Shown: in pieces, positions 1 through 46,208 of the stretch | Layout of the letters: each line of letters begins with the position of its first letter | How positions within the stretch are numbered: position 1 is the stretch's first letter | Source of the DNA: a virus | Virus record (IMG/VR): IMGVR_UViG_3300028883_000069 | DNA: 46,208 bases | Direction: 5' to 3' (one strand) | Program-made: the position numbers and the translations under genes | Notes under the pieces: model-generated | What the model saw: the letters and a program-made list of their open reading frames with translations, nothing else | The model's database searches: none | Told to the model about the DNA's origin: nothing

Positions 1-127
1 CAGACAGTCAAAGGTGATATGGTAATCTCTGATGGAGATCTAACAATCTCTGGAGGTGAGGTAGCATTAACAAGTGATGCTAATGCAGCAGGTTTAGTAA
101 TTGTTAACAATACAGTTACAACTGCTA
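1..127. repeat. terminal overlap of the contig (identical copy at 46082..46208); circular closure, unit genome 46,081 bp
   Basis: Bases 1..127 (cagacagtcaaaggtgatatgg...acagttacaactgcta) recur exactly at 46082..46208 when compared base by base. Confidence 0.95.
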
Positions 128-1131
128 ACTCGTTAGTCGATGTTTCATCAACCAGTATAACAACTGGAGCATTAATGAGACTTAACGCAAACTGTGCAAG
201 CCACTCTGGTGAAGTATTGGAGGTAATCTCCGCAGCACCAGCAGCTGGAACAGCAACGGGTATTAGCGTAACTATGCCAGACATAACAACTGGTGCAGCA
301 ACAGGCATTAGCGTTGTAATGGCAAAAGCCACAACAACAGCTAAAGGTATATCCGTAACTATGGATAAGATTACCGCAGGTGATATGCTTTACTTAGATG
401 CAGGTGGAGGCACACTTAACGGTGGATTCTATATTAACTGTAATGACGACAATTCGTCAGACTTTACGGTTGGTAATGGTGGAGCCACTGTTATTACAGG
501 TGTCGCAGCAGGAACAGCAGCTTTAACAATCACAGCAGGTGACTTAGTTATTACTGACTCTGACGCTTCAACAATTAGTTCTGTAAACGGAACAACCTCA
601 TTACTTACACTTGATAACGAAGGTGGAGTAATAGGTAGTGACGCAGCAGTGCTAGATATAGACGCAGGTGGAGCAGTAGCCTCAGGAGGTAATCTCCTCA
701 GGGTTGCAGCGACTGGTACTCCAAATTCAGGCGCTATTGGTATGGAATTTGTAGGGGGCGGAAAAGACCTACAGGCTCTCTACATTGATGTAGACCCAAC
801 AGTAGCTTCCGCAGTACTATTCCACTCGCAGGGTGCTTTGGCAGCCGATAAGGCAACCTTAGAACTTGTAAGTGATGTAGCTTCTTGTGATGCAGACAGT
901 TCTGTATTAAGAGTAACTCAGGATTCGACCACTGGTGTGGCATTCTGTATGACACTTGTACAGGACGACGTTTCGGAGCCATTTATAAACTTCGAATGCA
1001 CAGCCGCTACAGGAAACTCAATTGATGAAACTAACGATACTGAAGGTACAGCCGTTGGATTCCTCAGAATAGCTGTTAATGGTACAGATAGGTATCTATC
1101 TTACTATGCAGCTCCAACAGTTGGTGGATAA
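1..1131 (+). CDS. C-terminal part of wrap-around Thr/Ser/Ala/Gly-rich beta-helix-like fibre protein (gene begins at 45080, about 710 aa in total)
   Basis: The frame of ORF 19..1131 is open from base 1. It is the frame of the ATG at 45080 once 46082..46208 is laid over 1..127. The sequence is repetitive and T/S/A/G-rich (GISVTM x3, LT..G.LT motifs). It lies directly downstream of the major capsid gene. Confidence 0.85.
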   Translation, partial: QTVKGDMVISDGDLTISGGEVALTSDANAAGLVIVNNTVTTANSLVDVSSTSITTGALMRLNANCASHSGEVLEVISAAPAAGTATGISVTMPDITTGAATGISVVMAKATTTAKGISVTMDKITAGDMLYLDAGGGTLNGGFYINCNDDNSSDFTVGNGGATVITGVAAGTAALTITAGDLVITDSDASTISSVNGTTSLLTLDNEGGVIGSDAAVLDIDAGGAVASGGNLLRVAATGTPNSGAIGMEFVGGGKDLQALYIDVDPTVASAVLFHSQGALAADKATLELVSDVASCDADSSVLRVTQDSTTGVAFCMTLVQDDVSEPFINFECTAATGNSIDETNDTEGTAVGFLRIAVNGTDRYLSYYAAPTVGG

Positions 1132-1207
1132 CATCTGTTGATAGGTTAAACGTTTTACGGGGGGAGAGGCTTATAGTCTTTCCCTCTGTAGGACAAAATG
1201 AAAATAC

Positions 1208-1215
1208 TGTATAAT
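1208..1215 (+). promoter_or_regulatory. TGTATAAT extended -10-like box (candidate -35-less late promoter)
   Basis: Intergenic, 33 nt upstream of ATG 1248. The same TGTAWAAT box sits in three other structural-module intergenic gaps (7217, 11653, 15744). No TTGACA-like -35 is present. Confidence 0.3.
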
Positions 1216-1247
1216 AAAAAGTTAAATAATTTATTACTTAAAGTAGT

Positions 1248-1568
1248 ATGAAAGTTAAATTATCTGTATTAGAGCGAATTACACTGCTCGGAATCCTTCC
1301 TTCAATGGAAAACTATGCGACAATAAAGGTCGTGTCAGACATACACTCAAAACTGGGTATAGACGACAAAGAGGCTAAGGCTATAGACTTCGTAGTTAAA
1401 GGAGAAAGAGTAGAATGGGACATAGCAAAAGCAAAGGATAAAGAGTTCGAGATAGGTGCTTTTGAGTCAGACATTATCAGACTCGCTCTAGAGAAATTAG
1501 ATAAAGAAAAGAAACTAGAACCACGACACATTTCCTTATGGGAGAAGTTTGTGGAAAGAAAAGAATGA
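1248..1568 (+). CDS. hypothetical protein (106 aa), translationally coupled to the downstream glycosyltransferase
   Basis: ORF in the operon. Its TGA stop overlaps ATG 1565 of the next gene (ATGA). Confidence 0.7.
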   Translation: MKVKLSVLERITLLGILPSMENYATIKVVSDIHSKLGIDDKEAKAIDFVVKGERVEWDIAKAKDKEFEIGAFESDIIRLALEKLDKEKKLEPRHISLWEKFVERKE

Positions 1569-3544
1569 AAGACTTCACAATAGCAGTCAGTATGATTGTT
1601 AAAAATGAAGAAGCTTTGTTAGCCCGTTGCTTAGAGTCGGTTAAAGACTTTGACGATATATACATATTAGACACGGGAAGTGAAGACAACACGGTAGAAA
1701 TTGCCAAGGAATACACTGAACACGTTTATACTGACTATAAATGGGAAGATTCTTTTTGTAAGGCTAGAAATCATATTCTTAAAAAGGTTCCTAAAAAACA
1801 CGAGTGGATACTCAGTATAGACGCTGACGAGTATTTGGTAAATACCTACGACCAAGTTAAAAGGGTCTTAGAACAGGCAGAGTCTAAAGTGGTTAATGTA
1901 AAACTTAAAGCCGAGAGTACAGGTGCTATACACAACTTCACAAGACTATTTAGAAACGACCCAGAGATTTTCTGGGTAAATGATATACATAACCTGCTTA
2001 ATAAAAACTCCAGAGAGTATAGTGATATAGAGATAGTTTATGGATACTCTCCAGCACACAAAAAAGACCCTGACAGAGCGTTAAGGATCTTGGAGAAGTC
2101 TGTAAAAGATAATCCTAAGAAAAGTAGAGAAAAGTATTACTTAGCAAGGGAATATTACTATCGCAAATGGTGGAGTAGAGCTATTGAAATGCTTGATGAT
2201 TATATAGCGTGTTCTAACTATTTAAGTGAAAAGAATGACGCTTGGCTTATGAGAGCAAAGTGCTTGGCCAAACTTAAAAGATATAACGATGCTTGCGACA
2301 GTGCTTGGCAGGCGATTAAGTACAATGCTAATTTCAAGGAGGCCCTTAGGTTTATTGGAGACCACATGGACTCTGGTAATAAGCCTGTGTGGTATAAATT
2401 TGCTGATATAGCTGATAATAGAAATGTCTTGTTTGTGAGGGATAAAAAGACACTTGCCCCTATGGACTTAAACCCAGATGGGTTGTTTTACTTTAGGAAT
2501 CTCTTAAAGCGGTTTGATAAAGCAGATGTTTTAGAGTGGGGAAGTGGAAGAAGTACAAAGTATTTTCCTGAGTTTTTACAAGAGAATAATATTGAGTATA
2601 CGTGGCACGCTATGGAGCACGATAAAGGCTGGTATGACCATGTTAAAGATTTTAATACTAAGGGGGTAGAACTTACCTTTGGGGATAAAGATTCAGACGA
2701 TTACCTTAAACCAGAGGGTAAGTATGACGTTATTTATGTGGACGGAAGAAATAGAGTTAAGTGCTTACAGTATGCCAAGGAAATACTAAAACCTGGCGGG
2801 TTTGTATTGCTCCATGATGCACAAAGAGAAAGGTATAAGGAAGGCTTTGAAGGATACGATTGGAGGTATATAGGGAATAGTCCACCTTTACTATGGGTCG
2901 GTCAGTTAGAAGAGATGGTAACCATACCAAGGATTATTCACCAGATGTGGGTGGGACCTAAGGAAAGACCAGGAACCATGGATTCCTGGAGGGATAAGAA
3001 CCCTGGATTTGAGTATATGTTATGGACAGAAAAGGAAATAGACGAGCTTGGGTTGGTTAATAAGAAGGCTTATGACACGTATATGAAAGACGAGTGGTAT
3101 TCTGGGGCTAGTAATGTTGCTAGGGTAGAGATTTTAAATAAGTATGGTGGAATATTTATTGATGCGGACACAAACTGTGTAACACCGTTAGAGAATGCTC
3201 CCTTTATGGCTTGGGATTTCTTTGCAAGTTATGCTGTGGACGGAGATAGTAGACTGGCTAACTCTCCCATAGGATGCACTCCTGGGCATAAGTATATAAA
3301 AGAGTTTATTAAAAGAATCAAGGAAGCCAAAGAGTTATATCCTTCACACAAGAAAACAGGACCAGCAGTATTGACCGAAATTGTTGACGACAAGAACAAA
3401 GTTTTACCTGCGTACGCCTTTTTACCGATATTTCACAGGGGGCATAAGAACAAGAGGATTGGGCTTAACTATAGTGAACATTATTGGGCGACTACGAACG
3501 ACATACGTTCTGGAGAGGTTGTAATTCCCCAAAATAAAATGTAA
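1565..3544 (+). CDS. four-module enzyme: GT2 glycosyltransferase - TPR-like spacer - class I SAM methyltransferase-like - GT32 (DXD sugar-binding) glycosyltransferase
   Basis: GT2 motifs ILDTGSEDNT and SIDADE. Helical YYLAREYYYRKWW region. Rossmann motifs LEWGSGRST, VIYVDGRNR, GGFVLLHD. GT32 motifs IIHQMWVG and NVARVEILNKYGGIFIDADT. The ORF track starts at 1538, but ATG 1565 forms an ATGA overlap with the upstream stop. Confidence 0.8.
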   Translation: MKDFTIAVSMIVKNEEALLARCLESVKDFDDIYILDTGSEDNTVEIAKEYTEHVYTDYKWEDSFCKARNHILKKVPKKHEWILSIDADEYLVNTYDQVKRVLEQAESKVVNVKLKAESTGAIHNFTRLFRNDPEIFWVNDIHNLLNKNSREYSDIEIVYGYSPAHKKDPDRALRILEKSVKDNPKKSREKYYLAREYYYRKWWSRAIEMLDDYIACSNYLSEKNDAWLMRAKCLAKLKRYNDACDSAWQAIKYNANFKEALRFIGDHMDSGNKPVWYKFADIADNRNVLFVRDKKTLAPMDLNPDGLFYFRNLLKRFDKADVLEWGSGRSTKYFPEFLQENNIEYTWHAMEHDKGWYDHVKDFNTKGVELTFGDKDSDDYLKPEGKYDVIYVDGRNRVKCLQYAKEILKPGGFVLLHDAQRERYKEGFEGYDWRYIGNSPPLLWVGQLEEMVTIPRIIHQMWVGPKERPGTMDSWRDKNPGFEYMLWTEKEIDELGLVNKKAYDTYMKDEWYSGASNVARVEILNKYGGIFIDADTNCVTPLENAPFMAWDFFASYAVDGDSRLANSPIGCTPGHKYIKEFIKRIKEAKELYPSHKKTGPAVLTEIVDDKNKVLPAYAFLPIFHRGHKNKRIGLNYSEHYWATTNDIRSGEVVIPQNKM

Positions 3545-3580
3545 TATGAAGTAGTACTTAAATTAAGTATTTAGGACGGT

Positions 3581-3913
3581 ATGAGTATAACACATAACTC
3601 AGATGGTAATGCGAAGCATAGTCCAATTTATTCCTGGGCCTCAGGAACAGTAACAGTAGCAGGTGCTGCAGCAGGAACGGACCTTACTGGGATTACAGGT
3701 TTTACAACCATTCTCAGTCAGTTTTCAGATGCTGGTAGGAAGCCAAGATATATTAAAGTATCGGCTTCTGCAACTTTGTACGTCAAGATCAATAGTGGGG
3801 ACACAATTACTGTAGGTTCCACTACGCCATTTGAGGCATTTGACTTAGAAGTTAACAGTATTACTGTTTCTTCTGGTGGCGCTGGTGTTACAACCACAGT
3901 GCACTTACAGTAA
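3581..3913 (+). CDS. hypothetical small beta-rich protein (110 aa), structural module
   Basis: ORF in the co-oriented operon with T/S/G/A-rich composition. Confidence 0.65.
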   Translation: MSITHNSDGNAKHSPIYSWASGTVTVAGAAAGTDLTGITGFTTILSQFSDAGRKPRYIKVSASATLYVKINSGDTITVGSTTPFEAFDLEVNSITVSSGGAGVTTTVHLQ

Positions 3914-3939
3914 GGTATTTTAAATTAGTTTTAATTAGT

Positions 3940-4449
3940 ATGACAGAAGCCGAAGTTAAAAGAGAGGAGGTCAGAAAACTAAATCTCAAAGTTGACGAGC
4001 TTAAAAAAGAAACAATCATCTTTCGTGAAGAGACTTCTAAAATGAAGGAAGAGTTTGAAGCGAATAAGGAAAAGTTAGAAAAGGCAGAAGAAGAGGCTAA
4101 GGCGAAGTTGGCTGTAGTGGAGGATTTAGTAAAGAAGGTCGGAGTTCAGCAAAGCGAGCTTGCTAAATATGAGGAAATGAGAAATAGTATTTCAGATGAG
4201 TATTCTAAGTTGTCTAAAGAGGTAAAGAGTCTTGAGGCAAAAAGAGATTCTCTTAAAAAAGAGTTGTCTGATTTACAGGGTAAAATAAATGCTTTAGAAG
4301 GAGAGTATAGGGAAGACCAGATTTCTTCAAAGGCATTATTGGATAGCCTAAAATCTTTTGAGAGTGAGCTGGAAATTAGAAAGGCTGAATTGGACAATAG
4401 AGAGAAGGTTTTAGATTTAAGAGAAAGAGGCATCCAAATAGACAACTAA
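3940..4449 (+). CDS. coiled-coil protein (169 aa, K/E-rich heptads)
   Basis: Continuous K/E/L-rich sequence typical of a coiled coil (KLNLKVDELKKE..., LEKAEEEAKAKL...). Confidence 0.7.
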   Translation: MTEAEVKREEVRKLNLKVDELKKETIIFREETSKMKEEFEANKEKLEKAEEEAKAKLAVVEDLVKKVGVQQSELAKYEEMRNSISDEYSKLSKEVKSLEAKRDSLKKELSDLQGKINALEGEYREDQISSKALLDSLKSFESELEIRKAELDNREKVLDLRERGIQIDN

Positions 4450-4466
4450 AATAAGTAATTTGGAGC

Positions 4467-4769
4467 ATGGCAGTAGTTGAGGACAAAATTATCAAAATTG
4501 TTGACGAATCTACGCACACTAGGGGTGCTAGTGTTGAGCAGGTTAGTACACAGGGAGCCTTGATAGTTAAAGATCTATCAGGACAAAGTGTGAGTAGTAT
4601 TCCAGGCTTAGGAGTTCCCCCGAGCGATTATATTGCGGTCACGTACCCAGACGGAGACACAGAGGTTTATACCTATAAGAGTGGTGGAGCTACTGGGGAC
4701 ACGGTTGCGACTATTACGTGTGTGTATACTGACGGTAATTTAACTTCAGTAACAAGGACAGACCCATAA
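4467..4769 (+). CDS. hypothetical protein (100 aa)
   Basis: ORF preceded by a GGAG-type RBS, in the operon. Confidence 0.65.
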   Translation: MAVVEDKIIKIVDESTHTRGASVEQVSTQGALIVKDLSGQSVSSIPGLGVPPSDYIAVTYPDGDTEVYTYKSGGATGDTVATITCVYTDGNLTSVTRTDP

Positions 4770-4770
4770 A

Positions 4771-5346
4771 ATGTTTAAGTTTAATCCACTTAGTGGCAAT
4801 TTAGATTATTATACAGAGACTGATATTTCAGGTAAGGCTGATTTTCTCGTAGATACAAAAACTAATATATTTGCAGAGAGCCCAGATGCAGGGACAATAG
4901 CGTTTTCAACAGATAATAGTAGGTTTTATATGTACGATGGAAGTGGGTGGCATGGTGCAAGAATAAGTTATGGAACGCCAAGTACAGGAGTTGATATGGG
5001 TGCTTTCCCTTATGAGGATGATTCTGGCTATGGAGATGTTAATTTAAGTAATAAAATACTACATAACATTATTGTCTCATATTTTGATGAATCTGCTATG
5101 GGAGTTACAGATGGTGCTATGCGATATTCTAGTGGGTTTTTACAGATATATGTTGATGGGAGTTGGTTAAATGTATACCCATTAAGTGCTTTTGAGTTTG
5201 AAGATAGAATGTTATGGAGTGATAGCTGGCAGGAGTATGATTATTACGGGAAGAATATAATTCATGGTAGTAAGGTAGACATGGGTGTTTTTGCTGGTGA
5301 CCATTTAATAGATGGGGGTTTAATTTCTGAACAGGTAGTAACATGA
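4771..5346 (+). CDS. hypothetical protein (191 aa), fibre module
   Basis: ORF starting 2 nt after the upstream stop. Confidence 0.65.
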   Translation: MFKFNPLSGNLDYYTETDISGKADFLVDTKTNIFAESPDAGTIAFSTDNSRFYMYDGSGWHGARISYGTPSTGVDMGAFPYEDDSGYGDVNLSNKILHNIIVSYFDESAMGVTDGAMRYSSGFLQIYVDGSWLNVYPLSAFEFEDRMLWSDSWQEYDYYGKNIIHGSKVDMGVFAGDHLIDGGLISEQVVT

Positions 5347-5633
5347 ACAAAATAGAGTATGAAGAAGGTAAGTTTTTAATTTATGATAACAACCCTTTAA
5401 AAGGTAGGGTTGTTGAGGAGGATAGAGTTAAGGAGGAGCAAACGTTTTTAGAAGGAGAGATTGAAGAGTTAGAAAAGATTTATAATGATGACAAGAAATT
5501 ATTGGAGTGGGCAAAAGATATGTATCCAATAGTTTCTGGGTTGGAAACCGTTAGGGAGAATAAGGAAAAGATTGACAAAGACTTGTCAGAAATAAGTTTA
5601 ATAAAGGAAGAAAATGTCAACATATTACGTTAG
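5343..5633 (+). CDS. hypothetical coiled-coil protein (96 aa)
   Basis: ATGA overlap with the upstream gene. E/K-rich sequence. Confidence 0.65.
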   Translation: MNKIEYEEGKFLIYDNNPLKGRVVEEDRVKEEQTFLEGEIEELEKIYNDDKKLLEWAKDMYPIVSGLETVRENKEKIDKDLSEISLIKEENVNILR

Positions 5634-6408
5634 AAAATCGGGCAACGATAGCAACGGTGGTACAGACCCAGACACAGATGCAAAATTAACCATAGCTAGT
5701 GCAGTAAGTGCTTCAAGTAATGATGACACTATTGATATAGGTGAGGGTACTTGGGAAGAAACAATTAACGCACAGAGGACATTTCTTGGTGTAAATATGG
5801 ACAAAACTATTTTAAGCTCTGCTCATACAAGTATAACTTGGAGTGGTTATACAATTGCTTTTCAAAATATTCGGCTCATATTAACAGGTGATTTGTCCGA
5901 GATGCTTCCAACAACTTTGTCCTTCATAAACAGTTTTATAGACTTTTCGGGAATAATAGATGCAAATATACTTTGGAGAATGGATGCCGCAGGAGAGACA
6001 TTAACTATGACTAATTCAATATTTTATGGTAGTGCTGTAGTAGAAGCAATTGTTCCACAGCTGCTGCGCCTTGGTGCAGCAAACACAGCAGTTGTTACAA
6101 ATTGTGTTTTTTATAGGTTTACTGATGCTAACTGGGTAAGAAACTCTGATGCTACAGTAAACGTAACCATGAAAAATTGCATCTTTTATAATGTTACTAG
6201 TTTTAAACCTGCTAATACTGCGGCTGAATGGACTTATGAAGATTATAATTGTTGGTATAGTAGTGGTGGTACTGTAAGCGAAACAGGGTTTTCTGGTGGA
6301 GAGTATGGTGAACACGACATTCTTGTAGACCCGTTGTTTGTAGATGCAGATGGGGGAGATTTCAGACTACAATCTAGTAGTCCGTGTATAGGTGCGGGAC
6401 ACGCTTAA
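5614..6408 (+). CDS. right-handed parallel beta-helix (pectate-lyase-fold) protein, possible depolymerase or tail spike accessory
   Basis: N-terminus YYVRKSGNDSNGGTDP...TIASAV...DDTIDIGEGTWEE and C-terminus DPLFVDADGGDFRLQSSSPCIGAG are hallmark ends of beta-helix repeat proteins. Confidence 0.7.
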   Translation: MSTYYVRKSGNDSNGGTDPDTDAKLTIASAVSASSNDDTIDIGEGTWEETINAQRTFLGVNMDKTILSSAHTSITWSGYTIAFQNIRLILTGDLSEMLPTTLSFINSFIDFSGIIDANILWRMDAAGETLTMTNSIFYGSAVVEAIVPQLLRLGAANTAVVTNCVFYRFTDANWVRNSDATVNVTMKNCIFYNVTSFKPANTAAEWTYEDYNCWYSSGGTVSETGFSGGEYGEHDILVDPLFVDADGGDFRLQSSSPCIGAGHA

Positions 6409-6424
6409 ATTGAGTAATTAGAAA

Positions 6425-7198
6425 ATGGGTGTAACAAAGGATGTAACAAGAATAATACTAAGAAGGGGTGACGATGACGATTTCACAAACGAAATTGCTG
6501 ATACTGGCATTACGCAGTATGAGGGAGAACCTAAGTGGAACACAGACGGAAAACAGTTGTATGTTTATGACGGGACTAACAATGTAAGAGTACCTACGGA
6601 GAACGCAGACAGCAAGGTAGATTTAACTAAGATAGAAATGCAGGATAGTACCCTACTTGAAACCCCAGTAACTGGCACTATTGAGTTTGATGATGATAGA
6701 CTTTATGTAACAAATGTAGGTACACAAAGATCAATAGATAGAACAAGTGATGTTGCTTTGTCATCCGTAGCTTGTGCCAATACTACTGACGAAACTACTA
6801 TGTGGACTGGAACTATTGGTGCTAACGACTTAAAAGTAGGTAATATTTTAAAAGTTACAGCACACGGGCAAATAAGTAACAACAGTAGTGCAGATGTCTT
6901 AACGCTCAAGTTTTACATAGGTGCTACAGAAATAGCTACTATAGATTCGCCAGGAAAGAACCTTGACGCCGATTGTTGGGCTGTTGAGTTTCATTCTACG
7001 GTTAGAAGTGTTGGTGAAAGCGGTGTTCTTGGAAGGTGGCTTAAAATGGAAATAGAAGACGATGCTAATGTAACCTGTGGTACGACAAGTGTAGACACAA
7101 CTGGAGCTTCTAATATAACGATAACAGCACAATGGAACAATGCTAAGGAAGATAACACTTTTGGGTTAGGTTTAGGTTGGTTAGAATTTAAAAACTAG
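6425..7198 (+). CDS. hypothetical tail-fibre-associated protein (257 aa)
   Basis: ORF directly upstream of the collagen-like fibre. It carries a fibre-like motif EGEPKWNTDGKQLYVYDG. Confidence 0.6.
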   Translation: MGVTKDVTRIILRRGDDDDFTNEIADTGITQYEGEPKWNTDGKQLYVYDGTNNVRVPTENADSKVDLTKIEMQDSTLLETPVTGTIEFDDDRLYVTNVGTQRSIDRTSDVALSSVACANTTDETTMWTGTIGANDLKVGNILKVTAHGQISNNSSADVLTLKFYIGATEIATIDSPGKNLDADCWAVEFHSTVRSVGESGVLGRWLKMEIEDDANVTCGTTSVDTTGASNITITAQWNNAKEDNTFGLGLGWLEFKN

Positions 7199-7216
7199 GC
7201 GAGATAATTTAAAAAA

Positions 7217-7224
7217 TGTATAAT
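7217..7224 (+). promoter_or_regulatory. TGTATAAT extended -10-like box (candidate late promoter of the collagen-like fibre gene)
   Basis: Lies in the 83-bp AT-rich gap upstream of ATG 7282. Same box as at 1208. Confidence 0.3.
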
Positions 7225-7275
7225 ATATAAATTAAGATTAGTATATTCCTCAAGCAGTAGACAGTAGGAAGTTGA

Positions 7276-10626
<3,351 letters not shown>

Positions 10627-10648
10627 GATAATTTAACTAAACAATAAA

Positions 10649-11293
10649 ATGGCATACCCAAACACAATCGACAGCTTAACAAATCCAACAAGTTCAGATA
10701 CTCTGGACAGTCCAAGTCATAGCGACCAGCATAGTGACGCAAATGATGCTATAGAAGCCTTAGAGGCTAAGGTAGGGGTGGACAGTAGTGCAGTAACAAG
10801 TTCTCACGATTATAAGATAGACGCTTTAGAAACAGATGTAGCGAGTATGGTCGAAACAGTTATAGGAACTATTTATCCTGTAGGGGCTATATATACCTCA
10901 ACCCTATCTACTAACCCAGAAACACTTTTTGGTTTTGGCACTTGGGAGGCATTTGGAGAGGGAAAAGTTCTTGTTGGGTTAGATAGCGAAGATGGAGACT
11001 TTGATGAAGTGGAAGAAACGGGTGGATCAAAGACAATTACACTAACTGAGGCCCAAATGCCAGAGCACACTCACGTACAAAATGCCCACGGTCACAGTTT
11101 TAATGTCTCAAGGGTAACGGCCTTTGCAGGAACAGGCTCAAACGAACCAACACAGTCCGCCACATCAGATAGGTCATGGCAGACCATTACAATTGCAAAT
11201 GCAACAGCAACAAACCAGAATACGGGGGGTGACGAGGCACACTCTAACCTACAACCTTACATCGTAGTATATATGTTTAAGAGAACAGCATAA
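10649..11293 (+). CDS. phage tail collar domain fibre protein
   Basis: Fibre-type N-terminus (PNTIDSLTNPTSSDTLDSPSHSDQHSDANDAIEALEAKVG) and tail-collar motifs (IYPVGAIYTS...FGFGTWE...GGSKTITLTEAQMPEHTH). Confidence 0.8.
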   Translation: MAYPNTIDSLTNPTSSDTLDSPSHSDQHSDANDAIEALEAKVGVDSSAVTSSHDYKIDALETDVASMVETVIGTIYPVGAIYTSTLSTNPETLFGFGTWEAFGEGKVLVGLDSEDGDFDEVEETGGSKTITLTEAQMPEHTHVQNAHGHSFNVSRVTAFAGTGSNEPTQSATSDRSWQTITIANATATNQNTGGDEAHSNLQPYIVVYMFKRTA

Positions 11294-11631
11294 TGGCAAC
11301 AGTAACAGACTTAACAGGAAGTTCAGAAACATTAACAGACGAAACCTCTGTTAGTAATGGCACAGACTCAAACATAAATGTTTACGAGTTTGGTAATTTA
11401 CTTTTGGCAGGTTTACTTTCAGCAATTTCTGGCTGGGGGTTAGGTGCTACCGAAGTTGTATCAGGCTCTATAAGTGCAAGTGACGTAGTAGGAGGAAGTG
11501 TTACGGAATCTGATAAGACTTTAAGTAACTCGGAGGTTTACGATTTCTCAGATTTTACTTATGACCGCTCAGGAGTTACTTATGATGGAATAAGGCTTAC
11601 TGGAGCTGTTACAGACGAGGATGGGTCGTAA
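11293..11631 (+). CDS. hypothetical protein (112 aa)
   Basis: TAATG overlap with the upstream gene. S/T/G-rich. Confidence 0.6.
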   Translation: MATVTDLTGSSETLTDETSVSNGTDSNINVYEFGNLLLAGLLSAISGWGLGATEVVSGSISASDVVGGSVTESDKTLSNSEVYDFSDFTYDRSGVTYDGIRLTGAVTDEDGS

Positions 11632-11652
11632 TTGGCAAAGCTGGTAAATAAA

Positions 11653-11660
11653 TGTAAAAT
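11653..11660 (+). promoter_or_regulatory. TGTAAAAT box within the shared 12-mer ATGTAAAATATA (candidate late promoter)
   Basis: The 12-mer ATGTAAAATATA is identical at 11652 and 15743. Both copies are intergenic and upstream of operon segments. Confidence 0.3.
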
Positions 11661-11687
11661 ATATACATAAATTAATATAACTATCCA

Positions 11688-12620
11688 ATGACATTTATAA
11701 ACATTAAGAACAGGATAGCTTCAAACATAGGATATGTAGATTCTTCGGGGGATATACTTGCCTCCAAAGACGTTACAGAAACAGATATAGGCAACTGGGT
11801 TAACGATAGATACATAGACGATTTGTTTTCTGCACTATCAACACAATACCCAGAGGACTACAAACAGGAGGGGAAACTCAATTTTTACAAGACTTCTGGC
11901 ACAGCCAGTTCAAGTTCTACCTCATCAACCTTAGTAGCCACGGGGAATATATTCAATAATGGTATGGTGGGTGATACAGTATACAATTCTACTGACGGAG
12001 CTACTGCAGAGGTTACAGCATACAGTTCAGCCACTACAGTTACAGTAGATACTGAGATTGATGACGATTGGGACGGAGACACTATTTATGTACTAGGACA
12101 CGAGTTTGGTTTAGGGGGCAATGCTACTGACGCGAGAAGTATTACGAGGGTTGCAGTTAAATATGACAGTGACGACGATTACTACACAACCTGTAGGCAA
12201 ATGACTAAGAACAAGGTTTATGAGGCGGGAAACGAGGTTTATTACGAGTCTGACCCAATATGGTATCCAACCACAGTAGACGTAAGTTCAACACCAACAA
12301 GTGCAATAGGAATACTACCAGAACCAAGTGAAGCAGTTTCAAGTGGTATTTTAATTGAGTATATAGAACAGCCTTCTTCTTTAAGCTCAGACAGTGACGT
12401 ACCAAGACTACCACTAGGTAGCCATAGTATTCTTGTCTGGGGAGGTACAGCAAGTGCAATGCGTAAACTTATGCGTCTTGACGAGGCAGACAGGTACGAG
12501 CAGTTATACCAGGCGAGTAAAAGAGAAATGATTGCTGAGTATGCACTAACAAGAGGTAGTGGAATACCAAGAGTAAGACCCCCACGAAGACTCAGAAGAA
12601 TGGTGGATAGAGATAAATGA
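11688..12620 (+). CDS. virion structural protein candidate (310 aa; adaptor/tail component?)
   Basis: ORF with a basic C-terminus (RVRPPRRLRRMVDRDK). ATGA coupling to the next gene. Confidence 0.65.
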   Translation: MTFINIKNRIASNIGYVDSSGDILASKDVTETDIGNWVNDRYIDDLFSALSTQYPEDYKQEGKLNFYKTSGTASSSSTSSTLVATGNIFNNGMVGDTVYNSTDGATAEVTAYSSATTVTVDTEIDDDWDGDTIYVLGHEFGLGGNATDARSITRVAVKYDSDDDYYTTCRQMTKNKVYEAGNEVYYESDPIWYPTTVDVSSTPTSAIGILPEPSEAVSSGILIEYIEQPSSLSSDSDVPRLPLGSHSILVWGGTASAMRKLMRLDEADRYEQLYQASKREMIAEYALTRGSGIPRVRPPRRLRRMVDRDK

Positions 12621-14278
12621 ATAGAAACATAGAACCAAAAATCATTTGGAAGCAAAACCTCTCAGGAGGTATAAATCAATCGGTTGATAATCAATTGGTT
12701 GAAAACAACGAGTCACCCTTGCTTAAAAATATTATACTCGATAAGAGAGGTAATTGGGCTTCAAGAAAAGGTACAGACAAGTTAGGCAATACCACAGCAG
12801 GCAGTGACCAAGTTTATGGTTTAGGTACCTATGATGAGACCGACGGAACACACACGTTCTTTCGGGTTTGTAATAGAGACCTAGAGAAGTTTAATGGAAC
12901 AGATACTTGGAGTGCAGTTGATACAGACGAGTGGCCAGCCAGTATGAAAGTTAATATGGTTAACTTCCTAGACAGAATGTACTTGGGCAGTGAGGACGGT
13001 GGAACAGCCTTAGCCTACACTACAGGAACTACGATTACAGACGTGACCCCAGAGATAGGGGGACACTTTTTAGCAGTTAACAAGGGTAGATTGCTAGTGG
13101 GGGGTAACGATATGCTGCCAAATGTGATACTTATAAGTTATCTTGGAACTGATACATTTTATGACTCCACTGGAACGTGTGCGGCAAATGCTGATTCTGG
13201 TGGTGCTAATACTGTAACTACAACAACAGAGATATTTGAGGCTTGGTACGAAAACAATGCCTATATTTATAATACTGATACAGACGAACTACACTTTATT
13301 ACAGGGTTTACTGACGGGGACACGGTTACTACAGACGGGTCCACTTCAGCCTGGGATAATGACACGGTATATGTTTTACCTTTTTACTTTCAACTGGAAG
13401 GTGCTTGTACAGGATTAACAACATTCCAAGGGAATTCTATAGCATTTGACGAGGATAATATGTATATCTGGGACCCAGGTTCAACGTGGTCTCAAAAAAT
13501 GCCAGGGTTTGGGTGTGTTAACGAAAGGACTATTAAGAATGTAAGTGGTTATTTGATTTGGGCAGACAGAGAGGCTGTGTATTTGTACGACGGGTCGAGT
13601 AGACCAATAGATATTTCTCAAAAGATTAAAGATCCTGTAGACGGGTATGGATTGTTTGATTTAATTAATCCAGCTAATTTCAGTCAGCTTGCAGCAGGTG
13701 CGTTTGACGGAAAATACTATTTGTCGGTGGGGGATTTAAGTACCCAAACAGGTGCACCAGCAAGTGCTATAACTAATGCAGAATTTGTGTTTGATGTTGA
13801 GGCTAACTCCTGGACACTAAACTCAAGAGATGATGAGCCTGTAGTATATTCTACTTTTATAAACAGTTCAGGGAGTAAGGATTTGTATTATGGAGAAGAA
13901 ACCAACCTAGCAGTGTATAAAATGAATACAGGCACTACTGACGACGACAGTGATGGAGATGCTGGTGCGTTTACCGTTGAGGCTAGAACGCCACACTACA
14001 CTTTTGCAGACCCGACAGTACAATATAGAATATCAGCCTTTTATGTGAAGTATAAATCAGGGGGAAATATTACAGTGACCTATAGTGCAGATGGAGGAAG
14101 TTATGCTTCTTTAGACACACTATCTAGCAGTTCTACTACGACGGTAGAAAAGATTTTACCTGTGACTGAATGCCATGGGTTTACACATTCTTTGAAGTTT
14201 GTATGTTCAAGTACAATGGAAATTGAGGCTGTAGGGTTTATGGCTTCTCCGATAAGTTTTGGTAGCGTAGCAACATAA
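12617..14278 (+). CDS. virion structural protein candidate (553 aa; tail/nozzle-like?)
   Basis: Large ORF in the tail module. No motif was recognised by eye. Confidence 0.7.
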   Translation: MNRNIEPKIIWKQNLSGGINQSVDNQLVENNESPLLKNIILDKRGNWASRKGTDKLGNTTAGSDQVYGLGTYDETDGTHTFFRVCNRDLEKFNGTDTWSAVDTDEWPASMKVNMVNFLDRMYLGSEDGGTALAYTTGTTITDVTPEIGGHFLAVNKGRLLVGGNDMLPNVILISYLGTDTFYDSTGTCAANADSGGANTVTTTTEIFEAWYENNAYIYNTDTDELHFITGFTDGDTVTTDGSTSAWDNDTVYVLPFYFQLEGACTGLTTFQGNSIAFDEDNMYIWDPGSTWSQKMPGFGCVNERTIKNVSGYLIWADREAVYLYDGSSRPIDISQKIKDPVDGYGLFDLINPANFSQLAAGAFDGKYYLSVGDLSTQTGAPASAITNAEFVFDVEANSWTLNSRDDEPVVYSTFINSSGSKDLYYGEETNLAVYKMNTGTTDDDSDGDAGAFTVEARTPHYTFADPTVQYRISAFYVKYKSGGNITVTYSADGGSYASLDTLSSSSTTTVEKILPVTECHGFTHSLKFVCSSTMEIEAVGFMASPISFGSVAT

Positions 14279-14535
14279 TGGAAATCAGTATAGACACACA
14301 GACAATTAGTGAAGCAGGGTTTGACACCTATTTGACTAGGGCGGTGTTTGGTGAGGTGTCGGCAAGTATTAATTTAGCTACTCGTTATACTGATGCTAGT
14401 AACTTAGTTGGTGGGATTATAGGGAGTGAGGGAGTTATTTATCTAGGGAGTAAGCAGATTAAGTTAGACGGAAAAAATAAAAGAATAGTTATTAGTGACG
14501 GTGTAAACGATAGAGTTCTCATAGGAGGCTTCTAA
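14278..14535 (+). CDS. hypothetical protein (85 aa)
   Basis: TAATG overlaps on both sides. Confidence 0.6.
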   Translation: MEISIDTQTISEAGFDTYLTRAVFGEVSASINLATRYTDASNLVGGIIGSEGVIYLGSKQIKLDGKNKRIVISDGVNDRVLIGGF

Positions 14536-15278
14536 TGAGTGCAGGACTTAAGGTTAGTAGAAAAGGCTTTGATGTAAATAAGGCCAGTGATAAGCAGTTG
14601 GCCTTTAGCAGTGAGTGGCCACTATTGCCAATTGAGGCAGAGGGAACCAAGGCTGTTGTTAAAAACACTTCTTACGATGAAACTTTATATACCCATGGTT
14701 TAGGTTATGTTCCAGTATTTATGTATTGGTTTGAGGTTAGTAGCAAGTTATATCCTATAAGCGACTTTATATATTTTAATATTTGGGCAGATGATACGGA
14801 GTTATATTTAGACGATACTCCATTAACAAGTTCTGGAACCATACACTGGAAGGTGTTTAGGAGAGATATGTTGACAGAGTATGATTCAGGTAATTTACAA
14901 TCAACAGATGCTACAGAAACTGACAGTGCAGACATAGGGTTGTTAGTTAGTAATCCAGGTAGTGACGTGTGGTCTAGTGACTTAAGGGATTTTTCTGTGC
15001 GAAGTGATATGCGACAATTAATGATACATAAGACTGGGTATTTTGACGACAGTACAAACGGTGCAGAAATTACGCATAACTTGGGATATAATCCTATGTA
15101 TTGGTTTTATGTCGCCAATACTGACAGAAATGGTGCAGGGGAGTATTCTCTAGCATATCAAGCAGACGATTTTGTGGTATCAGCTTCAGACACGACCTTG
15201 ACATACACTTATTTTGGCTTTCCTTTTTTTTATACAGCCTATTTAATTTTTAAAGACCCCGTAAACGAGGTAGGATAA
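14535..15278 (+). CDS. structural protein with two copies of a TH.LGY.P-containing domain
   Basis: THGLGYVP (14691..14714) and THNLGYNP (15072..15095) each lie in a half of about 120 aa. Confidence 0.7.
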   Translation: MSAGLKVSRKGFDVNKASDKQLAFSSEWPLLPIEAEGTKAVVKNTSYDETLYTHGLGYVPVFMYWFEVSSKLYPISDFIYFNIWADDTELYLDDTPLTSSGTIHWKVFRRDMLTEYDSGNLQSTDATETDSADIGLLVSNPGSDVWSSDLRDFSVRSDMRQLMIHKTGYFDDSTNGAEITHNLGYNPMYWFYVANTDRNGAGEYSLAYQADDFVVSASDTTLTYTYFGFPFFYTAYLIFKDPVNEVG

Positions 15279-15718
15279 TGGGAGTAGTAAGTACATCAGA
15301 CGACAAATTATTTATAAGTAGTCTACCTGGATACAGTGCCATTACAGACGACCAGGAAGATATGGCTGTCCACAGTGGGTTTGAATACCCTAAAATGGAT
15401 GAAGATTTGGTTGGAACAATAGAATACACAGTGCCAGCTTATACGAGTGACCAAGATTACACGATTACTACAGTTACACACAATTACGGGTATATGCCAC
15501 TTTGCCAATGCTTTGTTGAAGATTTGGACGGAATGATGCCTACTGAATTTGCAATTCTACCCCTTTATGATGGTTTTACAGCATCTAGGTTTATTTGTTA
15601 CACAACTACAACTCAGTTTGTTTTAATTTACAAGGCAATTACTGCTGCCCCACTTGCTAGTCCACAGTGGGACGGTAGTGATTGGTTGTTCAAATACCAG
15701 ATCTGGGCGAATGACTAG
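15278..15718 (+). CDS. structural protein with a third copy of the TH.(L/Y)GY.P domain
   Basis: THNYGYMP at 15476..15499. TAATG overlap with the upstream paralogous gene. Confidence 0.7.
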   Translation: MGVVSTSDDKLFISSLPGYSAITDDQEDMAVHSGFEYPKMDEDLVGTIEYTVPAYTSDQDYTITTVTHNYGYMPLCQCFVEDLDGMMPTEFAILPLYDGFTASRFICYTTTTQFVLIYKAITAAPLASPQWDGSDWLFKYQIWAND

Positions 15719-15743
15719 ACTTTATATAATTTATAATATAATA

Positions 15744-15751
15744 TGTAAAAT
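15744..15751 (+). promoter_or_regulatory. TGTAAAAT box within ATGTAAAATATA (candidate late promoter)
   Basis: AT-rich 76-bp gap upstream of ATG 15795. The 12-mer is identical to the one at 11652. Confidence 0.3.
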
Positions 15752-15794
15752 ATAAGTAGCAGTAGTATGACTCGGTAAATTTACATAATAAAAT

Positions 15795-16520
15795 ATGGCA
15801 TACGACACATATACTGTTAAACGCGGCGACAGTCTTTCTAAAATAGCAAAACAGTTAGGACTTGGCAGTTGGAGAGAACTTTATGAACTCAACAAATCTG
15901 TTATAGGTTCTAACCCTAGTTTAATATACTCTGGACAGACATACAATATCCCTGGCACAAATGTACCTGCTCCTACACAAACACCACCTCCTGCCCCAGT
16001 ACAAACACCAGCACCAGCACAAGAAACCCTTTCCAGGCAATATACAAACCCATTTACAGGTCAATTAGAAAGAGCTGCTGAACTTCCTCAATTTGAGAAT
16101 CTTACAGGTGGTTCTTTTAAGAATGTCTGGGGAGATACTTTTGCACAACCGACGTCTGAACTAGCAGTACAGCAGATTCGCCCAGAGTATGAAAGAATGT
16201 ATGAAAGGAACGCTTATGATTACCTAAACAATTTATACGGCCAAGGTGGACAAAGAATGGGCACTGGACCAGGGGGAGGTATAGGTAATGTTAGAGCAAC
16301 GTCTAATAGGGCGTACAGTGATATGTATAACGACTGGATGGAACAGCAATATCAGAATCTTTATCAAAATTGGTATGAAAGAGCAAGGCAGTCTTGGAAT
16401 GAGGGTAGAACGCAGGCCAATTTTGAAAGTGATGCTGACTTATATAAGATTCCGACATTAATGGAGTATGGGGACAAATATTTAAATGACTATTCTCCAG
16501 AAAGTGTATCGTTGTTTTAA
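15795..16520 (+). CDS. LysM domain protein with Pro/Thr-rich linker (peptidoglycan-binding virion/ejection protein candidate)
   Basis: N-terminal LysM motif YTVKRGDSLSKIAKQLG...LYELN...IYSGQTYNIPG, followed by PAPTQTPPPAPVQTPAPAQ. Confidence 0.8.
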   Translation: MAYDTYTVKRGDSLSKIAKQLGLGSWRELYELNKSVIGSNPSLIYSGQTYNIPGTNVPAPTQTPPPAPVQTPAPAQETLSRQYTNPFTGQLERAAELPQFENLTGGSFKNVWGDTFAQPTSELAVQQIRPEYERMYERNAYDYLNNLYGQGGQRMGTGPGGGIGNVRATSNRAYSDMYNDWMEQQYQNLYQNWYERARQSWNEGRTQANFESDADLYKIPTLMEYGDKYLNDYSPESVSLF

Positions 16521-16537
16521 TTTATGAAAATAGACAA

Positions 16538-17368
16538 ATGGCAGATTTAGCAACAATGGAACAGGGTATAGAACAGAGGAAGTCTGGCTTGGGTTCGATT
16601 GAAAACCAATTAAGTCAGTACAATACAGAGTTACCCTCCCAAATGGAAACAGAGCTTCAAAGAGCAGCTTCACCACTAATAAAAGAGGCCCTAGGAGTAA
16701 AGACAAACTTAATGAGCAACTACCTTGGGGATATAATGGGTGCCACTAATCTTGGTGCAGGTATGCAAGGAACTACGGCCTATGACTTGAGTCCTTCTCA
16801 AAGAATGAAGCAGATAGGTAGAGAAATGGGACATTTTACTGGAGAATTAGAAGGAGCTCAGCAGTATGCAGACTATCTTGGTGCACAAATGAATGATATG
16901 TATGGAAAGGCATTACAAGCAGCTCAAATGGGACAACAGAACTTGGCCGACCGATATTCAAGGGGTTATAGTATGTTACAACTAGAAATGCAGCAATTAG
17001 AAAGCGAAAAGGATAGGCAGCAGCAAGCACGTCTTGCAGCACAGGCTGCAGCACAGCAACAGGCCTATAATGAAATGCTACAAAGACAATATGAACAAGA
17101 ACAGGCAAGAGCATTAGAGGTACAAAAGAAGGCCGATATAGACAACTGGTATACAAAGGTTGATACAATTAGATCCAACAGAGGGACTTATGGCAACTCG
17201 TTAGATTCTTATCAGGCAGCACTACTTAAGGAAGCAGCTGATTTAGGTCTTCCATACGGAAGTGAAGAATTATGGGAAATGTTAGGAAATACACCACGTA
17301 AATTTACCGACACATCAGGTTTCTATTCAGGTGGTGGTGGTGGTGGTAGCTATGGATATAGCTGGTAA
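16538..17368 (+). CDS. Gln-rich coiled-coil protein with poly-Gly tail (internal virion protein candidate)
   Basis: RLAAQAAAQQQAYNEMLQRQYEQEQARA... and a C-terminal SGGGGGGSYGYSW. Confidence 0.65.
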   Translation: MADLATMEQGIEQRKSGLGSIENQLSQYNTELPSQMETELQRAASPLIKEALGVKTNLMSNYLGDIMGATNLGAGMQGTTAYDLSPSQRMKQIGREMGHFTGELEGAQQYADYLGAQMNDMYGKALQAAQMGQQNLADRYSRGYSMLQLEMQQLESEKDRQQQARLAAQAAAQQQAYNEMLQRQYEQEQARALEVQKKADIDNWYTKVDTIRSNRGTYGNSLDSYQAALLKEAADLGLPYGSEELWEMLGNTPRKFTDTSGFYSGGGGGGSYGYSW

Positions 17369-17388
17369 ATTAATTAATAAAAACAATA

Positions 17389-19674
17389 ATGGCTAGGAAA
17401 ATGTCAACAGCAAATTGGGCAACTAGAGGAACAAATAGTTCTGCAAAACTTTTGCAAGGTCTAGGAATTCTTGGAGGTATGGCAAATTACATATCAAAAC
17501 CAGGAAGGGATTTAGCCGAAATGGTAAAACAAACTGGATTAGGACTTGGTGTTAAAAGAGTCGAGGCCCCAAAATTTAGCAACCAACAGTTAGCTACAAT
17601 GGGGGGTTCAAAGAATTTTATGAAAAATCCTGAAGTCCAAAGATTTCAAAACCAATTAGGACAGTCTCGGGCGAGTTACAGTAAACTTAGAAAAGAGGTT
17701 GAAAACCCAACATTTATATCTCCAGAAGAACAAGGAACAACGAAACTTAGTGAAATTGCTATTGGGGAGGGTTCTGGTGGAAAGAGTAAATTGTATGACT
17801 ACTCTACAGCGATAAAAGATGCAGCAATCGTTGCTTCAATGTTACCAGCAGCTGCACCAACTTCGTTTATGGGCGCTGTTGGTATGGGTGCATTTCAAGG
17901 AGGGTTAGGAGGTCTTGGTGCAACAAAGGGGAGTCTTGGAACAATGGAAGGTCAAGGGGAAGCGTTAGGAAATGTCGGTGGTGGAGCTTTAGTTGGTGGT
18001 GCGATAAGTGGTGGTCTTTATGCAGGCTCTAAAGCTTTCCAAGGAATTAAGAATTCTCTTCAAAATAGGGGTGCTAAGAATCTTGAGGTAAGTCAAGCTG
18101 CTGATGATGCATATAGTAGCTTAAACAAACAACAGAAAAATGGTATAGCAAAACAGGTGAGGAATAGTGGGCTTTGGGAAAAAGGGAAGACAACAGATTG
18201 GAATGTAAAAAGGTTTTTAGAATTTAGGGAATTAACTGGGCTAAAGAATGGTAGTCCTCAACAAGTTATTGACGCTATGGGTGAGAGCTTAGATAATTTT
18301 TATGCAGCAAAAGGTCAGGTATTACAGTCTCTCAACACTACGCCAGATGACATATTGTCAATAAAGGAGCTTGCAAAAAACAATCTTAAAAATCAACCAA
18401 GAGGGTCGGCATTAATTAGCGATGAAAATTTCCAGATCCTTATGAACGATTTAGACAACCTTCCTTCGCAAGTACCAGGCGATACGAATCTTACAATGGT
18501 TTTAGACGATTATAGAGGAGGCTTGAGAAATAATGTTAGATATAATGTAAAAGCTGGTACAACAACTATGCTGCCATCAGACCAGAGGGTTATTTCTCAT
18601 GCCGTTGCAGATGCTATTGCAGAACAGCTAGGTTCTAAGGGTGTTCAGGGAAGCGTTTATTCAAATGCAAACGAGGGAATACACAGCCTATTAACTATGA
18701 CGGGTTCTAAAGAGTTAGCTAATGCTTCACAAAGGTATGCGAAAGGATTAAGGGCATATGGCCTACAATTGTCTGGAGATTTGTTACCAGTTAATAAAGT
18801 TACTGGAGGAATAGAAAGAGGGCTTGGGGGTACTCAAGAGGCTATAGGGAACGCTTTAGCAGGAACTTCCTCTGGAGCCCTGTCTGGGACACTTGGAAAA
18901 GTTGGTTCTGGACTATCTAAGGCACTAGGTGGTGCCTCTGGTACTATAGGAAATGTTTTACAAGGAGCTGGAAGGGTCCCAATGGGTATTCCAGGTGCAG
19001 CTAGTGCCAACTTACTAGGAGGTGCCGAGCAAGAAACTCAATCTAGCGAGCCTACAGATTCTGGACTCTATATAGACCCACAAACTGGATACTTACAAAT
19101 GAAAGGTGCAACCCCTATAGCAGGAGGTGCAATGGGTTCCCAAGGTGGAATGTCCGTTATAGAAGCTATTTCAAAAGCTGCTTCTATTATGCCAAATGCT
19201 AGTGAGTCTGAGTTGATGGCTTTTGCTAAGATGCTTATGGAAGAGGGTGGTGGGGAAGGTGTAGATACTTCTAATTTAGGTGTCGCACAAGCCAAATACT
19301 ATACGGTTGCAGATAGCGCCGACGAGGCAATACAGCTAGTCACTCAATTATCTAGTATCCCTGGACAGGCACAACCTGGGTTAGGTAGAGGTTTAGCAAG
19401 TTTTGTTGGAGAGAAGACAAATCTTGGTGATCCAGGAATACAGGCTCTTAGAGCTAAACTTTCTGGAATAGACTTACAGGTGTCAAATCTTATTGCAGGT
19501 ACTAACATCTCTAAGTCTGAGTCGAGAAGATTAAAGAAGCTTGTTCCAACAATGGATGACGACCTCCAAGATATGATTATAAAGTTAAATGAACTTAAAT
19601 CAATTGGTATAAAAGGTGCTGGCATTGGAGGTTCAAACTCTATAGCAGACGAATATAATTACATGAACTACTAA
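17389..19674 (+). CDS. large Gly-rich internal virion/ejection protein candidate (761 aa)
   Basis: Long ORF with G/A/S-rich low-complexity segments. It is not heptad-rich like a tape measure. It lies between the LysM protein and the lysis genes. Confidence 0.7.
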   Translation: MARKMSTANWATRGTNSSAKLLQGLGILGGMANYISKPGRDLAEMVKQTGLGLGVKRVEAPKFSNQQLATMGGSKNFMKNPEVQRFQNQLGQSRASYSKLRKEVENPTFISPEEQGTTKLSEIAIGEGSGGKSKLYDYSTAIKDAAIVASMLPAAAPTSFMGAVGMGAFQGGLGGLGATKGSLGTMEGQGEALGNVGGGALVGGAISGGLYAGSKAFQGIKNSLQNRGAKNLEVSQAADDAYSSLNKQQKNGIAKQVRNSGLWEKGKTTDWNVKRFLEFRELTGLKNGSPQQVIDAMGESLDNFYAAKGQVLQSLNTTPDDILSIKELAKNNLKNQPRGSALISDENFQILMNDLDNLPSQVPGDTNLTMVLDDYRGGLRNNVRYNVKAGTTTMLPSDQRVISHAVADAIAEQLGSKGVQGSVYSNANEGIHSLLTMTGSKELANASQRYAKGLRAYGLQLSGDLLPVNKVTGGIERGLGGTQEAIGNALAGTSSGALSGTLGKVGSGLSKALGGASGTIGNVLQGAGRVPMGIPGAASANLLGGAEQETQSSEPTDSGLYIDPQTGYLQMKGATPIAGGAMGSQGGMSVIEAISKAASIMPNASESELMAFAKMLMEEGGGEGVDTSNLGVAQAKYYTVADSADEAIQLVTQLSSIPGQAQPGLGRGLASFVGEKTNLGDPGIQALRAKLSGIDLQVSNLIAGTNISKSESRRLKKLVPTMDDDLQDMIIKLNELKSIGIKGAGIGGSNSIADEYNYMNY

Positions 19675-19675
19675 A

Positions 19676-20116
19676 ATGAAAGAAATAACAGAAAAAAGAG
19701 TACGTGCAATAGCAAAGGAAGAGAGTGAAAAAGCCTGTGCGCAGCGTATGAAAGAAATAGAGACTCAATTAATGGCAAACAGTAAAACTTTAGCTAAGAT
19801 TGAAAGGTTGCTACTGGGGGAATTTGGTGATTCAGGCGAAGCACTAAAGGCTAAGGCTACCTTTGCTTACCAGTATGCCAAACATAATACGGACTTAAAA
19901 ATTGTTGACAGAGCCTTACCTGCCCTAATTTGGTTTGAAGATATGAGCAGAAAAGAGCCAGGGTGTGAAGAAAGTAAATTAGACACTCTTGGTAGAATCA
20001 TAAGTGCATACACAAGTTTAAAGTGGATTTTGAGACTAATTGGGTTTACGTCGATACTTAATTTAGTTCTTTCTATAGAACCTATAGTTGAATTAATTAG
20101 AAGTTTATTCCAATGA
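19676..20116 (+). CDS. hypothetical protein with hydrophobic C-terminus (146 aa)
   Basis: Starts 2 nt after the upstream stop. The C-terminal WILRLIGFTSILNLVLSI is hydrophobic. Confidence 0.6.
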   Translation: MKEITEKRVRAIAKEESEKACAQRMKEIETQLMANSKTLAKIERLLLGEFGDSGEALKAKATFAYQYAKHNTDLKIVDRALPALIWFEDMSRKEPGCEESKLDTLGRIISAYTSLKWILRLIGFTSILNLVLSIEPIVELIRSLFQ

Positions 20117-20155
20117 AATTGTTATTATCATTAAATTGTTTGGTAGCAAAGTAAA

Positions 20156-20869
20156 ATGGGATTATTTAACTGGATTTTTGGAGGTAATCTAGACAAGGCT
20201 ATTACAACACTCCAACAAGAAGATATTAGAAACCAGGATAGGCGTAATCTGGGCGGTGTTCAAATAAGCCCAGTTAAAACAGACTTGGGTACAGCTTATA
20301 CGGACACTCAGCTCAATGATTATGTAACACAAATGCAAAATGAGTGGAAGAAACAAAATGCTCCACAGGTTTTAGGAGAAGAGATTGCTCCCCAATACCA
20401 ACCTCCAACAGACTTAGCCCCAGAGCCAGCTTATGAGATACAGTATCCCGAAATGATGGAGTATATAATTAACGGGTATCCAGGAAGCAGGGTAACAGAA
20501 GAATACTATAAGGCCATGGAACAAGCATTAGATGAAAAGACCTTGGCAAATGTTTTAGCTATGTCCATTGCAGAAACGGGAGCAGGTAGAGATGCTTCAA
20601 ATTTTCAAGGGGATGGGGGTCTTAAGAATAGTAATTTCTGGGGATACTTTAAAGGAGGAGATAGGACTTACGACCCAGATACGGGAGTTATGATAGAGGA
20701 CCTTCAACACGCCTTTGGCCCAGGTGGAGCCTATGAAGAAATTACCCCTCAAACATTAGCATATTATGTTCACGGTAAGGCCTATGACCAGTTAAGTCCA
20801 CAACAAAAGGAAAGCGTAGATGCAGAATACGGAAGATACCTTTGGGGAATGGCACAACTTGGATATTAA
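20156..20869 (+). CDS. hypothetical protein (237 aa)
   Basis: ORF in the operon. The function was not recognisable by eye. Confidence 0.6.
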   Translation: MGLFNWIFGGNLDKAITTLQQEDIRNQDRRNLGGVQISPVKTDLGTAYTDTQLNDYVTQMQNEWKKQNAPQVLGEEIAPQYQPPTDLAPEPAYEIQYPEMMEYIINGYPGSRVTEEYYKAMEQALDEKTLANVLAMSIAETGAGRDASNFQGDGGLKNSNFWGYFKGGDRTYDPDTGVMIEDLQHAFGPGGAYEEITPQTLAYYVHGKAYDQLSPQQKESVDAEYGRYLWGMAQLGY

Positions 20870-20912
20870 TATAGGGTATTAAGGTTATATAACTTATATG
20901 TTACTATGACTT

Positions 20913-21971
20913 ATGGCCAAATTCAGTAACCCTCTAGGGGGTAACAGAGAAGTTTTTATCTCCCAAACCCTTCACGGTAGTGCCAATACGGCTATTGATA
21001 TAGGGTCAGTTACAGCAGGTAAAGCAGTTTATGCCATAGCCGACGGAAAAGTCCTCGGTGCAAGCTCAAGTTCAGGAAGTTATTGCTACCAGTCAGTAGA
21101 AGGTTCAGACATTCAAGTTTGGTATGTACATACCTATAACTGGCTCAAAAAGGGCACTCTTGTTAAAAAGGGTCAGAAAATATGTGAAATAGCCCCTAAA
21201 AGCCAAAACGGTGGCTTTGCAATTCATTTACATCTTGGCCTTACTCCTAAAGGTACTAATATCATGGAATACTTCGATAGAACTATACCCTTTAGAACTA
21301 AGTACGCAGATATAAAAGCTAGCTGGTTTAAGTCCGATGGAACACTCAATTGGAGTAAGTTTAAAGATCTAAGTTATTCTAACGACGATATGAGCAATAT
21401 TACTATAGGCAAATACTACGAGTTTAATAATACAAGTAAACTAAACATTCGAAACGCCCCCAACGGAGAAGTCATTGACCAATTAAAAGAAAACAAAAAG
21501 TGTGTTGGCCGAGCCCTAACAGAAGGGGTCAGTAAAGACGGACATGTTTGGAATATGTACGCTGGAATCGGATGGGGAGGATACATTGCCCAAGGCTGGA
21601 ATACACAAACTTCCAGAGACCTAACCGATATTGACGGAGAACAAAATGGGTGTGACGAATTAAAAGACCAAGTCTCTAATTTACAATCTAAGGTGGGTGA
21701 CCTTGAGAGTGAACTAACTGAACACCAGGAGGAGAACGACACCCTTAGAAACGCTCTAGGGGACTCAGAGGACCAAATAGAGAACCTCCAGGCAGAATTG
21801 GAAGAGTTAAATATTACATGGGACAAAAAGTACAATCAATTGCGAACGGAGAATTTACGACTTAGCAGAGAAAAGGGTGAGTGCCAGAAAGAATTAGACG
21901 CTTTAAAGAATAGTAGATTCATTTGGATTGTTGAGTGGTTAAATAAAATTATTCCTAAAAAAGATGTTTAA
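20913..21971 (+). CDS. endolysin/peptidoglycan hydrolase candidate: M23 (LytM)-like peptidase + SH3 + coiled coil
   Basis: M23-like AIDIGS..GKAVYAIADGKV...YVHTY...GQKICEI...IHLHLGL. SH3-like LNIRNAPNGEVIDQLKENKK...DGHVWNMY. Caveat: the HxxxD histidine appears as N (NTAID). Confidence 0.7.
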   Translation: MAKFSNPLGGNREVFISQTLHGSANTAIDIGSVTAGKAVYAIADGKVLGASSSSGSYCYQSVEGSDIQVWYVHTYNWLKKGTLVKKGQKICEIAPKSQNGGFAIHLHLGLTPKGTNIMEYFDRTIPFRTKYADIKASWFKSDGTLNWSKFKDLSYSNDDMSNITIGKYYEFNNTSKLNIRNAPNGEVIDQLKENKKCVGRALTEGVSKDGHVWNMYAGIGWGGYIAQGWNTQTSRDLTDIDGEQNGCDELKDQVSNLQSKVGDLESELTEHQEENDTLRNALGDSEDQIENLQAELEELNITWDKKYNQLRTENLRLSREKGECQKELDALKNSRFIWIVEWLNKIIPKKDV

Positions 21972-22044
21972 TGTAATTTTGTTTGGGGTTATTTGTGGTG
22001 GGTTGCTAAGTCTTCTTATTACGATATTTATTTATAGAGAATAG
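21964..22044 (+). CDS. 26-aa single-pass membrane micro-ORF in the lysis cassette (MFNVILFGVICGGLLSLLITIFIYRE)
   Basis: Hand-translated. The ATG overlaps the endolysin stop by 8 nt. The peptide is almost entirely hydrophobic. It falls below the ORF-track length cut-off. Confidence 0.4.
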   Translation: MFNVILFGVICGGLLSLLITIFIYRE

Positions 22045-22071
22045 GTTTATATAAATTAATTTACAGGTTTA

Positions 22072-22428
22072 ATGGAACAATACATAGACGTGACCTCAAG
22101 CGTAGTGTTTGCTGGGTTTGTAGGTCTTATTGCACCATTTGTTTTTCCTTTTATATTTAAACTACTTGGTAAGTGGGCCAAGAGAGAGTTAAGCGACCAA
22201 GAGAAGAGGATTCTCATTGTGCTTATATCTCTTTTAGTTTCAGTAGGCATTGTAGCTGCTGACTTTAATTGGGAAGGCGAATTTGGTGAGAGAGCATGGG
22301 CATTCATAATGTACCTAGCTTTAAATTTTACAACACTAAGAGGTGTTATTCAGAGTGTGTATGAATTAATTATTAAAAACTTTCCGTCAATAGAAAAAAG
22401 GATTGCTAAAATAGAGAATATAAAATAA
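22072..22428 (+). CDS. holin candidate (118 aa, about three hydrophobic helices)
   Basis: Hydrophobic segments VVFAGFVGLIAPFVFPFIF, ILIVLISLLVSVGIVAA and AWAFIMYLALNF, with a charged C-terminus. It lies next to the endolysin. Confidence 0.6.
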   Translation: MEQYIDVTSSVVFAGFVGLIAPFVFPFIFKLLGKWAKRELSDQEKRILIVLISLLVSVGIVAADFNWEGEFGERAWAFIMYLALNFTTLRGVIQSVYELIIKNFPSIEKRIAKIENIK

Positions 22429-22440
22429 GCAACCAATTAC

Positions 22441-23403
22441 ATGAGCAACGAGCAAGGCCTATACACTAGTCCTAAAGAAGATAGCTTTAGAACAGACAGA
22501 CAGATTAAATTAGAAGCAATAAGAACAGGTAAGTTTGTGTGGGAAGGACAAAACGATTTAGAAGCAATACGACAGAGAAGTTTCGAAGAGTGGCAAAAGG
22601 AGGTAATACGAAGACGAGACTCTCGCAGAGAAATTGGTGAAATTCCAGAAGTCCAAAAGATAAATTTCAATGGTAAGTATGCACCGACGCTAGCCCTACT
22701 GGGCGACGTTCATGCTGGGGGAGATTGTAATTATGAAATGTTTGGTGCTACGGTTGAGTTAATTAAAGAGCACCCTCACGTAAAGGCGGTTCTTATGGGG
22801 GATTTGGTAGACGCCTTCTTTTGGAACCAGGCTCTACAGGGGGATATGTTAAACCACAAAGAGCAGATTCATTATATGCAATCGGCACTGGACGCTATGG
22901 ACGGTGAGATAGCAGCGGCGTTTAAGGGCAATCATGAACGATGGGCAGAGAGAACGGGGGTAAGCCCCCTTTATTTTAAATGGATAGAAAAATACGGTAC
23001 TCCATACTTTGAAGGCAAAGGAGTATTACAAGTGAACTTTCCTAAAACCGTATACAACATGGAAGGGAGTCATAGGTTTCCTGGGCACTCTATGTATAAC
23101 GACAACCACCCGCAAATGAGAGAGGCTAACTTTGGACAGCAAGGCTTGGACATATACGTTTCAGCACACACTCATAAAAAGAGTTACCATACTCAATATG
23201 CTAATGTGGCTGGGGATAGAATCCAGCAGCACTTTGTTACCGTAGGGGCTTTTAAAGGACACGATGGATACGGGTCTGATAAAGGATACGACCCGTTTAA
23301 GGACGACCAGTTAGGTGCAGTGTTTCTAACGCTAGATCCTGACCAGAAGAGTGTAGATGTAGATATGAGTTTAGAACAGGTGTACCAGAGATTGGGTGTG
23401 TAG
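22441..23403 (+). CDS. calcineurin-like metallophosphoesterase (Ser/Thr phosphatase-like)
   Basis: Motifs LLGDVHAGG, MGDLVDAFFW, KGNHERW and SAHTHK in the canonical order. Confidence 0.8.
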   Translation: MSNEQGLYTSPKEDSFRTDRQIKLEAIRTGKFVWEGQNDLEAIRQRSFEEWQKEVIRRRDSRREIGEIPEVQKINFNGKYAPTLALLGDVHAGGDCNYEMFGATVELIKEHPHVKAVLMGDLVDAFFWNQALQGDMLNHKEQIHYMQSALDAMDGEIAAAFKGNHERWAERTGVSPLYFKWIEKYGTPYFEGKGVLQVNFPKTVYNMEGSHRFPGHSMYNDNHPQMREANFGQQGLDIYVSAHTHKKSYHTQYANVAGDRIQQHFVTVGAFKGHDGYGSDKGYDPFKDDQLGAVFLTLDPDQKSVDVDMSLEQVYQRLGV

Positions 23404-23473
23404 ATTGATAGGGCTACTTACGGGTAGTCCCAATGAGTCTACAACTCTGTAGCTCTTTAACAAGGGAGGTCTG

Positions 23474-23602
23474 GTGATATGCCAAACGTGCGGAACCATT
23501 ATGCAACGTGTCGTGTGGGAGGTTCATGGAGTAATGTACTATGTTTATTTCTGTGAATACTGTGTCAAGTGTACTCCCGTAACAAGGATTATGAACAATT
23601 AG
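23474..23602 (+). CDS. 42-aa zinc-ribbon protein, GTG start (ICQTCG...CEYCVKC)
   Basis: Hand-translated. GGGAGG lies 4 nt upstream of the GTG. The N-terminus is paralogous to the next ORF (ICQTCG vs LCEMCG). It falls below the ORF-track cut-off. Confidence 0.45.
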   Translation: MICQTCGTIMQRVVWEVHGVMYYVYFCEYCVKCTPVTRIMNN

Positions 23603-23604
23603 AT

Positions 23605-23656
23605 TCCATATTGCAGATTTAGGGCTTAAAATGAAATAGGAAAATCCATATTGCAG
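23605..23656 (+). repeat. direct repeat TCCATATTGCAG x2 (40-bp spacing), each followed by ATGAAATA(G/A)G; candidate operator
   Basis: Copies at 23605..23616 and 23645..23656, directly upstream of the AAGGAGG RBS of gene 23680. Confidence 0.5.
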
Positions 23657-23679
23657 GTAGATGAAATAAGGAGGTTGTT

Positions 23680-23892
23680 ATGTTGTGCGAAATGTGTGGT
23701 AAGAACGTGGCGTTGATTGAAGCTGGTGACGAAAAGAGAAGTCGAATCTGTATTTCCTGTGCGTTGTTTTTAATGAAGCACTACGATTTCAAACTAGAAC
23801 TCAAGCGGGAGGTGTTTGATGTCACGCAGATACAAAAAGAAAAAGAAACGCACCAAGTGGAAGGAACGAGTAAAGATAAGCCAGGAGTATAA
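23680..23892 (+). CDS. zinc-ribbon protein (70 aa; CxxC...CxxC)
   Basis: Strong AAGGAGG RBS. MLCEMCG...RICISCA. The 3' end overlaps the next gene. Confidence 0.65.
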   Translation: MLCEMCGKNVALIEAGDEKRSRICISCALFLMKHYDFKLELKREVFDVTQIQKEKETHQVEGTSKDKPGV

Positions 23893-24061
23893 ATGTGCTG
23901 TGTGTGGCAAGAAGTTTGAAAGTAAACAGTTGCAAATTCACCACTGTAAAAACCGTTGCCGAGGAGGCATAAGCACACCAGAAAATTGTGTGGCTGTATG
24001 TATCAAGTGCCATAAGGACATTCACGAACAGTATGGTAACGATTACTACGACCCACGATAG
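23819..24061 (+). CDS. HNH endonuclease
   Basis: W..R....YKCAVCG...LQIHHCKNRCRGG...NCVAVCIKCHKDIH. The ORF track starts at TTG 23816, and ATG 23819 is the adjacent codon. Confidence 0.8.
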   Translation: MSRRYKKKKKRTKWKERVKISQEYKCAVCGKKFESKQLQIHHCKNRCRGGISTPENCVAVCIKCHKDIHEQYGNDYYDPR

Positions 24062-24066
24062 ACTCC

Positions 24067-24118
24067 TTAGAGGGGGTACAACAACATATCTTCACTGAAG
24101 TATACATACCCCCTCTAA
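24067..24118. other. perfect 12-bp inverted repeat (TTAGAGGGGGTA / TACCCCCTCTAA) with a 28-nt structured loop
   Basis: Read directly. It is followed by A7, not T-rich, so it is not a canonical + strand intrinsic terminator. Confidence 0.6.
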
Positions 24119-24134
24119 AAAAACACTACAAGAT

Positions 24135-24163
24135 ATTGACACCATTTTTAGGTAGGGGTATAT
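24135..24163 (+). promoter_or_regulatory. sigma-70/sigma-A type promoter TTGACA-N17-TATATT
   Basis: TTGACA at 24135..24140, exact 17-nt spacer, TATATT at 24158..24163. It lies upstream of the replication-module genes. Confidence 0.7.
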
Positions 24164-24218
24164 TTTATTATGAAAAGTACCGAAGAATTCTCAAGCAAAT
24201 TAGATACTCAGATAGGGG

Positions 24219-24278
24219 GGTTGGTTTCTCCTTCGGTCACCAACTCTCCTATTTGGTTATTTAATTTTTGACCGAAGG
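24219..24278 (+). promoter_or_regulatory. structured 5' leader; CCTTCGGTC (24230..24238) can pair with GACCGAAGG (24270..24278), which overlaps the RBS of ATG 24283
   Basis: 9-bp perfect complementarity. There is an alternative hairpin GGTTGGT (24219..24225) / ACCAACT (24239..24245), with the first pair a G-U wobble, that has a cUUCGg-type sequence within its 13-nt loop. Confidence 0.45.
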
Positions 24279-24282
24279 AAGT

Positions 24283-24804
24283 ATGAAAACACGTATAGTC
24301 CACACAAAGGTCTGGAAGGATTCCTGGTTTGTGTCTTTATCGACAGAAGCAAAATTCTTATGGCTCTATTTACTTACAAACGAAAGGATCAACATCTCTG
24401 GGATGTATGAGTTAACAGACAGAGAGATAGTCTTTGATACTAGTATAGATACTAGTAAACTTAGCTCATTAAAACAAGAACTTTCAGGCAAAGCATTTTT
24501 TTGCGAGAGCTGGGTATATATTCCAAACGTAGACAAATACAACAGCTATAAAAACAGTCCGAAGAATGAAAAAGCCTTTATTAAAGAGACAACTCTTGTT
24601 CCTTTAAATGTATTACAACATTTTATAGAGGATACTAGTAATGATACTAGTATATATACTGACCCTATACTCCTAGAAATCATAAATAAGAAATCAGAAA
24701 TAAGAAATAAGGAATCAGAAATCAAAAATCAGGAATCAAAAATAGATAAGAAAGAGTTAAAGAAAGTTAAAGAGAAGTTATATGAAGATATGAACTGGGA
24801 ATGA
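24283..24804 (+). CDS. putative replication initiator/replisome-organiser-like DNA-binding protein with internal iterons
   Basis: N-terminus VWKDSWF...AKFLWLYLLTNERINISGMYEL resembles phage replication-organiser N-domains (weak, judged by eye). Four GATACTAGTA repeats lie inside the gene. The ORF track starts at TTG 24268. Confidence 0.55.
   Translation: MKTRIVHTKVWKDSWFVSLSTEAKFLWLYLLTNERINISGMYELTDREIVFDTSIDTSKLSSLKQELSGKAFFCESWVYIPNVDKYNSYKNSPKNEKAFIKETTLVPLNVLQHFIEDTSNDTSIYTDPILLEIINKKSEIRNKESEIKNQESKIDKKELKKVKEKLYEDMNWE
24436..24457. repeat. iteron pair GATACTAGTA-TA-GATACTAGTA
   Basis: Two exact 10-mers with a 12-bp period, encoding DTSIDTS. Confidence 0.8.
24631..24663. repeat. iteron pair GATACTAGTA-AT-GATACTAGTA followed by TATATACTGAC (related to the 32652/32686 operator)
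   Basis: Two exact 10-mers. The extension ACTAGTATATATACTGA resembles GACTAGTATATACTG at 32652 and 32686. Confidence 0.8.
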
Positions 24805-25385
24805 AGAAAGGATTTACGTTCTTTAGAGAATACAGAAAATTATTAGAAGGGTTAGGGGATAAGGAGAGACTTTTAATGTATGAAGCAATCTTTAGTTTCT
24901 TTTTAGATGATGTTGTAGTGGATGTTGGAAATCTTGGAGTTATTTTTGAGGCAATAAGACAGTACAAACCTCCAGGAAAAACAAAGAAGAAAAGATGGAC
25001 CACTCTTAAAAAAACTATTAAAAAGGTTGATAATTACAGCTCTTACCTTCGGAGTAGACATTGGAAGAACTTTAGGGGATATATATTAACTTTACACAAG
25101 AGATGCAAGATATGTGGGACTACTGAGAATTTGGAGGTTCATCATAAATGGTATGGTACTCGAAAGAAAAGTGTTTTATACCAAGAGAGTGATGATGATG
25201 TAGCAGTTCTTTGTAAGAAGTGTCATGATCTTTATCATAAGGAGTATGACAGAGCAACTAAAGCAAACTTCAAGAGATTCTATGATAAATATGCCAAGGG
25301 TTATGTGTCGAGGATAATTAAAAGAGATGGAACCGTTATAGATATGGCTAAAGCCGCTGAAGAAATTAAAAAAAGGAATAAATAA
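24801..25385 (+). CDS. HNH endonuclease domain protein with replication-associated-like N-terminal domain
   Basis: C-terminal CKICG...LEVHHKWY...VLCKKCHDLYH. ATGA overlap with the upstream gene. Confidence 0.75.
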   Translation: MKKGFTFFREYRKLLEGLGDKERLLMYEAIFSFFLDDVVVDVGNLGVIFEAIRQYKPPGKTKKKRWTTLKKTIKKVDNYSSYLRSRHWKNFRGYILTLHKRCKICGTTENLEVHHKWYGTRKKSVLYQESDDDVAVLCKKCHDLYHKEYDRATKANFKRFYDKYAKGYVSRIIKRDGTVIDMAKAAEEIKKRNK

Positions 25386-25403
25386 ATTGTTATTTTAAGT
25401 TAT

Positions 25404-25619
25404 ATGAATTACTTTCCACTAGGAGACATAGATGAAGCAAGGTATGAACTCTGCGAAAAATACAAACTGGTCGAGTATGTTAACGGAGTTTATAGATTGA
25501 CTCAAAAGTGTAGAGATAATTACGACGAAATTTCCTTTATCAAATATTTAAAAGGAGATCTATCTCAACCACTTAAAAAAGGAAAAGAAACTGCTATTCA
25601 AGAATTACTGGCTTTGTAA
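25404..25619 (+). CDS. hypothetical protein (71 aa)
   Basis: Last + strand ORF of the module. Its 3' end overlaps the convergent gene by 22 nt. Confidence 0.55.
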   Translation: MNYFPLGDIDEARYELCEKYKLVEYVNGVYRLTQKCRDNYDEISFIKYLKGDLSQPLKKGKETAIQELLAL

Positions 25620-26047
25620 TCCCTAATTACCTGAGAAACTAAAGACTGACTTACCCCATACTCATTGGCTACCTCCTGCTGGGAATGACCCATTTCATAC
25701 ATTTTTACTATAAGACTATCTCTGTATTCTCTACCTTCAGGACTGTTATCGTAGCGTGTTCCTTTAAGGATTTCTCTAAGTCGTTTATAAGAAAGTCCTA
25801 GTTCTCTTGCTACGGGGATTAACTTTTTACCCTTGTCTAACATATCGATTACAAAGGGCATATACTCAGAGTATTCTTCCCACCTTTCTTCTTGGCGCTT
25901 TTGTTCAAGTTGCTCTTTGATTTGCTTGTAGTCAGGCATTTTACGCAGTTTAAGGTATATAGCCTCTCTTGAGCAGCCTTGGTTACGTGCAATCTCTGCT
26001 ACTGGAACTCCCCTCTTATACAGTTTTCTTATTATTTCTGTTGTCAT
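25598..26047 (-). CDS. triple helix-turn-helix DNA-binding protein (candidate late-gene activator)
   Basis: Three HTH-like units: VPVAEIARNQGCSREAIYLKL, IPVARELGLSYKRLREIL and SQQEVANEYGVSQSLVSQVI. It is the last gene of the leftward operon. Confidence 0.7.
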   Translation of the reverse strand: MTTEIIRKLYKRGVPVAEIARNQGCSREAIYLKLRKMPDYKQIKEQLEQKRQEERWEEYSEYMPFVIDMLDKGKKLIPVARELGLSYKRLREILKGTRYDNSPEGREYRDSLIVKMYEMGHSQQEVANEYGVSQSLVSQVIRDYKASNS

Positions 26048-26064
26048 AATGTTGCCTATTTAAT

Positions 26065-26544
26065 TTATCTCTCAATGTTAGACCGTATAAAACTGTCTGT
26101 TTGGCTTTTTACTTTAGTCTGGGTATAGCTGATAAGTCTGTCGCAATTGATGTATAAGCTTCTAAGCCTTCGTGCCTTATGACTGGCTGCTAATCTTTCG
26201 GCTCTTATGTCGTCGCAACTTTGCTCTGCTAATGACTTGGCCATAGTGTCAGTCATTTTCTTGCCACTGTTTTTAAGTTCTAAGTATTTATCCGTAACAC
26301 AAGTCTTGTATTCCTCGTCTAGTGACTCTGCTCTAGCGTAAGCATAATCCTGAAGGTCGCTTAAATTGTCCATTATTTTACACAAGGTAAACACATGGTC
26401 GACTAAGGAATTCATGTTCCACTCGTTGACGGGCTTTTCCTCGATTTTTTCTTTTATGAGAGATATCTTTTTAATCGTTTCCGTGGCTTCCAACTCTATC
26501 TGATTGGCCTCAATATCCCTCATTACTTCGTCGCTTTTAATCAT
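26065..26544 (-). CDS. hypothetical protein (159 aa)
   Basis: ORF in the leftward operon, overlapping the upstream stop. Confidence 0.65.
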   Translation of the reverse strand: MIKSDEVMRDIEANQIELEATETIKKISLIKEKIEEKPVNEWNMNSLVDHVFTLCKIMDNLSDLQDYAYARAESLDEEYKTCVTDKYLELKNSGKKMTDTMAKSLAEQSCDDIRAERLAASHKARRLRSLYINCDRLISYTQTKVKSQTDSFIRSNIER

Positions 26545-26755
26545 AGTTTTTCTTTTTAATTTTATATCCTCTCTTGTAAAGGCCTAACTTTTCGGCCTCT
26601 TTGATATGCTCCCCCACCCAGTTATGGCACTCCCTACAAAGATATATTATCTGCGTACCACCTCTACTCTTTGTTACCACATGGTGCTTATCTAAGGTCG
26701 CATACGCTTCACTCTTACCACAACGCTCACACCTTTTTTCGTCTAAAAATCCCAT
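26537..26755 (-). CDS. small HNH endonuclease
   Basis: CERCG...LDKHHVVTKSRGG...YLCRECHNW. ATG 26755 forms a TAATG overlap with the rusA stop. The ORF track extends to TTG 26767. Confidence 0.75.
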   Translation of the reverse strand: MGFLDEKRCERCGKSEAYATLDKHHVVTKSRGGTQIIYLCRECHNWVGEHIKEAEKLGLYKRGYKIKKKNYD

Positions 26756-27144
26756 TACCCTACACAATAAAAACTTATTTCAAAAGACTCTTTATCACTA
26801 TCGTACTTATACCAAGAACCTCCAAGTATTCTACTGTCGTCAATTTTCTCGCCGTTTTCGTCTACTACCTTGTTGTGCAACACCGTGTCTATAGCATACT
26901 TGATTAAATTGTGAGCATCCTTCTTGCGCACATTACCGTTCTTGAAATAAATGGGATAGAAATAAAGGATCTCCGTTTCGTACCACTCACTGGCGCAAAT
27001 AGTCTGCTCCTTTACTGTGAGTAAAATAAACTCCTCCCACTCCTTGTACTCCTTGGTCTTATACCCACCTCTTGAACTTGTCCGTATGGCCCTGTTCTCT
27101 GATACGGGCAACATATCAATTTTAAAGGTCACACACTCTTTCAT
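26755..27144 (-). CDS. rusA: RusA-like Holliday junction resolvase
   Basis: LPVSENRA...GGYKTKEYKEWEE...KKDAHNLIKYAIDTV...DDSRI matches the RusA family layout, including conserved acidic residues. Confidence 0.7.
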   Translation of the reverse strand: MKECVTFKIDMLPVSENRAIRTSSRGGYKTKEYKEWEEFILLTVKEQTICASEWYETEILYFYPIYFKNGNVRKKDAHNLIKYAIDTVLHNKVVDENGEKIDDSRILGGSWYKYDSDKESFEISFYCVG

Positions 27145-27166
27145 ATCTCTATATAAATAAAATTAA

Positions 27167-27373
27167 CTAAATAACTAAAAGCCAGATTATCATAGTTGCG
27201 ACAATTAAAATCATAAATATCCCGAATGTATCTTTATTACCCTCTTTATAGTTATCGTATGCTTGATACCCGAAAAAGGTTAAAAAAGCACCAGCTATGC
27301 CGAACAAAAACACTAGGACTATTCCTGCTATAACAGTGAATACGGCCACTGAACCATTTGAATTTTCTTTCAT
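27167..27373 (-). CDS. small membrane protein (68 aa, two hydrophobic helices)
   Basis: VAVFTVIAGIVLVFLFGIAGAFLTFF and FGIFMILIVATMIIWLLVI. Confidence 0.65.
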   Translation of the reverse strand: MKENSNGSVAVFTVIAGIVLVFLFGIAGAFLTFFGYQAYDNYKEGNKDTFGIFMILIVATMIIWLLVI

Positions 27374-27563
27374 TTAAATATATATAAAAAATTAATTCTT
27401 ATCTGTGCGTGGGTAGTGTGGCTAGCAATACCGTACTACCCCCGAATTCTAAATCGCAGTTGGTATTCCAGGAACTGCCCGAACCTATAGAATACCGTGG
27501 TTGTCTGCTCATACGTGCTACTTCACTTGCACAGACGGGGCATTATCCCCCAGGAATATTCCT
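27374..27563 (-). ncRNA. ORF-free, GC-enriched, multi-hairpin intergenic element (candidate cis-regulatory RNA or ncRNA)
   Basis: Stems GGGTAGT (27411..27417) / ACTACCC (27435..27441), GGTATTC (27462..27468) / GAATACC (27490..27496), a nested GTCTG...GTGC...GCAC.AGAC hairpin, and GGGGcattatCCCC. No plausible ORF. Confidence 0.3.
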
Positions 27564-28181
27564 TTAAATACTCTTGGCGGACACCGTCTCTAAAATTTCT
27601 TTTTGATGGTCTTTGACCCAGTCTATCATTTCACTGTCATACTCTAAGTTCTCTAACTCCCAAGTGCCATCATTTTTGAACACTATAACTGCTAGATCAC
27701 TCTTCCAGTCCATAGCATACGAGTACATACTCAATTGCCACCTTGCCTTTTTAATCTTACTGGACACCCTTTTATATTTACTCTTCTTCCACGCACCATA
27801 AGTCTTCCAATCTGCTAAGTATCTTTTGTGCGACTGCCTATGCTCTATAATGCCGTCATACCTACCTGCATAACTTAACTCATCACAGTAGACCACCTCT
27901 TCTGTTTTTACTGGAATCCACTCTTTAGTGAAACTTTCCACCGCCGAGTATAACCTGCTCTCTAAATCGTCCACTGGAGGCTCTGTGAGCCATTCTAAGC
28001 CCCTTGATATATCGTTTATATATTCTGACACCTTGGAGCCTAGAATTGAACTGGTTGCAGAAATTAATTCTGGGTCAATTCCCTTGCTCTCACACCATTT
28101 TTTAAAAGAGCTATCATTAAATGGTTTCCTAAGTTCTATTACCGAGGTCACCGACAAGTATTTTCCATCATATATTCTCAT
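27564..28181 (-). CDS. PD-(D/E)XK family nuclease (recombination exonuclease/Cas4-like fold)
   Basis: YAGRYDGIIE ... YLADWKTY gives a D...(D/E)xK arrangement. ATGA overlap with the upstream gene. Confidence 0.55.
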   Translation of the reverse strand: MRIYDGKYLSVTSVIELRKPFNDSSFKKWCESKGIDPELISATSSILGSKVSEYINDISRGLEWLTEPPVDDLESRLYSAVESFTKEWIPVKTEEVVYCDELSYAGRYDGIIEHRQSHKRYLADWKTYGAWKKSKYKRVSSKIKKARWQLSMYSYAMDWKSDLAVIVFKNDGTWELENLEYDSEMIDWVKDHQKEILETVSAKSI

Positions 28182-29119
28182 TTGACCAAGCTCTCAACAC
28201 TCTCTAAAAGAGCCTTTCTATCTTTACTATCTAAGTTTTCCACTTTACTAAAGAAAGAAGATAGTATCTTGTATGCCTGTTCATAGGTTATTAACCCAGT
28301 CTTTACACCGAGAAGTTCGTTCGAACTTACGTTAAGGGCCTCTGTGATTTTTTCTATCTTGCTCATAGGAGAACTTTCTCCTCTTTCGTACCTAGAAATC
28401 ATTTCCCATGTTACTCCAACCTTTTCTGCTAGTTCTTGCTGAGTTAATCCCGCATCTTGTCTAAGTCGGGAAATATTTCTTCCAATCTTATTAGATACCG
28501 TATTCTCTGTATCTATCTTCTCTTCTTTAACTTCTTTCTTTTTGGGTTTTTTTGTTTCACCAAAAAGGGTTGGTATTTCATCTAGGGTTTTCTTTCCAAC
28601 GAGTAGGTCAGGGTCTATCTGGAGAGCTTTTGCTATTGCTTTTATTCTGTGCATGGCAGACCTTTGTCCACACTCATAGTCTTTAATTGTCCATTGTGAT
28701 AAGTTGAGCATACTAGCAAGTTCCTTCTGTGTTAAGTCTCGCAACTTCCTAAAGGTTCTTATGTTGTTACCAATTTTAACTGTATCTAGGGCAATTTTTA
28801 CAAATTTTGTTCGGTCATTTATTGTCGCAGGGGCAAGAGAAATACCCCTAGATTCATCAGAAAGGGGAAACTTCTTAAGGTGTCCCTCTTTGGTTGCTCT
28901 GTCAATTGAGGCATAAAATCTTACTCTTTCTTTAGAATCGTTTAACGAATGCTTCATGGCCTTAGCGACATCTGTTGGTCTCATTGCTAAGCCTGTCCTC
29001 TTATAATAATCCTCTACAGTTGACACTATTTGTTTAATTAGTTTGTCTCTATTTTTATATTTTCTCATTTTACTTTTACTTAAGTTAAAATATTTATTTA
29101 AAGTTTTTAATATATTCAA
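28178..29119 (-). CDS. transcriptional regulator with two XRE-type HTH domains plus an N-terminal winged-helix-like region
   Basis: IGNNIRTFRKLRDLTQKELASMLNLSQWTIKDYECGQRS and IGRNISRLRQDAGLTQQELAEKVGVTWEMISRYERGESSP. TTG start with GGAGG 6 nt upstream. Confidence 0.85.
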   Translation of the reverse strand: MNILKTLNKYFNLSKSKMRKYKNRDKLIKQIVSTVEDYYKRTGLAMRPTDVAKAMKHSLNDSKERVRFYASIDRATKEGHLKKFPLSDESRGISLAPATINDRTKFVKIALDTVKIGNNIRTFRKLRDLTQKELASMLNLSQWTIKDYECGQRSAMHRIKAIAKALQIDPDLLVGKKTLDEIPTLFGETKKPKKKEVKEEKIDTENTVSNKIGRNISRLRQDAGLTQQELAEKVGVTWEMISRYERGESSPMSKIEKITEALNVSSNELLGVKTGLITYEQAYKILSSFFSKVENLDSKDRKALLESVESLVK

Positions 29120-29137
29120 TCTTGACCTCCTTTTAGG

Positions 29138-29590
29138 CTAGAAAGGTAAATCGTTTTCTAAATCTACTCCTTCTTCTTTCATAGATTCTTTAGTAAACTC
29201 CATAGCTTCTTGCACTTCAGGGCTATTACCCTTAAAGATTACCTTTTCAAGTTTGGCAACCCTATCCTGTAGTTTTTTCACGTCTAGGGCTAAGGATTGT
29301 TTATCAGGTTTAGTCATTTGAAAGTTAAAGAACACTCTGCCATATTTCTCGGTCTTAGTGACTGCTCCAGTTAGGGTTGTCCCTATCTCCCAGTTAGAAG
29401 TATTGTCAAAGTAGTCAAAGTAGGTCATTTTCCCCTCGAAGTCTGGGTCGTCTACTGCTCTTGGGTCTATGTAAATATCTACTTTCTTAAAGGGATTACC
29501 CTTTGCACTCATATACTTTTCTCCGTTTTTGTCCTCTTCGCTCTTGTATATCTTTTGTATCTGAGCATTTTCTAATTTAATTTCGTCCAT
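29138..29590 (-). CDS. SSB-like protein (OB-fold candidate with acidic C-terminal DLPF tip)
   Basis: The C-terminus ...EEGVDLENDLPF mimics the D-(I/L)-P-F tip of bacterial and phage SSBs. It lies in the replication/recombination operon. Confidence 0.5.
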   Translation of the reverse strand: MDEIKLENAQIQKIYKSEEDKNGEKYMSAKGNPFKKVDIYIDPRAVDDPDFEGKMTYFDYFDNTSNWEIGTTLTGAVTKTEKYGRVFFNFQMTKPDKQSLALDVKKLQDRVAKLEKVIFKGNSPEVQEAMEFTKESMKEEGVDLENDLPF

Positions 29591-29607
29591 TATTTTATTT
29601 GTTTAAT

Positions 29608-29982
29608 TTAAATGTTTTGCCACTCTAAAGAAAAGTTGTATAAATCATAGTAGTCTTGGTGTATAGGTTGTCCATAAATATCAGCAAAATACTCTGCTAT
29701 CTCAAAGACTGTAATATATCCCTCTGTCATGTTTGTCATACCAACCTCTAAATCATTAACATATCCCAAGGTTTCTTTTGTGTCTTTGTAAACTATCTTT
29801 TCTACCTCAATCTCTTTTATTTTAGGCTCACACTCAGGACATTCTTGGCACACTTCACATTTTTCGCACATCTCACACTGCTCACTACCTATTGAGCCTA
29901 CTGATACACCAAATAGAAATACAACGAATACACCTGCAAGTATTCCGAACACTTTTAACAGGACTTTAGTTTGATGAGTCAT
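29608..29982 (-). CDS. membrane-anchored protein with Cys ladder CEMCEKCEVCQECPEC
   Basis: N-terminal helix VLLKVFGILAGVFVVFLFGVSV, followed by six Cys residues at exact 3-residue spacing. Confidence 0.7.
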   Translation of the reverse strand: MTHQTKVLLKVFGILAGVFVVFLFGVSVGSIGSEQCEMCEKCEVCQECPECEPKIKEIEVEKIVYKDTKETLGYVNDLEVGMTNMTEGYITVFEIAEYFADIYGQPIHQDYYDLYNFSLEWQNI

Positions 29983-30328
29983 TTTGACCCTCCTTATAAT
30001 TTATATTGTTGTCCTCACATAGTTTATAAAGTCTTAGGACTTCAGACTTAGCCTTTTCAAATTTCTCGCCGTACTCTTCTGCTACCTCTTTGCGTACTTT
30101 GTCTATTAAGTCATTTCTTGTACTGCGTATTTCTTTAGAGAGTTTATCAAAATATTTCTTGACTAACTTCTCTACTGTTTCGCCCAATACATCTGCTCTA
30201 TCGTTTTCTTCAATATACTTAGATATACCCATAGTAATACCTACATTACTAAAAGGTATTCCTTCTATCGGCTCTTTGTAAACTGCTTCCGTCCATATCA
30301 ACTCTTTTCCTTCTGGTATTGTATTCAT
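29966..30328 (-). CDS. hypothetical protein (120 aa)
   Basis: ORF in the operon. Confidence 0.65.
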   Translation of the reverse strand: MNTIPEGKELIWTEAVYKEPIEGIPFSNVGITMGISKYIEENDRADVLGETVEKLVKKYFDKLSKEIRSTRNDLIDKVRKEVAEEYGEKFEKAKSEVLRLYKLCEDNNINYKEGQNDSSN

Positions 30329-30462
30329 TACATTGCCCCTAAGATATTAGATAAAACATTTACTATTAAAATGCCGTAAACCAAACTTACTCCTATGCCA
30401 ATAAACAGCATACCTATTAGCATAAACCACTGGGCTTCTAAGCCCTCATTAGTTTCTTTCAT
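30328..30462 (-). CDS. 44-aa single-pass membrane protein (MKETNEGLEAQWFMLIGMLFIGIGVSLVYGILIVNVLSNILGAM)
   Basis: Hand-translated. ATGA overlap with the upstream micro-ORF and TAATG overlap with the downstream gene. Below the ORF-track cut-off. Confidence 0.55.
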   Translation of the reverse strand: MKETNEGLEAQWFMLIGMLFIGIGVSLVYGILIVNVLSNILGAM

Positions 30463-30614
30463 TGTTCCCCCCTTATTAGTTTCCAAAAATAAGTCCAGTC
30501 TTCTTGTCTAAGACTTTCCATTTCAGCCAGTTTTACAAAAAACTTTGCAGGAATTGACTGAGCGTCCTTGAAGAGTAAATATGCTTCTCTTCTAAGCATT
30601 AGGTCTATATCCAT
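30459..30614 (-). CDS. 51-aa hypothetical protein (MDIDLMLRREAYLLFKDAQSIPAKFFVKLAEMESLRQEDWTYFWKLIRGEQ)
   Basis: Hand-translated. The stop overlaps the next ATG (ATGA), which argues for genuine coupled translation. Confidence 0.5.
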   Translation of the reverse strand: MDIDLMLRREAYLLFKDAQSIPAKFFVKLAEMESLRQEDWTYFWKLIRGEQ

Positions 30615-30906
30615 ACTACTACTTATATAATTTAAATAAACCTCCTTTTGCCCAGGTACCTTGTGAGTATCCAGACAAAGGGAACTGTACTTAAACAGTG
30701 ATCTAGGGAGGAGGAAATACTGTTAAAAACCTCCTCGCCTAGACGACCATTGGGGCAAGGGTGCCGTGGCTCATTACACCTTAGCACCAGCCGAATGTAA
30801 TATTTTGCTAATATTTTTTACTCCCCGTGCTTATCAGCATCCGTTTTTTCGGTTAATGACTTTGCTCCCCATTTTAAAGAACGGCAGTTTATAGTCTTAC
30901 TTAGGA
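30615..30906 (-). ncRNA. ORF-free, GC-enriched structured intergenic element (candidate ncRNA or riboregulator)
   Basis: 12-bp bulged hairpin CTAGGGAGGAGG (30702..30713) / CCTCCTCGCCTAG (30729..30741). Further stems (- strand sense) CCGTT/AACGG, GGTGC/GCACC and ACTGT/ACAGT. An AAAGGAGG box lies 27 nt from the nearest start codon. Confidence 0.3.
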
Positions 30907-31212
30907 CTAAAGGTCAGCAAATATGTCTATCGGATTACCACTTGCTAACTCTGACCTTTTTACCTGTACTTCTTCTACTGCTTGTAGTTCAGGGTGTACC
31001 TCTTGGACTTTACGCCTTGCTCTAGTAATACTTTCAAAAGTCGGTGCGTCTTCAAAGCCTTTATAATCTAACACAGTTATTACACCATACCTACCCTCGA
31101 CATTAATCAAACAATTCCTTCGTCTTAACACTTCCCATATCAAACTCTTATCTGAACTTCTAGTTTGTGGTGCCTTTATCAAAATGTCCTTAACTAAATC
31201 GTATAGTTTCAT
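30907..31212 (-). CDS. hypothetical protein (101 aa from ATG 31212)
   Basis: ATG 31212 forms an ATGA overlap with the upstream stop. The ORF track extends to 31251. Confidence 0.65.
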   Translation of the reverse strand: MKLYDLVKDILIKAPQTRSSDKSLIWEVLRRRNCLINVEGRYGVITVLDYKGFEDAPTFESITRARRKVQEVHPELQAVEEVQVKRSELASGNPIDIFADL

Positions 31213-31451
31213 TGCTCTGCCTCCTGCTTTGCTAACCTTATTTTCTCGCACACTTCTAAAATGCTCCCAAACTCAAGATGATCCTGCTCACTCATAGGCT
31301 CTAAGCCTACCTGTATCATGTACTCTGTTAAACTTCTATCAACTAAGTCTAACTCTTCTGGGGTAAATGACACTTTTACAAAATGTTCCTCTTCAGGTAA
31401 GTTTCCCCAATACTCACCATCTTCATTGAAATTTGCTGGTATATTATTCAC
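31209..31451 (-). CDS. hypothetical acidic protein (80 aa)
   Basis: ORF in the leftward operon. Confidence 0.65.
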   Translation of the reverse strand: MNNIPANFNEDGEYWGNLPEEEHFVKVSFTPEELDLVDRSLTEYMIQVGLEPMSEQDHLEFGSILEVCEKIRLAKQEAEQ

Positions 31452-31662
31452 TTCAGTATTATTTATAATTTATATAAACTAACCCATTTAAATCATGGTA
31501 ATATAAATACCTATATATGTCAAGTGTGCTTACAGTTAACATTGATGACTGTAAGCTGTTCACACTATGAGTAATTGTATATGTTGTCATACTACGGATA
31601 TTAAAAGGTTATATAAAAATGATCCATGCTATCCACTTTTAAAATAAATATTGTAAATAAAC

Positions 31663-31851
31663 TTACCTTCCTCTCCCTATTTCAAAGAACTTGACCACCA
31701 TGTTCCCTAATTCACCATTATTAAACATTATTTGGAAGTCTTTTAGGTTATAGATATTTTCCTGTGATATTGAAACACTAATCCAATCACTATCAGATAG
31801 CTCAAACCAGTTATCTAAATACTTATCAATATCTATTAGGTATGCATTCAT
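31663..31851 (-). CDS. hypothetical protein (62 aa)
   Basis: ORF following the 53-aa micro-ORF after a 7-nt gap. Confidence 0.55.
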   Translation of the reverse strand: MNAYLIDIDKYLDNWFELSDSDWISVSISQENIYNLKDFQIMFNNGELGNMVVKFFEIGRGR

Positions 31852-31858
31852 ATTATTA

Positions 31859-32020
31859 CTAATTAAAAATTATATAGTTGGCATATGTTGAAATGCCAAT
31901 TGCTATTAGTAGCGTTAAAATACAAAAGGCAATGTAAACCCTCAAAGCGATCACGCCAAATCTTTGGCGATTAATATTATGCTTTAGAGTTGCATAACCT
32001 CTTGGAGTTGTTGGTAACAT
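31859..32020 (-). CDS. 53-aa membrane protein, first ORF of the leftward early operon (MLPTTPRGYATLKHNINRQRFGVIALRVYIAFCILTLLIAIGISTYANYIIFN)
   Basis: Hand-translated. It starts about 23 nt downstream of the predicted TSS of the 32078 promoter. It has a basic N-terminus and a hydrophobic C-terminal helix. The RBS is weak. Confidence 0.45.
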   Translation of the reverse strand: MLPTTPRGYATLKHNINRQRFGVIALRVYIAFCILTLLIAIGISTYANYIIFN

Positions 32021-32049
32021 ATACAGTATTATTTAATAATTTAACATTA

Positions 32050-32078
32050 CAATATACCATTAATACACATATGTGTCA
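32050..32078 (-). promoter_or_regulatory. leftward early promoter TTGACA-N17-TATATT
   Basis: On the - strand: TTGACA (32078..32073), 17-nt spacer CATATGTGTATTAATGG, TATATT (32055..32050). Both hexamers are identical to those of the 24135 promoter. Confidence 0.7.
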
Positions 32079-32651
32079 AGTATAATATATTAATATACAA
32101 TAGGTTATAGTATTACTTATATATTACATATATATATAGTTGTAAATATAATCGATTGTTTTACTATTCTTGCGCATTAATACCTTGCTATTTACTCTCT
32201 CATACTGTCAACTGTTAGTAAGTACCTATATATTATCTAATCAGTTTTTAGATCCTTTTAAAGTGTTCAACGGTTGGGTTATATTTTTCGCCGTCTTCGT
32301 ATTTTGCTTACTGTTACCCTATTAAAAGAACATATCATGTTACTTATAAGCATATGTTAAGTTGTAGTTGTATATCCTTTAACGCTCTTTTCCTTTACTT
32401 ACAACATCTTTTACACTTGCCGCAATAGTAATATGCTCTAATTATGCTTATAAGAACACCAACAAGCCTTTCATAATAAACCTAACACTCTTTTTTGTTG
32501 GTAGGTAGCCACCTTGTAGCCACCAAGTATAAGCCCCATTATACTCGATGGTAGGGGGTGGGGGGGTGTAATAATTGGCGGTATTAAAAGAAAAAATATG
32601 GGTACCCTTCCCTCCCAAAATATAGGGATAAACGTGACTATTGTTAGTATA

Positions 32652-32700
32652 GACTAGTATATACTGATATGTATTGATTGATATTGACTAGTATATACTG
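32652..32700. promoter_or_regulatory. two copies of GACTAGTATATACTG (core palindrome AGTATATACT), 34 bp apart; candidate operator of the RHH regulator
   Basis: Exact 15-mers at 32652..32666 and 32686..32700. The second overlaps the -35 and spacer of the putative rightward promoter. Confidence 0.6.
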
Positions 32701-32712
32701 GTATGCAATAAT
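32684..32712 (+). promoter_or_regulatory. candidate rightward promoter TTGACT-N17-AATAAT
   Basis: TTGACT at 32684..32689 and AATAAT at 32707..32712, 31 nt upstream of ATG 32744. Confidence 0.45.
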
Positions 32713-32743
32713 GGTATGGATAAATTAATACGGCGGGGAAAAG

Positions 32744-33145
32744 ATGGAGACGAAAAGAGTAATGATAAGTATGCCTGAGGAGGTGTACGACAAGTTAGAG
32801 CAGGACAGGGGGAGTATACCGCGCAGTACGTACATACAGGATTTGGTGGTAGGCAGGAGGGACAGTAAGGCAGTGGATACTGTTGTGGATAACTCTGGAG
32901 CAGATTTAAGTCAGGCGGAGAGGGATTTAGCGGAGGTATTTGATGATGTAGACGGTATTGAGCAGTATGCGGGTTTGATAGCGCAGATAAAGAGGATAGA
33001 GGACCCTGATTTTCAGGCGGATTCAGAGGACGTTAGGGAGGTGAGCAAATTGATAAGGGAGGCGGGATTGAGTTATAATAGGAGTAAGAGGATGTTATGG
33101 AAGCAAGATGGGGATAAGTGGGAGTTAATTTATGATTTTAATTAG
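32744..33145 (+). CDS. ribbon-helix-helix (CopG/Arc/MetJ-type) DNA-binding protein
   Basis: N-terminus KRVMISMPEEVYDKLEQDRGSIPRSTYIQDLV has the beta-strand then helix-helix RHH signature. Confidence 0.75.
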   Translation: METKRVMISMPEEVYDKLEQDRGSIPRSTYIQDLVVGRRDSKAVDTVVDNSGADLSQAERDLAEVFDDVDGIEQYAGLIAQIKRIEDPDFQADSEDVREVSKLIREAGLSYNRSKRMLWKQDGDKWELIYDFN

Positions 33146-33147
33146 AT

Positions 33148-33990
33148 ATGTCCAACAAATTCTGGGTTGGTGGTACAGGAGATTGGAGTGATACAGACCA
33201 TTGGGCTAGCACTAGTGGTGGAAGTTCTCCTGAAGTTTGTGACAGTTATAGTGAGAGTAATTATAGCAATATTTGTTCTATAGTTTATTCGGCTTATCCC
33301 GAAAGAGGACAGTCTTTTGAAGGAAATGGTGGAACATTAAATAGTGTTAAATTTTATATTGAAAAAAACGGTAGTCCAACTGGTAATTGCTATGCTAAAA
33401 TATATGCACATACTGGAACCTTTGGAACATCATCCGTTCCTACAGGTTCCGTATTGGCAACAAGCGATGCCCTTGATGTGTCTACCCTAGCAACATCTTT
33501 TGCATTAACAACTTTTACATTTTCTGGTGATGATAAGATAACCTTAACTGATGGAACATACTATTGTGTCTTATTAAGTTATAGCGGGGGTGATTCTTCT
33601 AATAGGTTATTTTTAGCAGAGGACTATAGCACCCCAACTCACGGCGGAAACAATCTGTACTACAAAACTAGTGAGACAGCTTGGAAGTATGATGCTGATT
33701 ATGATGTGTGTTTCTATGTTTATACAGATGAAGATACTTCTGGTGCTTCTATCCCTACAAGTAGTGATGATGTGTTCATAGATGAAAACAGTGGGTTTGG
33801 TAGTGGGGGAACGATAACTTTGGATGAGTCTCTATCTTCTTGTAATGATTTCACATGTAATTCAGGGGACAGTTTTACCATTGAGACAGGTCAGGCAGAT
33901 TATGATTTATATGTACAGGGGGATTTTACATTAGAGTCTGGTGTTACCTGGGGTGTAGATAAAGTATTTTTTGGAATAGTACTATCATGA
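33148..33990 (+). CDS. beta-helix repeat protein, N-terminal portion (WVGGTGDWSDTDHWASTSGG family) with an inserted domain of about 170 aa
   Basis: It has the N-terminal signature and the PTSSDDVFIDENSG motif of this family but lacks the family C-terminus. Confidence 0.7.
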   Translation: MSNKFWVGGTGDWSDTDHWASTSGGSSPEVCDSYSESNYSNICSIVYSAYPERGQSFEGNGGTLNSVKFYIEKNGSPTGNCYAKIYAHTGTFGTSSVPTGSVLATSDALDVSTLATSFALTTFTFSGDDKITLTDGTYYCVLLSYSGGDSSNRLFLAEDYSTPTHGGNNLYYKTSETAWKYDADYDVCFYVYTDEDTSGASIPTSSDDVFIDENSGFGSGGTITLDESLSSCNDFTCNSGDSFTIETGQADYDLYVQGDFTLESGVTWGVDKVFFGIVLS

Positions 33991-34712
33991 GAACAATAAC
34001 GACAGCAGGGGTTATATTAAAAGATGTAGAGTTTAAGTTCTCTGAAGACGATATTCAATTAGGGGACGACTTAGAGTGTGACTTATTTGAAATTGACGGT
34101 TTTGGCGGAGATTTTGATGCTAACGACCACAACCTTACGGCTGAGGGGTTTCATTTTTATTCTAATAATCTTCGCTCTCCCACAGTTGTTATGGGTAGTG
34201 GTACTTGGCAGGGTGGTGCAGCAGATGCTTGGTATATAAAAGAATCTGGTGGGTCAGTAACAATAACCCCTGAAACGTCTACGATAAAATTGGTAGGGAC
34301 AGGTGAGGAGTGTAGGTTTGATAATGATTGGGCAAGTAAGACCTATAATAATATATGGGTTGTAGCTAGTGGAACAAACTACCACATAGAGGGTTCTAAT
34401 ACATTTAATGAGTTTAAAATAACAGGGAGTGGAAGTGTAAAGTTTTTGGGGGAAGGGACTACAACAGTTACCACCTTTGTTGCAGAGGGAACAGATGAAG
34501 GTTTAATAACTTTAGATAATACTGGTGGTGTAGATCAATTTATTCTTTCCTGTGCTTCAGGAATAATAGAATGTGATTATTTAGATATAAGTAATTCTAA
34601 TGCAACTGGTGGTGCAAGGTGGTTTGCTGGGGCAAATTCGATTGATACTGAAAACAATGATGGGTGGATATTTACTGACCGTAAGTATCCGTTGCCACCA
34701 TTTCGCTCTTAA
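33987..34712 (+). CDS. beta-helix repeat protein, C-terminal portion (ends ...ATGGARWFAGANSIDTENNDGWIF)
   Basis: It has the family C-terminal signature. It starts by ATGA overlap, 15 nt after a T6 tract. Confidence 0.7.
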   Translation: MRTITTAGVILKDVEFKFSEDDIQLGDDLECDLFEIDGFGGDFDANDHNLTAEGFHFYSNNLRSPTVVMGSGTWQGGAADAWYIKESGGSVTITPETSTIKLVGTGEECRFDNDWASKTYNNIWVVASGTNYHIEGSNTFNEFKITGSGSVKFLGEGTTTVTTFVAEGTDEGLITLDNTGGVDQFILSCASGIIECDYLDISNSNATGGARWFAGANSIDTENNDGWIFTDRKYPLPPFRS

Positions 34713-34717
34713 ACAAC

Positions 34718-34790
34718 GCTCCTGTAGCTTAGCTGGTAAAGCATTCGCCCTGTAAGCGAAAGTGCGAAGGTTCGATTCCTCGCAGGAGCT
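34718..34790 (+). tRNA. tRNA, anticodon UGU (Thr) by hand-folding; atypical C33
   Basis: Acceptor GCTCCTG/CAGGAGC, U8, D-arm GCTT-AGCTGGTA-AAGC, anticodon stem TTCGC/GCGAA, loop CCTGTAA, T-loop GGTTCGATTCC, no encoded CCA. Caveats: C at position 33, and two unpaired positions at the base of the T stem. Confidence 0.75.
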
Positions 34791-34819
34791 CTCTTATTTA
34801 ATTTTAGCCGATAGTAAAA

Positions 34820-35074
34820 ATGCTCAAACCGTTAGGAGAAAGAGTCCTTATACAACAAGACGAAGAACGAAAGATTGGGAGTATAGTGTTACCTCAAAAC
34901 GTCTTGGAAAACAAGATAGTGATTTCGGGTGTTGTAAAGGAGGTTGGAGATACAAAAACACTTAAAAAAGGTTATAGGGTGTATTATAGGAAATTTGTTG
35001 CACACGAGTTAGAAAAGGACGACAAGAAGTACAGCATAATTAAGGAGGAGGACATTTTAGCATACGAGAGATAA
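34820..35074 (+). CDS. groES: GroES/Cpn10-like co-chaperonin
   Basis: MLKPLGERVLIQQDEERKIGSIVLP...ISGVVKEVGD...GYRVYYRKF...YSIIKEEDILA aligns by eye along the whole length with the bacterial GroES pattern. Confidence 0.8.
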   Translation: MLKPLGERVLIQQDEERKIGSIVLPQNVLENKIVISGVVKEVGDTKTLKKGYRVYYRKFVAHELEKDDKKYSIIKEEDILAYER

Positions 35075-35075
35075 T

Positions 35076-35369
35076 TTGAGTTTACTGCCTATGTTAACTC
35101 AGTGGAGGTACAAAATAACGCAGAAGTTCACCGTAGAGGGTGGGAAGATCTACGGGGCTAAGAGAACGGACTATTATTTGCATACCAAGCCTCGTCCAGA
35201 CGACGTATATCTTTACAAACCTTCTGGAAAAAAGTATGATTATGTAGATTACACAGGTAGTGGTAAGCACCTAGGAGTAACATGTTGCGACAAGACCACT
35301 ATGTTAGAGTTCCTAGGGTATATTAAGTACGTTGAAAGGAAGAGCCTTGATGAGTCTGGCCTTAAGTAA
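35076..35369 (+). CDS. hypothetical protein (97 aa; TTG start, alternative ATG 35091)
   Basis: ORF between groES and the small terminase gene. Confidence 0.55.
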   Translation: MSLLPMLTQWRYKITQKFTVEGGKIYGAKRTDYYLHTKPRPDDVYLYKPSGKKYDYVDYTGSGKHLGVTCCDKTTMLEFLGYIKYVERKSLDESGLK

Positions 35370-35826
35370 CAAAATAGAAGCCTACAAAAAGTCTCAGAAC
35401 TTGTCCAAGTGGGACGAGACGAGTATACGCAAGGAGTGTAGACGTTTAGAAAACGCCTTAGGTATGGACAAATACGACATAGAGCCCAAGCAGTACAAAA
35501 TGCTGCGTAAAATTTCCGAGGATTTAAAGATTGGTGAGAAGGTAGACTTGCAGGCTGCTGCACGTTGGGCTGGGTATCCTGACTGGCAGGTAAAACGACC
35601 AGAGACGGCGATACTGAGAAATATTCCCAACGCATTATTTAACGAGGTGGTAGGGATTAACAGAAACGAGATAGAAATGGAGTTGGTCAAGGTTATGAAG
35701 CAAGACGATAATTTGAACGCAAAAAATCGGGCGATAGAGCTTGCTGCCAGAATTACTGGTATGAGTGAGCCTGAGAAGGGGTTACAAATTAATATAGTTA
35801 ACGACGGTATTACCGTAGCAGATTAA
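35350..35826 (+). CDS. terS: terminase small subunit
   Basis: AAARWAGYPDWQVKRPETAILRNIPNALFNEVV and NAKNRAIELAARITGM resemble small-terminase (Terminase_2-like) motifs. It lies upstream of terL. The ORF track starts at TTG 35332. Confidence 0.6.
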   Translation: MSLALSNKIEAYKKSQNLSKWDETSIRKECRRLENALGMDKYDIEPKQYKMLRKISEDLKIGEKVDLQAAARWAGYPDWQVKRPETAILRNIPNALFNEVVGINRNEIEMELVKVMKQDDNLNAKNRAIELAARITGMSEPEKGLQINIVNDGITVAD

Positions 35827-36071
35827 TGGGAAAGAAAAAGCAGTTTACATTGTCTCATGTTAAAGAGAATTCACAACTTTTTAGAAAGGCGTTGCCTTTT
35901 GATATTACTTATCATGGTAAGGTTATTTGTACCTGTATACATCCAGGGGGTATTTGGCGAGAGTGTGAAAATTGTGGTGAGAACACTTTAAATATAGAAG
36001 AGTTTAGAGATAAGGAGGGTCACTGGAAGAAGTTAATTTTATGCGATAAATGTGCTGATGAGCTCCTTTGA
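35826..36071 (+). CDS. zinc-ribbon protein (81 aa)
   Basis: CENCG...CDKCADE. TAATG overlap with terS. Confidence 0.65.
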   Translation: MGKKKQFTLSHVKENSQLFRKALPFDITYHGKVICTCIHPGGIWRECENCGENTLNIEEFRDKEGHWKKLILCDKCADELL

Positions 36072-36336
36072 GAAGGCAAGGTGTTATGTGTGCAAGGACA
36101 TTGTGCCAAGGTTTATGACGTTGATAGTGAGCACGCCAAAGGGAAAATTTCGGGTGTGCCAAGACTGCTATCGAAGGATTGAAATGGATAAGATGAACGA
36201 AAGGTATCAGACGACCAAGGAGAATATAAAGATCTACAACATGAAGGATATAGATGCTTACAAGATAATTAAGGAGAGAGAGAAATTTTTAAAAGATATT
36301 AAAGAAGGAAAACTAAACCGTGGCAAAACATCTTGA
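36052..36336 (+). CDS. zinc-ribbon protein (94 aa)
   Basis: CYVCKD...CQDCYRR. Confidence 0.65.
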   Translation: MLMSSFEKARCYVCKDIVPRFMTLIVSTPKGKFRVCQDCYRRIEMDKMNERYQTTKENIKIYNMKDIDAYKIIKEREKFLKDIKEGKLNRGKTS

Positions 36337-37447
36337 TTTATTTACAGGTTATGGTGGCTTTACAATTCCTGCTAGGAAGTACGGAATAGATACGGTTAAT
36401 TTTAGTGAGGTAGACAAGTATGCAAATGCAGTTTTACAATACAGATTCCCGAATATCAAAAATCTCGGAGATGTCTGCAAAATCAAAAAGGAAGATATTT
36501 CCGAACCTATTGATATTATCACAGGGGGAAGCCCTTGCCAGGACTTATCAGTTGCTGGAAAAGGTGCTGGACTCAATGGAGCTAGGAGTGGACTATTTTT
36601 TCACTTCATCCGACTCATTAGCGAAATCCAACCTACTTATTTTATCTGGGAGAATGTTAAAGGAGCTTTTAGCTCTCAGAGAGGATGGGACTTTGCAAGG
36701 GTGCAAATTGAAATGGAACAAGCAGGGTATGATGTATGGTGGCAACTTCTCAATGCCAAAGATTTCGGGGTACCACAAAACAGAGAGCGTATCTTTGCAA
36801 TCGGTATTAGAAAAGGAAGTGGACGAGAAATACTATTTGAGCAAAGAGAGTCAGGACAAAATATTAGCAAGATTGTAAACACAGGACACGATGGAACAAA
36901 CGTGTTTAGTCCAGATGGAACTGGTGTAACACTAAAAGCTAACGGAGGAGGACAAGGTGCAAAGACTGGGTTGTATGCAGTAGCAAGTAGAAACCGAGGA
37001 AACGGAAAGAAAGCAGAGTTTAGAGATGACGCTTATAACTCACTCACAAGTGTTAAGTCAGATAGTATGGTGGCAATACCTATGAGATGGAGTAGAACAG
37101 AAAAGGGAAAGAAAGCGAGAAAGGAGTCAATGAAAAAAGGTAAGGACTACACACCGTTTAACAGAGGACACAGAAAGTTAGTAGAAAGTGGGGAAGATAT
37201 ATCTGGCTGTGTAACTAATGCACTTAAAAAAGATAGTTTATTAAAAGAAGATATGCGAATAAGAAGACTAACTCCTACAGAAACAGAAAGGTTAATGGGG
37301 CTAGAAGATGGGTGGACTGCTAAGGGTATTATGGACGGAGAAGAAGTGGACATATCAGACACTCAGAGGTATAAGATGTGTGGTAATGGTGTAGTAGTGA
37401 ATTGTGTAGATTATATATATAGTATAATGCTAAATGGCAAAACATAG
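36320..37447 (+). CDS. dcm: DNA (cytosine-5)-methyltransferase
   Basis: Motifs in order: DLFTGYGGF (I), GGSPCQDLSVAG (IV), ENVKG (VI), QNRER (VIII), GNGV (X). GTG start. Confidence 0.9.
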   Translation: MAKHLDLFTGYGGFTIPARKYGIDTVNFSEVDKYANAVLQYRFPNIKNLGDVCKIKKEDISEPIDIITGGSPCQDLSVAGKGAGLNGARSGLFFHFIRLISEIQPTYFIWENVKGAFSSQRGWDFARVQIEMEQAGYDVWWQLLNAKDFGVPQNRERIFAIGIRKGSGREILFEQRESGQNISKIVNTGHDGTNVFSPDGTGVTLKANGGGQGAKTGLYAVASRNRGNGKKAEFRDDAYNSLTSVKSDSMVAIPMRWSRTEKGKKARKESMKKGKDYTPFNRGHRKLVESGEDISGCVTNALKKDSLLKEDMRIRRLTPTETERLMGLEDGWTAKGIMDGEEVDISDTQRYKMCGNGVVVNCVDYIYSIMLNGKT

Positions 37448-38834
37448 TATAAGTACAAGTGATTTAAAGATAACCTTTGACGGTAAGGTCATGTACGACC
37501 CGTTACCCCAGCAGAGAAGGTTTCATTTAAGTCCTGCCAAGTACAGGCTCCTAGGAGGTGCTGTAGGAGGTGGTAAGACGGCTGCAATAATTGCTGAGGC
37601 CATAATGCGTTCTTTAAAGTACGACTTCCCATTAACGGGTGCTATATTTAGGAGGAGTTTTCCTGAATTGGATGCTACGATAATTCGCACGATGTTAGAA
37701 ATGCTCCCTGAGTGGTTATACAAATACAACCAGGCTCAGCACGTAATGACACTTAAAAACGGTTCTATTATAGAGTTTTGCTATGCAGAGACAGATTCAG
37801 ACGTTATAAGGTATCAGTCAAGAGAGTGGGATTGGCTGGGGATTGACGAGTTGACGCATTTTTCAGAGTATCAGTTTACCTATTTATGTACTCGTGTTAG
37901 AACGGTCAAGCCGATTAATACTAAAATCTTTGCTGGGACTAACCCAGGAGGGCGAGGACATAAGTTTGTAAAAGAAAGGTTTGTGACTAAAAATTGTTTA
38001 GAAGAAAACTACAATCCTAAAGACTACGATTTTATTAAGGCAGGTATACAGGACAACCCGTACTTAATGGAAAACAACCCTGATTATTTGGAGAATCTTA
38101 AAATGCTTCCTGAAGATGAGAGGAAAAGACTCTTAGAGGGTGACTGGGACGCTGTGTCGGGTATGTTCTTTACAGAGTGGAGTCCTACAAGGCACGTGGT
38201 GGACGATTTTGACGTTCCCGAGGACTGGCAACTGATTATGGGGTGGGACGACGGGACTAGAGAGCCCAGGAGTGTACACGTTTATGCCATAGACAACGAC
38301 CAGAGGGTATGGTGTATTTGGGAGTATTACGAAAAGGAAGAAAACTTGGCTGTAGCAGCGGAGAAAATAAAAAAACTGCTACAAGATAATGGTATGTGGA
38401 ATAGAATGTATAAGTGTGTGGTAGACCCCAGTATGAAACGTATAGATAGTCATACGGGCCTGAGTAGTGTAGACGTGCTTGAGGGGTTAGGCTATGGGTT
38501 TGGTATAGGAAACGTGGAATTGGGAAACAATAAAAGAGTAGAAGGTTGGCGTGTTATGAAAACGTATTTGAGCCATAAGCCTTATGAGGAGCCCTTGATA
38601 AAATTCTTTAAAAGTTGTAATAATATTATACGTACAATTCCTGAGCTCATGTATTATGAGCCCAGAAGTAGTGCGAGTAGTAAGAAGGAGGATTTGGATA
38701 CTACACAAGAGGATCACGCGGCAGACGACTGTCGTTATGTGCTGATGTCTCTGGACAGACTTCCTTCACGCTTTGAGAGTTCTAGCTACGTAACATTAAA
38801 GAAGCGTGGTTATAACCCAAAGACGGTATATTAA
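37434..38834 (+). CDS. terL: terminase large subunit
   Basis: Walker A GGAVGGGKTAA, Walker B WLGIDELTH, and a C-terminal nuclease-like region with acidic residues (EDHAADD). Confidence 0.85.
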   Translation: MAKHSISTSDLKITFDGKVMYDPLPQQRRFHLSPAKYRLLGGAVGGGKTAAIIAEAIMRSLKYDFPLTGAIFRRSFPELDATIIRTMLEMLPEWLYKYNQAQHVMTLKNGSIIEFCYAETDSDVIRYQSREWDWLGIDELTHFSEYQFTYLCTRVRTVKPINTKIFAGTNPGGRGHKFVKERFVTKNCLEENYNPKDYDFIKAGIQDNPYLMENNPDYLENLKMLPEDERKRLLEGDWDAVSGMFFTEWSPTRHVVDDFDVPEDWQLIMGWDDGTREPRSVHVYAIDNDQRVWCIWEYYEKEENLAVAAEKIKKLLQDNGMWNRMYKCVVDPSMKRIDSHTGLSSVDVLEGLGYGFGIGNVELGNNKRVEGWRVMKTYLSHKPYEEPLIKFFKSCNNIIRTIPELMYYEPRSSASSKKEDLDTTQEDHAADDCRYVLMSLDRLPSRFESSSYVTLKKRGYNPKTVY

Positions 38835-38851
38835 TTATTATAAGGAGTAGT

Positions 38852-39481
38852 ATGAGTAAATATTATATGTACCTTGCCGAGAACTATAACGGCCCAGACC
38901 CCTTCATGACGGAGTGGGATTATGAGTCTATCGGCGACAGGTTACGCAAAGAGTTCGACGAATACTTTGCTAAAGAAGAACAAAGACAGAACGCTGGTGC
39001 TGGAAAGACCAAGCAATTATTTAGGGGAGAGTATGTTAAGAAGTTCATGATTTCCAAGAGGGTTAATTTAATAGACAATCCTGCTAATGGAAACCTCAAA
39101 TCCGTGTTTGTACTTAGAAAAGGCGAAAAGAAACTCGTAGACGGAAGAGCAAGGAAGGCTTTTTCTAGGTTTGAGTACAAAATTAAGTCCAGTTCTGACG
39201 GTTTAGTGTCAGACCCGACAGGTTTTATCAAGTTTGAGGTCGTAGAACCCGAAGAAAATGTCGAAAATGCTCAAAAAACTTTCAAAGTTGAAGGAAATGA
39301 TATAGAATATTTCCAAGAAGAAGAGAAAATCGAAGAAAAAGAACAGAAAATTGAAGAAATTGTTAAAAAAGAGACAAAAAAGGCAGAAAAAGAAGAATTT
39401 ACCTGCGAAATATGTGGAAAATCGTTTGATAGCAATAGAGCATTACACGCACATAGCTTAGTTCATAAAAAGGATAAATGA
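38852..39481 (+). CDS. protein with acidic/K-E-rich linker and a C-terminal canonical C2H2 zinc finger
   Basis: FTCEICGKSFDSNRALHAHSLVH (39407..39475) fits (F/Y)xCx2Cx3Fx5Lx2Hx3H exactly. Confidence 0.8.
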   Translation: MSKYYMYLAENYNGPDPFMTEWDYESIGDRLRKEFDEYFAKEEQRQNAGAGKTKQLFRGEYVKKFMISKRVNLIDNPANGNLKSVFVLRKGEKKLVDGRARKAFSRFEYKIKSSSDGLVSDPTGFIKFEVVEPEENVENAQKTFKVEGNDIEYFQEEEKIEEKEQKIEEIVKKETKKAEKEEFTCEICGKSFDSNRALHAHSLVHKKDK

Positions 39482-39762
39482 GCACACGAATACAAATAGG
39501 AATACCCATATCAACGGACAGTGTTCCTAGCGCTTTTTACAAATGGTTTGATGATATTAAGGAAAAATACGAATTTCGCACAATGGAAGTTAAAAATGGG
39601 GAGATTCAAGTAGTAAGAGTAAGGACTCCCATAGAGGGAATTAGAGTAGTAGAACACCTTAAGTACGGCAAAATAGTCTCTGATAGTTCAGGGGAATCAT
39701 TAGAAAGAACATTTATTCCACGCTATAGTAGAGAAAGGGACGAGATTATTTTAGAACAATAA
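39478..39762 (+). CDS. hypothetical protein (94 aa)
   Basis: ATGA overlap with the upstream gene. Confidence 0.65.
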   Translation: MSTRIQIGIPISTDSVPSAFYKWFDDIKEKYEFRTMEVKNGEIQVVRVRTPIEGIRVVEHLKYGKIVSDSSGESLERTFIPRYSRERDEIILEQ

Positions 39763-39779
39763 AATAAACAAACTTTAAA

Positions 39780-42059
39780 ATGGAAGAAAAAACTTTGCCT
39801 AAAAGGCGTTATACTAAAGCAGAAGCCGAAGTAATAGATAAAGTACGCAGTGATTTTAATAATTCTAAAAAGTCTCGCCAAAATAGCTGCTACTGGGGAG
39901 CACCCTCAACGAGTGGTAATTGGCAAGAACGATGGGATTTACAAGAGAAAATAGATTTAGGCTGGGCACAACCGCCAAAGCAAGACGAGTTTGAGAGTAA
40001 TGTAAAGTCCCCAATGAGTTCAGGAAGAATAGAGTCTACCATGCACAAGTTAAAGAAATTAGACTTACAGTTTGTGGTTAGACCTGATGATATAAAAGAT
40101 CCTAAAGACAAGCGTAAAGCAAGGGTAATACAAGAATTACTCAATAACCTGTTTGAACGAAGAGAGTATAAAGCACGTATGGTAACGTGGTTTAAAGACT
40201 GTTTGGTTCATGGTACAGCGTTTATGCACGTTTATTATTTGAGAAAAAAGAGAAAGGTTCAAATGCCTAAAACAGACGTTGATAAAATGTCTGACGAGGA
40301 AAAAGAGAAACTACAAAACAGAGAGAAATTGTTTGAAGAGGACGTTTTATATGATTACGACGACATAGCCTTTGAGCCTGTTAAAATACAGGAAATATTT
40401 GTCGACCCGAGTGCAAGAAACTTACACGGTACAAGCTACGAGGCACAGTATATTATAAGAAGAATGCTACCATCGCTGGCACAATTTAAAGCAATGTATT
40501 CAGCCGACCCTGACGCTAAGAACGTCAATAAGGTAAGGCCTGTTTCTCACTATATTGGGGAAGAGACTGAGTTCTTTGAGCCCCCAACCGACGTGGACAA
40601 CGACGAGTATGTTGAAGTCCTACACTACTATAACAAGGCTGAAGACAAGTATGTGGTGGTAGCAAACGACGTTTTAATCAAAGATATGCCACTACCATAC
40701 AAGCACAAACAACTACCTTTTATTAAAATCGACGCTTACGAAGTACCGCACCAATTCTATGGTATGGGCATTCCTGATAAACTAATGAATATACAAGGTG
40801 AAGAAGAAATTCTTAAGAATCTAGTCTACGATAGGTTACATATTACAGCCAATCCTATAGTAAAAGTGAAAAAAAGTATCTATGGGGAGTTTAGTAAAGC
40901 TTATCAGACTGCAGAGCCTGGGTTAATGATACCAGTCAATCAGCAAGACGATGTAGAGCCGTTAGAGTACCAGACAATGAACTTTGATATGTTTAGAGGG
41001 ATAGACGCACTTAATAGAGACGCAGTATTAGCGACACAGATAGACCCAATTCAAATGGGTGTTAACCAAAAGTATGTTTCTGCCACAACGAGTATGCTCA
41101 CAAAAGAGCAGATGGATACATACATACTGAGTTTAGTAGAAACATGGACAGAGCCACTTAACACAGCGGCAAAGCAGATAATATCTCTTATGGAGCAATT
41201 TTACACAGTGCCTAGGGTTGAGGCGGCAGGTAAGACTGCTAAAAACAAGAGAGTAAGGCTTGCTGATATAGAGATTAATCCTAAGACACTAGAAGTTACC
41301 GAAAAAAGAGGTAAGTATACAGACTTAGAAATAAGTGAAGAATACTTTAATATTAACGGAGATTGGGATGTGGAGATAGATTCAGAGAGTGTAGAAGTAC
41401 AGAGTAAGGCTATAGAAATGCAAAAGAGTCAGGCAGCGATAGCCCAGTTGGCACCATTTATGGTAGATCCTCAAAACACTCAGGCTACTATGCAACACCC
41501 AACACCGTGGGTAGACGGGCCTAAGACACTGGAGTGGTATATGGAGACCAATAATATACCAAGAGAGTTAATGGCTGTATTAGCAGAAGACGAGGACATT
41601 TCTATAGAGAGAGCAGAACTGCAGGGCAAAAAGATGTTGGGTGGAGATATAGTACCAGGTATTCCAGGAGAGTCTGAAGTGCATAAGAAAGTCCACGTTG
41701 GACAATTAAGAGTTATAAATGACCAAAGGCAGAAGATAGAAGACCAGTTGGGTGAATTACCTCCAGAAATGATGCAAATGATAATGGAGACCCCAGAAGG
41801 GCAGAAACTACAGGAATTAGACGAGAAGGCAAGGATACTCGCAGACCACTTAAGGACTGATGATTTACCGAAAGCAGCAGGGGTGCAGGTAGCAGCCGAC
41901 CAGGCAGCACCACCACCACCACCAGAGGTTCCAATGCCACCAGGATTAACTCCAGCAGGGGGTGGACAACCACCAATGCCAGCAGGAGGCAATCAACAGA
42001 GTGGTATGGCACCACAAATGCCAGAGGGTAGACCCCCAATGGCCGAAACAGGTATTTAA
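39780..42059 (+). CDS. portal protein (759 aa) with Pro-rich C-terminal tail
   Basis: Its size and its position between terL and the scaffold/capsid genes. C-terminal PPPPPEVPMPPGLTPAGGGQPPMPAGG. The call is positional plus general portal-like composition. Confidence 0.75.
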   Translation: MEEKTLPKRRYTKAEAEVIDKVRSDFNNSKKSRQNSCYWGAPSTSGNWQERWDLQEKIDLGWAQPPKQDEFESNVKSPMSSGRIESTMHKLKKLDLQFVVRPDDIKDPKDKRKARVIQELLNNLFERREYKARMVTWFKDCLVHGTAFMHVYYLRKKRKVQMPKTDVDKMSDEEKEKLQNREKLFEEDVLYDYDDIAFEPVKIQEIFVDPSARNLHGTSYEAQYIIRRMLPSLAQFKAMYSADPDAKNVNKVRPVSHYIGEETEFFEPPTDVDNDEYVEVLHYYNKAEDKYVVVANDVLIKDMPLPYKHKQLPFIKIDAYEVPHQFYGMGIPDKLMNIQGEEEILKNLVYDRLHITANPIVKVKKSIYGEFSKAYQTAEPGLMIPVNQQDDVEPLEYQTMNFDMFRGIDALNRDAVLATQIDPIQMGVNQKYVSATTSMLTKEQMDTYILSLVETWTEPLNTAAKQIISLMEQFYTVPRVEAAGKTAKNKRVRLADIEINPKTLEVTEKRGKYTDLEISEEYFNINGDWDVEIDSESVEVQSKAIEMQKSQAAIAQLAPFMVDPQNTQATMQHPTPWVDGPKTLEWYMETNNIPRELMAVLAEDEDISIERAELQGKKMLGGDIVPGIPGESEVHKKVHVGQLRVINDQRQKIEDQLGELPPEMMQMIMETPEGQKLQELDEKARILADHLRTDDLPKAAGVQVAADQAAPPPPPEVPMPPGLTPAGGGQPPMPAGGNQQSGMAPQMPEGRPPMAETGI

Positions 42060-42076
42060 AATTTAATAGTAGTAGT

Positions 42077-42367
42077 ATGAGAAAGAAACAAATGCCCGTG
42101 GCAAAGAGTGCCATACAAGAACTGTCAGGAGACCAGTTAGAAGTATTGGCAGAATTTTCTAAGAGTGAAGAGTTTGAGATATTAAAAGAATTGGCTGACA
42201 AGGAGAAGTATAAGAGGTATCAAATGGAGTTTTTAACGGTTAGTGATATGGAGGAAGTGAGTTTTCTAAGGGGCCTTAATGTTGGCATAGATTTCATACT
42301 AGACTCAGCAAACAGAGCCAAGGAAGAGCTCAAGGCTCGTGGAGCTCAAGTTGACAGTGAGGAATAA
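42077..42367 (+). CDS. hypothetical protein (96 aa)
   Basis: ORF in the head module. Confidence 0.6.
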   Translation: MRKKQMPVAKSAIQELSGDQLEVLAEFSKSEEFEILKELADKEKYKRYQMEFLTVSDMEEVSFLRGLNVGIDFILDSANRAKEELKARGAQVDSEE

Positions 42368-42389
42368 ATAAAATAATATATAAGCATAT

Positions 42390-42578
42390 ATGGATAAGAA
42401 GCAGGAGAAGTTTGAGGAAATATATATAAAGTTTGTCAGGAAGTGTCTTAGTGAAGACATTATGCCTGTAGTAGCTTTACAATACGAAGTGAATGGAATC
42501 TTTCCGATTCTTAAGTACACGCAAGTGGACAAGAAGAGAAAGAATGAAATTCTTAGCTCTTTAAATGAGGAAAAGTAA
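42390..42578 (+). CDS. hypothetical protein (62 aa)
   Basis: ORF in the head module. Confidence 0.5.
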   Translation: MDKKQEKFEEIYIKFVRKCLSEDIMPVVALQYEVNGIFPILKYTQVDKKRKNEILSSLNEEK

Positions 42579-42600
42579 ATAAATTTTTTAATTCGTATAT

Positions 42601-43419
42601 ATGGACGAAGAGAATACACAGGTTACGGCCCAGGAAACCCCTGAAGCTCCTGAGACGCAGGAAACTGCCGAGGTAGCGCAGGACGTTGAGCAAGCCAAAA
42701 CCAATACCCCACCCTCTAGCGAGGTGGACGTAGAAGAGGGCGCTAGTGAGACACAGACTGATACACCTGATGTCAAATGGGAGAATGATAAGAGGAGTAT
42801 GTCAGAAAAGATTAAGGCGTTAGAGAATGAAAAGAACGAGTATCTTCAGAAGGTCAAATTGTTAGAAGCGCTTGATAGTGCGGCTGCAAACGACCCTGAA
42901 TTTATGAAGCTAGCAAATAAGAAGCTGGTCGAACAAGGAGTGCTTGACGAGTCCGTATTGCAGCAGTTAGACGTAAGTCCCCAGAAAACTGACGGAGTAC
43001 AGTCTGACCCAGCGATACAGTGGGCTCAGCAGAAGATGCGAGAAGAAAAGGAAAAGAGGGAAAAGTTCTTCATAGATTTTGAAGACAGACACCCTGACCT
43101 TAAAGAGGGCAAGCCAGAAGTTGTACGAGCAAATCGTAGTGCCATTGGTGCTGCGGCTGCAAAGCGTATGGCGGAAGGAATGTCTGAGGCAGATGCCTAC
43201 GAATTCGCATACAAATTGATAATGAACCCGACACAGTTAGTGGAAGAAGGTAAATTACAAGGTTTAGCACAAGCACAGAATGCTTCCCCAGCGGAAGGAG
43301 CTGCTTCAGGAGGCTCAGCACAATCTACGGGAGGAGTAGAATTAACCCCACAACAAAAAGAAGCTGCGAGACTCTTCGGCATTACAGAAGAAGAATATGC
43401 AAACAGTTTAGAGGAGTAA
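42601..43419 (+). CDS. scaffolding protein candidate
   Basis: Acidic N-terminus and helical K/E-rich body, immediately upstream of the capsid genes. Confidence 0.6.
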   Translation: MDEENTQVTAQETPEAPETQETAEVAQDVEQAKTNTPPSSEVDVEEGASETQTDTPDVKWENDKRSMSEKIKALENEKNEYLQKVKLLEALDSAAANDPEFMKLANKKLVEQGVLDESVLQQLDVSPQKTDGVQSDPAIQWAQQKMREEKEKREKFFIDFEDRHPDLKEGKPEVVRANRSAIGAAAAKRMAEGMSEADAYEFAYKLIMNPTQLVEEGKLQGLAQAQNASPAEGAASGGSAQSTGGVELTPQQKEAARLFGITEEEYANSLEE

Positions 43420-43455
43420 CATCCTTTAATATATAAATTTTGAGGATTTATCACC

Positions 43456-43908
43456 ATGTATGGAGCAAGAGTGATTAAATCTCTTTCAGGTGCAGACCAT
43501 GTACATATGGAGTTTAACGCTAGCGGCACATTTGCTGCTAATGATTTTGTTAAATTCGACGACGCAGGAGAAATTGAAGTCGGTGCAGGTGCATCTGCAA
43601 TACTAGGAGTTGCCAGAGAGGCTGGTGCTAGTGGTACAGACAATGTATTAGTAGACATCTCACCTCACATGGTAGTCCTTATGGACAACGATAATGACAG
43701 TGCAACATTTGCTGCAACAGACGTAGGAGACTATGCTGACTTCACAGGTGGAACAGGTGCACAGGTAGTTAATACCGACGGTCTTGGAACATCCGTAGCA
43801 AACCTCAGATGCTTAGAATATAACCCACAAGGTTATGGACTAGACTCTGACACAAGCATTGGATTATTCTTCGTTGTAGAAAGAGAGCTAGCAGAGCTAG
43901 CAACATAA
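43456..43908 (+). CDS. capsid accessory/decoration protein candidate (150 aa)
   Basis: It lies between the scaffold and major capsid genes. The motif FVKFDDAGEIEVGAGASAILGVAREAGASG resembles DUF2190-type head proteins (weak). Confidence 0.5.
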   Translation: MYGARVIKSLSGADHVHMEFNASGTFAANDFVKFDDAGEIEVGAGASAILGVAREAGASGTDNVLVDISPHMVVLMDNDNDSATFAATDVGDYADFTGGTGAQVVNTDGLGTSVANLRCLEYNPQGYGLDSDTSIGLFFVVERELAELAT

Positions 43909-43936
43909 TATATTTTATTTTAATTAGATTTAGAAC

Positions 43937-44914
43937 ATGGCAAATTCAGCAGTTTCAACACCCGCAACAATTGTTTCTAACTCAAAACTTGTAGACCCAG
44001 GGATTAAAGCTGTCTTGGCTGATGAGTACAAAATGCTTGATGAAAAACTTATGAAGATTTTCAAGAGCGTTGAACTACGAACAATCAGTGAAGATTTTGC
44101 TGGATACGCTGGTTTAGCAGGAATTCCTTTAGTCGATGAGGCAGAGGAATTCGGTGAGGATGCGATAATGCATACTTACGACACGACATTAACAGCATAC
44201 AAATATGGTCAACTTATGCCAATTTCTTATGAATTGCTTGAGGACGACCTATCTGGTGCTATTGAGAAAGCCAAGTATGGCTCAAGAGCGTTAGTAAGGA
44301 AAGCAGAGGAACTAGGCTCAAGTGTGTTTCATAATGCATTTAGCACTTCCTACACATCTTATGGCGATGGCCTACCACTATGTTCAACAGCTCACACAAG
44401 AGCTGATGGTGGTTCTAATCAGAGCAATGCCAGCTCAACAAGTGTAGCTCTTACAGAGAGCAACTTGGAGACAGGTATAATTGCAATGAGGGAGCAATTG
44501 GACGACAGAGGTAATCTTATCTCAGTTGTACCAAATGTATTGCTTGTACCTCCTGCATTAGAAAAGGAAGCTATCCAAATCACTAAGAGTGCAAACAGGA
44601 GCGGAACAGCAGACAATGACGTAAATGTCTACAATATGAAGCAGTATACAGGTGGTCAACTTAATGTAATCGTTTGGGATTACTTAGGCTCAGCCGCAGG
44701 TGGATCTGACACAGCTTGGTTCTTACTATCTCAAGGAGACCATCAGGTCAATTGGGGATGGAGAAGGAAACCAGCCGTAAAGAGATTAGACGAGAGCGTC
44801 GGTGCAAAGAACGAAATCTACTACTGGAAGATGTCCTTTAGGGCAGCTTACGGTTGGAGAGACTGGCGAGGTGTATGGGGGTCTCAAGGAGACGCAAGTT
44901 CATACGCAAGTTAG
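43937..44914 (+). CDS. major capsid protein (HK97-fold candidate, 325 aa)
   Basis: Its size, position and composition. The C-terminal YYWKMSFRAAYGW pattern is typical of HK97-like capsid proteins. Confidence 0.75.
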   Translation: MANSAVSTPATIVSNSKLVDPGIKAVLADEYKMLDEKLMKIFKSVELRTISEDFAGYAGLAGIPLVDEAEEFGEDAIMHTYDTTLTAYKYGQLMPISYELLEDDLSGAIEKAKYGSRALVRKAEELGSSVFHNAFSTSYTSYGDGLPLCSTAHTRADGGSNQSNASSTSVALTESNLETGIIAMREQLDDRGNLISVVPNVLLVPPALEKEAIQITKSANRSGTADNDVNVYNMKQYTGGQLNVIVWDYLGSAAGGSDTAWFLLSQGDHQVNWGWRRKPAVKRLDESVGAKNEIYYWKMSFRAAYGWRDWRGVWGSQGDASSYAS

Positions 44915-45079
44915 TATAATTGAAGCTACTAAGTGCTTTATAACTCAACTTAGTCGGGTGGTGGGCGTAACTTACCGAGACTTTACGGTTGCACTTGGTT
45001 GGGTCAAGTCATAATTCTAGCGACTCAACTGGTGTAAACTACACTGGGTGCAACTCATTTTAGTTTATTATTTATATTA

Positions 45080-46208
45080 ATGGGAACAACACATTTTAAA
45101 GGAAACCTAGACGTAGGGGGAAACCTATCAGTAGGTGACAGTGGAGTTCTGCAATTACCAAGTGCAAGTTCTGCACCGTCTAGTCCTTCTGTAGGAGACG
45201 CATACTATAACTCTACAACAGGTAAAGTTATGATGTATCAAGAAACAGGATGGACAAGTGTTGACGGTACAGCAGCTGCAAGTTTAGACGCTGCTTATAA
45301 TGGTGGTGCTACAATCGCAGTAGACGGTGGAGCAGTCACATTGACTGACTCTCAGACTGGCTCTGGTGGAGGACTACTTATTACCAAGAGTGGAGTCGTA
45401 ACAGGTTCTGATGACGCTTCAGTACTTCATATAAACTCAACAGCCGACCACGACACAAGTGGCGACATAAAGTTTATGGAAATTTCTGTAGCTTCAGAAT
45501 CTTGTTCAGGAAGTATTTATGGTATCGAGATAGAAATGAATGCTAATACCGACAGTGGTATTACAATCACAAAAGGTGCCATGACACTTACCGACGGAGC
45601 CTTAACTCTTACAAGTGGTAACTTAACACTATCAAGTGGTAACTTGACCATGACTGGTACATTGGCCGTAACAGGTGCAATGACAATCAGTTCTTCAATT
45701 ACAGCACAGGGTGCAATCATAATTGATGCTAATGCGGCAGAGTGCTTCTTAATTCGTGAGAATGGAGACACAGCTGACGTATTCACTATTGATACTACAC
45801 AGGATGCAGGAGACACAACAGCAAAGATTGAGAGTAAAACAACCACAGGTATTGCTTTACACGTTGATTCAGACACGACCACAGGGTCAGCTGTATTAAT
45901 AGATGGTGATGCAATTACAACAGGAGACGCACTCTTGATTAGTGTAGCAAGTGGTACAATGGGAGCAACAGGCGCAGCCATTTCTGTTATCGACTCTTCT
46001 AACGCAGACCGAGAGGTCTTTGCAGTTAGAGACGATGGTTCCGTATATATGTACGGTACAGCAGAAGGTACAACAGCAACTCAGACAGTCAAAGGTGATA
46101 TGGTAATCTCTGATGGAGATCTAACAATCTCTGGAGGTGAGGTAGCATTAACAAGTGATGCTAATGCAGCAGGTTTAGTAATTGTTAACAATACAGTTAC
46201 AACTGCTA
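45080..46208 (+). CDS. N-terminal part of wrap-around beta-helix-like fibre protein (continues at base 1, ends 1131)
   Basis: ATG 45080 (MGTTHFKGNLDVGGNLSVGD...) opens a frame with no stop up to the window end. It is absent from the ORF track only because it lacks a stop inside the window. It is in frame with 1..1131 across the overlap. Confidence 0.85.
   Translation, partial: MGTTHFKGNLDVGGNLSVGDSGVLQLPSASSAPSSPSVGDAYYNSTTGKVMMYQETGWTSVDGTAAASLDAAYNGGATIAVDGGAVTLTDSQTGSGGGLLITKSGVVTGSDDASVLHINSTADHDTSGDIKFMEISVASESCSGSIYGIEIEMNANTDSGITITKGAMTLTDGALTLTSGNLTLSSGNLTMTGTLAVTGAMTISSSITAQGAIIIDANAAECFLIRENGDTADVFTIDTTQDAGDTTAKIESKTTTGIALHVDSDTTTGSAVLIDGDAITTGDALLISVASGTMGATGAAISVIDSSNADREVFAVRDDGSVYMYGTAEGTTATQTVKGDMVISDGDLTISGGEVALTSDANAAGLVIVNNTVTTA
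46082..46208. repeat. second copy of the terminal overlap (equals 1..127)
   Basis: Exact identity to bases 1..127. Confidence 0.95.

Follow-up and report, generated by a model that had tools for sequence, protein, structure and literature searches.

The viral sequence described here (IMG/VR record IMGVR_UViG_3300028883_000069), whose full 46,208 nucleotides are referred to as the window, carries among its virion genes a single open reading frame (orf) that joins two glycosyltransferases and a methyltransferase, and raises the question of what such an enzyme modifies. The gene lies on the forward strand at 1565..3544 and encodes 659 aa, which the orf listing, Pfam, homologue alignment, and AlphaFold2 resolve into four modules: GT2, TPR, Methyltransf_24, and GT32-like. 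The longest frame listed runs from 1538 to 3544 (668 aa); the 659-aa product begins at the ATG at 1565, which aligns with the start position of the homologues and is preceded by the purine-rich stretch GGAAAGAAAAG. This ATG overlaps, as ATGA, the TGA (1566–1568) of an upstream gene (1248..1568, forward strand) coding for a 106-aa charged helical protein, as the initial annotation had noted in describing the enzyme gene as translationally coupled.

The gene for the major capsid protein (43937..44914, forward strand; HK97/Mu gpT-like) opens a conserved block of capsid gene, post-capsid gene, glycosyltransferase gene, and fibre gene. The post-capsid gene encodes a 710-aa Thr/Ala/Gly/Ser-rich protein and occupies 45080..46208 and then 1..1131 on the forward strand; because bases 1–127 are repeated at 46082–46208, the orf wraps around the window ends (45080..46081 + 1..1131). 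The enzyme gene had been placed directly after this orf, which was called a Thr/Ser-rich fibre; the orf is present, but the 106-aa gene intervenes, and the fibre label has behind it sub-threshold beta-solenoid matches only, there being no family match above threshold in PHROGs or Pfam. The 710-aa protein is probably a head-proximal fibre or decoration. Downstream, a collagen-like tail fibre of 1114 aa (7282..10626, forward strand), recognised by its triplet count and N-domain homology, contains 215 G-X-Y triplets, among them 100 GPT and 180 GxT; Thr makes up 22.9% of the protein and 82% of the triplet Y positions. A collagen-like fibre does lie downstream of the enzyme gene as first described, at a distance of eight genes and 3.7 kb, but its G-P-T triplets number 100 and not hundreds.

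From the capsid gene to the fibre the genes are tightly packed as a virion operon, with intergenic gaps of -20 to 165 nt. Promoter- and terminator-like sites in 1–11500 are fewer than in shuffled sequences, with none above the shuffled expectation; this lack of internal transcription signals is consistent with one operon and is otherwise uninformative. The small flanking orfs (106, 110, 100, 191, and 96 aa) match nothing above threshold in PHROGs or Pfam. The downstream 110-aa protein was considered as a counterpart of a conserved 121-aa protein (c8) of the relatives and rejected, at an hhalign probability of 0.2%.

Profile searches and structure prediction for each module had been suggested with the claim of a four-module orf of about 660 aa, and both bear it out. 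Glycosyltransferase and methyltransferase domains are found by Pfam, the AlphaFold2 model is confident (mean pLDDT 88.6) and shows four folded units, confidence dropping in a linker at residues 294–296, and each module is backed by Pfam, the model, and Foldseek. All of the quoted motifs are present—DTGSEDNT (residue 36), IDADE (85), LEWGSG (323), VDGRNR (392), LLHD (415), and IHQMW (458)—and IDADT is found at 532. The catalytic motifs are all invariant among 28 full-length homologues of 41–75% identity. Together these results support four genuine modules, each kept by purifying selection.

The GT2 catalytic domain, of GT-A fold, spans residues ~5–160 (1577..2044, forward strand) and is recognised by homology to GmaR and SunS and by Pfam Glycos_transf_2 (PF00535; residues 9–107, E 4.9e-13, 49.8 bits against a cut-off of 23.3); D36-T-G-S-x-D41-x-T43 and D86-A-D88 are invariant in the 28 homologues. 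It is followed by a TPR-like helical domain at residues ~164–283 (2054..2413, forward strand), with Pfam TPR/ANAPC3 matches at ~151–267, model helices at 171–282, and Foldseek support. Module 2, a class-I SAM methyltransferase-like Rossmann domain, occupies residues ~304–447 (2474..2905, forward strand). Its match to Pfam Methyltransf_24 (PF13578; residues 323–418, E 2.6e-6) is marginal at 28.7 bits against a cut-off of 26.3, Foldseek finds the 2gpy O-methyltransferase and TrmR (~5e-7), and E324-W-G326-x-G328, E351, D393, and H417-D418 are invariant or nearly so in the homologue alignment, D393-G-R-N396 being conserved. On sequence and model we assign it to the class-I SAM-dependent methyltransferase family, with predicted SAM binding.

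Module 3, at residues ~455–641 (2927..3487, forward strand), is a GT32-like retaining-type GT-A domain with a DXD motif, the designation "GT32-like" following from the Pfam signature Gly_transf_sug (PF04488; residues 469–544, E 2.2e-11, 44.7 bits against 23). H459-Q-x-W462, R520, and D533-A-D535 are invariant in the 28 homologues, SetA is matched in sequence (E 3e-9), and Foldseek returns YeGT, SetA, and PaTox (~1e-7). SetA (Legionella), YeGT (Yersinia), and PaTox (Photorhabdus) share the GT-A DXD and a relationship to Pfam Gly_transf_sug/TcdA_TcdB, but they are secreted toxins or effectors that act on eukaryotic host proteins. Because these nearest solved folds are toxins that glycosylate proteins directly, the GT32-like module may act on protein and not on glycan; the resemblance may reflect only the dearth of solved GT32 structures.

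The TPR domain had been read as a helical spacer. The comparisons argue otherwise, since GT2 and TPR behave as one unit: Foldseek alignments to SunS/ThuS (E 1e-17) run for 275–290 columns across both parts. The best sequence match among solved structures is the GT domain of GmaR (E 1.5e-22, residues 6–182), and SunS also matches the GT2 module (E 3e-12). The TPR domain is probably the part of the unit that binds the acceptor protein. Homology to GmaR and SunS/ThuS, at an identity of the enzyme to characterised enzymes of only 25–31%, supports placing the GT2+TPR unit in a clade in which every characterised enzyme has a protein or peptide as its substrate for glycosylation; SgtA of C. difficile would join this clade only through its shared architecture and gene context (PMC7157674).

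The SunS relationship raises the idea that the enzyme makes a glycocin in the manner of SunS, by S- or O-glycosylation of a small antimicrobial peptide that the phage encodes and that is secreted, as with sublancin of SPbeta. SunS/ThuS, which are peptide-directed and in the SPbeta prophage of Bacillus phage-borne, are the best fold matches, the SunS family (TIGR04195) is the best NCBIfam match, and SPbeta yolJ/sunS is among the 23 matches, all partial and of 25–42% identity, obtained by tblastn of the enzyme against 50,697 phage records. The TIGR04195 score, however, is 62.2 bits against an equivalog cut-off of 350, and by sequence the enzyme is thus related to SunS yet no SunS equivalog. SunS and ThuS also differ in S-glycosylating Cys of a small bacteriocin; no bacteriocin genes were seen among the neighbouring orfs, neither one for a small Cys-rich precursor nor one for an ABC exporter, and neither the extra methyltransferase and GT32 modules nor the collagen association described below is a glycocin feature. 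We consider a glycocin synthase extremely unlikely.

Phage glycosyltransferases are classically DNA-modifying (PMC10202952, PMC12619734), and a DNA methyltransferase is encoded at 36320–37447 (orf scan), which would fit an enzyme that glycosylates and methylates the phage's own DNA, hypermodifying bases to evade restriction. The 20 further orfs scanned contained neither a hydroxymethylase nor any other enzyme of base modification, and gave only the DNA methyltransferase, an HNH endonuclease, exonucleases, and regulators. With a predicted protein-binding TPR unit, homology to protein glycosyltransferases, and a gene located in the late structural operon and not among replication genes, DNA modification was deemed very unlikely.

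No 19-residue stretch of the enzyme reaches the hydrophobicity of a membrane helix (maximum Kyte-Doolittle 0.96), which supports a soluble protein. This bears on the proposal that the target is a host molecule—teichoic acid, LPS/capsule, S-layer protein, or flagellin—modified to block superinfection or to keep progeny from sticking to debris. Pathways for cell-envelope polysaccharides commonly include enzymes of the GT2, GT32, and Methyltransf_24 families, several homologues bear the JGI name "glycosyltransferase involved in cell wall biosynthesis", and GmaR, the best solved relative, acts on the cellular protein flagellin. Yet there is neither a membrane segment in the enzyme nor a flippase or lipid-carrier gene nearby, and the gene is coupled inside the virion operon, not in a lysogenic-conversion position. 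The close relatives recovered (44–99% identical) come from viral or metagenome contigs, while a scan of the genome collection found no close copy in cellular genomes (best 40% identity, nothing above), and what recurs beside the gene is a collagen-like gene of phage. A host target is unlikely on this evidence.

Megablast of positions 1–25000 against the 50,697 phage records gave no match; related loci were available in IMG/VR. In 44 of 80 of these loci the GT2-TPR gene has a collagen-like gene no more than two genes away, compared with 17.2 for random gene positions in the same loci, the loci being phylogenetically related. Dereplication at 60% identity leaves 27 clusters, of which 15 have a collagen-like gene within two genes and 20 within five; seven have none in the fetched locus. 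Overall, 66% of the triplet Y positions in these collagen-like genes are Thr. In L001, whose glycosyltransferase and capsid protein are 75% and 84% identical to those described here, a single 121-aa gene separates enzyme and fibre; the N-terminal domain of the fibre described here is 78% identical to that of the fibres in L001 and L015, both of which lie one small gene away from a GT-module gene. Three more divergent four-module loci with different neighbouring virion genes (L178, L179, and L180) have G-x-T collagen genes two to four genes off, and no GT2-TPR gene was found within 10 kb of homologues of the fibre N-domain that lack collagen repeats. The GT2-TPR gene thus tracks Thr-rich collagen-like genes across many phage backbones, a pattern supported by these counts, although adjacency may partly reflect a shared module location since both types of gene live in structural modules.

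The association is neither necessary nor sufficient. Both L006, where the enzyme is of the four-module kind, and L007 carry the enzyme yet show no collagen-like gene, over 14.5 kb and 7.7 kb respectively, and L164 has a near-identical fibre N-domain and G-x-T repeats without GT2-TPR, carrying instead a GT4-like gene and a small methyltransferase. An alternative reading is glycosylation of virion proteins with a different main acceptor, for which the 710-aa protein, the capsid protein, and small proteins of the head or neck rich in Ser/Thr are candidates. The enzyme gene sits between the capsid and 710-aa genes and the tail genes, closest to the 710-aa orf; in many relatives the glycosyltransferase gene is one or two genes after the capsid gene, beside the small Ser/Thr-rich proteins c25 and c8; and L006 combines the enzyme with a capsid gene and a c8-like gene in the absence of a collagen gene. 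Mycobacteriophages provide a precedent, with glycans on the C-termini of capsid and tail-tube proteins (as cited in PMC12619734). The post-capsid gene, however, is not conserved (a 98-aa collagen-like product, or 143–168, 321, 559, or 710 aa), and in L003–L005 and L011 its product is itself GPT collagen-like; c8 is present in L164 as well, which lacks the GT2-TPR enzyme; and the sole neighbour recurring across unrelated gene contexts is the G-x-T collagen-like gene. We regard a different main acceptor as rather unlikely.

The comparison with related phages suggests that the phage may sugar-coat its own collagen-like fibre. The initial annotation had the enzyme build a short, O-methylated glycan on the phage's own Thr-rich fibres, a reading that is supported in part: the modules, solubility, virion-operon location, protein-glycosyltransferase clade, and collagen-gene association speak for it, while the eight-gene distance to the fibre and the exceptions L006, L007, and L164 speak against. 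On balance we lean, by a modest margin of confidence, towards a soluble, late-made enzyme that O-glycosylates the phage's own structural proteins, most likely on Thr of the collagen-like G-x-T repeats, and we infer its acceptor, donor sugars, methylation target, and biological role as follows. The enzyme, with its three catalytic activities, would be made late, together with the virion proteins, and would act in the cytoplasm, either ahead of assembly or while it proceeds. The main acceptor would most likely be Thr in the Y position of the G-x-T repeats that make up the collagen-like part of the fibre at 7282–10626, with the Thr/Ser-rich post-capsid protein of 710 aa as a possible second. The TPR domain would grip the acceptor polypeptide while the GT2+TPR unit places the first sugar on Thr. 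On the model of SgtA and GmaR, this sugar would probably be a HexNAc supplied by a UDP-sugar. The GT32-like DXD module would add a second sugar, and before or after this step the Methyltransf_24 module would use SAM to O-methylate the glycan. The modification would be likely to stabilise or hydrate the hydroxyproline-free triple helix, protect against proteases, or alter what is presented at the fibre surface.

The initial annotation drew its analogy with glycosylated BclA of Bacillus; C. difficile SgtA/BclA3 is a more exact parallel and better takes its place. SgtA is a 358-aa protein (GT 1–260, TPR 262–358) whose gene adjoins bclA3, and it puts beta-O-GlcNAc on Thr of GPT collagen peptides in vitro (PMC7157674). 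Bacillota genes of the same GT-A (GT2)-then-TPR arrangement are homologous to residues 2–259 of the enzyme (29% identity over 268 aa, E 7e-25, for a collagen-adjacent one); five loci have such genes of 366–380 aa beside BclA-like GPT collagen genes, and two others have longer genes (653 and 727 aa) in that position. SgtA differs in being stand-alone, cellular, and active on a spore-surface protein, whereas the present enzyme is phage-encoded and fused to a methyltransferase and a second glycosyltransferase, its presumed acceptor being a virion fibre. GmaR, the cytoplasmic flagellin O-GlcNAc transferase and MogR anti-repressor of Listeria monocytogenes, likewise has GT then TPR (PMC9638930), but these are followed by linker and anti-repressor domains, it acts on flagellin, and it has neither methyltransferase nor GT32.

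A single polypeptide of this kind had been thought unusual. It is less so than claimed, given multi-domain glycosyltransferases of uncultured phages already in BFVD and the precedent of chlorovirus PBCV-1 A064R, a cytoplasmically acting 638-aa protein whose two GT domains and SAM methyltransferase assemble and methylate a portion of the glycan on the virus's own capsid (PMC9614988). A064R, and with it A111/114R, is likened to the enzyme by function, as a single-chain assembly line for virion decoration; it differs in belonging to a eukaryotic giant virus, in its N-linked glycan and GT-GT-MT order, in having no TPR unit, and in extending rather than initiating. Mycobacteriophages of the Che8/Corndog/Myrna type glycosylate virion proteins with their own glycosyltransferases (PMC12619734, PMC11256854, citing Freeman et al. 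2023); there the glycosyltransferases are separate genes and the acceptors are C-termini of capsid and tail-tube proteins. The tblastn search of the 50,697 phage records gave no Mycobacterium-phage match at E ≤ 1e-5. In the limited literature searched, no paper was found that connects GT-TPR enzymes to collagen-like fibres of phages.

The modules attached to GT2-TPR vary. Fusion partners among the 42 sampled include Methyltransf_24 (11), GT32 (9), Methyltransf_23 (6), and PIG-L (4), as well as FkbM methyltransferase and GT64; in P0041 a hexapeptide acyltransferase replaces the methyltransferase, and tailoring modules of relatives are also found split off as separate genes. PIG-L is the GlcNAc de-N-acetylase family, so this partner fits a HexNAc as first sugar. 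The family is large: searched with the four-module profile at E ≤ 1e-30, it counts 7,008 representatives, and the top ones match mainly through the GT2-TPR part.

To our knowledge, self-glycosylation of tailed-phage virions has so far been documented mainly in a few mycobacteriophages. Tentatively, and with rather less confidence than for the fibre as acceptor, we propose that SgtA-like GT2-TPR initiators, joined to tailoring modules that are freely exchanged (methyl-, acyl-, and glycosyl-transferases, deacetylases, and sugar-nucleotide enzymes), may form a widespread, undescribed phage system that coats Thr-rich collagen-like fibres with lineage-specific O-glycans, of which the enzyme described here would be the most compact, single-polypeptide form. 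Such a system would provide a mucin-like, rapidly diversifying glycan surface, stabilising the Hyp-free triple helix and tuning adsorption or recognition. Decoration of the fibre would extend SgtA/BclA3 spore-coat chemistry to phage fibres and, as Thr-rich hydroxyproline-free collagen repeats are common in these, would explain how such repeats are stabilised or masked. The single-chain enzyme, which would initiate, extend, and methylate, and its putative acceptor 3.7 kb away would make a compact, testable pair for protein glyco-engineering, and a large, easily recognised gene family would become a predictor of glycosylated virions in metagenomes. Since a glycan coat influences adsorption and stability as well as antibody recognition and clearance, the finding would bear on phage ecology and therapy.

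Bases 1–127 of the window are identical to bases 46082–46208, and this 127-nt direct repeat indicates that the tailed-phage assembly is closed (circular or terminally redundant), with a length of 46,081 bp. Its late genes lie on the + strand and include those for the large terminase (37434), the portal protein (39780; the homologue in the related locus L001 has a precomputed SU10_portal match), and an HK97/Mu-gpT-like capsid protein (43937–44914), followed by a 710-aa Thr/Ala/Gly/Ser-rich ORF (45080..1131) that crosses the end junction. A 106-aa ORF comes next, then the enzyme gene (1565–3544), seven small or medium ORFs (3581–7198), and the gene for a 1114-aa collagen-like fibre (7282–10626), with that of a Gp10_C-type tail protein behind it. 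The initial annotation had set the 710-aa ORF directly before the enzyme gene, overlooking the 106-aa ORF; the fibre that it described is present downstream, but 3.7 kb away and with 100 GPT (180 GxT) rather than hundreds of G-P-T triplets. Elsewhere in the genome are a DNA methyltransferase (36320–37447), an HNH endonuclease (24801–25385), a protein whose N-terminal domain is of endolysin type (15795–16520), and another endolysin-like protein, which has a coiled-coil tail (20913–21971). The ORFs scanned included no integrase, and 50,697 deposited phage genomes contained no close relative of the window. Three iteron-like direct repeats of ~31 nt each (TATAGACTAGTATATACTG...) occupy an intergenic position (32648–32712) where minus-strand early genes diverge from plus-strand genes, and are a possible origin or operator.

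The enzyme gene had been read as one ORF of four modules coupled by an ATGA overlap, and both points are borne out: the ATG at 1565, the likely start, overlaps the stop of the upstream ORF to give a 659-aa product, in which Pfam, AlphaFold2 and Foldseek each recover GT2, TPR, methyltransferase and GT32-type parts. The Pfam matches are to GT2 at residues 9–107 (E 4.9e-13), TPR repeats at about 151–267, Methyltransf_24 at 323–418 (score just over threshold), and Gly_transf_sug, the GT32 signature, at 469–544 (E 2.2e-11). The AlphaFold2 model, with 28 homologues as input, has four folded units and a mean pLDDT of 88.6. Compared against the PDB with Foldseek, the first ~290 residues resemble the glycocin S-glycosyltransferases SunS and ThuS (E 1e-17), the middle resembles class-I O-methyltransferases (2gpy, TrmR), and the C-terminal part the DXD GT-A domains of SetA, YeGT and PaTox. 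All of the catalytic motifs are invariant across 28 full-length homologues (41–75% identity): DTGSxDxT and D86xD88 in GT2, E324-W-G-x-G328, D393 and H417-D418 in the methyltransferase, and HQxW, R520 and D533-A-D535 in the GT32-like module.

The TPR, at first taken for a spacer, forms a single unit with GT2 (GT2-TPR), as homology to GmaR and SunS and the build of SgtA indicate. Of the proteins with solved structures, Listeria GmaR matches best in sequence, through its GT domain (E 1.5e-22), with SunS next; assignment as a SunS equivalog was ruled out (62 bits, cut-off 350). GmaR, too, combines GT and TPR parts, and it attaches O-GlcNAc to flagellin (PMC9638930). In function, the nearest precedent for this unit is the SgtA/BclA3 pair of C. 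difficile, in which SgtA (CD3350) comprises a GT-A domain (1–260) and TPRs (262–358), is encoded adjoining bclA3, and in vitro transfers beta-O-GlcNAc onto Thr of GPT collagen-repeat peptides (PMC7157674). The enzyme's N-terminal unit has the same GT-A + TPR build, a likeness of architecture. To our knowledge, every characterised member of this architecture acts on polypeptide, in the cytoplasm. Modification of DNA by the enzyme is very improbable, base-modifying genes not having been found among the ORFs scanned, and a glycocin role, such as SunS and ThuS have, is more improbable still, as we noticed neither a precursor nor an exporter gene in the neighbouring ORFs.

Cellular genomes contain comparable pairs. 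Seven Bacillota loci among 185,579 species genomes scanned have a GT-A+TPR gene ~2 kb or less from a BclA-like GPT collagen gene; the GT-A+TPR product is 366–380 aa in five of the seven, and one of these GTs matches enzyme residues 2–259 (the GT and first TPRs) with 29% identity (E 7e-25). TPR_P4H is the collagen-peptide-binding domain of prolyl 4-hydroxylase, and the C-terminal TPR of one collagen-adjacent cellular GT (L091, a Bacillota MAG, 7995–9101) matches it below threshold (E 0.0014), a hint from sequence that the TPRs of such GTs may bind collagen-type chains; this match is absent from the window protein.

A scan of IMG/VR with the family alignment yielded eighty viral loci, whose ORFs were called and then clustered; a gene was counted as collagen-like if it had 10 or more G-X-Y triplets. 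Such a gene lies no more than two genes from GT2-TPR in 44 of these phylogenetically non-independent loci, against 17.2 by random placement in the same loci; after grouping at a GT identity of at least 60%, it is within two genes in 15 of 27 groups and within five in 20. Thr occupies position Y in 66% of the triplets overall and in 82% of those in the window fibre.

The nearest relatives make the link between enzyme and fibre specific. In L001, whose capsid protein and enzyme are 84% and 75% identical to those of the window, the capsid gene is followed in turn by a 559-aa homologue of the 710-aa ORF, a small ORF, the four-module enzyme, a 121-aa protein and a collagen fibre, the N-terminal domain of which is 79% identical to the window's; by comparison, the seven genes at 3581–7198 are an insertion that separates enzyme from fibre in the window. 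The four-module enzyme directly follows a small GPT collagen-like post-capsid protein in L003–L005 and L011, and in L003–L005 the long collagen fibre comes after it. More divergent four-module enzymes with other virion neighbours (L178, L179, L180) have G-x-T collagen genes 2–4 genes away. Conversely, among the matches to the N-terminal domain of the window fibre are six distant fibre homologues free of collagen repeats (L167, L168, L170, L172, L175, L177), and none of their fetched 10-kb flanks contains GT2-TPR. We consider it on balance probable that the enzyme glycosylates the phage's own virion and that the collagen fibre is a main acceptor, and rather unlikely that other virion proteins are the main acceptor. 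Modification of the host envelope or a host protein is less likely again, being disfavoured by this gene neighbourhood, by the operon position, and by the solubility of the enzyme, which lacks hydrophobic segments (Kyte-Doolittle peak of 0.96 over 19 residues).

The association of GT2-TPR with collagen is strong but non-obligatory, because exceptions occur. A collagen gene is absent from the 14.5 kb of L006, which has the four-module enzyme, and from the 7.7-kb contig of L007, and in 7 of the 27 groups none was found in the DNA fetched. L164 has a fibre with 95 triplets, mostly G-x-T, whose N-domain is 78% identical to the window's (capsid protein, 74%), and no GT2-TPR. Genes 3' of the L164 fibre encode a 206-aa protein with an apparent class-I methyltransferase glycine motif (14432–15052), a putative 402-aa GT4-like GT-B protein (15355–16563), and a BNR/sialidase-like protein of 368 aa, which would make up another set of glycan genes in the same structural module.

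Most post-capsid genes of this phage group have in common an N-terminal motif, M-x-x-T-H-[FYI]-x-G (the 710-aa protein at 45080, L001_9 at L001 7865, and the cluster c25 proteins of L015 at 9421 and of L075 at 9098), of which the 110-aa protein encoded at 3581 has a looser form. The remainders of these proteins are very unlike (143–168 aa, 559 aa, 710 aa), and the N-terminus is divergent where the slot holds a 98-aa GPT collagen-like protein (L004, 9546) or a 321-aa protein, beta-helix-like by eye (L164, 8495). The post-capsid protein has the look of an exchangeable fibre or head decoration, in many cases on a shared capsid anchor; SPP1 gp12, a collagen-like capsid accessory protein (PMC6316719), may be compared. 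In the window fibre, a ~50-aa Trp/Tyr-rich knot (residues ~497–550) breaks the collagen repeats; it has a weak CBM_5_12 match (E 0.005, below threshold) and is also present in the L004 and L075 fibres, twice in some.

GT2-TPR has a very wide distribution: when 1.84 billion cluster representatives were searched with the four-module profile, 7,008 matched at E <= 1e-30, of which the best 150 do so mainly at profile positions 1–295 and extend from 275–305-aa stand-alone proteins to 1000–2700-aa multi-GT proteins. The exact four-module form accounts for about three clusters at 50% identity. P0155, P0156, P0178, P0273 and P0286, in which GT2-TPR lies inside 1500–2742-aa proteins with 5–8 separately matching stretches, would be giant multi-transferase polypeptides. 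Fusion partners after the TPR in 42 sampled homologues are Methyltransf_24 (11), GT32 (9), Methyltransf_23 (6), PIG-L (4), Methyltransf_11 (4), FkbM methyltransferase (2) and GT64 (1), and in P0041 a hexapeptide acyltransferase fills the methyltransferase slot, the flanking modules unchanged. Other phages encode GT2-TPR as a separate 288–313-aa protein followed by separate tailoring genes (PIG-L+DUF6625, NDP-hexose C-methyltransferase, epimerase, or a 434–438-aa protein), and stand-alone Methyltransf_24-GT32, GT32 and Methyltransf_24 proteins are also found. The 434–438-aa proteins (cluster c56: L015 10900–12216, L028, L023/L025) have weak, sub-threshold N-terminal methyltransferase matches and unassigned C-terminal halves. 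L015 and L028 have capsid proteins 80–86% identical to the window's but GT2-TPRs only 52–55% identical, with other downstream partners, so turnover is quicker in the glycan-gene slot than in the phage backbone. Enzymes of the PIG-L family remove the N-acetyl group from GlcNAc conjugates, and their recurrence beside GT2-TPR would fit a HexNAc first sugar, as with SgtA and GmaR.

Beyond the modules and their conservation, which are established here, we propose an acceptor, sugars, an order of steps and a role. The TPR would grip the acceptor chain and the GT2 domain set the first sugar, probably a HexNAc, on Thr of the G-x-T repeats; the GT32-like module would attach a second sugar and the methyltransferase cap the glycan. 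By analogy with Thr-glycosylated Hyp-free collagens and with BclA, triple-helix stabilisation and hydration, with fibre masking or altered recognition, is a plausible role.

The closest precedent for a single-chain GT/GT/MT protein is PBCV-1 A064R, whose three domains (638 aa) build and methylate a capsid glycan (PMC9614988). Mycobacteriophage virion glycosylation is the closest tailed-phage precedent, as cited in PMC12619734; among 50,697 phage records the mycobacteriophage GTs have no detectable similarity to the window enzyme. Unannotated multi-domain GTs of uncultured Caudovirales in BFVD align over about 725 columns. No paper tying phage collagen-like fibres to GT-TPR enzymes was found in the literature searched. 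Neither the enzyme chemistry nor the notion that a virus encodes the glycosylation of its own virion is new; the phage setting, the association with a collagen fibre, and the four-module fusion are undescribed in that literature. The neighbourhood pattern is noteworthy to specialists and open to direct test.

Follow-up and report, generated by a model that had tools for sequence, protein, structure and literature searches.

No DNA-binding domain is commoner in animals than the classical C2H2 zinc finger, and to our knowledge it is rarely discussed in bacteriophages. A short gene between the large terminase and portal genes of an uncultured virus (IMG/VR record IMGVR_UViG_3300028883_000069) appears to end in such a finger. 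The locus raises the questions of whether this domain is real, and of what a protein carrying it might do among the packaging and head genes. The stretch of DNA analyzed here (the window, 46,208 nt) is a complete circular assembly with an exact terminal overlap of 127 nt, corresponding to a genome of about 46.08 kb. The genome encodes an M23 peptidase lysin and a GroES homologue; therefore, a bacterial host is indicated. In the literature, we found no paper that places a classical C2H2 finger in a phage packaging or head module.

The features of the locus are summarized in Table 1. The finger gene follows the TerL gene after a gap of 17 nt, has a strong ribosome binding site, and shares an ATGA overlap with the next gene, ORF94, which is probably translationally coupled to it. 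The start at position 38852 is supported by the N-terminus, which is kept among the homologues as MSKYY... or MNKYH.... The C-terminal end of the 209-aa product (ORF 38852..39481, plus strand) is FTCEICGKSFDSNRALHAHSLVH; the translation terminates in ...EEFTCEICGKSFDSNRALHAHSLVHKKDK followed by the stop codon, and this end is equally read as ...KKAEKEEFTCEICGKSFDSNRALHAHSLVHKKDK. The sequence-only reading had correctly located the finger at the end of the gene, but the coordinates that it gave (39407..39475) are shifted by +9 nt and encode EICGKS...HKKD; the domain occupies 39398..39466.

Table 1. Features of the packaging and head region discussed in the text (positions refer to the window).
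Feature	Position	Strand	Description
Candidate small terminase	35350..35826	+	158 aa, all-helical; separate gene upstream of TerL, position conserved in related loci
Large terminase subunit TerL	37434..38834	+	Terminase_3 and Terminase_6N, E about 3e-11; phrog_979, E 2e-46
Shine-Dalgarno AAGGAG	38842..38847	+	Read from the sequence; 4 nt upstream of the ATG at 38852
Zinc-finger protein gene	38852..39481	+	209 aa, stop codon included; 43 close and about 17 distant homologues
N-terminal orphan domain (predicted alpha/beta)	38852..39247	+	aa 1-132; net basic, +13 patch over aa 46-112
Acidic Lys/Glu-rich linker, predicted flexible	39248..39397	+	aa 133-182; length varies across the family
Short motif V-E-G-N-D-I-E-Y-F	39287..39313	+	aa 146-154; candidate docking peptide within the disordered segment
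Classical C2H2 zinc finger	39398..39466	+	aa 183-205; predicted ligands C185, C188, H201, H205
Short basic tail KKDK	39467..39478	+	Nearly every member has a Lys/Arg-rich tail after the finger
ORF94	39478..39762	+	94 aa; ATG overlaps the stop codon of the finger gene (ATGA)
Portal protein, SU10/P22 type	39780..42059	+	PF23899, E 1.2e-22; phrog_1216

The translation bears out the described fit to the C2H2 pattern. The 23-residue motif matches (F/Y)-x-C-x2-C-x3-F-x5-L-x2-H-x3-H at every position, and its ligand spacing, C185-x2-C188-x12-H201-x3-H205, is classical. Judged from the sequence, Zn2+ would be held by these two cysteines and two histidines. With the composition of the window's six-frame translation, 1.7e-6 matches to the strict pattern are expected by chance; none was found in 2000 shuffles, and the match in the finger gene is the single strict match in the whole window. 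The Pfam profile PF00096 (zf-C2H2) matched the window protein with an E-value of 6.3e-5 and a score of 23.7 bits, which falls 1.5 bits short of the gathering score (25.2), and PF13894 (zf-C2H2_4) gave 23.6 bits with a cutoff of 27. These scores of the window protein itself are borderline; therefore, its homologues were examined. At a threshold of E ≤ 0.01, PF00096 matched 35 of the 43 close homologues, PF13894 also matched 35, and PF13912 matched 33 (best E 6.3e-10, scanned singly). Precomputed assignments to PF00096, PF13894, or PF13912 were available for 15 of the 43. The dsRNA-type profile zf-C2H2_jaz gave weak matches in 24 of them. When a profile of the family was used to search the PDB, it retrieved classical finger proteins only, and the matches were restricted to positions 172-198. 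A tblastn search of cultured phages with the 34-residue finger returned only non-significant matches (E ≥ 0.7).

The close homologues were found in a large protein collection as 43 clusters with 50-100% identity, all metagenomic, and the sole label among them was 'Zinc finger, C2H2 type' (JGI). A deep profile search of 1.84 billion representatives added about 17 distant members of 150-235 aa. Of the 59 distinct sequences in the family, which reach down to about 27% identity, 58 keep the arrangement C-x2-C-x12-H-x3-(H/C). Among these 58, the last two ligands are separated by x3 in 57 cases and by x4 in one, and the final ligand is His in 49 cases and Cys in 9. The hydrophobic core is kept as well, with an aromatic residue (F/Y/W) in 54/58, Phe in 52/58, and Leu in 48 or Val in 6. 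In alignment A1, C185, C188, and H201 show no variation, and conservation at F183 and F192 is above 90%. Invariance within the finger is limited to the four zinc-ligand positions, the fourth being either His or Cys. Both residues can ligate zinc; therefore, their exchange while the rest is kept is the pattern that a metal site tolerates. The family is under clear purifying selection at the finger.

An AlphaFold2 model calculated from alignment A1 places two strands (residues 183-184 and 191-192) and a helix (residues 195-207) in the finger with a pLDDT of 70-80, and the predicted fold is beta-beta-alpha. In a Foldseek search, the modeled finger was superposed on the solved fingers of SALL3 (7y3l), ZNF406 (2els), and ZFAT (2rsj) with an rmsd of 0.6-0.8 Å over 25-28 residues; the E-values are poor solely because the match is short. 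The shortfall of 1.5 bits in the PF00096 score of the window protein could be taken to mean that the pattern is a functionless coincidence. However, the conservation of the motif in the homologues independently excludes a chance match, and the expectation value, the shuffles, and the predicted fold also speak against it, so that the probability of this reading is negligible. By its spacing, its core, the profile matches at the family level, and its predicted fold, the finger is, at the level of sequence analysis, a real classical C2H2 domain. Of the outcomes that the sequence-only reading named as refuting the finger, neither a lack of zf-C2H2 profile matches nor a loss of the key residues in homologues was observed.

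On the helix of the finger, position -1 is S/T/N, +2 is R/K, +3 is A, and +6 is G/A/M across the family, and these positions are conserved rather than diversifying. At the level of sequence, they are compatible with nucleic-acid binding but not decisive. The lysine of the CGK turn is conserved across the family. One lineage (P0069, 14 contigs) lacks the finger and has a Lys-rich tail, KAIKAKKEAKDE, where the finger would stand; a separately encoded finger downstream of this fingerless gene was not found in the locus that was checked (L007).

The N-terminal domain was modeled with a pLDDT of about 84-95 (residues 1-130) and has a mean majority-residue fraction of 0.74. Sequence searches of Pfam, PHROG, NCBIfam, and the PDB gave no match to it. 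Foldseek searches of the PDB and BFVD matched the finger alone. The N-domain was likewise left unmatched when the PDB was searched with a family-wide profile or with one built from this domain only. Because the deep search returned a list full of multi-finger proteins, it was repeated with a profile of the N-domain only. This profile recovered the same family only, with no alternative architecture; therefore, the N-domain is never joined to another C-terminal domain. Judging from the model, the N-domain is a candidate for a new fold without a known relative.

The segment between the two domains is acidic, in agreement with the K/E-rich linker noted earlier: residues 133-182 contain 10 K+R and 18 D+E, and their net charge is -8. 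For most of the linker the pLDDT is below 50, and one helix (residues 161-177) is predicted. The majority-residue fraction is 0.33 over residues 155-182, and large insertions and deletions are found here in both alignments A1 and A2. The peptide VEGNDIEYF stands out from these surroundings, with a majority fraction of 0.85, the highest of any segment of the protein. Its residues G148, Y153, and F154 are invariant in alignment A1, and the peptide is absent from the four most distant members. It is conserved yet lies in a region of low model confidence, which is typical of a docking peptide.

The genomic setting was compared by tblastn of the window's proteins with 29 related loci, which were taken from Logan, JGI, and IMG/VR. 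All of these loci share one gene order: TerS-like protein, 81-aa Zn-ribbon protein, (Cys-rich protein of 94 aa), TerL, finger protein, (ORF94), and portal, and the module continues with o96, o272, o150, and the major capsid protein. The finger gene follows TerL in 29/29 loci, including those whose members share only 27-38% identity, and the location between terminase and portal given in the sequence-only reading thus holds in every related locus. ORF94, which has no family or PDB match, was found in 26 of the 28 loci reaching past the finger gene; L005 and L006 lack it. The finger protein is 50-63% identical where TerL is 69-81% and the portal is 65-89% identical; it is the product of the fastest-evolving gene in the module. 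In locus L001, TerL has 785 aa and a weak LAGLIDADG match, and at some loci the best alignment of TerL ends about 1 kb early, probably because of an intein. Locus L004 has an extra 127-aa gene inserted between TerL and the finger gene, and its TerS candidate is fused to the Zn-ribbon protein.

The relatives of this phage are found among uncultured viruses, whose source environments include groundwater or freshwater samples such as JGI 3300001242 and 3300028920. Neither megablast of the TerL-portal region nor tblastn of the protein matched anything in 50,697 GenBank phage records, and the portal and TerL proteins share at most 22-35% identity with those of cultured phages. In the nearest cultured phage, Bacillus phage PK1, the corresponding position is taken by an unrelated DUF3307 gene. 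The zinc-finger protein family is confined to uncultured phage contigs; it was not found in the GTDB set (one genome for each of 185,579 bacterial and archaeal species), which gave no prophage or host evidence. A 14.3-kb contig (LBYS01000024.1) from a GenBank metagenome-assembled genome of Candidatus Uhrbacteria contains the whole module and a 200-aa homologue with the C2HC variant. It is a weak hint at the host and may be a binning artefact. We conclude that the product is a late protein and is encoded by a core gene of one lineage of uncultured bacteriophages with genomes of about 46 kb and a SU10/P22-type portal.

The immediate proximity to TerL suggests a comparison with the small terminase. 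The finger protein could be a TerS-like subunit in which the finger replaces the helix-turn-helix in recognizing the packaging site; a tethered DNA-binding module on an oligomerizing body would resemble the logic of TerS, and no protein of the module matches any TerS profile. However, the finger protein itself belongs to no TerS family in Pfam, PHROGs, or NCBIfam, and its predicted alpha/beta N-domain matches no TerS structure in Foldseek. In addition, one lineage lacks the finger altogether, the recognition positions are not diversified between phages, and in related loci the usual TerS position upstream of TerL is occupied by the 158-aa helical protein. A small-terminase role for the finger protein is therefore distinctly unlikely.

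The 158-aa protein is a suggestive candidate for the small terminase by its position, its helical AlphaFold model, and its non-significant Foldseek matches. Small terminases account for 5 of its best 12 matches in the PDB, every one with E > 1: SF6 G1P (4zc3, 2cmp, and 3zqq), NV1 (7joq), and phBC6A51 (2ao9). The protein carries an HTH-like segment, and we take its C-terminal NAKNRAIELAARITGM segment to resemble TerS. It has no sequence match in Pfam, PHROG, NCBIfam, or the PDB, and an hhalign comparison indicated that it is not homologous to the HTH protein of PK1.

HNH endonucleases adjoining terminase genes are well known (PMC3592412), and an N-domain, a flexible linker, and a finger together resemble the construction of modular homing endonucleases. 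The protein could thus be a nuclease with a DNA-binding finger, either an HNH-type terminase accessory like HK97 gp74 or a homing endonuclease like I-TevI. PHROG searches, among them one with 25 diverse members, gave weak matches at the level of the finger only, to phrog_8048 ('HNH endonuclease', E 0.003) and, for one member, phrog_12131 ('homing endonuclease', E 5e-4). Against this reading, the window protein has no HNH or GIY-YIG match in Pfam at E ≤ 1 (PF01844 and PF14279 included), and no such family was reported at E ≤ 0.01 for the 43 homologues. All four ligands of the finger would be used for the structural zinc and saturate the metal; therefore, no catalytic His or Asn is left. A bona fide HNH gene is located elsewhere in the phage (23816..24061, 33.8 bits on PF01844), and the finger gene, in contrast to a mobile one, is found at every locus and always in the same place. 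Two nuclease folds were considered by eye for the N-domain and rejected. A PD-(D/E)XK arrangement (alpha-beta-beta-beta-alpha-beta, with D75 and E92-x-K94) has residues that vary in the distant members of alignment A2, and no nuclease was matched by profile or Foldseek searches. A start similar to GIY-YIG (beta-beta-alpha-alpha-beta) has its beta1 Tyr replaced in the distant members and gave no profile or fold match. A nuclease function is very improbable.

The explanation that we prefer, although we give it somewhat less than an even chance, combines four parts: the net-basic N-domain, the acidic-aromatic VxGNDIEYF peptide, the variable acidic linker, and the C2H2 finger (C2HC in some members) with its Lys-rich tail. 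The finger would be a small zinc-stabilized binding module for a polyanion, probably DNA, and would have low sequence specificity. A flexible tether would connect it to the N-domain, which may dock on the packaging or portal machinery, and the protein may act during genome packaging or head completion. The domain layout, its conservation, the predicted fold, and the constant gene position are what the analysis shows; the target, the partner, the timing, and the zinc are what we infer here. A role in DNA packaging or in binding DNA inside the capsid, as the sequence-only reading had suggested, would likewise follow from gene position and architecture. The tether is suggested by the low pLDDT, the low conservation, and the large length variation of the linker, and polyanion binding by the conservation of the CGK lysine, the R/K at position +2, and the basic tails. 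The lineage in which a Lys-rich tail takes the place of the finger suggests that generic binding to polyanions is an adequate substitute. The helix positions are conserved, small at +3 and +6, and not diversifying, which suggests one common target and low specificity. Specific DNA binding is compatible with small residues at +3 and +6, as plant QALGGH fingers bind DNA.

Several observations argue against this explanation. The N-domain is an orphan, neither experiment nor homology ties the protein to any packaging or head protein known so far, and gene position alone is weak functional evidence. The borderline PF00096 score of the window protein and the weak dsRNA-type matches also count against it, and the rapid evolution of the gene relative to its neighbors would equally fit an accessory or host-interaction role. 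Single C2H2 fingers often make protein or RNA contacts. The finger could accordingly be a protein-protein module or a purely structural zinc knuckle in an assembly chaperone or scaffold-like adaptor for the portal, TerL, or capsid, with no binding of nucleic acid. The Ala and Gly/Ala residues at the base-contact positions +3 and +6, the conserved acidic-aromatic peptide of docking type with its acidic linker, and the location within the assembly module in coupling with ORF94 are consistent with such an adaptor. However, the conservation of Lys/Arg at +2, of the CGK lysine, and of the basic tails argues otherwise, and the Lys-rich tail of the fingerless lineage is more in keeping with polyanion binding than with a specific protein interface. 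We regard the adaptor as doubtful.

The role of the protein may also lie outside assembly, as a late regulator of transcription or translation or as an early nucleic-acid binder delivered with the virion. The C2H2 fingers of archaeal viruses are read as transcription regulators (PMC6080066), and the zf-C2H2_jaz matches and the faster evolution of the gene relative to its structural neighbors point in the same direction. On the other hand, the position in the TerL-portal operon is fixed in every locus, including the distant ones, and HTH regulators are encoded separately in the early region of the phage genome (25598..26047 and 28178..29119). This role appears unlikely.

Returning to the tethered, low-specificity finger that we prefer, a fuller version can be formulated, in which the protein is a third component of the packaging/portal machine. 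The orphan domain would sit on TerL or the portal, and the tethered finger, of eukaryotic type, would grip the genome as it enters or once it is packaged, for example to anchor the DNA end at the portal or to hand the DNA to the motor, in a widespread lineage whose hosts may be bacteria of the Candidate Phyla Radiation. As a whole, this extended proposal is to be viewed with considerable doubt. Binding of DNA at the portal or terminase would make the finger a new kind of accessory in the well-studied scheme of TerS, TerL, and portal and a compact natural example of a single finger on a tether. Even otherwise, the protein represents a new phage protein family with a candidate for a new fold. 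What is new here is a family that combines an orphan domain with a single finger and is a core gene of the packaging/head module in bacteriophages. It implies that a domain of eukaryotic appearance in a metagenomic phage need not be a chance match or contamination but can be a long-standing resident. A domain of 23 residues holds too little signal for a phylogeny of its origin.

Compared with fingers of the TFIIIA/Krueppel type (PF00096, PF13912, and PF13894), the phage finger has the same C-x2-C-x12-H-x3-H spacing, the F/F/L core, and the CGK turn. In contrast to the TFIIIA/Krueppel arrays, the phage protein has a single finger without TGEKP linkers, and unlike in the classical finger proteins, this finger is placed at the extreme C-terminus, preceded by an orphan domain and an acidic linker. 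In the 9 of 58 members that have Cys, the fourth ligand also departs from the classical C2H2 type. The helix consensus of the phage family, (R/K)-A-L-x-G-H, resembles the QALGGH helix of single-finger proteins of plants, such as SUPERMAN, which would explain the strong matches to PF13912. Plant single fingers of the SUPERMAN type bind DNA with the help of flanking basic residues.

Among bacterial proteins, Ros/MucR has a known C2H2-type DNA-binding domain that functions as a single finger (PMC9779718). It differs from the phage finger in its ligand spacing and its larger globular fold; the phage spacing is the classical x12, as the sequence-only reading had pointed out, and assignment to Ros/MucR was rejected since no Pfam match to that family was obtained at E ≤ 1. 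The terminase-associated HNH endonucleases with zinc ribbons (HK97 gp74 type; PMC3592412) share with the phage protein a zinc module of the beta-beta-alpha type beside the terminase and portal genes. The phage finger differs from them in having neither a His-Asn-His motif nor an HNH profile match, and its C2H2 site would be a saturated structural one. Small terminases are likewise small proteins of the packaging module that carry a DNA-binding type of module on a body domain, which the finger protein appears to do by its sequence; they show no sequence or fold similarity to it, and its gene is located downstream, not upstream, of TerL.

The proteins that come closest in their setting are encoded by other viruses of prokaryotes. 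AFV1p06 is a further C2H2 protein of an archaeal virus. C2H2-type proteins of prokaryotic viruses were also among the BFVD fold matches, for instance R4TFX2 of Halorubrum tailed virus 4 with an rmsd of 1.1 Å. A classical C2H2 finger is present in B129 of the archaeal virus SSV1 (PDB 2WBT, cited in PMC6080066). The earlier statement that classical fingers are overwhelmingly eukaryotic was therefore overstated; they are not exclusive to eukaryotes, and the bare presence of the domain is less exotic than was implied because it is known in viruses of prokaryotes. The phage protein shares with the archaeal-virus and haloarchaeal tailed-virus proteins a finger of the classical type encoded by a virus of prokaryotes. 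However, the archaeal-virus proteins are small products of early genes, whereas the phage protein belongs to a late packaging/head operon, its finger is fused to an orphan domain of 132 residues, and the host indicated for it is bacterial.

The gene at the position usual for the small terminase subunit encodes an all-helical protein that has no profile match anywhere. Small terminases accounted for five of its 12 best Foldseek matches, none of which was significant. In the related locus L004, the counterpart of this protein is fused to the 81-residue zinc-ribbon protein (922..1668), and the fusion suggests that the two proteins cooperate. The next gene encodes a small Cys-rich protein, and it lies directly 5' of the large terminase subunit (TerL) gene in many relatives. 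The terminase region thereby contains three distinct putative zinc-binding proteins, the Cys-rich protein being the third. In the window, an inserted C-5 cytosine DNA methyltransferase gene separates the Cys-rich gene from TerL. Of the 29 related loci, only L009, a contig identical to the window, shares this insertion; therefore, the methyltransferase gene looks like a recent acquisition.

Features annotated in the window
Feature	Coordinates	Strand	Remarks
Collagen-like tail-fibre protein, 1114 aa	7282..10626		Very strong repetitive PHROG matches
HNH-type endonuclease, clear	23816..24061		PF01844, 33.8 bits
HNH-type endonuclease, weak	24801..25385		18.2 bits; N-terminal part DUF6291-like
Minus-strand gene block	25598..31451	-	HTH regulators and weak PD-(D/E)XK nuclease
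HTH regulator	25598..26047	-	
PD-(D/E)XK nuclease, weak	27564..28181	-	
Double-HTH protein	28178..29119	-	
tRNA-Thr (TGT)	34718..34791		Adjoins GroES/Cpn10 gene
Phage GroES/Cpn10 homologue	34820..35074		
All-helical protein, 158 aa	35350..35826		Usual small-terminase position
Zinc-ribbon protein, 81 aa	35826..36071		CxxC...CxxC; adjoins 158-aa protein
Small Cys-rich protein, 94 aa	36052..36336		CxxC...CxxC; weak DUF7685 and RING-like matches
C-5 cytosine DNA methyltransferase	36320..37447		PF00145, E 1e-64

TerL itself varies among the relatives. In several of them, it is approximately 300 residues longer, or its best alignment stops approximately 1 kb before the finger gene. TerL of L001 (5626..7983) has 785 residues and a weak LAGLIDADG match, and a long TerL or an early-ending alignment was also observed in L010, L011, L016, L017, L026, and L029. 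These features suggest inteins or homing-endonuclease insertions within TerL of several relatives; the TerL of the window is without either. Of the two HNH-type genes in the window, the one with the clear match holds the sole C-x2-C...H-H motif of the whole window other than that of the finger protein.

The GroES homologue is also found in the relatives L001, L003, and L011. The local GC content rises to 0.53 at the tail-fibre gene, versus approximately 0.40 elsewhere. The minus-strand block and the long block on the plus strand are divergently oriented, and the sign of the GC skew flips at the minus-strand block. The first and last 127 nt of the window (1..127 and 46082..46208) are identical; therefore, the window is a circular assembly, probably representing the whole genome of approximately 46,081 bp. 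The ORF that begins at position 19 probably runs on from the opposite end.

The same packaging module is carried by L033 (GenBank LBYS01000024.1, GCA_000994725.1), a 14.3-kb contig that encodes a C2HC variant of the finger protein (8153..8755), in which Cys replaces His as the fourth ligand. This contig was binned into a groundwater metagenome-assembled genome of Candidatus Uhrbacteria (CPR), which is either a hint at the host or a binning artefact.
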